Made by a program: the position numbers and the translations under genes. A stretch of 61,243 nucleotides of DNA, counting the filler, from Porpidia crustulata (lineage: Eukaryota), in NCBI GenBank assembly GCA_964255105.1. It is 8 parts of 8 records of this genome, joined end to end, with 100 filler letters (N's around TTAATTAATTAA, not from the genome) between each part and the next. Parts side by side here need not be neighbours in the genome. Positions count along the whole stretch, not along the records: positions 30,705 to 38,265 come from CAXUWE010001291.1; 7 more parts are not named here. One strand, given 5' to 3'. Of the stretch, positions 1 to 61,243 are shown one piece after another. Position 1 is the stretch's first letter. Every line of letters begins with the position of its first letter. The notes beneath the pieces were generated by a model, which saw only the letters and a list, made by a program, of their open reading frames with translations, searched no databases and was not told the DNA's origin.

Positions 1-3000
1 CTCCCTGATAACCCCCTCCATAAAACCCCTCTGCCGCGCACTCATACTCCCGACCGCGCCTTTGAACGCGCCGGAGTGCGCGCTCGCCAACTCGAGCAGG
101 CGGGTCGCGGCTTCTTTATAGGCGGTCTTGGTCGCTCTGTGGTCGCTGCCTTCGGCCGCAGACGCAGAGGCGCGAGAGAGCAGCATGGGGATGATGATGC
201 CGAGAGCGGTTGCGGCGCGGGAGCCGTCGAGGGTGATGGCGAAGGCGGTCAAGGCGTGCGCGGTGAGGGCGCGGGCGTTTTCGGGGTCGGGCTCGGAGTC
301 GTTGGTGGTGAATTTGAGGAGGCGGGGGAAGACGTAGCGGGCGATGGCCTCGTCCGTGGGGTTCTTCGGCGTGACGAGAAGGAGGGAGCGCAGGCATCCT
401 GCGGCGACCTTTGCGAGACCGAGATCTTGGAGGCAGTCGAGCATTTCTTTCAAGAGGCGTGTGATTAGTGGGTCGTTGGGTGCGAAGGCGCGAGAGGCGG
501 TGGTGAGGAGGATGGTGCAAGCGAGAAGGGTGTTTTTGGCGCATGACAGTGATGCGTCAGATTCACGGCGTTGAGCGTTGGAGAGGATGGAGAGGAGACG
601 GTGGAGGCAGCCGCGGAGCTGGTCGGTGATGGTTTGGGAGGGGAGAGATGCTGCTGGGAATATGCTCTGAATGAAGCGTCGAAAGATTGGAAGGGCTTGA
701 GGGACAATGGCGGCTTGGCAGATGCCGGTACCAAGAATAGTAGCGAAAATGTGAAGTATGCTAGCATGGAGGTCTGTCTTGATAATTGGGGGAAAAATGT
801 CCGAGGCGTCGACAAGGGCATCGAGAGAAATTTGGACCAGGGAAACGGCTTCATTGGTGAGTATCGGGCGGTTTGATATATGTTCTGCCAGGTTCGGGAG
901 AACGCTGGCGAGGATAAGGACGATAATCCGCGTAAGTTCGAATAGCTGCTCTGTACCTTCCGAAAGGTCTTCGCCCCCTTCTTCGTCTACTGCAGCAGAA
1001 GGATGCGTAAGACATAGATTCTTGGCAATATCAACTATAATCAGTTGCACGTCGATCGCCTCGGTGAGCGCTAAACGATCGAAAAGCTCAATGGTCTCGG
1101 AGAACACCACATCCTGGAAAACGGCGTTACCGGACACCGACGGTCGGAGGATTTTTCTTAGAGCAGAAAGAATTCCAAGTGTCTGGGATTCTGCGCTAGG
1201 AGAATCGTTGCTAGAGCGAGTCACTAATGCCTCTATCGCAATGCCAAAGAGGACAAAGAAGAAAGCAACAGGTTCCTCGCGATAATTGATATTGCTTTCT
1301 GCAGATTTCAAGCCGTTGACTTGTACACCATCAGATTTACCATCTAATGCGTCAAATACAAAGCCTCTGTCCTGGTCAATGAGACTCGCAATGGCATCCA
1401 CGAGCTTAAGCCAAGAATCTTGGTAGAACTATCTGACAGTCAGCTTAGGTACAGAGAGTATTTCGAGATTTGCACCCACCTTCAACAGCGTCTGCCGGTT
1501 CAGAGCAGCGTATACAACATCAAGGTTTTCATCCGTAGAGGTAGGACCAGTGTTGTTCGAGATGTCTGGTTCAAACCTTAGGCGTGCAAATTCTTGCAAC
1601 GAAGATAGCCATAGTGGAGTTAGCTTCGTGATATAAGGCTCCATTACCTTTACCAGATACTTTTGCTCCGTGCTGGCGACTTGAAGTTCGGCCCAAGCAG
1701 ACAAGACAGCCATTTTAACCATTGTCTGAGCAGTGGAGCTAAGTCCACGTAGATCGCCTACTGCCGTCTCCTCGGTTTCACCTCAGACAAGTCAGCATAA
1801 ATCATCAGATCAGAATAAATGATAACCTACTGGTGAAGCTGTCAAGGGCGGCCACCAATAGCTTTAATATTCTTCCCATACGATCGACATCTTTCACGAG
1901 GCCTGTGGCAATGAAAGTAGCACAAACTTCCACAGCCGCCGAGGCAAGATCCGGCGATGAGTCGGAACTAAATGCTGGTGTCAAGGCTGAACTAATCTGT
2001 GCCTGGTATTGCTCGAGCAATAAGGCTTCAGAGTAGTCAGGGTCCGGCATGGTTCCAAAAATCTGCGGACCGTTAGCATTCCGTTTTGGTGTAGTCTTGG
2101 AAAGGTTGTAGTACCGTCAAGACTTGATCGATCAATTTGAGACCCCCAACACAGAGCTCATTCACAGAGGAAGTCGATGCAAGAAATGCCATCCGGATTA
2201 CATCAGCAATTCGGTGCTGCAACGCATGGCCAGCCTCTGAATTCGGATCTAGTTCCATATCTCTACCAACTATTGCTATCAAACTGCTGAGGCACTGCAT
2301 GGCAAAAGATCTAACTTGCCACCGCAACAGCTCTTGGGTAGCCTCTATGGTCGTGCTAAAGTTTTGATCCTTTCCTTCAGTGGTATTGAACCCGGCCGCC
2401 TCTTCGTCTTGAAAATCCGACACAACAGCTGGCTTGATCCCCTCAGGGGTTGCAATCTGAACTTGCTTCGAGATTGTCTTGGTCAAGACCTGTTGGCAAC
2501 GCACGACCCACTTGCTGGTCTCGGCGAGACTTGATTGTCCGAGCCAGGCTTGACAAATGTTGCGAATTCCTTCTTGTTCGGGATTCTCATTTAGAGTAGA
2601 CCACAGTTGATCCTCCAGGCTTTCTTCGGCAACCTGAAGAACCTGTCGAGCATCACGCCTCACCAAGTTGTATAATCCATCAACTGCAATTTCGCGCAAC
2701 ATTTGATGCCGTGAATCAAGGCACTTCTGTAGCTGCCGCACGTAGGTTGTAAAGTCGACGTGTGCAGAATCATACAGATATGTATGTTCCCAGGCACGTA
2801 AACCCTCGGCTTGGATCATCTGTATATCGTCTATATCAAATTGCTTGATTAAGGAAATCATGAGCTCACGAATTTTGCTCATGTCCTGAAGATCGGGGCC
2901 GAGAACATTAATTAGGGAATCAATGTTATGAGCGATCATCATAGTAGTTGGCAATTCCAATTCATAGTTCGAGGTTGCAAGTAAGGCGGATTCTTCGTTA

Positions 3001-6000
3001 TGAGTATCACAAGTCCAGAGTTGGGCAAGAAGACCAAGCGTGCTAGATACATACGCGGAGAAAGTCAAGCCTGCCGAATCGGCGATCCGAGACAATGCAT
3101 CAATTGCGCAGAAGTGGACGACAGGATTTGGATCACTGCACAAGGACATCAGAACGCCGTGAGTTTTCTTAAGGTGAAAGCTTGCCGCCATGCCACCAAC
3201 ATGTGCGTGGATCGAACCCAGGGCCATTGCACACCCCGCCCGGGCGTTGGGATCACGATTCGCTACAATTGTGTCGATTAAAAAGTTGATCTCATTTGTA
3301 GTGAAAGCATTCCCAGAGCTATTGCATAGTCTACCCAGGGCCTCGTAGGCGACTTGGCGAATGTACTCATCCTGGTCGATGACTAAAGCCTATACTTATC
3401 ATCAGACTGCCTATTCAGTGTTAAGTACATAAGGAATCACCCACTCGTAGGAGTTCTTGGAGGCATCGTTCGACACTTGGACTCACGAGATCTCCAGACT
3501 CTGCAGCCGTCTCACCCACGGCGACTTTCAGAGCTCCCAAAAGTGCCATGGCAGTATTTATAGTGACAGCTGCCTTTCGGCCAGGATATCTCTGCAGAAG
3601 ACCCGAGGACAGGCACGTGGCAAGCTGCTCCAAAACGCCCTCCTGGATGTTCGGACTCTGTAAAGGAAGCGCCGCTGCAAACAACGCAATCGCAGAATTG
3701 ACGATTTCTGTGGCAGGTGGATCAGGAAGCTCTTCATTTTGACTTTGTGCGTAGAGGTAGATCGAGTCATGCTCACGTGCTCCACAAATAGGGGTCAGAA
3801 TCTTCAATAATCAGCAAGTATATGCCTCACAGAAATTGATCACATACAGCTTCATCAAATGCCGAGAATTCATCACTTCGGATGAAGCAATGAGAGGAAT
3901 GTACCGCGTTGTACTGCCCTGGCAGAGGGCTTATACATGGGCCCTTTACTAAGCCTGATATGCCAAATCCGGAGTTGTCCGCGATATCCCAGATGCTGTC
4001 GAAATTCCCCGACGCATTAGCAATCGACGAGCCCAAGGACCCAGGTGTGTAGCTACCAGAGTCGGCAAATAAGGTCACAGCCAATGTCAAGAGGTTTGAA
4101 TGTGTCAGTATTTCACTGCTGGCATGAGGAATGAAATTCACTAGTCCAGTGTAACATTGAAGCACCCTCCTACGAACCATTAGTGTAAGATCTTGAATCT
4201 GGAGCGAAGTGCCGCTCTGACGGAGCGTGGTGTCGATGCTCTTCGTAGAGGGGAAATTTTCTAGGAACTCCATTGTATTCTGCAACATCGTTGCGATCCG
4301 AGCAGATACATCAGTTGTAATTAATTTGCTATTAAATTCGATGAATGAGAGGACCGAGCCTAACGCGCATTCTCTTACATGCGTCAAATAGCCAATTTCA
4401 GCAGACTGCCGCTGTCCAGTATTTTCTCTTGTCAGCGGCTTTGGCAGAGCATTTCTCCAAAGTAAAAGCAGTTGCGATATGTGGACTTTGACGAAATTAG
4501 GGCCAAGTGTCATGAGACCGCCAATCAAAATCCATGCCACCTGAACTTGAGTACCAGATACACGGAGTTCGGCTTGACTGCTTGATTTTAATAGATTAGT
4601 TGCTGTAGACAACACTCGAGAGCTGATTTCCAAGGAGCCATGGAGAGGTTGTAAAGGTGATATGCTGAGAACTGCAGACAGCCCGTTGGCATTTCCTATA
4701 CATCTGCGATAGGTTTGCCGACCGTTGGCAAGCAGGCCCAGTTCTCTATTGAGCCCGTTCATACAGATTGAAGCGCAAGGAAGTAGCTGCTGCGGACATG
4801 CTAGTACGAAGGCTCGCAGGCAGTATGACACGTATATTTGTACGGTATAGCTAGAATGCTGCAGGACTTGAATAAGAGCCTCACGACAGCTATCGCCAAG
4901 ACTGCTAAACGCCGAACCTAAGGATTTGATGAGCGGTGCTAGAGCATCAAGTGCACCAACGAGAGTGTGCTTCGTAGGCTGTGCCCTTTCTTTGATGACC
5001 TGAGGATAGTTTTTGAGCACGCCGTTGATCAGCATCTTCGCTGCGCTTATTCTTCCGGTCTCCCCAAGAATCTTAGACCCTACACAGTCGACTAGGATCT
5101 TGCGTACAAATTTCCTTGTCAGCAGAACCCGATACCTGTTGTGAGCGATAGATGGACTACTCATGAGGTCTATTAGGAGATGATCGGCAATCCTTCCGTA
5201 GTTCGACTCTACTACTCCACTTTCCAATTCGGACAAGGTCATCACATAACAGTGAGCAATGGCAGCTCTGGCATTATTGCTTGTAGATGATCGTACGTAT
5301 TGCACAGAAAGCTGGCTCAGCAAACCAGGGAGGCTAAGTTCAAGCTGAAAAGTATTCTTCTTTGAAGACGATGGTGACTCTGGACGCTGGATTTGATCAC
5401 CACCTTCCTCAACCGAAGCCGATTGTGCTTTGCTGGACTTCTTGGGTTTCTTCGCTTTAGTCGCTGACCTTCCCGACACAGTTTCCGAGTACGATTTCAC
5501 CAAGATAGATGCCAGGCACGAAGCTGCCGAATGCCGAGTAGCGGGTATAGCGCTATCGCATGTTCTCCAGATTGCAGTCTTCAGACTCTCAAAGTCGCTA
5601 GTGTTGTCGAAGTAGACGGTAGCTCTGATTAAACGCTTAAGACATTGGCATGCACTCACTTGAACCAGCGCTGCCTTGTCTCCAGAGGCCGCCGTTCTTG
5701 CCTGTTTCCAAATATCACGTGCCACATTCTCATCGACAGCCCCTTGCAATGCTTCCACAATCTTGCCAAGCGCTTTGAAAATGGCCGCTCTTAAGCCCAC
5801 ATGACTCTGTGCAGTCTTGAGCAGACGGACTAGGCTCGAGCAGCATAAGCTTGCTAGACTGATAGCGCTGTCTCCGGCGGCCTTGTATATTTCCCCCAAG
5901 CAATGTACGGCTGCATGTTTTGTTTGAAGTTCCTTCTCACCCTTACCTGCATTGATAATTGCCAACAGCAAGTTGATAGACTCGTAAAGCGACTTTCGAT

Positions 6001-6328
6001 CCCCCTTACCCAGTAGGCGTGCAAAGCATCTTCCGAGACTGTTTCGGATGACTCTGGTTGGCGCAGGAGAGGATATATTGATAATTTGGTGAAGTTCTTT
6101 ATTCAGAAGCACCTGGTGAGAGCATAATCCGTCGTGATCTAAAGAGTTTACGAAGCCTTCGAGGTCCTGCGTAAAGGTGAATATATAAAAGTTCTGCTGC
6201 TCCGAGGGCAGGGAGTGCAATTTCTGAACATTGAGGTTGTTGGTTGGAGCAAGACTATTGATGGAGCTATTCTCAGCTGCACCAATACTGCCATTAGTGG
6301 ATGGAGATGCCTCCTGAGCTACGGACAT
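1..6328 (-). CDS. LAA1: HEAT-repeat AP-1 accessory protein (Laa1/HEATR5 family), multi-exon, 3' end runs off the contig start
   Basis: Collinear minus-strand ORFs 3827-6328, 3421-3807, 2073-3227, 1805-2050 and 1429-1722, plus a last exon from about 1428 to 1, separated by short GT-AG introns. Motifs include ALGSIHAHVGGMAA, LLEQYQAQISSALTPAF and VKMAVLSAWAELQVAS. Confidence 0.9.
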
Positions 6329-6480
6329 GAGTTGAACCTTTTAACAGCGAATGTTGTAGGGAAACATGAGAGGTGATTGAGCTTCAATGCTTTGGGTAGA
6401 TACGGACGCGACGTCCTTACCCTAAACCTTAGATTCGGATATGATGCTGCGACATGCAATACTTTTAGTTACTACAGTCC

Positions 6481-7411
6481 ATGGCAACAGTGGCTCGAGG
6501 CCACTCTCTATGTCTTCTCAAGATCCCACAGCACAGACTTTCGAGCTGCCGGCGCTTTTCAACTGCAAAAATAGTGCGCTCAGGGCATAGTAAGTGGTCA
6601 ACTATTAAACATGACAAGGCAAAAGTAGACGTAGGTTTCCCGCTGTTGATTTAACAGTCCGACGCTGACAATTAGACCCAGGCAGGAAAAGCCAGGCTGC
6701 GCGCCTCTATAGCGCACGAGATAACTTCTGTTTCAAAGTGTATTTGCACTGTCCAAAAGCTTTCCCTCACATGCTCTCTTACTCACGCATTACTCAGTAT
6801 ATGGCCCAAATCCAGACGACAACCCACAGCTCGCCGCACTCATCGCTTTGGCGAAGAAGCAAAGCTTCCCGAAGATATCCATCGAGAATGCTATCGCCAG
6901 GGGCCAAGGAATCTCCTCCAAGGGCACGGCTCTGGAGAGTTTAACCGTCGAAGCCATCATCCCCCCATCAGTCGCCACCATAATTGAATGCCAGACGGAC
7001 TCCAAAGCACGTACGCTAGCAGAAGTCCGAAATGTCATTAAAGACGTCGGCGGTTCGATCGCCCCTACCATCCACCTCTTCGAAAGAAGGGGAAGGCTTG
7101 TGTTCGAGAACGCGCGACGCCTGAGCGAAACCGAAGTCTTCGACAAGGCTATTGAAGCTGAGGCGACGGATGTCTTTGTGGAAGAAGATGGCAGTCTGGT
7201 GGTGTATACCGAGCCGCACCAGACGAAGGCGACAGCTCAAACCTTGTCAGATAAATTGAGACTCAAAGTCCAGAGCTCGGAATTAGTCTGGGATCCCAAA
7301 GAAGAGACCAAGGTTGAAGTGGACTCTGCGGACGTTCTGGAAGCGTTTTTGGATCGGATCCACGACGATCCGAGCGTGCAGGGTGTGTATGTGAATGCCA
7401 ACCAACCTTGA
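6481..7411 (+). CDS. YebC/PmpR-family (TACO1/Dpc29-like) mitochondrial translational activator
   Basis: The ATG at 6481 gives a basic presequence followed by SGHSKWSTIKHDKAK, the YebC N-terminal motif. Two short introns follow, then the ORF with ...ISIENAIARG...IECQTDSKART...LFERRG... Confidence 0.85.
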
Positions 7412-7582
7412 GTGTGTATGAGGACATGTAGGACGATATTGCGTCCAGAATGTACAAACAGACTTATGTATAACTGCCGAGGATAGATAGCTTGTACATA
7501 GAGGAGGATATAGTCCAGCAATTTCCAGACCGTACCACCCAAGCCAACCATGCCCATGACTCCAACCCCTCATAACGCACAC

Positions 7583-7682
7583 NNNNNNNNNNNNNNNNNN
7601 NNNNNNNNNNNNNNNNNNNNNNNNNNTTAATTAATTAANNNNNNNNNNNNNNNNNNNNNNNNNNNNNNNNNNNNNNNNNNNN
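7583..7682. other. Artificial contig spacer (N-run with TTAATTAATTAA)
   Basis: 100 nt of N with a six-frame stop linker. Confidence 0.99.
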
Positions 7683-8190
7683 TGTTTATTGGATGGGTGG
7701 CTTGGTCGCGCTGGGAGAGGATTTGGGTTGATTAAGGGGATGTGGTAGGAAGAGGTTGATGAGAGTTGAATGGTTGTGATGGGATTGAAGAAGGAGTATG
7801 CGTGGATATTGGTGCGGCTTGCAGTGAAACCGGTTGGTCGTGTGATGAGATTGTAATTCCTGTGGACTTTGATCATTATCGACTATATTGTGTTCAACAC
7901 TGTAGTGTGGTTAGATAGGAAAGTCTGTTGTCAGATAATCGCGAAACAGTGATTGAAAGGGATGATGTGAAGGATTTCCTGATACTATGATGAATCCACA
8001 TGAGCCAGGAAATTTTTACAAACGATCTTGTAACATTTTATTCATACATCTGAAGAATTTCTAACGTCTCATGTGCACAACTTCGGCGCTTTTGAAATGA
8101 GTATATTCGGTGCGGCTGCTAAGAATAACAAACAAAGTCAAGAAAGGAAACTTACAATAACAAAGCCCATCTGGTCATTGCACCTCCATA

Positions 8191-8511
8191 TCATCCAATC
8201 AAAGCATCCCCCTTTTCACCGTCCACGTTCCAAGCATGATGTTCCGCAAACTTAGACATTTCATCCTTGTCCTCGTCATTAGCAATCCCAGCTACAAGTC
8301 TTTCGTAATCCTTCCACAGCGATGGAGGAGGATTGGACTCCCCCCATATCGGGTTGTTTTTCTCGGCAGGCTGATCTTCGAAAAGGTACTTGCCTTCGAG
8401 GTGGCCGAGCGGAAGCGGACACAGAGGAGAGTAGCAGAGAGGAGGGGTTTTGTTGCTATTGGATGTTGTGATTTTGCGAAGTTTTCCGAGGGCTTTCTTG
8501 AGGGGACTCAT
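8191..8511 (-). CDS. Small hypothetical protein (MSPLKKALGK...)
   Basis: Distal part of ORF 8191-8808 has protein-like composition; no family recognised. Confidence 0.3.
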   Translation of the reverse strand: MSPLKKALGKLRKITTSNSNKTPPLCYSPLCPLPLGHLEGKYLFEDQPAEKNNPIWGESNPPPSLWKDYERLVAGIANDEDKDEMSKFAEHHAWNVDGEKGDALIG

Positions 8512-8998
8512 GATGGGAAAAGGGGAAGAGAGGTTGAATCTTAGGGTGTGGTGGAGAATTGTGCTAGGAGTGTTGAATGTACAGAAGGTTCGAGGAGATG
8601 GTTGAAGGATTGGAAAACCCGGCATGATTAACATGTATTTTGGAAATGCGCCGAACAATGGCTTGTGGTAAGATTTCGTATGGTTTTGAGATAAAGCAAA
8701 GATAAATGTCGACGACAAGACTAGAGTGGGACAAAGGGTCTTATCTGCCATCAAGGAAAACGACTTCAGATATTCAATCCTGCGAGTAGTGTACTCATTC
8801 GTGGACATAGGTATGGAACAAAGACATTCCTTTGATCCTCGCAGTGATCCCTTGTCTTCTCATATTATGAAGGTAGAGTACTGGCAAATTTAACAAGGGC
8901 GGCGAAGCCCAACAAACCTTACCTCTACGAACTCAGTCAGCCTTGCCATCACGAACTCTGAAACCTTGAGATGATAGCTGAGTCATTTGGCGCACCGG

Positions 8999-9825
8999 TC
9001 AAAACCTAATAGCTATCTCCATTTCTGTTAAAGTTCGATCAATAAATCGGTCGAGAAGGAGGCTCTCTCGCCCTGGCCGTGATGTGATTAAGTCCTCCTG
9101 TTCGTAAATATACCTCCCGGCCGCTTCCGTGACGGGCTTATTGTTCTCCATGTAATTCATAACACTCTTCCGCTCCCAGGTCGATGGACAAATCATATTC
9201 GTTAATCCTTGATCATGCAACAGAAGTTGACCTATACGAAAAGGAGGGCCGAATCAATCTCCCCATCGCCTGCAGATGACAACAAATCCACTGTATACGA
9301 GGACCTTTTTTTCCAGCTGAGCCAACAGCTGCGTTCGGGTAGTCTGCTCACCCACATCGTGCCGATGGCTCTTGATTCGCGACTTGAGCCGCTTCTGCCC
9401 CTCAGCGTTAAGGGAATCAACGGCATCCATTGTATCCAGTGTCTCCTCCATGGTCCTGAACTCATCTTGTTTGTGAAGTAGTAGGCGCGAGAACACGACG
9501 CCGAAAAGTCGGCAGATCATGGAGCGCTCATCGTTGTTGAGTAGGTATGCTAGTGAAGGATACCCGTTCGGATAATCCTCAACTGGAGAGCGTTATCGAT
9601 CCGTTGGCGATGTTTGACAATGCTTGGACCACATGGCTCACCCGTCCTCACGCGCGTAAGTTCTCTATGACTTGGCCTCTTCCGGGTCCCGCCCGCAAAT
9701 CTTTGACCTGCTGAACGGAGCGTCCGGGGATGGATCCTGTTTGGGGAACTTGGACTGGGTGTGACACTACTTGTGGGATGAATGGGTTGAAGCTCAATAT
9801 CCGCCCGCTCTGGGTCCGTATCCAT
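8999..9825 (-). pseudogene. DUF6594-like protein, apparently truncated
   Basis: Spliced reading gives VEDYPNGYPSLAYLL...RLFGVVFSRLLLHKQDE...YIYEQEDLI..., typical of the DUF6594 N-terminal half. It stops at 8999 and no C-terminal transmembrane helices are seen downstream. Confidence 0.55.
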
Positions 9826-10231
9826 TTTTGGTTGTTGGACTGGAGGATACTCCAGCCACGCAATTCACCTCCTACCTAATGTAACGGCCTATGTGGTTTG
9901 GGTCTTTGTTACTACCCTTGCTAACCCACATAGTGAAGAGTGAGTTTGATGATCGACGACTGTGATGGAAGTTCTTATGGCTTTCGGCAGTCCGACTTGT
10001 AGGTACATTGAGTGGCATCTCATGGCAAGCTGCAGGCCTAATTCCATCGTGCATTGCGGCTAAGTCATATCAGGCAACACTCGGTCATCAGACTACTGAC
10101 GAGGCTGGCCGCAGAAGCTGATGACACTAAATTCTTGACCACGCTGGAGACTCCCTAGGATGACTTCTCCGAAATATACTCAAAACATTGAGACTGAATC
10201 ACCTTAAAAGGCTCGGTTTGTGTTCCTTAGT

Positions 10232-10513
10232 CTATTCAAAAGGATTACAAACTGTAGCATTTTCGCTAATGAACTCAATATGTAAACGGTTTTTGAGACT
10301 AGGCTCCTCGAACACATGATTTGAGGGTACGAGCCGACTGAATTTCGCATTGAGCGCCTTGAGATCCTTGGTAATCCTCTCGATATCAGCATTCTCAATG
10401 AGAATGCCATCTACCGAACTGTAGAGCTGCTTACTGTTAGATATCACCTTTCCGGAAAAATCCACGAATTGTAAAATATTGCCGGCCAAGCCGATGGTAG
10501 CAAGAATTTCCAT
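10232..10513 (-). pseudogene. Isolated N-terminal (SesA/HeLo-like) fragment of a fungal NACHT/STAND-type gene
   Basis: MEILATIGLAGNILQFVDFSGKVIS...DGILIENADIE resembles the N-terminus of fungal NLR-like proteins; no P-loop domain follows. Confidence 0.6.
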
Positions 10514-11814
10514 CCCGCGGTGTCATTACGTTGGGAACAGCAGGTGATAGATGCGGCTCGTAGGAAGTTTACAGAGTCACGAAGAAGATTCGTCAGGTCA
10601 ACCGTAAGGCGAAGTAAAGCAGAAAATAGCTTTCCTAGTCGCCCGCATTGTAGCGGTGTAAAGTACTTTTTGCCCAATTCCCTCTAAAGATTACGTCGAG
10701 ACAGATTTTTGCGTCTGAGGCAAACCTACAGCCTTGCGGGATAAGTCCGTTTTGCGCTGGCAAGGCACAAAATCTCGGCTTCCTATTTGCCACTGATCAC
10801 CGCCCTGCAACGGCATCCGATTTCGACGACAACTCCGGGTAACGTTCCTGCGTGTAGCGGCGGGCAGCGGAGGAGGCACGAAACAGCAATACAGAAGAGC
10901 ATGGTGAAGGCGGTTGACTTGCGTAGATGTGGGATGCTGATAGTGGTCCAAAAGGTTTGTCCTCTTCGCGGCCAGTTGCCCTGCCAACGGGTCACGTCCT
11001 GTAATAAACTAACCAAGGCTAGGTAATCGTGGGCACCTACCTCCGGTAGTCGAACTTTGCGAGAAATCTCAGGACTTCTTCAATATTAGCATATATAGTG
11101 CATAGTGAGAGGTTGCACACACAATGGTATTTGATGTAGCTTGTATCTACTTGGCGAATATAGGGGTGCTTTTGTGGACTTTCCGCCCTAATAGTAGGCT
11201 GATCACACCGATCTTCGAAACTTGATTCCTAAATTATGGTCAATGCCTTCGATTGAAGATCTTCAAGGCTAAGTGGTCTGAAATTTCCTACATCCTCATG
11301 CTGATCAATATCCAACACCAACCTACTCACCATCACCATCACCATCCCAGACGCACAAGAAACCCCCCCAACCCAATATCCCCCAGTAATCCACCCATCT
11401 ATCCCACCACCCCAACCACGCCCGTGACGGCGATATCCAGGCCAGAACTCCGCAACGTGAAAGCAGAATCGGCGTAAGAAAACGCGGTCCTGAGCGACTG
11501 ACTCTTGCGCGGTAGGTAAAGGGGGAATAACGCTGTTTACAGAGCGCAAGACATCTCTAACGCATGCGGCATAGGTAGGTGGGGATTCGAGCGCGTGGGA
11601 AGCGCTGACGCGTGGGGATGAGGTGCTGCGTAAAGTATAGCCTATAGGTATGTGGGTCGTGGGAGACTATTACCTTTGTGACCGCTGCTGTGGTACCACG
11701 AAAATATGTACGCATACTAGGTATGAAGAAATGTTTGATTACGAATATCTGGAAGACCTAATTGGATGTACCACCAGGCTGAAATATGCCCTCCCGATGC
11801 TAAAAAAACACTCC

Positions 11815-13298
11815 CTAATGCCGATACCCTGTCGCCGTTTCTAGATCCTTCATTGCATACTCGTGCGTAGCTGCCGAGTACATTGATTTCTCGGCTATTC
11901 TCGCATGCGTAGATTCGGCACTGGATGCTTTGATCTCACTATACTGCTCGCCTGGATACCTACTACGCGTAGAGAGTTGCTTTGAACCTTTGGTTGACGT
12001 CTGGGTCAAGTCTAGAGGAGTAAATCCTAGAGAAACGCGTATTTTGCTTATGACGGATTTCGTGGAGAACAATTTGAAGAGCCCATGTACGGTAGGAAGG
12101 CACGCTGCGATGAGTGCCAGGCCCGCTTCGAGCAAGCACCAGTAGAGCTGGACTGTGATGGCTTCTGTGATGCTCAATTAGATGGAGAAAAGAACACGAA
12201 GACAGGGCTGGACATACGGTTAGTGTCAACGCCGATGGTGGCGGGGAAGGCCGCAAGCAATTTTATATAGACGACAACTCGGGCGATGGACGCAGCAACA
12301 GCCCTAACGAAACCTTTAGCATGGCGATAGTGGGCTTGCTCTAGAGCTGAGAAGTTCACTCACGCAGCTCCGAGAAGCATAATGCCAGTCACCCCAATCT
12401 TTTGCCTGACTGTAAGATGAAGCTTCCAGATCTGCAGATTGATAAGCTATACGTCCCCGAGACAAGCGAACCATGGCTGAACGACTTACTGGTACGATTG
12501 GTAGGCAGATAATAAACACGTCGATCAGGAGGTCGGAAATCATGAGGCCAATATGTTTGCTAGTCAATGAGACAGGACAATGTAATCGTGCGTCAGGAGA
12601 GCCCCAATTAGCCCACACGGGAGCCCCGCAACCAAAGATGATGAGGAGAATGAAAACCAATGTCCATATCACAACGAGTATGGCTGTGACTCGACACACA
12701 ATCCCAAAAGGAGCGCGCTTGGTTGGAGAGAGGACTCGATTGTAGAAGGCGATGGCGCTGAGCTTGATGAGTCCATATGCCGTCATCATCAGAACCTGGA
12801 ATGGGAATTCAATCTACTCGGACAAATTAGTTTGGTTTGAAGAACGAGGTTCGGGGCATGGTCCACCTCCTCTGCCATCTCCGATGTTGGGTCTAAATAC
12901 GCAAGCAGCCGGTCGCCAGTAAGATCTGCTGGTGTTGGAGGAGTCGGATAGCCCATAACCCCTGCTCGAGCTCCTAATGATGCCATAAGCCATGATTTTT
13001 GTCAGAGCAGGCAGTTACTTACCAGCCACAAGACATGCACCCATCCCTATAATTGCGAACTATGGTGGGTGTTAATATCACCTAATCGTACTTCAGCGAC
13101 TGATGGTAAAAGCCTTACCAAACTGCCTGCACTCAACCAGTCATCGAGACCGATGATGTTCTTTTGGAGAAACCGCGTGAGAAAGCGCAGACCAACAACG
13201 AAAACGCAAATAACTGGAATAGCAATGCCGATACCAATGGTTGCTTTGGCATCGACGAACTTGTAGTTCGAAATGGTCTGCACACCGTTGGTAGCCAT
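11815..13298 (-). CDS. PTH11-like (fungal rhodopsin-domain) integral membrane protein / GPCR, no CFEM domain
   Basis: Exons encode VVGLRFLTR...GLDDWL, GVMGYPTP, GLIKLSAIAFYNR, SDLLIDVFIICLPIV and YWCLLEAGLALIAACLPT, with GT-AG introns between them. Confidence 0.85.
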
Positions 13299-15258
13299 GC
13301 CTTCGGGCGTATGATGAAAACAACGAGCTAACGAGTCGCAGCCAAGGTATTTCAGCTATATTGCGGCCCTGAACGGTACTAATGGCAATACAGGTAGACG
13401 TCGAAGGATTCCGTGGGTGATGAGAAGCAGTGGGAAAAGTTGGCGACAAATTCGCCGTCTCGGAGCTCGAGAGAAGAGAAGGAAGGAAGATCGGGTTTGG
13501 TCATATCCTCACGGACCACATGACACTGTATTCAAATTATTGCATGGTCAAGATTGTTAACCAGTCATATAGATGATAGAGGCACCTTTATGCGACCTCC
13601 ACGGTACAAGGTTGGCCGCTGCGGGCGCAATACCGCAGCAGATCAGCGATTCCTAGGCACGAAGTAGCAAGTCTGCACGTATTCCTGCATGGAACATATT
13701 CTGTCGAAGCTGCAAGAAAGCCGGAGGGGCCAAATTATGTCGTGCGTGTGTGGAGGCCGCAATCCCAATCGGGAAAGTCCCGGTAACGCAACAAATCGAT
13801 TGCACCGTCGAAGCGCACAATCTGCAAAGTACATATAGTGAGGCGTATCCGCCATGATAATTCAGGTGTCTAATCATTTTTCTTTCACCCTCACGCCATT
13901 GAAACATACCACCTTCATCGGGCCAGTCGGAACAGGCGCAAATCCTGGAAACGGCACCTGTCATCGAATAATTGATGTATATGCTTCCATTAGCAACAGG
14001 ATGATCGAGTACCTGAATTGTGATGGCTGATGCGTCTGACAGTAGCACTTTGTGCGCTTCAATTGTGCGACGGTTGGCTGCGCTCCGGAGATTCCCATCC
14101 CAAGTCGATGATCTGATAACGAATAGAAGCTTTGCATCCCCAGTTACAATGAAACGTACCAATCATAATCCCCAGCAAGGTAACGAGGCATTCAGGTATA
14201 TCTTGCAACCCATGCACGATCGGATCGGTCCCCCAGAGGTGGGGGCGAAAACGATGGGGTCGGAAAAAAGCGCTCTCACGACAGGACCAAGATACGCGTT
14301 CAAAACAGAACTAGCGGCTGTTCCTTGGTATATCGGTTACATAAAGGTCATTGGAGCAGCTCGATAAGAATATCTGGGCTAACATCTCCAATGATTTCTG
14401 AGGCTCCGGACGAGCCATCTCGTTGTTTCAGCGTCTCTACTGCTGTTATACTCGGCATGCACTTGCATGTTTAAAACAACGCTTCATCCGTTTACTTGAT
14501 TAACATTTCTCAAGGACGCACCTTCGCTCGCGCGCACACCCCCAATTCCTTACTCGTACACCCTCTTCCCTTGATCGAGCAAGATAGGAGCATGATCAAG
14601 CGCACACATCAAACATAAGTTCGTCGCTAGACGAGTATGCTAGAATCTCGAACATCTTCTCGATCAAACGGGTCCGTTAAAAAAGGAAATCATCACACAA
14701 GCAGAGCCTAAGATCACCGTCTCCTACACTATTCAATTCTCTACTACAACTGCTTCAAAAACATACTCTTCAAAGGCCTCGAACAGCCTGCACCCTCATA
14801 CCCCCCTGCGTTCTCGCTCTCGCCCCTGCCTCCGCCCCTGCGTCTACTAACCTTATTCCTCCATCTGCGCCGCCTGCGCCGTGACGTGAAATTTAAGCGA
14901 ATGATAGGCGGCTAATTCTAAAACTAGGCCTATCAGGAAGGTGATCTATCGATAGGAGATAAGGGTTTACGGGCGAACCCCTGGTTAGCCCCATATACCA
15001 GTAATTTCCTAGACACAGGTATGGAGTGTGTGAGTGCAGTCTTCGATAATGAATGATCTTTAATAAGCAGTCTTAAATACCACCTATCGGCACCCCACAT
15101 TGAAGCAAGCAATTTCGAAACCCTCATCAGCCTCTGCATCGCATCTCGTCGCTGTCATCATGAATCTACTGGCTGGCGGGAGCAGGGAAAGTTAAGGTTG
15201 GCGGAAACGAGGGATGGAACGAGCGAGGGGTAAGGAGTGGAATGAGTTGTTGGAGGGG

Positions 15259-15358
15259 NNNNNNNNNNNNNNNNNNNNNNNNNNNNNNNNNNNNNNNNNN
15301 NNTTAATTAATTAANNNNNNNNNNNNNNNNNNNNNNNNNNNNNNNNNNNNNNNNNNNN
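15259..15358. other. Artificial contig spacer
   Basis: N-run with TTAATTAATTAA. Confidence 0.99.
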
Positions 15359-15811
15359 GGGTTGGGGCTGTGGTGGGAGTAAGAGATGGCGCAGAGGGTC
15401 TGCGAAGAGGTATGACTATGCACGCGATTGTTGAGTGCGCAGAACGCATGGAGTACAAGGGATTGGAGAGGCCAACTTCGGGGGGTGGGTCATATTGTCC
15501 ACAAAGGCCACGAGGTGGAATACATCCATGCTAAAATATTCAGAGCCTACAACCGAAAATTGTTTAAAGCCATTTACCATGGAACAGACAGCCCAAAGGC
15601 AATTAATACGCCTGCCTGACCTTATGCCACAAACGCCGACCATATGTATGTGGATCCAGCAATTTCCGCCCTCCAGTGAAGAACGTCCGAAGAAACCTCA
15701 AGGCCTGAAGAAAGTTATGCAAGAGAGTCGACCGATGTGTTCATACAGATATTTTGATCGTAAAGATAGACAAGCCGAAAAAGGAAACCGTCTTGTTGCG
15801 TCGCCTGAACA

Positions 15812-16752
15812 TCACAATATCTTGCAGGGCCTGGACTTTGACTTCTTGGCTTTCGCCCCCGGCTTCTGCTGAAAAGTCGACTGGCTCTGCTCGCGGATCT
15901 CGACCTCCTGGCCCACGGCGGTATTCACAGCAAGCTCAAAGACGTCGTCAACACCTTGCATTTCCTTGCTGCTGCATTCGACGTATATGGCATTCATGCG
16001 TTTCGCGACGCCTTGACCTTGTTCCGGTGTCACCGGAGTGAGACCTTGGGTTTTGAGGAGATCGATGCAGGCGCGTTTGGTACGGAGATCGGACTTGAGG
16101 CCCACGAGGATGAGGGGGGTGGTAGGGCAAAAATGGAGGACTTCAGGGTACCACTATATATCAATTTAAGCTTCGGAGCTCACTAGCATGGGGATTGAAA
16201 CTCACCTTGTCCATTACATTCTCCAAAGAGTTTGGGCAGTCAATGGCAAAGCAAACGAAGAGGAGGTCGGTCTCAGGGTAGGACAGTGGCCGGAGTCTAT
16301 CGTACTCTTCTTGTCCCGCTGTGTCCCAGAGGGCTAGCTCAACCGTCTTGCCAGTAGGAGCATGTAGAGTGTGTGTGATGTAGTTCTCGAACACAGTAGG
16401 AATGTATTTCTAGCAAGGTTCAATTGAAGACTTTGAGTGTTTTAGATTGGAGTGTTACCTCTGGGAAATAGCCTTGGCTATAACTAATCAATAGACACGT
16501 CTTTCCGCAACCACCGTCTCCGACAACGACGAACTTTTTGGAATATGATGGTGGTTGTGTCATGTGCGTTTCTGCCGATTTATTCGATATACTTGTTGTG
16601 GTACTGATGGTACCACTGCTCGCTCTTGCGCTTTGGTTTCTCACAGGTTTTCTTCGAGGAGATACAGACCCAGGATTCCTGTTTGGCTGTGCGCTCATTG
16701 TTGAGCCTCGGCGTCGTAGGTAATCATAGTTTTCTGGAGCTTGTATGGACAT
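15812..16752 (-). CDS. RHO4: Rho4-type small GTPase, 3 exons
   Basis: [48 protein letters not shown]-terminal extension and C-terminal CAAX box CKIL. Confidence 0.92.
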
Positions 16753-17076
16753 TGTGCGTATGTACGTGAGTGATGAGGGTAAACAGTGGTTTCGGGTTTC
16801 TGCAAAGGACCTAATGCACTATCGAGAATATGTGCAAAGGATACTATGTTCCAGAATAATTGGAGTTTGGTCTCAAACAGATGTTTACTAGTCTCGACGT
16901 TCACTAGGCAACAGACCAAAAACCCACTGATCGAGGGAGGGCGCTTACCTTATTTGCTATCTAATCAGACCCGACGGAGGTTCAACCGTGCAACATCACC
17001 TACGCGCATTGAGGGATCTTGCAGGCACGGGAGGCGGCTGAACAGGAGTATTTGTTTTCGCCATGTTACCTTTTCG

Positions 17077-19041
17077 ATGAGCGTCTACGATGGCGATGAT
17101 AGAGTCCTGTCGGATTCCAGAGTCTGGCAGGGCTCTTCATCCATACCTGAGCTGGCTAAAGACGCCTTGAGACGGGATGCAGGCCTACATGACCTAGATC
17201 ATTGTATGCTTTCTCTCCTGCGAGCTAGAATTGTCTCTCACGCTCCATTCAGATAGGGAAAGGTTACCTAAATGGCGCTACGTACCTCGACAACAGCTCC
17301 TCCCATTAGTGCGTTGGGAGACTCCCTATCTAGCTATGATGCAGAATACGTTACGAACTCCTGCCCTCGACTCCTACTTTTCGGTTACTGCAAATTTGGG
17401 CACTCATACCTTTTTCATGATAGTGTTACCCATACTCTTCTGGTGTGGATATACAAGCCTAGGAAGAGGGTATGTCAACTTGTTGCCGGTCTTGGAACCA
17501 AATTTGGGACATCTGACGAAGGACTAGAATGGTACATATACTGGCGTCGGGCGTTTTTATCAGCGGTTTCATGAAGGATCTCTTGTGCATACCAAGACCA
17601 CTCTCGCCTCCACTTCAAAGGATCACAATGTCGAGCTCTGTCACACTTGAGTATGGTTTCCCCTCGACGCACTCGACCAATGCTGTTTCAATAGCCGTAT
17701 ATACACTTTTTGCTTTGCATTCTCCTCATTCAAATATCCACACTCAAGTCAGACTCGTGTTAGAGATCATCTCATATTTTTATGCAATGTCGATCATAAT
17801 TGGAAGGCTTTACTGCGGTATGCATGGCTTCCTGGATGTCATAATCGGTGGTTTACTGGGCGCTGCTTTGTCCGTGATTCAATGCGTTTACGGGGATAAC
17901 TTTGATTATTGGATGGCCGCCGGCTCGTACGAGGCGCCTATAATATTTGTCTTGATCATATTTGTGCTTGTACGAGTTCATCCTGAGCCTGCTGATAATT
18001 GTCCCTGTTTTGATGACAGCGTTGCCTTTGCAGGTGTAATGATTGGGGTTGAATTAGGTATCTGGCACTTCGCGGGGAGTGGTTACGCTTGGGATCATCC
18101 TGTGCAGGCGACTACCCCCTTCCAGCTCGAGGCTCTGGGATGGCCTAAGGTTTTGATGCGCATTATTATCGGCGTTTTGACGATATTCGCATGGAGAGAA
18201 GTCATGAAGCCAACGATGCTCCGCTTTCTTCCACCAGTTTTTCGCGTCGTTGAAAGGCTTGGATTGAGTCTACCTAGAAGGTTCTTTGTTCAGGCTTCGT
18301 AAGTCTTCCAGCTCTACAAGCCTATGAGCACTTAATGACGATTCTTATTATAGAGAATATAAGAAAGTACCCAATCAAAAAGATGATAATGTTATCCCTT
18401 CAATCTCGGAAATACCTTCCTTGCTTACTTCAATCCGCCACCTTCGACGAAATCGTTCAGTGTCAATTGGACCCCAGTCCGAAGCCGATGCCTACGAGAC
18501 TTTAGCGTATCGCGAGCGACGCCGAAAAGAGAGTCTGTCTTCAGCAGCAGTACCATCAATCTTAGTATTCAATGAAGAGATTGAAGACGATACAATCCAG
18601 CCCGACAATTTGGAAATGACTTCTGAAAACAAAGCCTCAGACGTATACCACAGCACAGGCTCGGTGTCATTGCTAGGGATTTCGGCTGCCAACGGATACC
18701 GCAAATTGCCATCGTGTGAGACTGCTCTATCCAGCCCTTCGGCCGCGAGTAATGGGTCGAAAACGAATGATACAAGAACCCGTTGCCGCAGTACTGAACG
18801 ATATGAGAAGGAGCACAAAGACGTGTTCTCGAAATTGGAGAAGCCGAGAGTGCGATATGACGTTGAAGTTATTACTAAACTTGTTGTATACACAGGTATA
18901 GGATGATTGCTGCAACATCAGACCAGAGTCCAAGATGCTGACCATTCATCCAATTTAGGCATTGCTTGGCTCGCAGTCGAAGGCAATCCTATTCTTTTCG
19001 AGATTATAGGACTTGGGCTCGGCAAACGCCCAAGCAGCTGA
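17077..19041 (+). CDS. LCB3: Dihydrosphingosine-1-phosphate phosphatase (PAP2 family)
   Basis: KDLLCIPRPLSPP, EYGFPSTHSTNAVS, GRLYCGMHGFLD and HPEPADNCPCFDDS; last exon IAWLAVEGNP...SS* ends at 19041. Confidence 0.9.
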
Positions 19042-20209
19042 TTATAAGTGCATGGAAGGTCTATCAAAAGCTTGTACAACCCACCCCACGAAGTACACCA
19101 AGACTATACCCCGACCTAGTCGATGACACCTCAGCTTTTCCTTGGATACCTCTGCGAAGTGTTGGCGCCAACGAAACGCTACAATCTCTGGGTCAACAGC
19201 AAGCTCTTGGCCTCAAGACATCGATTTACTTGCACTAGAGACATAGCAACTCGACAAAATTGCTATAACAATAGCTCCAGAGGTCTGCAAGGAGGCTCAA
19301 TGACGACATGGAGAGGGTGTGAGCTGCTTGAGCAGGGATTTGTGAGATGTAGCTCTGCCCTTCCCCAACCCTCAAAAGCTAGGACCTTGATCTTAGAAGA
19401 TTTCTATTACGCGACCACTTGGGTACAATGGCGTCAGGTGTGGAAAACTAAAACATCGGATCCTTGTTTGGGTGGATTGGATGGAATCAGAGCATAGACG
19501 ATCTGTATTGACTTGACTGTTACCCCTCAAGTTTCTGCTTGATAAAGAGGATAACTTGTGGGTGCAACGCTAGCCCTACCAGAGCTACATATAGGGTCAC
19601 GCGCGGAAGAGCGCAAAAGCAGTCCTGCATTGACTACTGACCCTCGGCTCTATATGCGGGCCTACAACTACTCTCATTACATCATTTCTGATGCTATGTC
19701 GAGTGTAAAAGCAAGCTATTGTGTTCGAAGATGCCGTACAGAATTGTGGTCCCAGCAATACCGATGAAGTGGCGTCGACCTCGCTTACCGTGGAAGTTAG
19801 GGCTTTGTGTCATCGAACAGTTGGCCGCAAAACCATCTACTCACGTGCCCTTACATCTATATCCCGTCTGTCTTCTAGCTATACCATGACGGTCTAGCTG
19901 CTCCTTGTGAATCTATTCAAGCAGCTGGAGGAGTACCTGAAATAGAAGTGATGGAACCGGCATATCCTTTATCCCTAGCGCTTGATGAACTTCCTTCACT
20001 GTTGCTACAACATGTGGGGTCAGAATCCTTTTCATGGAGTGATTCCAGCGACAACACTTGGGTACATATAAATTTCCATCTGACACTTTTCCTTCTGTTC
20101 ACATCATCCTTTCTGAACTGCTACTTCTCCGTGCCTCCTCTCTTGTTTTCGCCTTGGAAATATTTTGTAGATTCTCTTAAGTATTGTTGACACTGCCACA
20201 ACCTACGCA

Positions 20210-21955
20210 ATGATTCTCAACAACGTCTTCGCTGGGAGTCAGCTCTTGGTCTCGGCACTGGTCTTCGCTGGATTGGGCAATGGGGAAGCAATCAAGCGTC
20301 AAGTTGGGACCTCAACCACGGGATCTCCTGCTCAGGTTTTCCAGACCACGCCAGAACTATTTGCTGGTTAATAATCCCCTCCTATCTGAATGAAGATATA
20401 CTAACTTTTGACAAGGTCCCACCAGCACTGGCTTGCCGCCGTTCATGGCCGAGACCAACACGATCTTACCCAGCCACGCCAATTCTTACGTCCCAAACAA
20501 TCCTTTGGAGACCTCACAGCCAATCCCGGGCAATACTGAACACAAGAACATCTTCGAGCTGCTTGGTAATCAGAGCCCCTATTTCCCCAATCCTGTTGGC
20601 TTCGGTGTCGATGAGTACCCACTGCCGAAAGGCGCGAATGTCACCCAAGTTCATGCCATTCTACGTCATGGAGCGAGGTATCCAAATATTACCACTGGAA
20701 TCGAGGTCATCTTATTTGGGGAACGGCTCAACAATGCTTCGGGTACCCTGAAGGCTCACGGTGATTTATCCTTCCTCAACACCTATAAGTACCAACTCGG
20801 TGTGGAGATTCAGACTGCTTTTGGTCGTCAAGAGTATGAAATTGCTAATATTTCGACGATCCATTCTAACAGCCTCATAGTATGTTCTCCTCTGGAGTGT
20901 ATCACTATTATCAATACGGGAAGCTTTACAATACCTCGACAAAAATTATTGCCCGCACAACGTCACAGGATCGGATGCTCCAATCCTCAGAATACTTTCT
21001 GGCTGGCTTCTTCGGCCTTGACTGGACTCAAAACGCCACACTTGAAGTCAATATAGAAGAGCTTGGGTTCAACACCAGCTTGTCTAGCTTCTTGGTCTGC
21101 AATAACTCTCGGGACCTTAACTCTGTAAATAGCGGCGGACCAAATGCTAGCGCTCACTGGAACGGGATTTACCTTGCTGATGCCACCAAACGGTTTCAAG
21201 GTATGGTCAGTGGCTATAATTGGACTCTTAGGGACACCGTTGCCGCACAACTCCTCTGCCCGTACGATACCTATGCCTACGGCTACTCGCCCTGGTGCTC
21301 CGTATTTACCTACAAAGAGTGGGAAGGCTTTGAGTACTCTATTGATCTTGGCTATGCCGGTTCCTTTGGATTCCAGTCACCTACAGCTCGTGCCATTGGA
21401 ATTTCATGGCAGCAAGAAATCATGGCCCGACTGAAACACCATCTCATTACGAGTACCAGTGCCGCAAACAACATCACCCTCGATAGCAGTACGGAATTCT
21501 TCCCGCTCGACCAGTCTCTTTACTTTGACTTCTCGCACGACACGAACATTATCCCTATACTCACGGCCTTCGGGCTGAAGCAGTTTGGAGAGTTTCTCCC
21601 CGCCGATGGCCCACCGGACCCAAATCGTGCTCTTTTCATATCTCGTCTGGTCCCGCTCGGCTGTCGTCTCCACATTGAAGTCATCAAAGCAGAGTCACCT
21701 GTTCCAGCGGATCGCTCATCGCCTTCCAAGGGCGGTCCGCCAACGACCTACATCCATTTTGTACTTAATCAGCGTACAATTCCACTTGGGAAGAGTCTTG
21801 AGGCATGCGGCGAGCGGGCAGACGGATGGTGCGAGATCAATGACTTCTTCGAGTCGCAGAAAGACGCCGTGGCGCTTGCGAGGTGGGATTACTCGTGCTA
21901 TGGAGACTGGCCGGTCGTGCCGTACGGTCAACTTACCAATGGAGCGCCTCCCTAA
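20210..21955 (+). CDS. Secreted histidine acid phosphatase / 3-phytase
   Basis: Signal peptide MILNNVFAGSQLLVSALVFAG, catalytic RHGARYP and FSHDTN motifs, two introns. Confidence 0.92.
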
Positions 21956-22931
21956 TCGGGATTCCAGAGCAATAGATGATATTTCTTGCAAAAACTTGGC
22001 TCACTACCACTGTTTTCTTCTCAGAACAGGAAAGACTCAGACTAGATGACGCCAACTACTGGCTTTCGATGACTAGAAGAATAAAAGATCGCTTGCTACC
22101 CGTTATTGCTCCCCATCATGTAGATCGTATTGTGAATTCATCTCCACTTACCCATCCCCAAAACCGTCGATTCACCAGCTGCTCAGCAATGACATCCACG
22201 GTGTTCGCGCGGGATATCACGGATATTGTTCAGCGAATGATCTAGATCCTGTCTGGAGAAATATCGATTCAACTTTCGTGGACAGTCATTTCAAGTGGTA
22301 GTGAAACAAACACTGCAAAACTCATTGATAGCAACTTCCTATTCTTATTCGCCTAGTTTGCATCTTTGTCAAATATGTGGGTTTGAACCCGTGAAAGTAT
22401 TTATCGACATCTTCTGTGTTGATTATAGTATCATGAAATGTCTGTTGTTCTCTTTCTTCAGCTTACAAGCTAAGGCGACATGCGAGAGCTCAATACACAT
22501 ATTTATATACGTCGCCTATCAACCTCTCCTTCCTATCTTTAAATCTATTCTTGCTATTGATAAATATGTCATCTTACATATATCTACCATAACCTTCTTA
22601 CCGCTAGTCTACCTTAATACTCTCTCGCTCTCACACCTCAGCTTTTACAGAAGCACTCTCCCTGGCGAGCTCCGCAATGATATTTACGAGCATGCCCTCA
22701 CAGCCCCTGAAACCATTGTTCCTCGTCTCATCTTTCATTGATTCAATGTTTGAATTTACCCACAAATGCTCCAATCCTAGCACCGGCTGCGTCCGCATGT
22801 GTCCACTCGGATAGGACAGCACCAGTGTCAGCCGTAGGAGGAAGAGTGGGGAGGTATTTGTATCCCAAGGAAATTGGGACCAAGAATGAAGGTTGCGGGG
22901 AGAAGAAATGGAAGAGAGTGGGGGCGGGTGG

Positions 22932-23031
22932 NNNNNNNNNNNNNNNNNNNNNNNNNNNNNNNNNNNNNNNNNNNNTTAATTAATTAANNNNNNNNNNNNN
23001 NNNNNNNNNNNNNNNNNNNNNNNNNNNNNNN
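22932..23031. other. Artificial contig spacer
   Basis: N-run with TTAATTAATTAA. Confidence 0.99.
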
Positions 23032-23530
23032 CCGTTGGTGATGTCGAGGACGTCCAAGCCGGCATGACAGATTCGAAAGGGAAACGGAAACGGGAGTTTG
23101 AGATGAGGTTCCGGCAAAACGAGACTGCGGGGAAGAGAAAAGCAGGGGTGGAGCAGTCGGATGATGTTAAGCGGGTCCTCAGTAAGATATTCTGAAGCGA
23201 CGCGCGATGGCATAGGAGCCGCAGCGGGAAGGTTTGTCGCGCCGTTATCCTCCGGGTGGTGGAGCCATCGTGTAGATAGCAGGGTGGACTTGGGTTATTT
23301 TGGTAAGGTGGAAGTCTGCGTTACAGCAATCGAGTGTATTAGATGGTTCTGTAGGATTCCCACGGTGGTGTTTGTGCAGGAGGGAGGACGAGGATGGAGG
23401 AAGCACTGAGTGGTTAGATGATCACTACAAAGCTATCACCATGCATGAATCGCTTCGTGGTAAACATCACCATATCTCACGCCGAGACTTAATGCTGCGT
23501 AGTAGCGATTCTCGCAAAATCAAATCCACT

Positions 23531-25155
23531 TCATCCCTTGTCCTCAACATTCAACTCATCAAACTCATCCAGCAACTCCTCCATATCAAACCCCGGCACC
23601 TCGTCGCCCTCCGTCTCCTCCGTGTCCGCCACACTCGCCGTCTCGATCCCTTCCATCCGATCCTTCTCCTTGCTGGCCTGCTGCGCCTTGTACACCGCCA
23701 GCGTACCCCTCAGATCCGTGTCCTCCTCAACGTCGCGCAGGAACATTTCGTAATCCCGCTCCATGCGGTCCTGGTCCTGCTTCTTGGGCAGGACCTCGCC
23801 TTCGTCCTTGTTCATGCGCTTCAGCTTCCAGGTGCGCGACTTGGTTTTCTTCTTGCGGGCGTAGAACTTCTTGACGAGCATGACGTCGGGGATGGCGGAG
23901 GCGTAGGTGGTGCTCTGTTCGACGGCTTCGAAGTGGGGGTTGTTGAAGTTGGTGCCGGTGAGGTGGTAGCCCATTACGGAGTCGCCGGGATGCAGTACTG
24001 CGCCGAGATGTGTTCGGGTGAAGTATGTGGTATCGTTGACGCCGAGATCGGAGGCTCGGGCGACAGTGGCCTCGGCGAGGAGGAAACGGCCTTTTTGAAG
24101 GCCGGTTGGCTCGATGTCCATGACGACGAATTCGACGAGTTCTTGAACATCGGCTAGCGAAACGAACGGCGTTCGCCAATATAAAGGGGTCGTTACGTCA
24201 GCGGTCTGAAGGGTATTAGGGTCTATAAGGTTGATGGATGTTCCAATGCGGTAGCAAATGGTCAAGGGAGATATGTTGCCTATTTGCTTGGCAAGCTTGA
24301 TAGGGAGGGCCACGAGATCGTCCTTGCATATAGGGACTAACTCGACTGAGAATGAGAATTTGTAGGATTTGGTGGAGGTGTGGATGTCCATGGAGATGAG
24401 CTCTTGAGATTTCTTACTGCGAACGGGAGCAACTGAAGTGAGGAAGTCGACGAACTTTTCGGCATGATTCCTTTGTGAGTAGTAAAAGTCAAGACCATCT
24501 TTTACTTCTTTGATGTTTATGGTGTCTTTATGGGCAGAGTGTTTCAGGATAAGCTGTTCGATGTAAAGGAAGGTTCGTTTGTGTGGTACTTTTTGTCGTA
24601 CTTGAACGACAGATCGCCAGGTGTTTGCGGTAAAGGACTTGGCACAATCGGGACATTGATGGTATGCTACCACGTATTCCACCTCGAACGTCTGCTGCAA
24701 TATGGTCCCTTGAAACGCCTCTTGCTGTATGGTGATTTTCACCTTGACTCGACGAGAGTGGGGCTCCGTCCATATAAAGCTGGCGTCAATGATCCTCACT
24801 TTTGTCAAGCCTCGCAGCTTTCGCAGGCACAAGGCTAGCAGTTCTCTTGATTCAGGCGCAGCTGTGATCCAGTGGGCCGGGGGTTGAAGCCATCTTTCAC
24901 AGTCCCGGCATATGTGGAGGACAGCCTCTCTTTGTATACCCTCCGAGATATCTACTGTGAGTTTGATGCAGTCATGACAGAGTGCACCAGCGGCAGCGGT
25001 ACCATCGATTGGAGAACCACAATTGCAGCAGAGTATTCTACAGAATCGTGAGTTACTATTAGGATGGATTCAAGGTCTGCTACTCACGTCGCGCTAGTTT
25101 GTGGGATGGCAGGTCTGTGAGCTATCGATACGGGCGCATCTATATCCATAGACAT
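23531..25155 (-). CDS. NMD3: 60S ribosomal export protein Nmd3
   Basis: ILCCNCG zinc motifs, DASFIWTEPHSRRVKVK and QVRQKVPHKRTF, acidic NES tail LLDEFDELNV; one 5' intron. Confidence 0.96.
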
Positions 25156-25266
25156 CTCGAGTTGGGAAGATATTTATCTAAACACTGAAGGATTCAGGTT
25201 AGGAGTCCAGGATGTATGAGATGTATGACAGGATTTTGCCCACGGTCAAAGATTCAGTGCTCACTT

Positions 25267-25280
25267 TCTTATCGATAAGA
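25267..25280. promoter_or_regulatory. 14-bp perfect palindrome TCTTATCGATAAGA in the NMD3/ATP25 divergent promoter
   Basis: Seen directly; contains inverted GATAAG half-sites in an intergenic region of about 210 bp. Confidence 0.55.
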
Positions 25281-25364
25281 GGCCGATTAGATAATCAGCA
25301 TTTTTGTTTCAGATCTCTCAGTGTGCACTCGACGGGAGTCTCTGTCATCGACTAACCATTATTT

Positions 25365-27692
25365 ATGGGTTACAGTCACCGCCATATACTGATGGCAGCT
25401 TCTAGAGCATACTCTTCAGTGTCGGTCGCGTGGTGCAACAACTGTCGCTTTGCATTGCTCAGCGCGTTTACCTCATGTGTCGACGTTTCTGTACGCCCTA
25501 CACTGAGGCCTGTTTCACAAAAAAACTCTTCTAAACAGCTTGTTCGGACCCGGAGCTTCGCATCTCAGACCCCATGGCGCTCTGAGCTCGTCCGTGAGAA
25601 TGATGAATATCTTCCAAATAAAGAAAGTGAAGAATTACTAGGAAGTGAGCATGTTCCAGACTTGGAGAATAAGTCGAACCCTACATCTTCTATACCCTGG
25701 TACCTCCAAGTCGATCCGCCGGACAGCTCGTACAAATCTTTATCAGAGCGTCAAAGGTTGCCTGAACTTCCCTTAGACCCTCCACCATTGCTCCAGCCAG
25801 TGCTAGAGTATATCTCCATCGATCTTGGCCTTGAGGATCTCTCCATCTTCGATTTGCGCAACGTTGACCCGCCGCCCGCTCTTGGGACAAATTTGCTCAT
25901 GGTATTGGGAACGGCGAGGAGTGAAAAGCATCTACATGTCTCGGCAGACAGGTTCTGTAGATGGCTAAGGACTACCCACAAACTATCGCCGTACCCGGAT
26001 GGACTACTTGGGCGTGGTGAATTGAAACGGAAATTGAGACGGAAAAACCGTCGAGCTCGATTGCTGAGTAGTGTTGGAGCATCCGAAAGCAGTACTGTGG
26101 ATGACGGTCTGCGAACGGGTTGGGTTTGCGTAAACGTAGGCATAATTGATGACGGGAGAGATGCCAACGAGCAAATTCAGGAATCGGAGGGCTTTGTTGG
26201 CTTCGGTGAGCAGGTTTCAGGGGCCAAGGTCGTGATCCAAATGCTCACAGCTGAGAAGCGAGAAGAGCTGGACTTGGAAGACCTATGGGGAGGTATACTC
26301 GTGCGGCAACAGAAAAGAGATGCAAGGAGACTCAATGGTGAAGATGAAGCACTACAGCAGGCAGACAGCACTTTGCCAAATTACGAACCCCGAGAGGAAG
26401 AAAGCGAAGCTCTGAAATCAGAGGTTGGTCGAGATTCTTCCTTGCTAAAGGGTCAAATGTCTGATACGTTCTGTCATTCTCCCATAAGGCCAAGCATTCC
26501 ATCGCACCCCAGTTCTCTACAGCTCAGGGGGTTTCACAGCCATCCTAGAAGCTCTACGGCGGATATTAATGGCGAAGAGAAAACCACCTACGAAGGTCGA
26601 AACTCTTCAGGCATTGAATTAGGCATACAGACACAGAGCAACGAGCCCAGCAGTAATCCACTGGACACTTCATTATCGTATACCTACCAATTTAAAGACC
26701 CAATTGCGCAATCACACGACACCGCTAATTTTATCTCACTTCAAGCCCTTGTGCTTCATCTAGAGAATTCACCGTGCGAGGACGCAATGGGGATGCTTGG
26801 CTTTGGTATCAACGACCATAGCTCTACGCCCTTTCTGCGAGAATTCTATCACAAACTCCCAATGTTTTCCGATGCGACGGACTGGGAATGTCGTCTGTCT
26901 TTGATATGCTGCGCTTTGAAATTAGCACATCCCAATTACCACAAGGCGGACTTATTTGCGCTGTTCAGTGAAATGCAGGCCTCTGTGATCAATGTCCCAC
27001 GCAACGTATTCATGATGATTTTCAAGATGCTTCTTACAAGGAGGGGAGAGATGTCACTATCGAAACAAAGGCTCGGACTAAGCGGTGCGTCAGTTGAATT
27101 TGCTCTCAGGGTACTTGCAGATATGGATCTCCGTGGTCACAACATCATAACCGAGGAGATACTTACAGAAGTGATGGTTGCGACTCTCTTCAAGACCCAA
27201 CACGCTCCAGCAAAGCCGGATGTTCCACACCGCTTCACCTCACATGCGGTACAACGCTTGCTGAAAGGATTGAGTCAACACATAATGGAACCAGGTGCGA
27301 TATTCGTGAACGTGGAGACCCATATACGCCTTCTCAACGCGTATGCTGACGCCAACAACTGGAGTGGATTTTGGAACTATTGGAAGGGGATTGCTAGGGC
27401 TATGCAGCGAAGGCCGAAGGATCTCTACCTCGTGATGTTCCGCCGTGCTGCCGAAACCGGACACCAAGCCCACATCATGAGAAACCTGCGACACTATGTT
27501 CCTCGAATGAGACGTGAAGAACCGCCAGTTGAACTAGATGCAGAATTGGCTAAAGTGATTATGGACTGTGTGCTAGTCGCCGAACCTGATGTCGTAGCTG
27601 AGGCTAGGGAAGGCCAAAGTGAAATGGGAGAGTGGGTAAAGCTTTGGCGAAGTTGTGAGCTGCCAATTTCCCGGAACGATGAGTCGAGATAA
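25365..27692 (+). CDS. ATP25: Mitochondrial ATPase synthesis protein Atp25
   Basis: PWYLQ, DLRNVDPPPALGTNLLMVLGTARSEKHLHVSADRFCRWLR, DGLLGRGELK and GLRTGWVCVN. Confidence 0.9.
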   Translation: MGYSHRHILMAASRAYSSVSVAWCNNCRFALLSAFTSCVDVSVRPTLRPVSQKNSSKQLVRTRSFASQTPWRSELVRENDEYLPNKESEELLGSEHVPDLENKSNPTSSIPWYLQVDPPDSSYKSLSERQRLPELPLDPPPLLQPVLEYISIDLGLEDLSIFDLRNVDPPPALGTNLLMVLGTARSEKHLHVSADRFCRWLRTTHKLSPYPDGLLGRGELKRKLRRKNRRARLLSSVGASESSTVDDGLRTGWVCVNVGIIDDGRDANEQIQESEGFVGFGEQVSGAKVVIQMLTAEKREELDLEDLWGGILVRQQKRDARRLNGEDEALQQADSTLPNYEPREEESEALKSEVGRDSSLLKGQMSDTFCHSPIRPSIPSHPSSLQLRGFHSHPRSSTADINGEEKTTYEGRNSSGIELGIQTQSNEPSSNPLDTSLSYTYQFKDPIAQSHDTANFISLQALVLHLENSPCEDAMGMLGFGINDHSSTPFLREFYHKLPMFSDATDWECRLSLICCALKLAHPNYHKADLFALFSEMQASVINVPRNVFMMIFKMLLTRRGEMSLSKQRLGLSGASVEFALRVLADMDLRGHNIITEEILTEVMVATLFKTQHAPAKPDVPHRFTSHAVQRLLKGLSQHIMEPGAIFVNVETHIRLLNAYADANNWSGFWNYWKGIARAMQRRPKDLYLVMFRRAAETGHQAHIMRNLRHYVPRMRREEPPVELDAELAKVIMDCVLVAEPDVVAEAREGQSEMGEWVKLWRSCELPISRNDESR

Positions 27693-27761
27693 GAAATTCA
27701 TACCCATCAAACTTCCGCTAATAGCATGATACCATCGATCGTATTCGCGGTTTTTAGCTCT

Positions 27762-29078
27762 TCAGCTGCCTTTCGACCAATGGCCTTCCCAGCTAAATTT
27801 CAATACTTCATCGCCCCATGACCACCATCCCGCAGTCAGATTTCTCGCAAAAACTTCCAGAGCACGAACATCGATTGCATTTAGCATCATTGCTCCTACC
27901 AGCTCTTTCAAGTTAGGTTTTCTAGAGTGCAAGTCTGGCACCGCTACAAGAACCTTCCTCAGTATATTATTCTCCCTATAAACGGTTCTCTTGCTTTTAT
28001 AAGCATCAGCACTCGTTTCTCTACCAAGTAGCAGAATTTCATATGGTTTCCTCCACAGCCCGTCGAGGTCCAAGACTGGTTCGCCGTGAACGGTTGTCTT
28101 TAACCATACCCACTCCTCGATGAGGTCCACATTCCAATTCTCGAACGCCTTCATTACTGCATTTCGCACGCTTGGTCTGTTCGTGATCCAACATGCCACT
28201 AAAGACCCCGGTGCTATATGCGGTCCAAGCTTATCATGAAGTATTTCCATCGGATCTCTATGTTGCCGGAGAGTACTGTACTTGCGAGAGCGTTGTACGG
28301 AACGATTATCCCACGGCGGGTCAAGTAGGATAAAGTCAAACTGGCCAGGTCCCGCGGAGGAGCTCGATGTCGGATATACTTCACGGGCTGCGTGGCTGAA
28401 GCTACAAAAGGAAACTTCATCAACTTTGGCGAGCATGAAGGATGCATGAGGCGGTATTATACAGGTCTGAGAGATCAATGAGATGTGAAGGGCTATTGAT
28501 GTTGAGCGTATATTTCGCACCAATTGGTGAGATATCGATTGTATATCTAGCATCATAGCTGTACTATATGGGGGCATGGTAAACATTTCCAGCGGGCTCT
28601 GTGGCTCAATTTCCTGCCCCTTACGATACTGAATCCTCGGCACCTTGAGATCAGGTTCCTCAACTGACGCCGCTCCATCAGACGTCTTTGATTGACAAAA
28701 CTTATGCTTCCTAATAGTCTGCGTCGACGCTGGGGGTATCAGCTTCCGTGGAAGGCACCAATCACCCAGGTGATCGTTTTTGATTTGCTTGAGTGCATCA
28801 AGTAGGAGGACCGTAGGAAAATCCGATTGAACGGAACCCATCGTATTCCGTACTTTCGCCTTTGTAGCCTCAGACTTGGGCTCTGTTGATGCATAAGGGG
28901 ACTGCAAAGGTGGTGAGGAGCGGAGTATCCGAGTATGTGGACTATCGGATGTGCCTTGGGCCAGAGATATTGATGTCGGGATGTCGATGAGGAATATTGT
29001 TTTTGTTTGGTTCTGGTAAAGTATGGCGGATTTGGGAGCGACTGATTTGGGCATTTCAGGTACTTTTTTATCGCACAT
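27762..29078 (-). CDS. MT-A70 family (METTL4-like) N6-adenine methyltransferase
   Basis: FDFILLDPPW catalytic motif, WITN, EEWVWLKTT, RKPYE, HSRKP, LEVFARNL and WGDE. Confidence 0.9.
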   Translation of the reverse strand: MCDKKVPEMPKSVAPKSAILYQNQTKTIFLIDIPTSISLAQGTSDSPHTRILRSSPPLQSPYASTEPKSEATKAKVRNTMGSVQSDFPTVLLLDALKQIKNDHLGDWCLPRKLIPPASTQTIRKHKFCQSKTSDGAASVEEPDLKVPRIQYRKGQEIEPQSPLEMFTMPPYSTAMMLDIQSISHQLVRNIRSTSIALHISLISQTCIIPPHASFMLAKVDEVSFCSFSHAAREVYPTSSSSAGPGQFDFILLDPPWDNRSVQRSRKYSTLRQHRDPMEILHDKLGPHIAPGSLVACWITNRPSVRNAVMKAFENWNVDLIEEWVWLKTTVHGEPVLDLDGLWRKPYEILLLGRETSADAYKSKRTVYRENNILRKVLVAVPDLHSRKPNLKELVGAMMLNAIDVRALEVFARNLTAGWWSWGDEVLKFSWEGHWSKGS

Positions 29079-29138
29079 CTGGACCAGTATCCAAATCGCT
29101 GAATATCACCTTCGAGGATGTTGTCAAGTCTTGCCCTA

Positions 29139-29541
29139 CTCGTTCAAACTGACCAACGGTCCGAACCCCCCAACGGTCCGCGCTAAGCCCTAGGGTTAGG
29201 GTTACAAAGCTTTTAATTCACTCATCATGCAAAAGCGATTGGATTTTCAAAGTTTTTAGGCTCATTTATAGCTCTGATCTAGACCTAAATAATGGACTAT
29301 TTAAATAAAAATTACATCGGTGGCGCATTGTTATTACATCAGTTGAATGTTTAAAGTTCAATGAAGCGCGCTGACGTTCGAAACCTTAACTAATTAGCTT
29401 GCGAAGCCTTATTATATAACGAACATCAGAATTTTTTAATTCTTTTAAATGATGTAACCTGAATTAAAAGCTTTGTAACCCTAACCCTAGGGCTTAGCGC
29501 GGACCGTCGGGGGATTCGGACCGTTGGTCAGTTTGAACGAG
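29139..29541. mobile_element. 403-bp non-autonomous DNA transposon (MITE, Tc1/mariner-type TA target site) with 82-bp TIRs containing telomere-like repeats
   Basis: 29139-29220 is the reverse complement of 29460-29541 with 2 mismatches. TA flanks both sides (29137-38 and 29542-43). The interior is AT-rich and non-coding. Confidence 0.9.
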
Positions 29542-29748
29542 TAATTGCAGGGATGTTGCTCGCCCGGACGTGGGGCACATCCAACTGCACGCTTCGGCGT
29601 TCCTACGTCACGCTACCTCCGTACAGCGACTTCAACTTCAAGTTCAACATGCTCTCAAAACCCATTGGACTAATCCTCAGAACATGAATTCCTCGTTACT
29701 GTTGATAGTGGAGCGATCAGGAATTCCACTTGGTCAGGCACCAAGGTA

Positions 29749-30604
29749 ATGCAACCCCCTAAGAATGGTTGGAGAAAGTTGTTCCCACAAGGATCGACCT
29801 CCCCACCAGATGAGGAGCCGACAACAAAGTCAGAGACAATAGTAGTAAAGGGGACTGGGATCCGAAAGCGCCACAACAAGCAAAGTCTTGACTATGTCTT
29901 GAGAACAGGCCTGGCTGGTGGATTGGCGGGATGCGCAGTAAGGCTCAGTCCATGGACCGACAACGTCATATTTCATACTGACCATTCTTCAAGGCAAAAA
30001 CCGTCGTCGGCCCCCTTGATCGCGTCAAGATCCTCTTCCAAGCCTCTAACCCTCAGTTCGCCAAATATACGGGTTCTTGGTTTGGCGTTGTCACTGCCAT
30101 GCGTGACATAAACCGCCAGGAGGGCCTGCGGGGCCTCTTTCGCGGACATTCTGCAACCCTCCTTCGCATCTTCCCCTACGCCGGCATCAAATTTCTCGCC
30201 TACGAGCAAATCCGCTCGGTGATAATTCCCTCCGCTTCCAAGGAAACCCCCCTAAGACGTCTAGTCTCTGGCTCTTTAGCTGGAGTCACAAGCGTGTTCT
30301 TCACCTACCCCCTCGAGGTCATTCGCGTCCGCCTAGCCTTCGAAACAAGACAAGATTCGCGGTCATCGCTCAAGAGGATCTGCAAGCAAATCTACCACGA
30401 ACACCCTCCCATACCTCCATCGCCGCTGCCCGAATCGATTCCCGGCGTTGCGGTTGTCGCAGCCCCGCGGTCTGGCCTTGCAAACTTCTACCGCGGATTC
30501 TCCCCCACTTTGGCGGGAATGCTCCCCTACGCCGGAACGTCCTTCCTAACCCACGACACCGCGACCGACTACTTGCGCTCCGCCCCCCTCGCCCCCTACA
30601 CTAC
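29749..30604 (+). CDS. LEU5: Mitochondrial CoA carrier (Leu5-like), partial, cut by the contig end
   Basis: GLAGGLAGCA|AKTVVGPLDRVKILFQ, GHSATLLRIFPYAGIKFLAYEQIR and FFTYPLEVIRVRLA. Confidence 0.88.
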
Positions 30605-30704
30605 NNNNNNNNNNNNNNNNNNNNNNNNNNNNNNNNNNNNNNNNNNNNTTAATTAATTAANNNNNNNNNNNNNNNNNNNNNNNNNNNNNNNNNNNNNNNN
30701 NNNN
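30605..30704. other. Artificial contig spacer
   Basis: N-run with TTAATTAATTAA. Confidence 0.99.
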
Positions 30705-31771
30705 ATCTTTGAGCCTTTCGATATCCCAGGGCGGCTGTGGGGTTGGAGATGACCCGTGGTCATTCAATCGGAGGAAACGTCATCGCTTTCCTACCCTGGA
30801 AAATTTGATAATATCTGGCTTTGATTGGAATTCTCAACAAGTCTCGTTCAGAAAAGGTCAGAGACCTATTAGTACCAAGGTATGGAAAGCTGCGATGGAT
30901 TGGAGCAAACTGAAACGGCTCGATCTGTCACGTCCTCCAGCTTCGTTCCTTAAAGCGTTTCATGGCGAGTTAAGTAGCCTCCAGTCGCTTGTAATATGTC
31001 TTGAAAAAGGCTTCTGGGGCGATGAAATGACATTGTGCGACTTTGACGAAGCGGGACAAAAATTACGTCAAGACTGGACTTCCTTCATTGTTGCCCTCCC
31101 GCCATTATATCAGCTAAAGATTAGCGGAATGGGCAACCCGCTAAACTTAACGCAGATCCTCGCGGCTCATGGTCCAACCTTGAGAAAGCTGAAGATCCAT
31201 GATCATGAACGCGATTGCATGTATGAGACTGGCAACTCTAGCTGGACCCGCCAAACCTTTGACGCTGCGCAGATAGAAGAACTCCGGCTCGGAGCCTCGA
31301 ATCTCGAATCATTGACAATAGATGTCTGGCGTGGCGCCAATGAATGGCCTGTATCTGCGTTGAATGCGCTATCCAAATTCCCCCAAGCTGTCTCGCCTAA
31401 AGCTCCATTTCAATCTGGAAGATCCATGGCATAATAGGCTCGCTGAGAATTGTGACGGTCACCACATTCCCGAGCTGGTGGAACAGGAGTGCCTCGTCAG
31501 CGAGCTGATGCAGCCGCTTTTAAACCGCGAAGCTGCAATAGAGATGTTTCAATCTTTATGACGTGAGCAGTCAAGCGGAAGACTCCGAACGTTGACTCTC
31601 TACGCGGGAGACTATGGGAGAACCGAGGGTGAGGGACTGCGACTACCATTTCATGACGAGCAAAATGAACCGGTCGGGTGCGACTGTTGGGTGGAGAAGC
31701 ATGGTCTCGAGGTGTGTAACGAAAGAAAGCTGTACGGCCACTACGAATTTGGCCGCGCTGTGGACGTTTGA
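30705..31771 (+). pseudogene. C-terminal part of a fungal F-box/LRR-like protein with a frameshift and a premature stop
   Basis: LRR-like text (MDWSKLKRLDL, HGPTLRKLKIH, NLESLTIDV) changes frame at the C-run near 31380. A TGA at 31559 follows, after which the same frame continues (REQSSGRLRTLTLYAGDYGR...). Confidence 0.55.
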
Positions 31772-32482
31772 TGATGATTGGTCGTCAACTTCGAAATGGT
31801 GGTCTTAGTAGTAGGATCCAGGTCTGTCATCCCGTGGCTGCATTGTTATGCTCGAAGATTACTCTGATGTCACTCTTTGAAGATATCAAACAGTGAGTAG
31901 TAAACTATAGAAAGTCGTCCGAAATTGGACGAGATCGCGCGACTGCTTTGGAAAGACGAAGTAAGACTGAATAGGAAACATATTCCTTGATAGGGCGCTT
32001 TAAAGCAACAGCTTACTCCATCTCCATAAAGTAGCCTCTTTGCCGTACTCTTAAGACTAAGCTTCATTATGGGAGGAACGGAGATGATTAGGCTTTTGAC
32101 TGCTAGCTGGATCTAAATTAATAGTTTCTATATGGATGAACTGTGTTTTCAAAATCGGCTTCTAACCCAACTCGATGGTCACACTGCTGAGTTGTTAAGA
32201 AAAAGTACACAAATTAGAGAAATCTGGAAATCTCCGCCACACGGGTCGAGGGCGCTAGCAGAATTTTCAGACCTTCCTATTCACCACTAGAGAGTATCCT
32301 CCTAGCAGCAGCAACATCAATGCCAATTCCATACCCGATACGCCAACATGGAAATAGTTCTATGGATACAGAGATCTCACCTCCTTCGCAGCATCCTCTA
32401 GAGTACCTCTATGATCAATCACCTATAATAATTGCTATCGGCGATCCATATATCGTAATTTATCTTCACCGAGAACCACATT

Positions 32483-33957
32483 TTAGACCATATTATCTTG
32501 CTGCGAAAACTGTCTAGTTACATAAATGTCGGTCGCTGGAGCTTCTGACCGTTTTAGCTTTTTCATGACGATGAGATTCGAAGAGTCAGTATCCGGTAGC
32601 GTTGGTACTTTCGAAGCTGTCTCGCTATCGGCACCAATGTCTTTGTAGGGACCACTTGGTTGTGACGGCAAACGTTTAGATCCTTCTGAATTCATCGACG
32701 GAAGACTGAAGGCACTACGCATAGAGTTGACAATACTGGCGATGGAAGTTTTGCGAACGAGGAAATGTAACGTGGGTAGACATGCAGCAATGATACCCAA
32801 GCCTGCTTCGATCATTGACCAGTATAGGATTGTGGAGACCGTCACTTGAGAACAGTCAGCAGTGGTAAATAGATATTGTAGAAGCAACGAACAATCAGGG
32901 TCAAACATGGTGTTAATGCCGGCATTGGTTATCTCAAAGGAAACAACCACCTTTATAACAGAAGCGATGATCGAGCTAGGTAAGGTCAGCGGATACTCTA
33001 GGTTTGAGAGCTTTGAAATATTACTGACACCGCGCCAGTCAAAAGAATACCAATAACCATCAGCTTTCTTCCAGTCGGCATATGAAGGTTCCAGATCTGT
33101 CCTAGTCAGCAACAAGATCGTCGATATGTAGATAAACATATAGTGATCTCACCACTGGCAGAGGCAGACATAGGATCATAACGTTCGTTATCAGGTCTGA
33201 TGTGACCAAGGCGTTACCAATGTTTATTGCTGCTCCGCAATATACCACTGAATCTTTGACGCTACCCCAATTGGCGGATATATGCGACCCACAAGAAAAC
33301 ATCAAACCGAAAAAGAAGCTGATCATCCATACTATAATTATTATGATAGAAAATTTGGTTGCCGAATCAAACAGAGTGTGCCTGTTCGTGACGAAAAGAC
33401 GACGATAGAAGAATGCGATGCTAAGTTTTACAAAGCCAGACGCCAGGATATTCAATATAATATAAACATATTGTACCTGTCACATCTGAGTCAATGGGTG
33501 GATTATCAGGATTCAATTCTAGACACTTACAACTCCCATAAGTCGGATTGTCGGGTTGATAATTATGAATTCTTCCTCGGGACTCAAACCTGCATCGAAA
33601 GGTGTTGGATATCCGATCGCTTTTCCATGTAGGCCTGGGAAATGATCAGCTCCAAGACCTGTTGAGATTTTTTGTCGCCAACCTATAATGAGAATTATTC
33701 CCTGCCCGATCACCATAGCCTACCGCGATCAGTCAGATAAGAAGGTCCTGCTATACTTGGCGGAGATAGGTGGAGCACACCAGAGCAGGAAGCATAAGCC
33801 AGTCATCGAAACTACTTGATGTCCTCTGCAAAGTTCTGGTGTAGATGCGCAAGGCGATGAATATTGCCCCTAGGATAGGCAGAACGATTGAAGCAGCATA
33901 AATTCCTCCTGGTGCCGCGTATGGAATTGAGAGCTGGGTGATCTGAGGGGTCGACAT
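32483..33957 (-). CDS. PTH11-like (fungal rhodopsin-domain) integral membrane protein / GPCR
   Basis: FIALRIYTR...FDDWL, AIGYPTP, GFVKLSIAFFYRRLF, SDLITNVMILCLPLP, IWNLHM and YWSMIEAGLGIIAACLPTL; about 7 exons that splice in frame. Confidence 0.85.
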
Positions 33958-34960
33958 GGCGACCTCGAGTTGAATGTTACAGTTATGAGGGCTTCAACAA
34001 GAGGCGAAACAGAAGGCAGAACAGAACTATGACCGAGTGATCAAACGTTGCAAGAAGGAATTTATGCATAAACGTGAAAGTGTCAAGACGATCTACACGT
34101 ATATCGTCAACGGTAGTCTTAGAGACAAATATGGCCAGGATTATTCGTAGGCAGATGAAATTGCCAGATCTCTCATGTGTGTCTTATGAGGGGGTGTTAC
34201 ATTTACCTACCTCGCGTAGCTCGTATAGCACTCGTATAAACCTGAGCCTGCAGAAACTGATTTACTCTTTACTGAGTCGCAACTGTCGATCCGAATCAAC
34301 AAAGACATCAGGTCGTCAAGACCGCGTACTAATGTGGTGTTGATCGACCTCAGCTCATGCAAGTTAATCATGGCTGTGCTTTCCTACTGCTGTGCAACAT
34401 GGACAACTTATCAGAATCCTGCAGTGTCGCAAAACTCTACGAGTTTGGGACGACATGGCTGATAAGGTATATCGAAAGAAACAATATTGATTATTGCATA
34501 TTAAAAGGAGCAGAACGATGATTGGATTGGCGCGGCTGGTACCTCACTACAAGGCAACCGCCCCAGCGCTGATCGCAAGGCACGTCTGCACCCGTGAAAG
34601 CATCAAGTTTAGATGCATGGCTATCTAGAGGTAAAGCCTGACTGAGATACGATGGATCCGACTTACAACTCGAATGGCCGCTGGAACCGTGAGATGGGAG
34701 AGGTGTAGATGTCTTCGTATTCAAGTGCATACCGCACGAATTTCGCCTTGTTCATGTGGGGTCCGACCTGATTTGGCCACGATCCAGTGAGATTCAGGAA
34801 GTCGACGATTTGAATACTGTTTGCTCATTCTGCACTGCTGAGCCTTCCTTGTGAGCTGATTCTTGAGTGAAACGACCTTGCCGATTGAGGATACACAGAT
34901 AGTCTGAATATGGCTTGAGAATTCACAAAGCCAACTAACCCTTGAATTAAGTCAGGGGAC

Positions 34961-34967
34961 TATAAAA
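34961..34967 (+). promoter_or_regulatory. TATA box of the small secreted peptide gene
   Basis: TATAAAA about 115 nt upstream of the ATG at 35079, followed by a CT-rich tract. Confidence 0.55.
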
Positions 34968-35078
34968 CCCTAGCCGGAGTCTCTCTCTCTATGCTTCACG
35001 AGATCTATTTATCCTTAAATCATTGCAAATTACTCTACCAAAAATTTTAACCTTCAGTCCAAGCACTGTTCATCCAAG

Positions 35079-35312
35079 ATGCGGTCCTCCATTACCTTTG
35101 CCGTCCTGATTCGCTGCATCGTCGCTCTTACTATAGCTCGTACTCTCGGTGCATATCCAGGTGAGCTACCATGTCCAGACTTCTCCCACATTTTGCTAAC
35201 CATATTTGTAGTGAGCCAAGGAGCTGCAGCACCTCTTCCCAGGGACGAAGTCACTGCTCCCGTCCAGATTGATGATACCGCGCCAGAGACTTCTCCAGGT
35301 CCATGGTTTTGA
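35079..35312 (+). CDS. 60-aa secreted peptide, candidate RiPP precursor (MRSSITFAVLIRCIVALTIARTLGAYPVSQGAAAPLPRDEVTAPVQIDDTAPETSPGPWF)
   Basis: Hydrophobic signal peptide; canonical 51-nt intron 35161-35211 (GTGAGC...GCTAAC...TAG); upstream TATA box; convergent with a DUF3328 gene. Confidence 0.7.
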   Translation: MRSSITFAVLIRCIVALTIARTLGAYPGELPCPDFSHILLTIFVVSQGAAAPLPRDEVTAPVQIDDTAPETSPGPWF

Positions 35313-35722
35313 AAAGTAATGGGATGTTTTGAGTACATGAGCTTGATGATTTCAGCTTTTGGGGGCTTATGATCAGGATAGTTGATTGATTATTTGTTCA
35401 GCATCTACAAGGACGATGAATGAGTTGTGTATGATGTATGATACGTCGGGTCAACAAGTGGAAGCTTTTGATACAGTCTTTACAACTTTTGATATCTTTG
35501 GTGGAACATTGTGGAATATTAGTCATTTGGTCTTCCATACTATCGTAATCCCTTATATCGATAATAAGGAATGGTAGCTAGCTACGAAAAGTCCTGTGAC
35601 AAGATATATATTATTCAAACTACCTCTGATTACATCGCGTGCGTCAGATATCTGGCATTATAGAATAAAACTATATCTCCGCAGCTAGAATCAGATATGA
35701 GACCCTGGCTACATCCCTTGGA

Positions 35723-36623
35723 TCAAACATCACCAAAAACTTCTCTTACCTTCGCCACATAGGGGGACCCCTCGGGACAGAACTTGTGTCTTTCCAGAGT
35801 GTCGAAATTAGGGTCATGAGGATTAGTGTAGCGCCAACAAGCTGTATGCTGCTGAGCCCATCCTTCCAGCTTGCTCCAGCTTTTGCATTGACGAAGTTGT
35901 CCGGTGCCTGATCGTCCCGGTGGTTGGAACCCCGTGTAGCGGGGGGTATCGTCAGCATAACAAAGTATATCCTGTCGCAAAGCATCGAGACAGTGCAGTA
36001 TATGGTGTGTCGGCTCACTTCGATTCTGACCTCTATCAAATTCCAAGATGGTAGATCGAATGGTTTTCTGGTTAATAATCAGCTGTTTCTTCGGTGGAAT
36101 ACAGGAACAGGAAAGGCTCGGGTTAACGTACCAAGCAGTGCATACTATGGAAACCGTTTAGGAGGTACAAGCCCTTCTCCTGGTCCCATGGAAATCGCTG
36201 AGAGACTGGTAATCCCATCGCTGCTGCGTAAGAATCACTCAGCGCGACCGTGCCATTGTCGATACTGATATTCTCCCACAGCTGGTCCGCGACTGTCTCG
36301 TCCTCCCCAAAGTATGGGGACATGGACGTCCAAGCCACCGCTGAGTCTTGTACCAGATGTGCTATTTAGGTGTCAGTCAACAATATCAGCTCTGACTTCA
36401 TGTAAATATTACCATACGTAGAAGAAGCGTCACTACCGCTTGAAGCGTGTGGACGTGTGAGGATCAATAGGAGATTCAGGATTGCAGAGCAGAGTAGACC
36501 TGCGAGCAGTGTCCTATCGCATTTGACTGTGCGGCGAGAATACTCCTGCTCTTCTGGGTTTTGGCTCTCGATGGGTAGCAGTGTATATTCTCGTCCTTTC
36601 ACGGGACTCATTATGGTGTTCAT
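35723..36623 (-). CDS. DUF3328/UstYa-family oxidase, 3 exons
   Basis: N-terminal single TM anchor, two HxxHC motifs (FHSMHCL and HHILHCLDALRQDILCYADDTP), and RQCKSWSKL...W. Confidence 0.92.
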
Positions 36624-37281
36624 TCCTGATGCTCAATGTAAAGAAGAAAATAAGTTATTAATGAAAGCGTGTAGTTGTTTATGGAAAGATGACAATCAAA
36701 AGTCTAGCTGAGAATAGATAAGCATGGAGTATGACTGTACAGCATGACACATTTTTCCATAACCAATCTGGCTGATACATGAAACAACTGATACCTACCT
36801 TTATCGATCAAAAGTGCCTTGACCCTGTCATGCACGACGAGTTCATTATTGCGGCTGAGCAACGACGTGCATACGGCTATAACGAAGTCTATGCAAGAGG
36901 TAGAATCTGCAAGTCAAGCGGTTTTGACTGTTGCCAAGGTTGATCTATCGTACAGGTACCTGTACAATATCAACTGGAAGTGGCATAAACGCCAAGGCCG
37001 GATCGGGCCACCTCCACGCTTCAGAGTGGTGTACCGGAATAATTCTTGTGCATAAGCTTTATTGCATTCTATGCATGATGAGAGTGTACCATCACTGATG
37101 ATGGGGGCTGAAGAGTTACTGTCTCAGGGGTTTCGTCGCTTATCCAATTGCGCTCCACTCTCTCTGCGTAAACAACCATGACCACATCCAATTGAATCTA
37201 CGTTCTCTGTCTAGCAATGTCTACTTGTTTGTTCTATGTTTCTGGTCAACTTTACTGCGAATCGTAAAAATAGCTTAAGAA

Positions 37282-38098
37282 ATGGGGTTCACCCAAAGCC
37301 TCGTTCCGTGACTCTTGGGGACCGTTATAAGTGTCTTCGTTTGCAGTGAGATCTTTGTCCATGTGAAGCTACAACAAGCGATGTGCAGAAATGGCTGCTT
37401 GCCGCCCCCAAAGTATGCTCACAAAGACCCAATGTTAGGGCTGGACATGTTCTTCGATTAGTTCAAGGCCATGGAACGTGGTGATACTGGAGCAACGGAG
37501 CGAGAACGCTTCCGTAAGTACGGGACAACATTCCAAGCCAATTCATGGGGAACGACATGTATCCATACCATGGATGTCACGAACATACAGGCCATACTGG
37601 TGCAATTATTTGATAATTTTGGCGTGGAGCCTATGAGACTTCACGTTGGCCAACCGTTCATCGGCAAGGGTGTTTTCTCCACAGATGGTCCTTACTGGCG
37701 ATTTTCTCGGGAGCTCATCAAGCCTATGTTTGCCAGAGCGCAAGTCGCAAATCTAGATGCTCTTGACGTTCATCTCAGTCGTATGATGGATCGCATTCCA
37801 CACGATGGATCAACGCTCGACCTTCAGGCTCTTCTTAAACTCATGATTTGTTGGACCTTGCTCTCGTTGTCTCGACATACTAGCAAGCTAAATAATCTGG
37901 TCTGATCTAGTTTCTCGATCATTCAATAGAGTCGATGTTTGGCGTGTGCAGAGAAACGTTGCTGGCCGAATCTCCCGGAGCTCACAGCAACGAGCTCCTG
38001 ACAACCTTCGACGCTGCTCTACGGGGACTGGGTAAACGCATACTCCTAGGTAGACTGCAGATTATTATTCTCTGGGACAGATCTTATAACCAGCTAGC
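37282..38098 (+). pseudogene. Cytochrome P450 (CYP52-clan-like N-terminal half), pseudogene
   Basis: One frame gives a TM anchor, GCLPPPKYAHKDPMLGLD, KYGTTF, NIQAIL and GVFSTDGPYWRFSRELIKPMFARAQV. In-frame stops occur at 37309 (TGA) and 37459 (TAG), the intron donor near 37846 reads AT instead of GT, and no heme motif is present. Confidence 0.85.
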
Positions 38099-38265
38099 TG
38101 TTAGCGGCTGCTTACCAAGGTATCAGAGTTACGCCTAGTAGGCGTACCCCTCAGGATGAGCGCCTTGGTCGCCATGAGCATTGAGCGCTTATAGCGATCA
38201 TAGCGATCAAAGCGATCATGATGAACACCTTGGTCGCCATGAGCATTGAGCGCTCATAGCGACCA
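38099..38265. repeat. Repeat-containing terminal segment, possibly an LTR start
   Basis: Begins TGTTAG where P450 similarity ends. Contains two copies of CCTTGGTCGCCATGAGCATTGAGCGCT (period about 65 nt) and three near-copies of TAGCGATCA; the contig ends here. Confidence 0.5.
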
Positions 38266-38365
38266 NNNNNNNNNNNNNNNNNNNNNNNNNNNNNNNNNNN
38301 NNNNNNNNNTTAATTAATTAANNNNNNNNNNNNNNNNNNNNNNNNNNNNNNNNNNNNNNNNNNNN
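38266..38365. other. Artificial contig spacer
   Basis: N-run with TTAATTAATTAA. Confidence 0.99.
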
Positions 38366-39351
38366 AGCAAATTCCACACACATAAATTATTACATCACAT
38401 CAAACAACAAACAAGGTAGGTAGCCGACGATTCATCTCTCCGTCGCTCAAAAAACTACCTTTGACCTAAAAAGTCACCGTTCCAAGAAGTATAACCAACC
38501 GCACCATCCCCACAACTCTCAAACCACCGCAAAACCCCCGCTAAGATATCCCATCCATCCTCCGTCCATATCCTCCTTTCTGTCTTCGAGACACGTGGGA
38601 ACAAGGATAAGAGGTGAATAGATTTCCAGGGGGGTTCGTTCGTGGTCGTCAACAAACTGTGGTTCGCGCGCGCGGTCGGGTTTCGCCATACAGATTATCA
38701 TCCCTCGCTCTCTCTCTCTTGAATCGTGGAAAAAAAACCGGACAAAGTCATCAATCATGGACAAAAGAGAATCGCGTCCGGCGAAGAGGGAGTCGCCGAG
38801 GCCAAGCTCGATTGTTCCTTTATTCCCGCCCTCTGTGACGAGGGGGAGACGTGCGGAAGAATGAAGGATCGCGAGATCCGGGGGTTTCTTTTTTCAAAAT
38901 ATAGAGGTAGAGCGGTAAAAAAATTGGAAAAGAGTGGTGGGGGGTTTGCAAAATCCACTGTTTTCCTACCACGGGGTAAAAGTCCGCAAAAAGGGGGCCG
39001 TTATATGCCGAATGTTATTAGAAAGATTGAGTGGAAGGAGGTCGCGATTCCAGTCACCGAAAAGATTGGGGGTAGGCCGACCTCGAGGCATATACTGCTG
39101 GGGGAAGAAGAGGAGAGGGTTTCGAAAGCAATTTCGTAAGGAAAAGCAAGGAAAAGCTCGCCGGCTTCTTTGATCCTTCCGGAGGATGTGGGTCTCTCGA
39201 TCGGGCTGGGTGTTTGTCATTCTGGGGTGGAGAGTGGAATGGTTTCCCTGGTTGCTTAAATCTCAAGTTCTTTTTTTTCTTCGGTTTTCGGTGCTCCTAA
39301 TTGGGGTTCGCTCGGGGATCTGTGGGGCCGTTGGGATGCGAGAGTATGTGT

Positions 39352-40379
39352 TTAGATGGTTTTGGGAGATTTGTTGTTACTGGTGGATATTAGTATATTC
39401 TAGACACAGCCAGAGACGGTTTGTAGACATACCTAATCTCCACGATATCATCCACATGGTTACACATCGCAACGAACAGATCGAAAAACCTAGGATTACC
39501 CATCAGCGAGATGATCAATATCGAAATGAAACGTACTAACAATTTGCTCCCACCAATCTCCATTTCCATCTGCATGGTTCCGCTCCTCTTGAAAGTCTTG
39601 CGACTTCGGATAATCAAGGCAAGGTAATGAGCGCGGAGCCTGGAGTCCGTGTCCGGCGTGTTATTATACGCAAAGCGAGCCGATGCCATGATGACATCAA
39701 CCTGGATTCCCGACTGAAGACCTTGCTTCCGAAGAGACAAGCGCTTCAATTCGTCCAATCCGAACTTCTCGGCCGTGCAGTAGATGGCGGTGTCTTTGAG
39801 CAAGACTCCACCCACACCGTTATGATAAATTGTAGACTCGACCGATCCGCGGCCACCGAGGTTATGTGGATCCTTCGCATCTTCGAGCTCCCAAGAGTTG
39901 CGACGCTTGTTGTGCAACAGGCGTGGGTAGTAATCACCCTTGTAGAGGTATTCGAGGACGCAGGAGAAGGTCTCGGGCTCTCTATCGTATACTTATTAGA
40001 TCGCTTCATAGATATAATCCCAGCTCCAGAATAACATACTCGTCAAGCAGCTCCACCCTCTTCATAGAGCTCTCAAAGAACTGGCCTTTGAGAGCGGCCT
40101 TGAAGAAGGGAGATAAAGAGAGGACGTCCTCGTGCGCAGCGAAAAGACGCTGGTCACGTCCCACGATCAAAGTGACAATGGGGCTTGTCAGGGTACTGTG
40201 GACACAGCTCTTGTCAGACTTCCCAGTCTACAGAGTAGATGCGCCTTGGCTTACCTGCCCGTTGGCGGACTATCCATTCTTTGCTGCATCTTCAACTTTG
40301 TTTGCTCCCGGAAAGACCTCTTGCTCGACTTGACCGCCTTGCCCGCACGATCCTTTGCATGAAAGGAGCGTTTGAACAT
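39352..40379 (-). CDS. Conserved fungal BTB/POZ-domain protein, multi-exon
   Basis: Spliced: LTSPIVTLIVGRDQRLFAAHEDVLSLSPFF, EPETFSCVLEYLYKGDYYPRL, IYCTAEKFGLDELKRLSLRKQGL and FFDLFVAMCNH, ending ...SPKTI*. Confidence 0.85.
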
Positions 40380-41416
40380 CTTGACCGAGTTCGAGTATTA
40401 TAGCTGTCAGACACCGAGGGTTCGCAAAGATTGACTGATCAACGGCTGAAGAGGCACCGCGATTGTTGTAAATGAGCGTAACAAGTGGGCGGTTCAGAAT
40501 TGAATTGACGCTTCGCACGCACGTTGCATGTAGAAGACCTTCGGAAGCCTTTCCAGGACAACCCCTCTCTCTTCAATCGAGGAACTCGAAGTTTCTCGAA
40601 AGAAGATCAAGGAGAACCCAGAGGGAGGCTCTGCGCGCAGGAATCTGCTGGAGAGATTGACCCGCGGTGGTGTGTTCGGCCGGCTCTAAGGGAGAAGCGT
40701 GAAGAAAGAGAAGAGAGGACGAAGCTCGCGGGGCATTTTGTAGGCAGCGCGTGCGACGAATGTAGTCATGTGACTCGGCCTATCTCAAAGATAGGATAAG
40801 ATGATTGGCAGCGCATGGCGAAGACGGCATGGCGTCTCTGCTGATTGGGTGGTTCAAAGCTATGAGTCGCAAGGGCTGCGTCGTTGCCTGGCGGCCTGAT
40901 GTTGATAAATAGACGGAAGCACACTAAACCTAGAAATGACTAATCTTATAATGTCCCCATACTCCATTCAACGGTCTCTCCTACAGCGTCCCCCTTCATC
41001 ACATTATCGAAAAGGTCTGGCTTTCCAAAGCAAAACACGCAAAGAAACACGAATTCCAAAGCATACGTTATCTCAATCGAGAAATATCAAAATTGAAGGC
41101 TAGCACGTTGATTGTCATGCCAACAATAAAGCCAGTTACCTACGCATCTCACAGCAAGCTGGTGAACTACTTCGGGATTCGCTAAAGTGCAGTATCTACG
41201 TAATGATCAGACTAATTGAAGTTATCCAAGGCTCCTCGAAACCTGCACTTCCTAGATCTCCTTGTGCTTGCTGTCTTTTCGTTAATTTCGTGCAGAAGAT
41301 GAGGAATTTCAAAACGCTTTCTCCCTTTCTTATTCGTGCCTGCCATAGAACAAGACTAAGGGGCTTGAAAAGTCTAGAACTAGTAGTGGCAAATCAAATC
41401 CTTATAGCAATGTACC

Positions 41417-43496
41417 TTAAGCCTCATCGTAAATCTGAAATGATGCTGTATTCACCTGAGTAATCTCGCCATCACCTTCTCCCTCCCCGATATCCTCCCC
41501 CGTGTCCGGCGCGGTTACCGACGTTGGTTGTCGCATCTCCGCCAACTTCAGAAACATATCTCTGGCTAGCCCAGCGTTTTCGTCGATGAGGTCAAGCACT
41601 TTGGTGGTTTCCTGTTCCAAGAGCTCTCGAAAGTGGTCAGCAAGGTATTGCACTATGAAGAGACGCAAGCCGTCAATTTCAGACGTTTCCTCTCTGAACA
41701 TGAGCCGAAGTACAGATAGGAACTCGAAAGCGGGATACGGTTGTGATGCCTTGAGTTTTCGGAATGCAAGGCTTTGGAGCCCGGGTAGCTCGATCTGTTG
41801 AGCTATGGAGTGGACAATCCCGCAGCGTAGGGTCTCCTGGTTTCGCCGCTCCTCCAAATCAACGACAGCAGGACCGAAAATTTCCCAACCGTGGCCGGAA
41901 AAAAGAGTCGGTTCATATTCATTGCGGTCGAGGTATTCTATGACAGGTCCAAAGTCCTTGGCTGAGAGTGACGACAGCACGGGGGCCATGACATAGAAAC
42001 CGATCTTGTCGTTGAAATTCATCAAGCGAGATAGCAATGGGCTGGCTTCGAGGCTACTTTTCTTTGTCCTGAATTCTTCATGTGGATTTCCGACATAGAT
42101 CACAACATTATCCATGCTGCCGAGTCTTGGTCAGTAATTACTAATTATAAAGGGGGATGATGACTTGCTCGATGTGTAAGCTCTCAGGTCCGGACTTTCT
42201 GGACACTTTCGGACTGGACCTGTGAAGCCTTTGGGAAGGAGTTGCAAGCCCCACAAGAGAAGACGAGAAAGGACCACGAATTCTTGGCTTATTGGCCCTC
42301 TGTTCACACACGGAATCTGAAAATTTGCCCGATGCGACTGATCCTGCTAATGTCGTATCGTCTGATGCCTCTTTCTTGATCTTTACCCTTTTGCTGTCTC
42401 TTTCTGTCAGGAGCGGCTCAGGCTCCTCATCGTCTACATTCCCATTATCGTAGCCGGGCCCAAATCCGGGAGGCCATTTGAACGCTTGACCTGAGTTGGT
42501 ATCATCTGAAGTTTCTCTCCTATGTTTGCTGCCGATTTCTTGTACTAAATCTGACTCATCTGCCAGTTGCGCTGCCCACAACTTATTCTTCCAATAAGGA
42601 AGTCTATTCCATTCAAACTCCAAAATACCATCCTGATAGGCTTCCTTAAGCTTTTGATTCGGCGTAGTATCTCTAATAGCGAGCGCTAATTGAAAGTCTA
42701 ACGACTTGAGATGCTTTCCAGAAGCCCAATTACTAGTATTGCAAAAATCAGCCTAGAGTTCATCCAGTTGACCGACCTTCATTCTGAAGAACAACTGTGC
42801 ATGTCTAAGAGCGCACTATGTCTCGGCTTCTGGAGGACTTACAGTTCTAAAGTGCCAAGATATAAAACTGGAAAGCAGAACTGTCCGTTGAGGTAGCCAC
42901 CATATTGGAAGACATCAGGCCCAGTGCCGTCTGAGACCCGCGCGTTCTCTGACCTTGGCCCTCTAAAGTATCTATGCACGATATCTTTATCACAAATGAC
43001 GACCGGCCAGTCTAGCTCGCCGTTTTGGGATACAAGCCAATACTCTCCGGGCCGTGCGTCGAGTTTTCCAGGAGTATATTTATGTTTCGAGGTTGTCTTG
43101 GCAGGAGGAGGAAGATTTCTATAGCTGAATTTGGCCATCCTGTCACTAAAATCAGTGGACATATCTCAGAGGGCGCCGTGAGTAGACTCCTCGAGTGTCG
43201 GTGGAAACTCCTTCACTGGTGTCTTGTACGCCGAAGTACTGAAGTAGTGTTCAGACAGGCCAGTAAGCTTAGATCTATAGATCAGCTTTAACAAGATCCA
43301 TTATGGATTGGCCAGGTGAATAAATTGTTGTCTTAAAGGCAAAGAACTTTGAGGCTGAGATGACACCACCTAAGTAGGTATTAACGCAAGGAACAAATCC
43401 CAATGTAGAGTATGGACAAATTGTATCGGGACGGTCTTTCAACTTTCTTGAAAATTGGAATCGTAACTGAAGAAACCAAACCCCCAGGCTCCTCAA
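41417..43496 (-). CDS. Hypothetical multi-exon protein with a C-terminal BTB-like domain; 5' end uncertain
   Basis: Collinear ORFs 42839-43162, 42141-42623 and 41417-42115; the last has VVIYVGNP...DFGPVIEYLDRNEY...IELPGLQSLAFRKL. Confidence 0.55.
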
Positions 43497-44295
43497 CGGA
43501 ATCGCAAAAAGACAGCCAAAACCTCAATTCCCCCGAGAATCCAAAAGTGAGCACGGAATAACACAAAGAAACTCCTCAATCTGAGAAATGGTCCGAACGA
43601 TGTAAGGTGGAAGAAACGAAATGGATCACTTCGGCGTCACTGATGTGTCAAGTGAAGTTCTGCTGAGTAGTGATTTTAAAGAAATATGCTGGTCAGTAAA
43701 GCTTTCACATATATATCAAAAGATTGTAGATCGCAAGGTGGGAAAAACTATGAGCGCAAAGTTTGGTGGACGAGTATTGAGAACACGAGCATGGGAGGCC
43801 GAGAATTAGGAGGTCAAGTGTGTGATGAGTCCTGGATGCATGCAAAGTGGAAGCTGACTTGGTCTGAAGATGGAGAGCATGAGAGCTAGTAAAGGAATCA
43901 TTGCCGAGGAAATAGAATTGCGGTGGGTGCAATGTGAATGATATGCATGCGCGGAAGGATTTGAGAATATAAGCCTGTACAGTGAGAGTTCGATTAGTGC
44001 AACCGTAATTGAGGTTGAAGATAGAAACATCTTTGTAGGTAACGAACGCAAGTCGAATGACCAAGCGATAGGGATGACTGCTATACTAGACCTACTTGCC
44101 TTCGGACAACTAATCAAGGGTTCCACCTGTCATATATTTATACCTACTTGAGGTTCCGCTCCATCGAAAATGCCACGGGCGACGGCACATTGACTGGTAT
44201 CAGCACGTTTCACATTATTCTTGTAGACCTCATGCGCCAAATCCCCAGTGCACTCGCTGTTCTAACAAGCCCAAGGGTTTGAACCTGTATGAGCC

Positions 44296-45384
44296 TTATC
44301 TGTCTGAATGATCGCCATAAGCAATTCGGACCATCGACCTTCGTAAACGATGTAGGCCTCGTTGAGAGAAGAAGACTGTCATGGTCAGGCATATCAAGCT
44401 GATGTAAATCATTACCAATATACTTGAACCTCTGTAATTGACATCGAGGTATTTGTAGACGTATTCTTTCGTTATTAGGCGCCCAAGAGCTGTCCATGCG
44501 AAGTATGAAAGGCAGAGAAAGAGTATGCCGACCACGTGTGGAACCAAGGGCTGCCGAAAGTGTCAGGCAATCTCAATCAAGTTAAGCATCGAGGAAGAGA
44601 GTATACCTTCTGCTTTCGAACACTGCTCAGCAACATAACTTCCAGGATTGCGATCAAGGTATTGACCGCGTTCATGCTGGCAAGCACAAAGATTTGAAGT
44701 GGCTTAACTGGAAAGGCTGTGATGCTTGCAGATTGGCGAGCCCGAGCTATAACGTATGGCAAGCGGCCATTGGACTTGTTGGCAGTATACGCCAGCGCTG
44801 GCCGATAAAAGGTATGACTCGATTGCACGAATCTCGGATTCGAGCGAAAGAGAACCAACCAGAAGATGATCGTGACTACGGGAGGTACTATAACAGCAGT
44901 CGTGTAGAAAAGGGAGAACATGAACCGTCTCTTGGAATTGATGTCATTGGCAGTTGGAACTGCAAAGAAGCCTCGCATTTTGCCAGCGATTCCACTGGCA
45001 GGTTGTCTGTTTGGCTTAAGGATGTGTTGCAATGTCCAGTACTAGAAGAAAAGAAGTCAATGAAAATCCTCTCTTATGTAAGCGATTGAGACTCGCGGAG
45101 GTAATCCAGTAGTAGATCATCTGAATTGCGAAGCTGATGTTACCAATCTCGAATGCGGAGAATGCTCCTGTCTTCTTGGGACCGATTTCAAGATAGAGCT
45201 GGAATCCGAATACAACAGAAATGTAAAGAGCAATGAGCATTCGCGCCGCCAATAGAGCCTTTTGAGGGAAGAAGCGCCATGGAGAATGGCACACTTGGAA
45301 GAAGATAGGTTGACCGTGAGTAGGCATGGCGGAGGTTGGCAAAAGAGGAGTGCTCTCGGCCTTAGAGGACAGGAAAGGAAGCAT
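44296..45384 (-). CDS. Multi-pass membrane protein (FAR-17a/AIG1-like)
   Basis: Exons with FFQVCHSPW, SFAIQMIYYWIT, FSLFYTTA...VTIIFWLV, NTLIAILEVMLLSS and YFAW...YVYKYLD. Confidence 0.65.
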
Positions 45385-45926
45385 TGGTCCAGCAATGCAA
45401 CTTTGTAGGTTTCGAGTTGTTATTTGACGCAAAAGGTCAAAGGATCACGAAAGCTGTTTAATCTCTCTGAATGAAGAATGATGATATGAGTAACTGAGAA
45501 TATCCGAGGTTCTGGGAAGAATGACATAGCGCAGAAAGGAGATTAAAGTATCAAATAGAACAATGGTATTGGTGCATACAAAAGTTCCTACTTTGGCAGG
45601 AACGATTTACCGTATGACTACAGAGCAAGCCGGATGAAAGTCCAGATAAATGTGCCCACTCGGCAATGGATACGTTGTGCCATCTTCATCAAGAGAAGTT
45701 TTCGAAAAGGGAAGCTAAACGAAGTCAATGGTCTGTTGAACTCATATCATTGCTTGCAACTCTGTGAGGAAAGTTAGATCTCGTTCGCTGAGAGGACTAC
45801 GTGTACAATTTTGCGGTGTCTTCTCGTACCTGTAAACGCGGAGGCCGTTACCTCTAGTTTTGTATTTACGACGCTAAGTATCGTCAGCCCTACACCCATC
45901 CGCATCGCGAAACGTCTCTTCACAAC

Positions 45927-46026
45927 NNNNNNNNNNNNNNNNNNNNNNNNNNNNNNNNNNNNNNNNNNNNTTAATTAATTAANNNNNNNNNNNNNNNNNN
46001 NNNNNNNNNNNNNNNNNNNNNNNNNN
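45927..46026. other. Artificial contig spacer
   Basis: N-run with TTAATTAATTAA. Confidence 0.99.
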
Positions 46027-46411
46027 ATTATAGGCTTAGTCTAGTCAATTGATATAGTTCACTACGACCCCTCACAGTTACAGTCAGTCATTCGATGTGA
46101 AGCAATTAAATCACAGTCTCTGAGCAATCGATAGCCTGAAATCGAACAGCGCATGTCCTCCCTTCTCTATTCTCTGAAAAGGCGTCAGCAAGAACGATAT
46201 CGAAGGAAGACGTTGGCTTGCTCATCGTTCTTGACGGTGTCATTAGAATATTCGTATAGATAGAACATAGTAAAGATAGAATTTAGACCATACGGGAAAG
46301 TTCCGAGGGGCGGCGCAATTGAAACTAAGATAAAGACTTGATTCTTTATTCAGAAGTCTAGACATGAAAGAAGTGCAAGGCGCAGATGCCTGTTTGTGGG
46401 GGCCCTTTATA

Positions 46412-46710
46412 CCTCAGGCGGTCTAAAATTTTGGGATAAAAACTAATATATAGCTCTTCCGCGATCATAATATCATATTTTGAAGTAGAACACTGAACAT
46501 AAACGTGACATTTAAATATTTTTAAATTTGCACGTCGTAAATTGAAACATATGCCCGTTATTCTGAATATTATCTTCTTTTAAAAATGATGCATTGTGAA
46601 ACGATAAATTGAACGTGGTTTTTGAAATCGATACTGCTAGACAAAATATGACTTAGAGGACGGGATACCTTCTACTGACGCGTTGACTAAAAATTTTAGA
46701 TCGCCTGAGG
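46412..46710. mobile_element. MITE of about 300 bp with short TIRs and a TA target site
   Basis: TTTATACCTCAGGCGGTCTAAAATTTT (46406-46432) matches AAAATTTTAGATCGCCTGAGGTATAAA (46690-46716) as an inverted repeat with 1 mismatch in 27; the interior is AT-rich. Confidence 0.75.
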
Positions 46711-47129
46711 TATAAAAGGTTCCGAGCCATCAAGCCTGCATGAAATAGCGCGGCTAAGAGACAACATCAAAATTGATCACCAACCATGCGCCTTGACGCC
46801 GTGAATGTTCAGTCTAAATCATCCATTACCTCTAATTTTATCCGGCCCTCCGTTACAACCTCAAGATCAGGTCTCTGTAGCTGCGATTTAGTGATACTAG
46901 TTCTGCTTGGTCAAGGCTGAGAACATGTTGGGGCTGTGTATCCGAGCAGCTTTCAGTCTCTAACCCAAAGATGGAGATCTTCGATCATTCAAATCCAGAG
47001 CCTTGCGATATAATCCCATTACAAGACGGGTTTTGTTCAAATCAGAACTATAAAAGACGGGCAAATGCTGCTCAATTTTTGTGATCTATTGACAAATGCA
47101 TATATACGATCATTATTCCCTCGACCGTG

Positions 47130-47939
47130 ATGGACCCTCTCGGCGCAGCTGGCCTGGCGACGGCCTTGACTCTCTTTGCAGGTATCCAAGCTACACGTAA
47201 CCTTTATCAAGACCTTTCTCGCCTGCATGCTGCACCAGAGGATGTCAGAGCCCTTCTTCTCCATGAAGTAGGGCAGCTCCAAGTAGCTTTTCAAGAAATC
47301 GGAAAAATTCCATCCATTCTGGAAGAGTCTTCAATGGTAATTAGAAGAGAAGCCGAGGCAGCTCGCGAAAAGCTCGAGACCCTGAGTACCGCAGTCCAGA
47401 AGGTCTCACAAGCGGCTGGAATTAATCCCGATGGCATGTGTTCGCAACTACGCAAAAGGAGGCATCATCTCGACAAGCTGAAAGACCACCTGCAGTCTAT
47501 CAGTCACGTCCTCACGGCGAGCCTAGGCGATCCCACTCAACTGCCTAGTCCCCAAGAACGTCAAAAGATTCAGCGAAACCATGAGTTGTTGATGATTGCC
47601 GTGAGCGAAGGATCCCCCCACGATCCAGAAAATGTGCGACAGACCCGGAGACAGCATGGAATACGTCCATGCCACATTATCATCCTCCTAGGTCTCCTTA
47701 CGGTAGTCGGCAGCCTCGTTCCAGCTTTCTGGCGCTCTACTGCACGCAACGACATTTCCGGCGGGTTTTCGATAGCGCAGTACATCCTTGCTGTAGGTGT
47801 ATTCGTTGTTGGGGGAATGCTGGTCATTCACAGTAGGACATGTACGTGCTGGTCCAGCTCTCTAGAAACAGACGACGAGAGGTCTGCTACAGCAGATTTT
47901 GAAAAAAAAATTGAGAGCCTGGGTATATGGGAGTGGTGA
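47130..47939 (+). CDS. Protein with a HeLo-like/STAND-type N-terminal helical domain and two C-terminal TM helices
   Basis: MDPLGAAG...LYQDLSRLHAAPEDVRAL...EVGQL N-terminus; hydrophobic IIILLGLLTVVGSLVPAFW and GFSIAQYILAVGVFVVGGMLVIH. Confidence 0.65.
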   Translation: MDPLGAAGLATALTLFAGIQATRNLYQDLSRLHAAPEDVRALLLHEVGQLQVAFQEIGKIPSILEESSMVIRREAEAAREKLETLSTAVQKVSQAAGINPDGMCSQLRKRRHHLDKLKDHLQSISHVLTASLGDPTQLPSPQERQKIQRNHELLMIAVSEGSPHDPENVRQTRRQHGIRPCHIIILLGLLTVVGSLVPAFWRSTARNDISGGFSIAQYILAVGVFVVGGMLVIHSRTCTCWSSSLETDDERSATADFEKKIESLGIWEW

Positions 47940-50591
47940 AGTGACAAATCTTCGGATCTAAACTAACGTCTTTCAAATTGGGGCGTGCGTGTCATTGACT
48001 CGTCAGATTCTTCACGTTAATCGTCATAATCGGGGCAGATCTCTGTCTTCATCACCTGCCAAGTGGAGCCAGGACCAAGTAACAAGCGGGCTGACTTGTC
48101 TGTCCCTAAGTCCGCTTTTAATTAGTCCGCTATAGTGTACTTCGGCCCCCCAGTCTTTCATTAATGTCCACGTCAAAGTGCTTGGATAGCCTCAAGGTCT
48201 CAACGCAATTGCCGTCGTCGGCGTGGAGGAGCGATACCGGGTAGGCTAGCCTTCAATCCTTACCAGCTCCATATTCGAGCAATTTTCATACGATGTATTT
48301 TCTACTAAAGCGTATATCTCGTCTCAGTAGCAGGTAGTTGTCGAGCCACCTTTGGTCACCCTCCTTGGGTTCCGATGACTCTTCTTCAAGTGTCTTTTGC
48401 TGGAGCGTTTTTTGCTCAAAAACATTGTTTGGTGATCAAGGTCCACGGCAAACCTTAGGGCGTCATACCGCGTTTCGCTGTCAAAAATTTTCTTTTGCAT
48501 TTGAGATAACAATCTAAAAATTGGTACAAATCCTGTGCGTGCTGCTCCAGCTACCGTCTCATGAAATCTGTATTGGGTATTGATCTAGGAGAGAATGTGC
48601 CTGAAATAGATGTCCGTACCTTGCTTCCAGTCAACGAGGGCGCTGTAGGGTAGTTGTGGTAGTTTGACTTAGACCCTAGAATCGAGGTAGGACATGCATA
48701 ATCACGTATTGAAGAGGGTGATGGGCGCGGTTTCATGCCGGCCACCCAGCGTGCTTCTAATCTTGGGGTTGTGGCATACGTCGGTACCGGAAATGTAATC
48801 CTGGCGATAGAAAAAGCTGACGGTGGGCATCCAGCGTGTTTCTATTACAGGAGTCACCGCTTCCTACGATCCCAGTCCGGAGTGGACTCATCTCGGATTT
48901 AAGAAAGGCTCCACGGTGTATCCAGTCAGGTCGCTGAAATTTGGCGTCCATATGGTTCGCGTTTTAGGGCGGTTCTCAGAAAAGGAGGCTAAATCTTCTT
49001 CTTGTTTTTGCATTTGTACCAATATCACTACCGCTTGCAGACCCGCAAACCAACATCGGTATTCAAGGAAGAATCTCGCTTTCCAAGTGTTTCCTCAACA
49101 ACACCATGAAGATCACCCTCGTCTATGCCGTGGCCACTGACAGCCTCACCTTCTGTTGCTTAACCTCAATGTATAGTGACGAAGAGTGGGATATCTTCCT
49201 CTAACAGTCATGTCTCGGCTTGAACCTTAAAGACTCGCCTCTCGTCCCACTGTAGATCTCCGACAACCTTGGTGACCTCCCAGGTAGGTTCTCTACCGTA
49301 ATCGCAGGCCGGCAGCGGCGAAGTCTACCACGACCTCGCCGGGGCCAAGCGAGAAAATAAGTACAGTACAGACTGAAGGGCTTGGACTTCAGACAAGTTC
49401 TGCTCTCCTGGAACCGCAGCGTCAGCTCTAATACGAAGGAGGTACGAAGGTATCACCAACCTTCAGCGTTGTCGCTAATCCCAACCCTATAGCCATCCTT
49501 GTTATGGGACCTATCGCCGTCCTCCTCGATGCCTTCCATGATTAGATCCTCGATAATATCTTCGTGACCATACTCTTGCCTATCTCCGTCCCCCGGCCCA
49601 TCCTCATCCCCATCGATTGTTGGAGCCTCGTGATCAGTCGCAGATCCACCGAACAGCCCGAATCCCGCTGTACCTCTCGCGGATGGCCACATCCGTCGAG
49701 CCACGTCAGCTGGCACGGTCTGGATCTTCCAGTTGAACGGTGTACGCAGTCGGCACTTCTCTAGGCTCCACAGGAAGAGGGGTTCTCTTGAAGCCATGTC
49801 CCATCTTTTATCAGCTGACCTTCCTCAGCCGTCTTGTACGTGAGCATACTGGCTAAAGATGCTTGAGCCTCGATTCCAATGAGGTCTCGAAATTGAAGGA
49901 TACCGGTGTAGATCAAACGAGTCGCCAGGATTCGTTACGTATTATGGACGGCCTCCACGGATGGTATTCTTAATCGAGGCAACGCTGCACGCTGCGTGCT
50001 GCAGTTACCTTCGCGTGAGACCAAATCTGCCTCACAAAACCCAGCAAGCTGAGCTGGAAATGTGACTGGTCCAGATCGCGTGCCCTCCGATTCCTTCATC
50101 AGATTGCTGTGTGTTTGCTACAAAATCATCAGCGTCTCAAAATTGTCTCATCGCAGACATATTACAGTTTCCTGGTGAGCACGCGACCTGGATTGGAGGA
50201 AAGTCTTCCTTCCTCAACCCGAGATGCGTCGTTCATGATCAAAGTAGACACAATGACTACGTACAAGGAATGAAAAATCAATTTCATAAACTTGCTGCCA
50301 GAGTTAAATTATGATGAAGACGAGGGGTCAAGTTCGTCCCGTGCGATGGGATGGATAGATGGTGATACTGATTTCTGCCGACTTGACCTATTGTTTGCTT
50401 TCTCATGTAGTGATGACGAAACTTGGAACTGTGCGAGGAGGTCCTCAGCCAATACAGATTGCCCAACAGTCCGTAGTACCACATATATGGGCCAAAAGGA
50501 CTGGTGGGCCATTCCTGGTGTAATAATATTATCCAATGGCTTAAACATCCAGCTCGGCCGATGATGAAGAAGTAGCCGGACAACACAAAGA

Positions 50592-51746
50592 TCATACAGT
50601 TGCATGTGACGTGCAGTCATCACGAACAAATGGCTCTTCGCCTTTCTTCATCCGCCACCGATTCGTCGCCTCTAATGCCCCCGGCAACCCTTTAAACAAC
50701 CACCCCCATTTCCTCAGAAACCCTTCCGACATTTCCCACCCCGTGATATTCCAGGGCGGCGACCACGCAATGATACCGCGTCGCTCGATCTCGTCGTCGG
50801 GAAAGCCCTCGTACAGCCCGCCGATGCAGTCGGCCCACAGCTCGTCCTCGTCGAAGATGCCGGCGGCCCGGATCAGACGGTCTCGTCCTTCGGGACACGG
50901 GAACAGGTCGATCCAGTCGCCGTGCGGCACCGTTTGTTGAAGGGTGGTGGGCAGGAGTGTTGAAGGGAGTAGTTCGGGCTTGATAGGGTAGGGAATGACA
51001 TGGATTACTTCCTCATCACAGTCGAGCGGCGTGACGAGGATGCCCGAGATTAGAGTGCGGTTGACGGCCAGGGCGCGGAGGGCGTTGAATTGGAGGAGTG
51101 TGATGAGGTGATCTGTACAGAGGGGAAAGACAATGTCGAACTGCTCTTTTCTAGATTTATCTGGCAGCAAGGGATCTCTCGCATTGTATAGTTGCTTGAT
51201 ACGGGATGCTGAGACGGTGAAGACGGATTGCTGCTCAACGTCCCAGCATTCCACCAGCGCTTCTGATTTGATCAGTGTCCCGGTTGCGGCACTGAGTGCT
51301 TCGGCTTTCTTTGCTAGGGCTATGCGTTTTCCTGCTGGACTATTAGTTTCGATAATTGGGTACCCCTTGATCGGACTGGTCCTGACTCCTGATTTGGACG
51401 AAAGAGAAAACAAGGCCTTACTTACGGTATGCCCTTGTGTTGAGTCTAGTCTGTGCCCGTCTGCGTGCTGCGGAATCCTTGGTCCCAGTCCAGTCATCTT
51501 CCCTGCTTATCGCCTGTACGCGGTGAGCAAGTCATGTCGTCTTCATGATTGAAGGCGGCCTAGTACGTACCTCGGCCAATTGTGGCATTGACGCGAGTTG
51601 AATGCGTGGTGCTGTTGAACTTGCAGACTGATACGTACTAATCATGATGCTAGCGGACGTTGAAATTGCGATGATGATGAAATTGGTGATGAATGATGTA
51701 AGCTTCTTCAGGCTGGCCAAGGCGGTTTATGTAGCCTGCTCACCAT
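50592..51746 (-). CDS. bZIP-like / DUF3425 transcription factor; start uncertain
   Basis: Spliced basic region EDDWTGTKDSAARRRAQTRLNTRAYR; C-terminal DHLITLLQFNALRA, LLPTTLQQTVPHGDWIDLFP, WEMSEGFLRKWGWL and TNRWRMKKGE. Confidence 0.85.
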
Positions 51747-52311
51747 GACGAGTCTGACACTCGGGAACGGAGGAGTTGATATGCTTACTATTCCGCAGCT
51801 GAGGCGCAGACAGAGAGGAAACGGCACGATATCATTGATCACTATTACAGTGTCTAGCTTTGAGCAGGTCTAGCGTCATACAACCTGCTCACATTATGGA
51901 TCAGGATCACGAGCTCCAGCATCACACATGCACCACTTGACTGACCAACGCAACGTTATGATTTTCCGAAAGTGGCTAATGTGGACAGTAGCTAGAGATT
52001 CGGTGAGCCCCCCACTCGAAATTCTTCTATTAATCCATCTCTTCAATAGGTTCAAGTCGAATGTGACGTGATTGGTCCAAGGATCATGCAGCTTGCTCAC
52101 GATATCTGATTCTCGGAATAACATTTAAGATGCAAGCATCTCGGACGTTGTTTAATAAGAGCAATAAAAGCAATATAAAGATCGTAGCATCGTCTTGATT
52201 TCGACGCGTCTTTTCGTATCATCAAAAAATATAGAACTCAATCCAAGACACTGAATTATCTGTTTCTTAGTATTACACCTTCACACATTGACTCAAGTAC
52301 TCGTTTTGAAC

Positions 52312-53335
52312 ATGACTTTTCATATCGACGCTCTCCCCGATCTCAAGGGCAAAGTATTCATAGTCACAGGTGGGAATTCCGGCATGTAAGTCTCCCCTCT
52401 CCCCTCTCATCACGAAGCCCGAATCGCTGATCTCACCAAACCACAGAGGCTACTACACCGTAGCCCATCTAGCAGAACACGGCGCCCACGTTTACATGTG
52501 CGCCCGATCCCCAGAGAAGGGCACAGCAGCGATCGCCAACATCAGGAAAATGCACCCCTCAGCCAACATCGACCTCCTGCAAATGGACCTCATGGACCTC
52601 ATCAGCGTCGTCGCGGCCGCCAAGCACTTCCTCACCCTCGAAACAGCCCTGCACGGCTTGATCAACAACGCAGGCATCATGGCGACGCCCTTCGAAATGA
52701 CCAAAGATGATCATGAGGCTCAGTGGCAGACCAACTACCTCGCGCACTGGGTTTTGACGGAGCATCTGCTTTCTCTGATGCTGCGGACCGCCAAGACGCT
52801 TCCTCCCGGCAGCGTGCGCATCGTCAACCTCACTTCATCGGGCCACTTGGGCGCACTCAAGGGCGGCATCAATTTCAAGGACCTGTCGCTCAAGGATAGC
52901 GGCCCGTGGCCGCGATATGGGCAGAGCAAGCTCGCCAACATTCTGCACACCAAGACCCTGCACAAGACGTACGGCCCCGACTCTCCCAGTGCGCGGAACG
53001 AGGAGGGCGAGATCTGGGTTTCGTCCGTGCATCCAGGTCCGGTTGAGACGAATCTCGCCACGTCGGTGAGGGAGTCGGGATCGGGCATGATGAGTGTTTT
53101 CTCGGTCTTACGCATGTTTGGATTGATATGGCCTGCCGATAAGGGATCGTGGACCAGTCTGTTTTGTGCGGCGAGTCCGGATATGAAGGCAGAGCAGAGC
53201 GGCACGTATTTCGAAATTTTCCGGCGATTTGGGGAGCCGAGGTGGCAGAGCGGTGCGGCGAAGGATGGGAAGCTTGCAGAGAGGTTGGAGGAGTGGACTG
53301 CGAGGGTGATGAGGAAGGAAGGGTGGATTCGGTAA
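52312..53335 (+). CDS. Short-chain dehydrogenase/reductase (retinol dehydrogenase-like)
   Basis: PDLKGKVFIVTGGNSGIG across intron 52386-52446; LINNAGIM, YGQSKLAN (YxxxK) and VHPG. Confidence 0.92.
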
Positions 53336-53586
53336 TGGCGTCAACTAGTTTCGGTCCTTTTCGATTAAATTAATAATTTTTTGTTTTATATTATTACAAT
53401 AGGATACCTTTTAAGCAAAAAATTCGCATAGTCAAGTAGATGTTAACAGGTCACGTGACGGCAGTGCATGCTATTAATTAATATAAAGCAATTATAATGA
53501 TGATTCATATAATTTATATTAATGTAGATAAATGTTAGCCCCAGGCTAGGAACACTTGCCCAGGACACAGGCTACGCGGGCTGCGC

Positions 53587-53686
53587 NNNNNNNNNNNNNN
53601 NNNNNNNNNNNNNNNNNNNNNNNNNNNNNNTTAATTAATTAANNNNNNNNNNNNNNNNNNNNNNNNNNNNNNNNNNNNNNNNNNNN
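53587..53686. other. Artificial contig spacer
   Basis: N-run with TTAATTAATTAA. Confidence 0.99.
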
Positions 53687-53852
53687 GCATTGTGGGTTAT
53701 GTTGAGTTGCTGGGATTTGGTGTAAGGTGGGGAGAAAGGAAGGGGTTGAGATCGGAGATTGAAGATCTACAGGAGGGCTGTGGAGCGGAGCGGGGCAAAC
53801 CGAGTAGACCCTTCGCGTCCTCGAGTCTCTCAAGCAGCGCATAACACTTCCA

Positions 53853-54680
53853 ATGGCATCGATCAGGGCCAATGCGCGCAAAGTCATCTGCATCGGTAGG
53901 AATTACGCGTATGTCTCACACTTCCTTTTCTCGTCTCGTGCATCAAAGACTAATTACAATGCTAAGAATACAAGGGATCACATCAAGGAGCTCAACAACG
54001 TCAGGCCCAAGAAACCTTTCTTCTTCCTGAAACCGCCTTCGTCGATTCTGCCCCCGAAAAGCGGACCAGTGCTTCGCCCGCGAGGTGTTGTTCTACATTA
54101 TGAGGTTGAGCTGGCGCTGGTTATGGGTAGGGAGGTGAAGGATTTGGATGAGAGGGATGAGAAGCGGGCGATTGATGCTATTGATGGTGGGTGGTATATT
54201 CATGGCCATTTTCATGAGGCCCTGAGAATAAGTTTAGGGCGAACTAAGAAAAGAGCAGCCTACGCCCTCGCGATAGACCTCACGGCCCGTAATCTCCAGG
54301 ACGAAGCCAAGAAAAAGGGCCTCCCCTGGACCATCGCTAAGGGCTTCGACACCTTCTGCCCCATCAGTGATCCCATATCTAAACGACACATTCCAGATCC
54401 TCACGACGTGGATCTGATGCTCCATATCAATGGCCAGGCGAAGCAATCGGACAGCACGGGCTTGATGCTATTCCGCATTCCGAGGATATTGAGCGAGATA
54501 ACCCAGGTCATGAAATTGGAGAGAGGTGATGTGATACTTACAGGAACTCCGAAGGGTGTCGGGGAGGTGAAGGCTGGGGAAAGGATGGCAGCGGGTTTGA
54601 GTGTGGGGGGACACAAGGTGGAGGCAATCGACGTAGAGGTAGAAGAGAGACAGGGGATGTATGAGTACAAGGAAACATAG
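53853..54680 (+). CDS. Fumarylacetoacetate hydrolase family protein (FAHD1/Fmp41-like) with two in-frame introns
   Basis: KVICIGRNYA, PFFFLKPPSS, LHYEVELALV, GLPWTIAKGFDTF and GDVILTGTPKGVG. Confidence 0.92.
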   Translation: MASIRANARKVICIGRNYAYVSHFLFSSRASKTNYNAKNTRDHIKELNNVRPKKPFFFLKPPSSILPPKSGPVLRPRGVVLHYEVELALVMGREVKDLDERDEKRAIDAIDGGWYIHGHFHEALRISLGRTKKRAAYALAIDLTARNLQDEAKKKGLPWTIAKGFDTFCPISDPISKRHIPDPHDVDLMLHINGQAKQSDSTGLMLFRIPRILSEITQVMKLERGDVILTGTPKGVGEVKAGERMAAGLSVGGHKVEAIDVEVEERQGMYEYKET

Positions 54681-54785
54681 AAATGAGGTAAGAGAGAGCT
54701 CTAGCAGTAATCGCGGAAAGCAGCAAAAGAGAACCAATAGAAAAATCATCTTCATCAACACCATCTGCGCCTGGATGTCAGACTT

Positions 54786-55619
54786 TCAGCGCAATTGCTG
54801 CAGCAGACGTTGTCTCCTACTTTTCCTCCGTCTGCCGTCCTCGATCATGCGTCTAGCTTCTTCGGTTGCATTTCTGGTAGACCAGCCCAGTATTTCGAGC
54901 TTCTTCAATAGCGTCACTCGATAGTATTTGGATTTGATGCCTGAGACGAACTTTTTGGCTGCTCGTATGTCGTACTGCCGTAACTCCTCCGCCAGGACGC
55001 CTTCACCGTAACTTATATACTCCTGTAGTGCTTGACTCCCCTGGGATCTCATATTGATTTCTGGAACTGAAGTGGCCTTCGCGTCGATCTCCATGGTTTC
55101 GTCTGCGGTTGTGGCAGGAGATGATCGTGAAGAAGCTAACGGAGCTTTCAGTCAACGTCTATCTTGGTGTTGCAGGCTTTGGTACCTACCGATTCTAATG
55201 GTAGGATTCGCCTGTATAAACGGCTGTGGCTCTTCATGTCTGATCTTTAAGTCGTGGACCACTTTCTCAGTCCTGTCACATCTCGCATCCATCTTCCCCA
55301 TCCACTTGTCCTCTGTTTCAATAAGACGACTCAGGGTATTTTCCAGCGAGGCAACTTTCGCCTTCAATCTCTCAGTAAGATCCTCATTCACCAACTCTCG
55401 GGCTACTGAATCCTCTTCTAATTGGTGTACCCGGTGCTGCAAGATGTTGTCGTGCTCTTGTAGATGTTTGATGCTTACCACGAGACCTTTAGTTTCTTCC
55501 TCCAGACATGTAATCCGTACCATGAGCTCAGAAATACTCTTGAGATTTTGGAGTAGATGGTTGTGCTCGATTTGAAAGCGTTTCGCCCAAAGCATCCATT
55601 CCGCTTCTGGAGGACCCAT
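54786..55619 (-). CDS. Hypothetical coiled-coil protein, split into two ORFs (intron or disruption)
   Basis: MGPPEAEWMLWAKRFQIEH... coiled-coil ORF followed by ORF 54786-55094. Confidence 0.4.
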
Positions 55620-56343
55620 GCTATCCCTCTTTCCTTCTCTGACTCTCTCTTCGGAGTCGTTGGTGTATTTCCTAGCCGCTTGCTCCTTCCTGTATCTTTG
55701 GTAGAGGAGTAGAAGGTCAGCAGGCAATTTTAAGTCACCTTTATTGGGGCTACATAGATGTCGTAAGACGAGAGTTCATTGAGTAATGAGAGTCCTTTGC
55801 GGATGAGAACGTTGAACTGTAGATCTGTGAAAGTGCGGGCTTGCTCGCTATCTTTGTTAGTAAGGCTTCATTGATGTCTACACAAGCATGTGCGGTCATT
55901 ATTGAATGAAAATATCTCATTATTTCTATCGGTCTAATCGGAAAAGCCAAGATCGCAGAAATATCATCGATGCAGGTCAAGATACCATTGATACGTAATG
56001 ATTCCTGAGCGCAACCTTGTGTACACCACGACAAAGAAGCCAAAGGCGGAAGGCCCCAGTACGAGATAAAGAACCAGCGAAATACTTTTGAGAGAAATAT
56101 CAACCTTGGGGGCCAATTAAGAGATACCATCTGACACGACAAACCGAACATAGCTGACGTGATACTGGGTATTGACAAACCCCTCTATCGATTCTCCACA
56201 AGTAGCCTCCTTAAATCAGGTTCGCACCTTATCAAGTGCCTACAAACTTCTCAAATCCTCGTTGCTCTAAGATATCACAGGGCAATATCAAGGCAACGCC
56301 AGGATAGGTATCGCACAAAGAATCGTAGATTGGAATCTGTGAT

Positions 56344-57867
56344 CTAAATGAGATCTGGCAGGTAGTCAGTATTACCAATCCACTAGTATCTAGTCTTGCC
56401 ATGATGAACTTACCTGCTACGTTCATGGGCATCTCTTCAATTTGAGTGCTGTAGAATTGTTCAATTTCTCTCATCATTCGTACGTCGTCAGCAGTAACGA
56501 AGTTAATAGCAACCCCTTTTCGTCCAAATCGACCACCACGACCGATACGATGAATGTAATTCTCACGATTTGCCGGTAGGTCGTAGTTGATGACCAAGGA
56601 AACCTGTTGAACGTCGATACCACGAGCCAGAAGATCTGTAGCGATCAAAACCCGCGAGGACCCTGAACGGAACTCTTTCATAATAAGGTCACGTTGAGGT
56701 TGATCCATATCTCCGTGCATGGCAGACACAGTGAAGTCGCGGGCGGTAAGCTTATCGGTAAGCCAGTCAACCTTTCTCCTCGTGTTGCAGAAGATTACAG
56801 CTTGGGTAATAGTGACCGTTTCATACAAATCCGAGAGCGTGTCCAGCTTCCAATCCTCTTTCTCAACAGCGATGTAGAATTGCTTAATACCCTCGAGAGT
56901 AAGCTCGTCTTTCTTGACCAAGATCCGGACAGGGTCGCGCATGAATTTGGTCGTAACTTCGAGGACATCCTGAGGCATCGTAGCTGATAGGAGGACGACC
57001 TGAGTGGACTGGGGCAAGAGTTGGAAAATATCGTAAATTTGTTCGGTAAACCCGCGCTATGTAATTATAAGTAGCAGATTCAGCATCTTTGAGAAAAAGT
57101 GATACTCACAGATAACATTTCGTCAGCCTCATCAAGCACGAACATTTTCATTGAATCGGTCTTAAGAACACGACGTTGGATCATGTCTTGCACACGCCCT
57201 GGGGTGCCAACAACCACTTGAGGACCATCTTGAAGCGCTTTCATGTCATCTCTGACGCTAGTTCCACCAATACACGCATGGCATTCGACATTCATGAAAT
57301 CACCAATGGCGACCACGACCTTCTGTATCTGTTGCGCCAATTCACGTGTGGGGGCAAGGATTAGAGCCTGGCAAGCCTTGACGTTTGGGTCCAGTTTTTG
57401 TAAAACGGAGACCGAGAAGGTGGCAGTCTTGCCAGTGCCCGATTGCGCCTGAGCAATAACATCGGATCCTGCACGTCCCAGATTAGACGGACATGTATAG
57501 GTTTCTTCACTAGTGTTCTATACCTACCCTTGATGACTGGCATGATGGCACGCTGTTGAATGGCAGATGGCCGTTCGAACCCATAGGCATACACACCTAA
57601 GGGTGCTCAGTATCTTGGTGGCGTGGCTGGGTTGGCGCATCAACATACCTCGTAGAAGCTCGCTCTTGAGGTTCATGGCATCGAAAGAATCTGTGATCTC
57701 ATCATAGTTGGATTCGATTTGAGCTGGAAAGCATGGCGAAGTTAGCAGATTTCTAATTGATTTTTGCCGGATTTGTGTCTCGGAGCATGCGACATTTGAC
57801 ATGGACGGTGTCGGGATAAAGAGGCCTCACATTCTGGGATCTCTTCGAGGCCTTTGTCGGTAGCCAT
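56344..57867 (-). CDS. TIF1: Translation initiation factor eIF4A (DEAD-box helicase)
   Basis: [47 protein letters not shown] and [13 protein letters not shown]; terminal micro-exon DLI*. Confidence 0.97.
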
Positions 57868-58503
57868 GATTGCGGTCTGGTTCTTAGAAGGTCTTGACTT
57901 AGGTCGGTGATCTTGTAAATTGGTAAAAGATTTGGTGGGGCTATCGGGAGGTGAACCTTCAAGGCTACCACCGCAAATAATTGTACGGGGTTTTGGTGTT
58001 CTTGGATAACAAAGCACTCAGATATGAGTGCTGTGCTGATAGCGGATAGTTATATCTGTTCTGGTGAGCGATGTCTTTTGTCAAATGATGTATTGGAAGA
58101 GAGAAGATCAAATGGTGAGGTTCCACTGTGTGAAACTGAAATTTTGAGAAGACGCTAAAAATAATTGTTTGCCGCGCTCGCTTCGGCTTTCTTGATTTCA
58201 TATTCGCCGCACCGCCCGACGCACAATCATATTTGTAGCCTTATACCGTACTGCAGAACATCAAAGCACCTCGCGCATCACCATCATTTTATGGTAATCT
58301 GATTTCTTCTTAATGACATTGTGAGTCTACCTCATTGTCTTTGCTGTAAGGTCATCTTGTCCTTTGCTAGCCAGAAGTTTGCTACCGTTATTGGATATTA
58401 TGTTGATCGTGACTTTACAAAGCAACCAGGAGCTCTCGCTATTTCCATGAATGGCCAGGCTACTAGTGTAACTTATATATAAGGATTCTGATCTACCCCG
58501 AGG

Positions 58504-60286
58504 ATGCAAAAAGATGTTAATTCCTTTGGACCAGACGAGACTTCCGTAGCAGTCCCTCCTCACCCTCTGCATGTCAAGCCAGCCGGCAACGCCTATGGAA
58601 GCGTTAAAAACATCAAGGCATTCGCAGGATCATTCTCCAGATTGCCGGATGAACTCATACTCCTCGTACTTCGGTGTCTCGGTCCTGCTTCGCTGCTGCA
58701 ACTCAGCAGAACCTGCAAGGCTCTATTTGCCTACTGCAGAATGGAAGAGATTTGGAAGGCGCTATTTGTAGAGTACGCATCCTCATCCGGCCAAGACTTG
58801 ATTTCTACCGTTTTCTTCTTCTTGGTCGAGCCGGGGCCTCAACCTTGGTGGATGTCCATCTACCCGAACCATTGAACATCTGATATTCAATGCTTTTCTT
58901 ACCCACCAACACCAGATATTTGACAAGAAAATTCTGGGAGTAGGCTTGTTTTTCCTCCCCCGATCTATACTTATGCTTTACTCTTATATTATTACGTATA
59001 AATTATATGACTTCCACCACGTCTCGTGCCCCTGCCAGGTTGAAATGCGGCTAAGCACCTTTTCCTTTAGATCTTCCCCCTCTGCTGTGACCTGGCGCGG
59101 AACATGGTTTTCCACGTTCAATAGGATCTCCAATGCATACCTGTCTCACATCTCATGTGAGAACCTCTTCTCAGATCTGATACACAGACCTTTCTTTTGT
59201 GCTCATACTCCCCTACACTCATATTCGAGCAATATACCCCCGATCAATCTTATATCTACGCTATCAGATCTGTCCCCTGCTGAGTTCTCGACAATTTGGA
59301 CGGACAAGCCCTTTATTTTAACGGATCCGGTTCGAGAGTGGCCAGCATATCAAACATGGGTCGTGGATGAACTCATTCAAAAGTATGGAGAAGTCAAATT
59401 TAGAGCTGAAGCAGTCGATTGGTCGCTGAAGACATATGTGGACTACATGAACGACACATCAGATGAGAGTCCATTGTATCTTTTCGATCGCTTCTTTGTT
59501 GAGAAGATGGATATCGAAGTTGGCAAGGAGAACAATGGACAGTACTGGGCTCCTGAATGCTTTGGAGAAGATCTATTTGCGGCCTTGGGCAATAAAAGAC
59601 CACACAGCCGATGGCTAATCGTGGGGCCGGAAAGAAGCGGAAGCACTTTTCACAAAGATCCGAATGCTACAAGGTCGGTCTCTTATTTTCTAACAACAAG
59701 ATTCAAGTCTGACCTCAGTAGCGCTTGGAATGCCGTTCTCCGTGGCTCGAAATACTGGATAATGTTTCCTGCGTCACCGTCAACTCCGCCTCCACCCGGC
59801 GTTTTCGTCTCAGAGGATCAAAGCGAAGTCACTAGTCCTCTCAGCATTGCCGAATGGTTACTTGGTTTTCACGCCGAAGCGAGGATGTCTCGGGGCTGTG
59901 TGGAAGGTATCTGCCACGAGGGAGAGGTGTTGCATGTCCCTTCGGGGTGGTGGCATCTAGTCGTGAATCTCAGTCCGAGCATTGCAATTACACAGAACTT
60001 TGTTCCGAGGAATCACCTTACTAATGTGCTGGCGTTCTTGAAAGACAAGCCTAGTCAAGTATCCGGCTTCAGGGGCGACATCAAGAATCCTTACGAGACC
60101 TTTGTGGACAAGTTGAAGGAGCTACATCCGGCGATGTTGGAAGACGCTCTAGAGGAACTGGAAAGGTCAAAGGATGGTCGGAAGCGAAAGTGGAAACAAT
60201 TGGTCAACGGTCACAAGGATGAGCATGAAAGAAGAAACGGGTTCAGCTTCGGCTTCGGAGATGGAGATGAGGTAGAAGTGCCATAA
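58504..60286 (+). CDS. F-box and JmjC domain protein (JMJD6-like); start uncertain
   Basis: F-box LPDELILLVL...WKALF; JmjC DESPLYLFD, WLIVGPERSGSTFHKDPNATSAWN and HVPSGWWHLVVNL. Confidence 0.9.
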
Positions 60287-60333
60287 ATCGTAAAGAGCCG
60301 TCCCCTGGATATATCTAGACAAGTAACAGCGCA

Positions 60334-61016
60334 TTAATGGCATGCCACGCTCTTCGTAGCGCTCGAGTTCCCAAAAACTAGATATCCCACAAAGGCGCCC
60401 ACTGCAACTGCAAACATGACCCAGCCGTTGTACGTCATGAAAAGAAGCCTAACCCTGTCAGTCACCCCAGCCTGTTGTCGACCAGGTAAATAGCACTCAC
60501 ATGATGAAAAAGCTATAAAACACTTGCGCCGCATACAGCACTGCCTTGGTACACTTCACTTTCGTCTCCGCTTGTCCAACACTCTTCCCTAGCCGCAGTA
60601 ATGAGCTCCGTTCATGACCATCATCGGCTTTAAAGCGCAAAACAAATAGAGCTTAGCCCCCGTCCCCACCCGCACAGTTGTACCACACCGGATTTGCGAC
60701 TTACTGGGTAGACTGTTCATGTACTCCGCGCTCGAAGACTCGTAGCGCCTGCTGGATTCGCGGAGGAGCTCGTAGCCGGCAGTCAGGACGACGACGCCGA
60801 GGAGGGAGAGGATAAGTGTGAAGGTGGAGGAGATGTGCCATTGACGGAAGATGATGCAGAGGTCGGTGGTGTCCCAGGTGAAGAGCATCTGGAGTTTTGG
60901 TCAGTATGGGGGGAGATAGTTGGGCAGAGGAGAGGGGGATGGCAGACGTTCATGTTGCATTTGGGGCCATGGGAGGGCATGTCCATGCCTCCGTGATTCA
61001 TGTGGCTGTGGTCCAT
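60334..61016 (-). CDS. CTR2: Ctr copper transporter (Ctr2-like), 4 exons
   Basis: Met/His-rich N-terminus MDHSHMNHGGMDM, CNMNMLFTW, MLLFMTYN (MxxxM), GAFVG and C-terminal ACH. Confidence 0.88.
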
Positions 61017-61243
61017 CTTTCAAGTGCAAATTTAATGTGCTTAAGTCGATTTTGAACAGAGTTGGGCTTGGGATTTTTGATGTTGTAGAAGATATATGAA
61101 GAGAATGGAAGGTCGCCTGTGAAAGCGCCCCTTGACGGTCATCTCGGTTCCCACATTCACACCACCTCACATAAAAACAAACTCCGCGCACTTTAATCAA
61201 TTGACCAATCTCTCCCTTATCCCTCATTCCCCCTCTTCCTTCC

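What the first reader, a model, noticed from the sequence alone, without database searches (positions are those of the whole stretch)
35079..36623. Candidate single-core fungal RiPP system: 60-aa secreted peptide convergent with a DUF3328/UstYa oxidase
Seen: a two-exon gene with a TATA box and a canonical 51-nt intron encodes a signal peptide plus ...AAAPLPR-DEVTAPVQIDDTAPETSPGPWF*. It ends about 410 bp from an intact DUF3328 gene that has both HxxHC motifs and an N-terminal membrane anchor. Established: DUF3328 enzymes (UstYa/b, AprY, PhomY, VicY) oxidatively cross-link or modify aromatic residues of secretory-pathway precursors in ustiloxin, asperipin-2a, phomopsin and victorin, and those precursors are Kex2-cleaved tandem repeats. 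Inference: this precursor has no KR-delimited repeats and no Tyr in the acidic tail. It has a single acidic leader and a C-terminal Pro/Trp/Phe core, so repeat-based mining would miss it. It could yield a new Trp/Phe-modified peptide.
Basis: partly seen in the sequence, partly recalled or inferred. Interest (0 to 1): 0.85.

Follow-up and report, generated by a model that had tools for sequence, protein, structure and literature searches.

The report
Small secreted peptide gene beside UstYa oxidase
A lichen-type fungus has a tiny secreted-peptide gene tail-to-tail with a copper oxidase gene of the kind that makes cyclic peptide toxins, and the same pairing recurs in distant fungi, so the peptide is probably the enzyme's raw material, though no product has been shown.

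Summary
A two-exon, 60-codon gene (35079-35312, +) has a signal-peptide-like start and a canonical 51-nt phase-1 intron. It ends 410 nt from the stop of an intact three-exon UstYa/DUF3328 gene (36623-35723, -).

Sequence searches found no relative of the peptide, and no RNA run was listed. Gene context gives the support. Of 16 distant UstYa loci (41-51% identity), 14 carry a small signal-peptide gene in the same convergent position, with a phase-1 intron just after the signal peptide. These 14 collapse to 4 lineages. One further locus could not be examined and one was negative. The same search rule hit one other place in about 166 kb-strand of control DNA. In one lineage the intron length varies (94-106 nt) while the 63-aa product stays intact in 10 of 10 loci.

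A Pth11-like membrane protein gene lies within 3 kb in all 4 lineages that have enough flank. Two relatives have short internal repeats, and one has KR/RR sites.

My reading: a real, fast-evolving precursor family tied to this UstYa clade, so a dikaritin-like RiPP variant with a single core. The chemistry is unproven. The scan noted a similar case in another genome (e1-7565689).

The parts
34961..34967 (+). TATAAAA, a TATA-like box 118 nt upstream of the small gene's ATG
   Evidence: Read. No difference to the sister-species contig is listed between 34957 and 34970. This is a 7-nt match only, so it is weak.
35079..35160 (+). Small gene exon 1: Met plus a signal-peptide-like region, 27 codons plus 1 nt
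   Evidence: There are five nucleotide differences to the sister species: three synonymous and two conservative (Ile to Leu, Ile to Met).
35161..35211 (+). 51-nt phase-1 intron (GTGAGC...TGCTAAC...TAG), in frame and free of stops
   Evidence: An intron of the same phase at the same place (just after the signal peptide) is found in all four related lineages. Splicing was not observed directly.
35212..35312 (+). Small gene exon 2: Pro-Arg site, acidic proline-rich tail, C-terminal Trp-Phe, TGA stop
   Evidence: No indel against the sister species. Five of 33 residues differ in the sister species.
35313..35722 (.). 410-nt spacer between the two convergent stop codons; presumably holds the 3' UTRs
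   Evidence: The equivalent spacers in relatives are about 175 to 612 nt.
35723..36067 (-). UstYa exon 3 (with stop): second HxxHC motif (HILHC) and four conserved Cys
   Evidence: Pfam PF11807 at 46.2 bits. Alignments A1 and A4..
36068..36131 (-). UstYa intron 2, 64 nt (GTACGT...CAG), phase 0
   Evidence: The orthologue alignment runs straight across this position.
36132..36361 (-). UstYa exon 2: first HxxHC motif (HSMHC) and the conserved QRFPWD block
   Evidence: Pfam PF11807 at 28.2 bits. Alignments A1 and A3.
36362..36412 (-). UstYa intron 1, 51 nt (GTAATA...CTGAC...TAG), phase 1
36413..36623 (-). UstYa exon 1: cytosolic N-terminus and the single transmembrane anchor (residues 38-56)
   Evidence: The sister species has a compensating -1/+1 indel pair at 36570 and 36575.
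32483..33957 (-). Fung_rhodopsin (Pth11-like) multi-pass membrane protein gene, divergent from the small gene. It is the third conserved member of the neighbourhood.
   Evidence: Pfam PF20684 at 49.9 and 25.7 bits. Exon matches to P0014 and P0015. The Met was read. A gene of the same family lies near the pair in L012, L013 and L004.

Best explanation
The 60-aa product is a real secretory-pathway propeptide and the substrate of the adjacent UstYa enzyme. That makes it a short, single-core version of a dikaritin-type fungal RiPP precursor.

Proposed course, all inferred:
1. The signal peptide takes the peptide into the ER.
2. In the Golgi or endosomal lumen it meets the membrane-anchored, disulfide-linked, two-copper UstYa dimer.
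3. UstYa uses O2 to oxidise one or more side chains of the proline-rich tail by hydroxylation, desaturation or cross-linking.
4. A kexin-type protease cuts after the Pro-Arg, possibly followed by exopeptidase trimming.
5. A small modified peptide from the C-terminal 22 residues is secreted.

Shown here: both genes are intact, and the pair and its gene structure are conserved across deeply diverged UstYa loci.
Inferred: expression, splicing in this species, the enzyme-substrate relation, the cut site and the chemistry.
For: 1. UstYa is complete. It has the Pfam match, both HxxHC motifs, a TM anchor and four C-terminal Cys. These are the features that PMC12435403 (passages) ties to copper binding and dimerisation in CctR.

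2. A metagenome scan with the UstYa family returned 16 loci.
- 14 of them have one small gene on the convergent strand, 175-612 nt beyond the UstYa stop. It has a signal-like start and a phase-1 intron of 51-106 nt right after it.
- These 14 make four lineages: ten near-identical JAABU loci, L013 and L005 (identical to each other), L004 and L001.
- The UstYa proteins of these lineages are only 41-51% identical to each other and to the window's.

3. Control. The uniform rule hit 2 ATGs in the window's 122.5 kb-strand (one is the candidate). In 48.7 kb-strand of four loci it hit only the four targets. That is one off-target in about 166 kb-strand.

4. In the JAABU lineage:
- exons have 5 variable columns of 192 and no gaps;
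- the intron has 8 of 107 variable and 16 gapped;
- the flanks have 31 of 423 and 60 of 410 variable;
- intron lengths are 94, 95, 105 or 106 nt, yet all 10 loci give an intact 63-aa product.

5. Relatives look like precursors. L001 has three copies of an SPD-x-LER unit with RR sites and a KR. L013 has two [KR]-Y-x-Y-[ED]-R units.

6. [quoted passage not shown]

7. The sister species keeps the ATG, the frame and the TGA with no indel.
Against: - The peptide has no detectable sequence relative in 5.77 billion clustered proteins or in 1.84 billion representatives by HMMER. tblastn against the related loci gave nothing better than E = 0.21. Homology of the five small genes therefore rests on position, orientation, intron phase and a weak MAFFT alignment.
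- Against the sister species the ORF shows no clear purifying selection. 7 of 77 residues differ, 5 of them in the 33 residues of exon 2. The upstream non-coding stretch read in the same frame differs at 16 of 119 (my count from the alignment).
- The search rule was fixed after I had seen the first examples. It was loosened once to admit L001's GTAGGT donor.
- One locus, L016, gave no such gene in the 690 nt left after the UstYa match.
- The tail has no Tyr, which is the usual cross-link partner in ustiloxin, phomopsin and asperipin.
- No tyrosinase, methyltransferase or transporter lies nearby.
- DUF3328 enzymes also work on non-ribosomal peptides, for example CctR on cyclochlorotine.
- There is no expression evidence.
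Confidence: 0.5

Rival explanations
1. The small gene is real and conserved beside UstYa, but it is not the enzyme's substrate. It would be an unmodified small secreted protein, such as an effector or a pheromone-like peptide, that only shares regulation or an old synteny block. The UstYa would act on some other peptide or metabolite made elsewhere in the genome.
For: - The conservation is one of position only. The mature parts cannot be aligned with confidence, and secreted effectors also evolve fast.
- The tail lacks Tyr.
- DUF3328 enzymes can act on NRPS products (PMC12435403).
- Exon 2 changes at the neutral rate against the sister species.
- Umemura 2020 (PMC7329392, abstract and passages) reports that most Kex2-processed repeat proteins are not accompanied by DUF3328 genes, so the two gene types often occur independently.
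Against: - No NRPS or other core gene was found among the ORFs scanned: 26 chosen ORFs between 23.5 and 47.9 kb and 82 ORFs of at least 75 aa, taken from the 124 such ORFs between 31.4 and 61.2 kb. Nor was one found in the 4-kb flanks of L012, L013 and L004.
- Tight convergent pairing kept across UstYa proteins only 41-51% identical is hard to explain without a functional link.
- Repeat units with basic flanks in L001 and L013 are typical of precursors.
Confidence: 0.3
2. The three genes form a peptide-signalling module. UstYa matures the secreted peptide into a ligand that the neighbouring Pth11-like seven-helix membrane protein senses, or transports.
For: - A Fung_rhodopsin gene lies within about 0.7-2.3 kb of the pair in 4 of 4 lineages with enough flank: the window, L012, L013 and L004.
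- These proteins are 43%, 40% and 32% identical to the window's. The window's own second paralogue at 12.3-12.8 kb is 32% identical.
- The family has 37-95 copies per Peltigera genome (bioRxiv 10.64898/2026.06.16.732702, passages). Chance adjacency in four lineages is therefore unlikely.
Against: - The orientation and order of the membrane protein gene differ between lineages.
- No ligand is known for any Pth11-like protein, as far as I recall.
- Two copies in this 61-kb window show the family is locally dense.
- L004's copy is no closer to the window's than a paralogue is.
- It could just as well be an exporter or a self-protection protein.
Confidence: 0.12
3. The small ORF is a chance open frame in the 3' flank of UstYa, and the look-alikes in other loci are also chance.
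For: - No sequence relatives.
- No RNA evidence.
- A neutral-looking substitution rate against the sister species.
- Stop-free frames of this length are common.
- The search rule was set post hoc.
Against: - One off-target in about 166 kb-strand, against one hit in each of five 1.0-1.1-kb target zones.
- All five introns are phase 1 with canonical donor, branch and acceptor.
- In 10 of 10 JAABU loci the intron changes length by non-multiples of 3 while the product stays intact, and the exons are three to four times less variable than the flanks.
Confidence: 0.05

Closest known systems
Asperipin-2a cluster of Aspergillus flavus (aprA precursor, aprY DUF3328, aprR, aprT). The gene names are recalled. 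The DUF3328 cyclase role is cited in PMC10840396 and PMC12435403 (passages).
   Same: It is a minimal cluster in which a single DUF3328 enzyme acts on a secretory-pathway precursor, and there is no tyrosinase.
   Different: AprA carries many Kex2-flanked repeats of a Tyr-rich core. Here there is one non-repeated tail without Tyr, and no reductase or transporter gene next to it. A Pth11-like membrane protein gene is the conserved neighbour instead.
Ustiloxin and phomopsin dikaritin clusters (UstA/UstYa/UstYb; PhomA/PhomY)
   Same: A UstYa-family enzyme with two HxxHC motifs and a TM anchor, and a precursor with a signal peptide. Some relatives (L012 type, L004) also carry two UstYa paralogues, like ustYa and ustYb.
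   Different: Those precursors have 10 or more KR-delimited repeats of Y-x-I-x cores and need a tyrosinase and methyltransferases (PMC7329392 and PMC12048977, passages). None of these features is present in the window.
Lichen UstY clusters, Clans R1 and R2 of Parmeliaceae (PMC12048977)
   Same: These are lichen-forming fungi with DUF3328 signature genes carrying two HxxHC motifs. No repeat precursor was found, and the authors raise a single core peptide as one possible reason (passages).
   Different: That study names no precursor. Its clans carry tyrosinase, O-methyltransferase and other accessory genes. 'Lobaria' does not occur in its main text. Here a concrete precursor candidate with a defined gene structure is proposed.
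Cyclochlorotine hydroxylase CctR (DUF3328) (PMC12435403)
   Same: It supplies the mechanistic template: a membrane-anchored, lumenal, disulfide-linked homodimer with a two-copper site formed by HxxHC(x)nHxxHC, dependent on O2 and electron input (passages). All the sequence features are present in the window's protein.
   Different: CctR's substrate is a non-ribosomal cyclic peptide. No NRPS gene was found among the ORFs I scanned.
Kex2-processed repeat proteins (KEPs; Umemura 2020, PMC7329392)
   Same: Small secreted fungal precursors. 22% of them are accompanied by DUF3328 genes, at a mean distance of about 3 genes (abstract).
   Different: KEPs are defined by repeats between Kex2 sites. The window's peptide has none and would not be found by that method. 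Only relative L001 approaches the definition.

Membership tests
UstYa / DUF3328 (Pfam PF11807) copper oxidases | Pfam PF11807 match above the gathering score | tested here: met
   46.2 bits on exon 3 and 28.2 bits on exon 2, against a cutoff of 25. Orthologues P0001-P0010 all carry PF11807.
UstYa / DUF3328 (Pfam PF11807) copper oxidases | HxxHC(x)nHxxHC motif | tested here: met
   HSMHC at residues 142-146 and HILHC at 169-173 of the spliced 261-aa product. These positions are invariant in alignments A3 and A4.
UstYa / DUF3328 (Pfam PF11807) copper oxidases | N-terminal single TM anchor with a lumenal C-terminal domain, and C-terminal Cys for disulfides | tested here: met
   The best 19-aa hydrophobic window is residues 38-56 (mean Kyte-Doolittle 2.27). 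Cys lie at 183, 208, 224 and 244 and are invariant in A4. Topology and disulfides are inferred by analogy with CctR.
UstYa / DUF3328 (Pfam PF11807) copper oxidases | Copper- and O2-dependent catalysis | not testable with these tools
   Needs biochemistry.
Dikaritin-type fungal RiPP cluster | A DUF3328 gene close to a precursor gene whose product has an N-terminal signal peptide | tested here: met
   The two genes are convergent and 410 nt apart. The signal-like N-terminus was judged by a hydropathy rule only, because no SignalP was available.
Dikaritin-type fungal RiPP cluster | Precursor with repeated core peptides delimited by Kex2 (KR/RR) sites | tested here: not met
   The window's product has no KR or RR and no repeat. 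There is only one Pro-Arg. Relatives L001 (3 repeats, RR and KR) and L013 (2 repeats) come closer.
Dikaritin-type fungal RiPP cluster | Tyr (or another aromatic residue) in the core, used for ether cross-links | tested here: inconclusive
   There is no Tyr after the signal region. Trp-Phe sits at the C-terminus. Which residues are modified is unknown.
Dikaritin-type fungal RiPP cluster | Accessory tyrosinase, methyltransferase or transporter genes | tested here: not met
   Pfam found none in 26 chosen ORFs (23.5-47.9 kb) or in 82 ORFs of at least 75 aa, taken from the 124 such ORFs between 31.4 and 61.2 kb. L013 has MFS genes nearby. The literature notes that functional clusters can lack these genes (PMC12048977).
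Dikaritin-type fungal RiPP cluster | A modified peptide product that depends on the oxidase | not testable with these tools
   Needs co-expression and LC-MS/MS.
Kex2-processed repeat proteins (KEPs) | Three or more repeats separated by KR/RR after a signal peptide | tested here: not met

The most novel reading that the evidence does not exclude
The conserved trio is a self-contained peptide-signalling unit of filamentous ascomycetes. It comprises the UstYa copper oxidase, a ~50-90-aa secreted propeptide with a phase-1 intron after its signal peptide, and a Pth11-like seven-helix membrane protein. The oxidase would turn the fast-evolving peptide into a modified ligand that the adjacent Pth11-like receptor recognises. 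This would give the first ligand-receptor pair for the largest and still orphan fungal GPCR-like family, in a lichen symbiont.
Probability: 0.1. Interest if true: 0.9.

Novelty: new variant of a known kind. Interest (0 to 1): 0.62.

Why it matters
UstYa/DUF3328 genes are common in fungi, including lichen fungi. For most of them no precursor is known, because mining relies on Kex2-flanked repeats. [quoted passage not shown]

This work gives a concrete, searchable signature for a precursor family that repeat-based tools miss:
- on the convergent strand, 0.2-0.6 kb past the UstYa stop;
- a signal-peptide exon of 22-27 codons plus 1 nt;
- a 50-110-nt phase-1 intron;
- a short acidic, proline-rich exon.

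If the enzyme-substrate link holds, it opens a set of small UstYa-modified peptides with non-Tyr cores, and a minimal two-gene system for studying DUF3328 chemistry. The recurrent Pth11-like neighbour adds a testable link between peptide natural products and an orphan receptor family that is expanded in lichens.

Tried and rejected
- Whole genome: none is held for this window.
- Word-based protein search with the 77-aa ORF found only its own cluster.
- Full HMMER scan of 1.84 billion representatives found itself plus P0013. P0013 is a tandem-repeat junk ORF whose score sums four repeats, so I rejected it.
- ESM Atlas: best score 0.80, to bacterial lipoprotein clusters, which is noise level.
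- tblastn of the peptide against the 16 loci and the rest of the window: nothing better than E = 0.21.
- No RNA holder was listed among 3 runs, so expression and splicing could not be examined.
- Laid contigs: only 40 of 215 differences to the sister species were printed, so I could not compute dN/dS for exon 2. I used the read-through translation P0012 instead.
- Synteny by locus-tag numbering: the search with the Fung_rhodopsin exon returned no Lobaria, Pseudocyphellaria, Pycnora or Trapelia protein. I therefore could not tell whether those genomes have a gene between it and UstYa.
- Genome-contig scan for UstYa: 56 pattern matches, none confirmed.
- No tandem repeats or KEP-like ORFs near the pair.
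- Complex prediction (UstYa exons 2 and 3 as two chains in two copies each, with the 32-aa exon-2 peptide as partner): 'no answer', score 0.02 against a mark of 0.34, controls not run. This is no evidence either way.
- P450 as a cluster partner: rejected. Only an N-terminal fragment remains.
- The idea that the C-terminal Pro-Gly-Pro-Trp-Phe is a conserved core: the C-termini of the five lineages differ. MAFFT places the window's S-P-x-P next to L013's S-P-x-P and L001's repeat unit, but that alignment of proline-rich sequence is weak.
- Literature: full-text searches found no paper describing a UstYa gene paired with a non-repeat ~60-aa precursor or with a Pth11-like gene. The library lacks most subscription journals. 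I did not open supplements.
Full report
**What is there**

The window is fungal. Its closest protein relatives come from lichen-forming Lecanoromycetes: Lobaria immixta 80%, Pseudocyphellaria aurata 77%, Trapelia 72% and Pycnora 64% identity to the last UstYa exon.

On the minus strand, 36623-35723 holds a three-exon gene.
- Exons are 36623-36413, 36361-36132 and 36067-35723, with introns of 51 and 64 nt.
- The spliced 261-aa product has no internal stop.
- It aligns end to end with those orthologues.
- The two large exons match Pfam PF11807 (UstYa) at 46.2 and 28.2 bits, against a cutoff of 25.
- The product has HSMHC (142-146), HILHC (169-173), four further Cys (183, 208, 224, 244) and one hydrophobic anchor (38-56).
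- According to the CctR paper (PMC12435403, passages read), these features make up a membrane-anchored, lumenal, disulfide-linked homodimer with a two-copper, O2-dependent active site.

- TATAAAA lies at 34961-34967.
- Exon 1 is 35079-35160.
- The 51-nt intron is 35161-35211 (GTGAGC...TGCTAAC...TAG, phase 1).
- Exon 2 runs to the TGA at 35310-35312.
- The intron is in frame and open, so a 77-aa unspliced reading also exists. It sits in the public protein collection as an unnamed ORF (P0011).
- The stops of the two genes are 410 nt apart.

**Direct tests of the small gene gave little**

- It has no Pfam family.
- It has no relative among 5.77 billion clustered proteins.
- Among 1.84 billion representatives it has none beyond a tandem-repeat junk ORF.
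- The ESM Atlas gave nothing.
- No RNA run was listed.

A sister species (run X2) has the same locus.
- It differs at 210 letters and 11 gaps over 34700-36873.
- No indel falls in the small gene.
- A read-through translation of that species (P0012) shows the ATG, the frame and the TGA kept.
- 7 of 77 residues differ: 2 in exon 1, 0 in the 17 intron codons and 5 in the 33 residues of exon 2.
- The upstream non-coding DNA read in the same frame differs at 16 of 119 positions (my count from the alignment).
- This one comparison therefore shows no purifying selection on exon 2.
- Only 40 of the 215 nucleotide differences were printed. Five of them fall in exon 1: three synonymous and two conservative.

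**The evidence that counts comes from distant UstYa loci**

A pattern scan of metagenome contigs with the UstYa family gave 16 loci. Their UstYa proteins are 41-51% identical to the window's and to each other over the last exon.

I first saw a small convergent gene with a clean signal peptide by eye in L012 and L013. I then wrote a rule:
- an ATG;
- a hydrophobic 10-mer with mean Kyte-Doolittle of at least 2.0 in the first 30 residues;
- a donor GT[AG]NG[TC] after codon 20-30;
- a 45-110-nt intron with CT[AG]A 8-40 nt before a [CT]AG;
- a product of 45-100 aa.

Applied to the 1.0-1.1 kb beyond the UstYa stop on the opposite strand, the rule finds exactly one ATG in each of the window, L012, L013, L004 and L001. 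The intron is phase 1 every time.

| Lineage | Intron length (nt) | Product (aa) | Spacer between stops (nt) |
|---|---|---|---|
| Window | 51 | 60 | 410 |
| L012 type (ten JAABU loci) | 94-106 | 63 | 385-407 |
| L013 (= L005) | 51 | 70 | about 175 |
| L004 | 69 | 49 | about 180 |
| L001 | 68 | 92 | about 612 |

Control: on both strands of the whole window (122.5 kb-strand) the rule hits two ATGs, the candidate and one at 3549(-). On the four loci (48.7 kb-strand) it hits only the four targets.

Caveats:
- The rule was set after I had seen examples.
- It was loosened once, to allow any fourth donor base, so that it would admit L001.
- L005 is 100% identical to L013.
- The ten JAABU loci are 95.5-100% identical to each other. 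The 14 positive loci therefore make four lineages.
- L014 ends inside UstYa and cannot be judged.
- L016 has a UstYa match with no detectable last part and only 690 nt left, and it gave no hit.

Within the JAABU lineage the gene behaves like a gene.
- Exon columns are 5 of 192 variable, with no gaps.
- The intron is 8 of 107 variable, with 16 gapped columns.
- The flanks are 31 of 423 and 60 of 410 variable.
- Intron lengths are 94, 95, 105 and 106 nt, yet all 10 loci give an intact 63-aa product in four variants.
- In L013 and L001 the unspliced frame runs into a stop, so the intron is needed there.
- By shared position, orientation, size and intron phase, I take the five small genes to be one family, and the window's intron to be real.

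**What the family looks like**

- The mature parts are acidic and proline-rich. They have no Cys and cannot be aligned with confidence.
- MAFFT suggests a shared (D/E)-x-V-x-x-P block, followed by a hydrophobic-x-hydrophobic triplet and a later S-P-x-P block. I treat this as tentative.
- L001 has three copies of an S-P-D-x-L-E-R unit with RR, plus a KR near the start of the mature part.
- L013 has two [KR]-Y-x-Y-[ED]-R units.
- The window and L013 have Pro-Arg at the place where L001 has Lys-Arg. [quoted passage not shown]
- The window's copy is therefore the non-repeated member of a family that elsewhere looks like a very short Kex2-type precursor.

**Neighbourhood**

- Pfam scans covered 26 chosen ORFs between 23.5 and 47.9 kb and 82 ORFs of at least 75 aa, taken from the 124 such ORFs between 31.4 and 61.2 kb. 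They show no NRPS, PKS, tyrosinase, methyltransferase or transporter near the pair.
- Upstream lie housekeeping genes (NMD3, MT-A70, a mitochondrial carrier).
- The P450 next to UstYa is only an N-terminal fragment.
- The sister species' contig stops matching at 36873.
- A Fung_rhodopsin (Pth11-like) gene at 32483-33957(-) is divergent from the small gene.
- A gene of the same family lies within about 0.7-2.3 kb of the pair in L012, L013 and L004. L001 is too short to tell.
- These copies are 43%, 40% and 32% identical to the window's. The window's own second paralogue at about 12.3-12.8 kb is 32% identical.
- With 37-95 such genes per Peltigera genome (bioRxiv 10.64898/2026.06.16.732702, passages), adjacency in four lineages is unlikely to be chance. 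The local density in this window (two copies in 61 kb) tempers that.
- L012-type loci and L004 also carry a second UstYa paralogue. L013 has MFS and GFA genes.

**Mechanism**

The best-supported reading (about 0.5) is that the peptide is a secretory-pathway propeptide oxidised by the neighbouring two-copper UstYa in the Golgi or endosomal lumen. It would then be cut after Pro-Arg and released as a small modified peptide.

- Shown: intact genes, and a conserved pairing and gene structure.
- Inferred: everything downstream of that.
- The main rival (about 0.3) is a conserved but unmodified small secreted protein.
- A signalling reading that involves the Pth11-like protein is possible (about 0.1).
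- A chance ORF is now unlikely (about 0.05).
- A complex prediction gave no verdict and counts for nothing.

**Comparison with what is known**

- The enzyme is a full member of UstYa/DUF3328.
- The pair works like a dikaritin cluster, closest in economy to asperipin-2a. It fails the classical precursor definition of KR-delimited repeats with a Tyr core, and it lacks accessory genes.
- The 2025 lichen survey (PMC12048977, passages) found UstY clusters without precursors and raised a single core as one explanation, but named no candidate.
- Umemura 2020 (PMC7329392) mined repeats only.
- Four full-text searches found no description of this pairing. The library misses most subscription journals.
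I did not test it.

**Verdict**

- This is a new variant of a known kind.
- Interest is 0.62. It offers a concrete, searchable answer to where the precursors of orphan UstYa genes may be, and a minimal system to test. There is no expression or chemistry yet.

Noticed in passing
window 37312-38135 (+): A cytochrome P450 gene is represented only by its N-terminal ~220 residues (Pfam p450 at 22.3 bits, just under the 22.8 cutoff). No heme-Cys motif or I-helix motif was found in 36900-41500 on either strand, so it is probably a relic or pseudogene.
   Followed up: partly
window 36873: The sister-species contig (run X2) stops matching here, about 250 nt upstream of the UstYa ATG, and continues with unlike sequence. 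The conserved block therefore ends just past UstYa.
   Followed up: no
window ~12028-12830 (-): A second Fung_rhodopsin (Pth11-like) gene lies here, 32% identical to the one beside the peptide gene. That makes two copies in 61 kb.
   Followed up: partly
window ~38100-47000: About 9 kb with no Pfam match in any of the 38 ORFs of at least 75 aa that I scanned there (chosen from the 124 such ORFs between 31.4 and 61.2 kb). GC is 0.44-0.49. It may be degraded or lineage-specific sequence.
   Followed up: no
window 34491-35460 (+), protein P0012: The public protein collection holds a 320-aa 'protein' from the sister species. It is a read-through translation (TGA read as Trp) of non-coding DNA plus the small ORF. 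It is an annotation artefact, but it served here as a proxy for the sister sequence.
   Followed up: yes
L012 1894-2706 (-) and L004 3084-3938 (+): The related loci L012 (and its nine near-identical copies) and L004 each carry a second, more distant UstYa paralogue beside the first, as in ustYa/ustYb clusters.
   Followed up: partly
L013 1-2921 (-) and 5549-6352 (-): Locus L013 has MFS transporter ORFs upstream of UstYa. It also has a GFA-domain (glutathione-dependent formaldehyde-activating enzyme family) gene between the small gene and the Fung_rhodopsin gene.
   Followed up: no
window 36570 and 36575: The sister species has a 1-nt deletion and a 1-nt insertion five bases apart in UstYa exon 1. 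The frame is restored, which fits selection keeping the reading frame of the cytosolic N-terminus.
   Followed up: no
window 50595-51506 (-), 52364-53332 (+), 53808-54677 (+): DUF3425, short-chain dehydrogenase and fumarylacetoacetate-hydrolase-family ORFs lie together about 15 kb from the pair. I did not examine any link to it.
   Followed up: no
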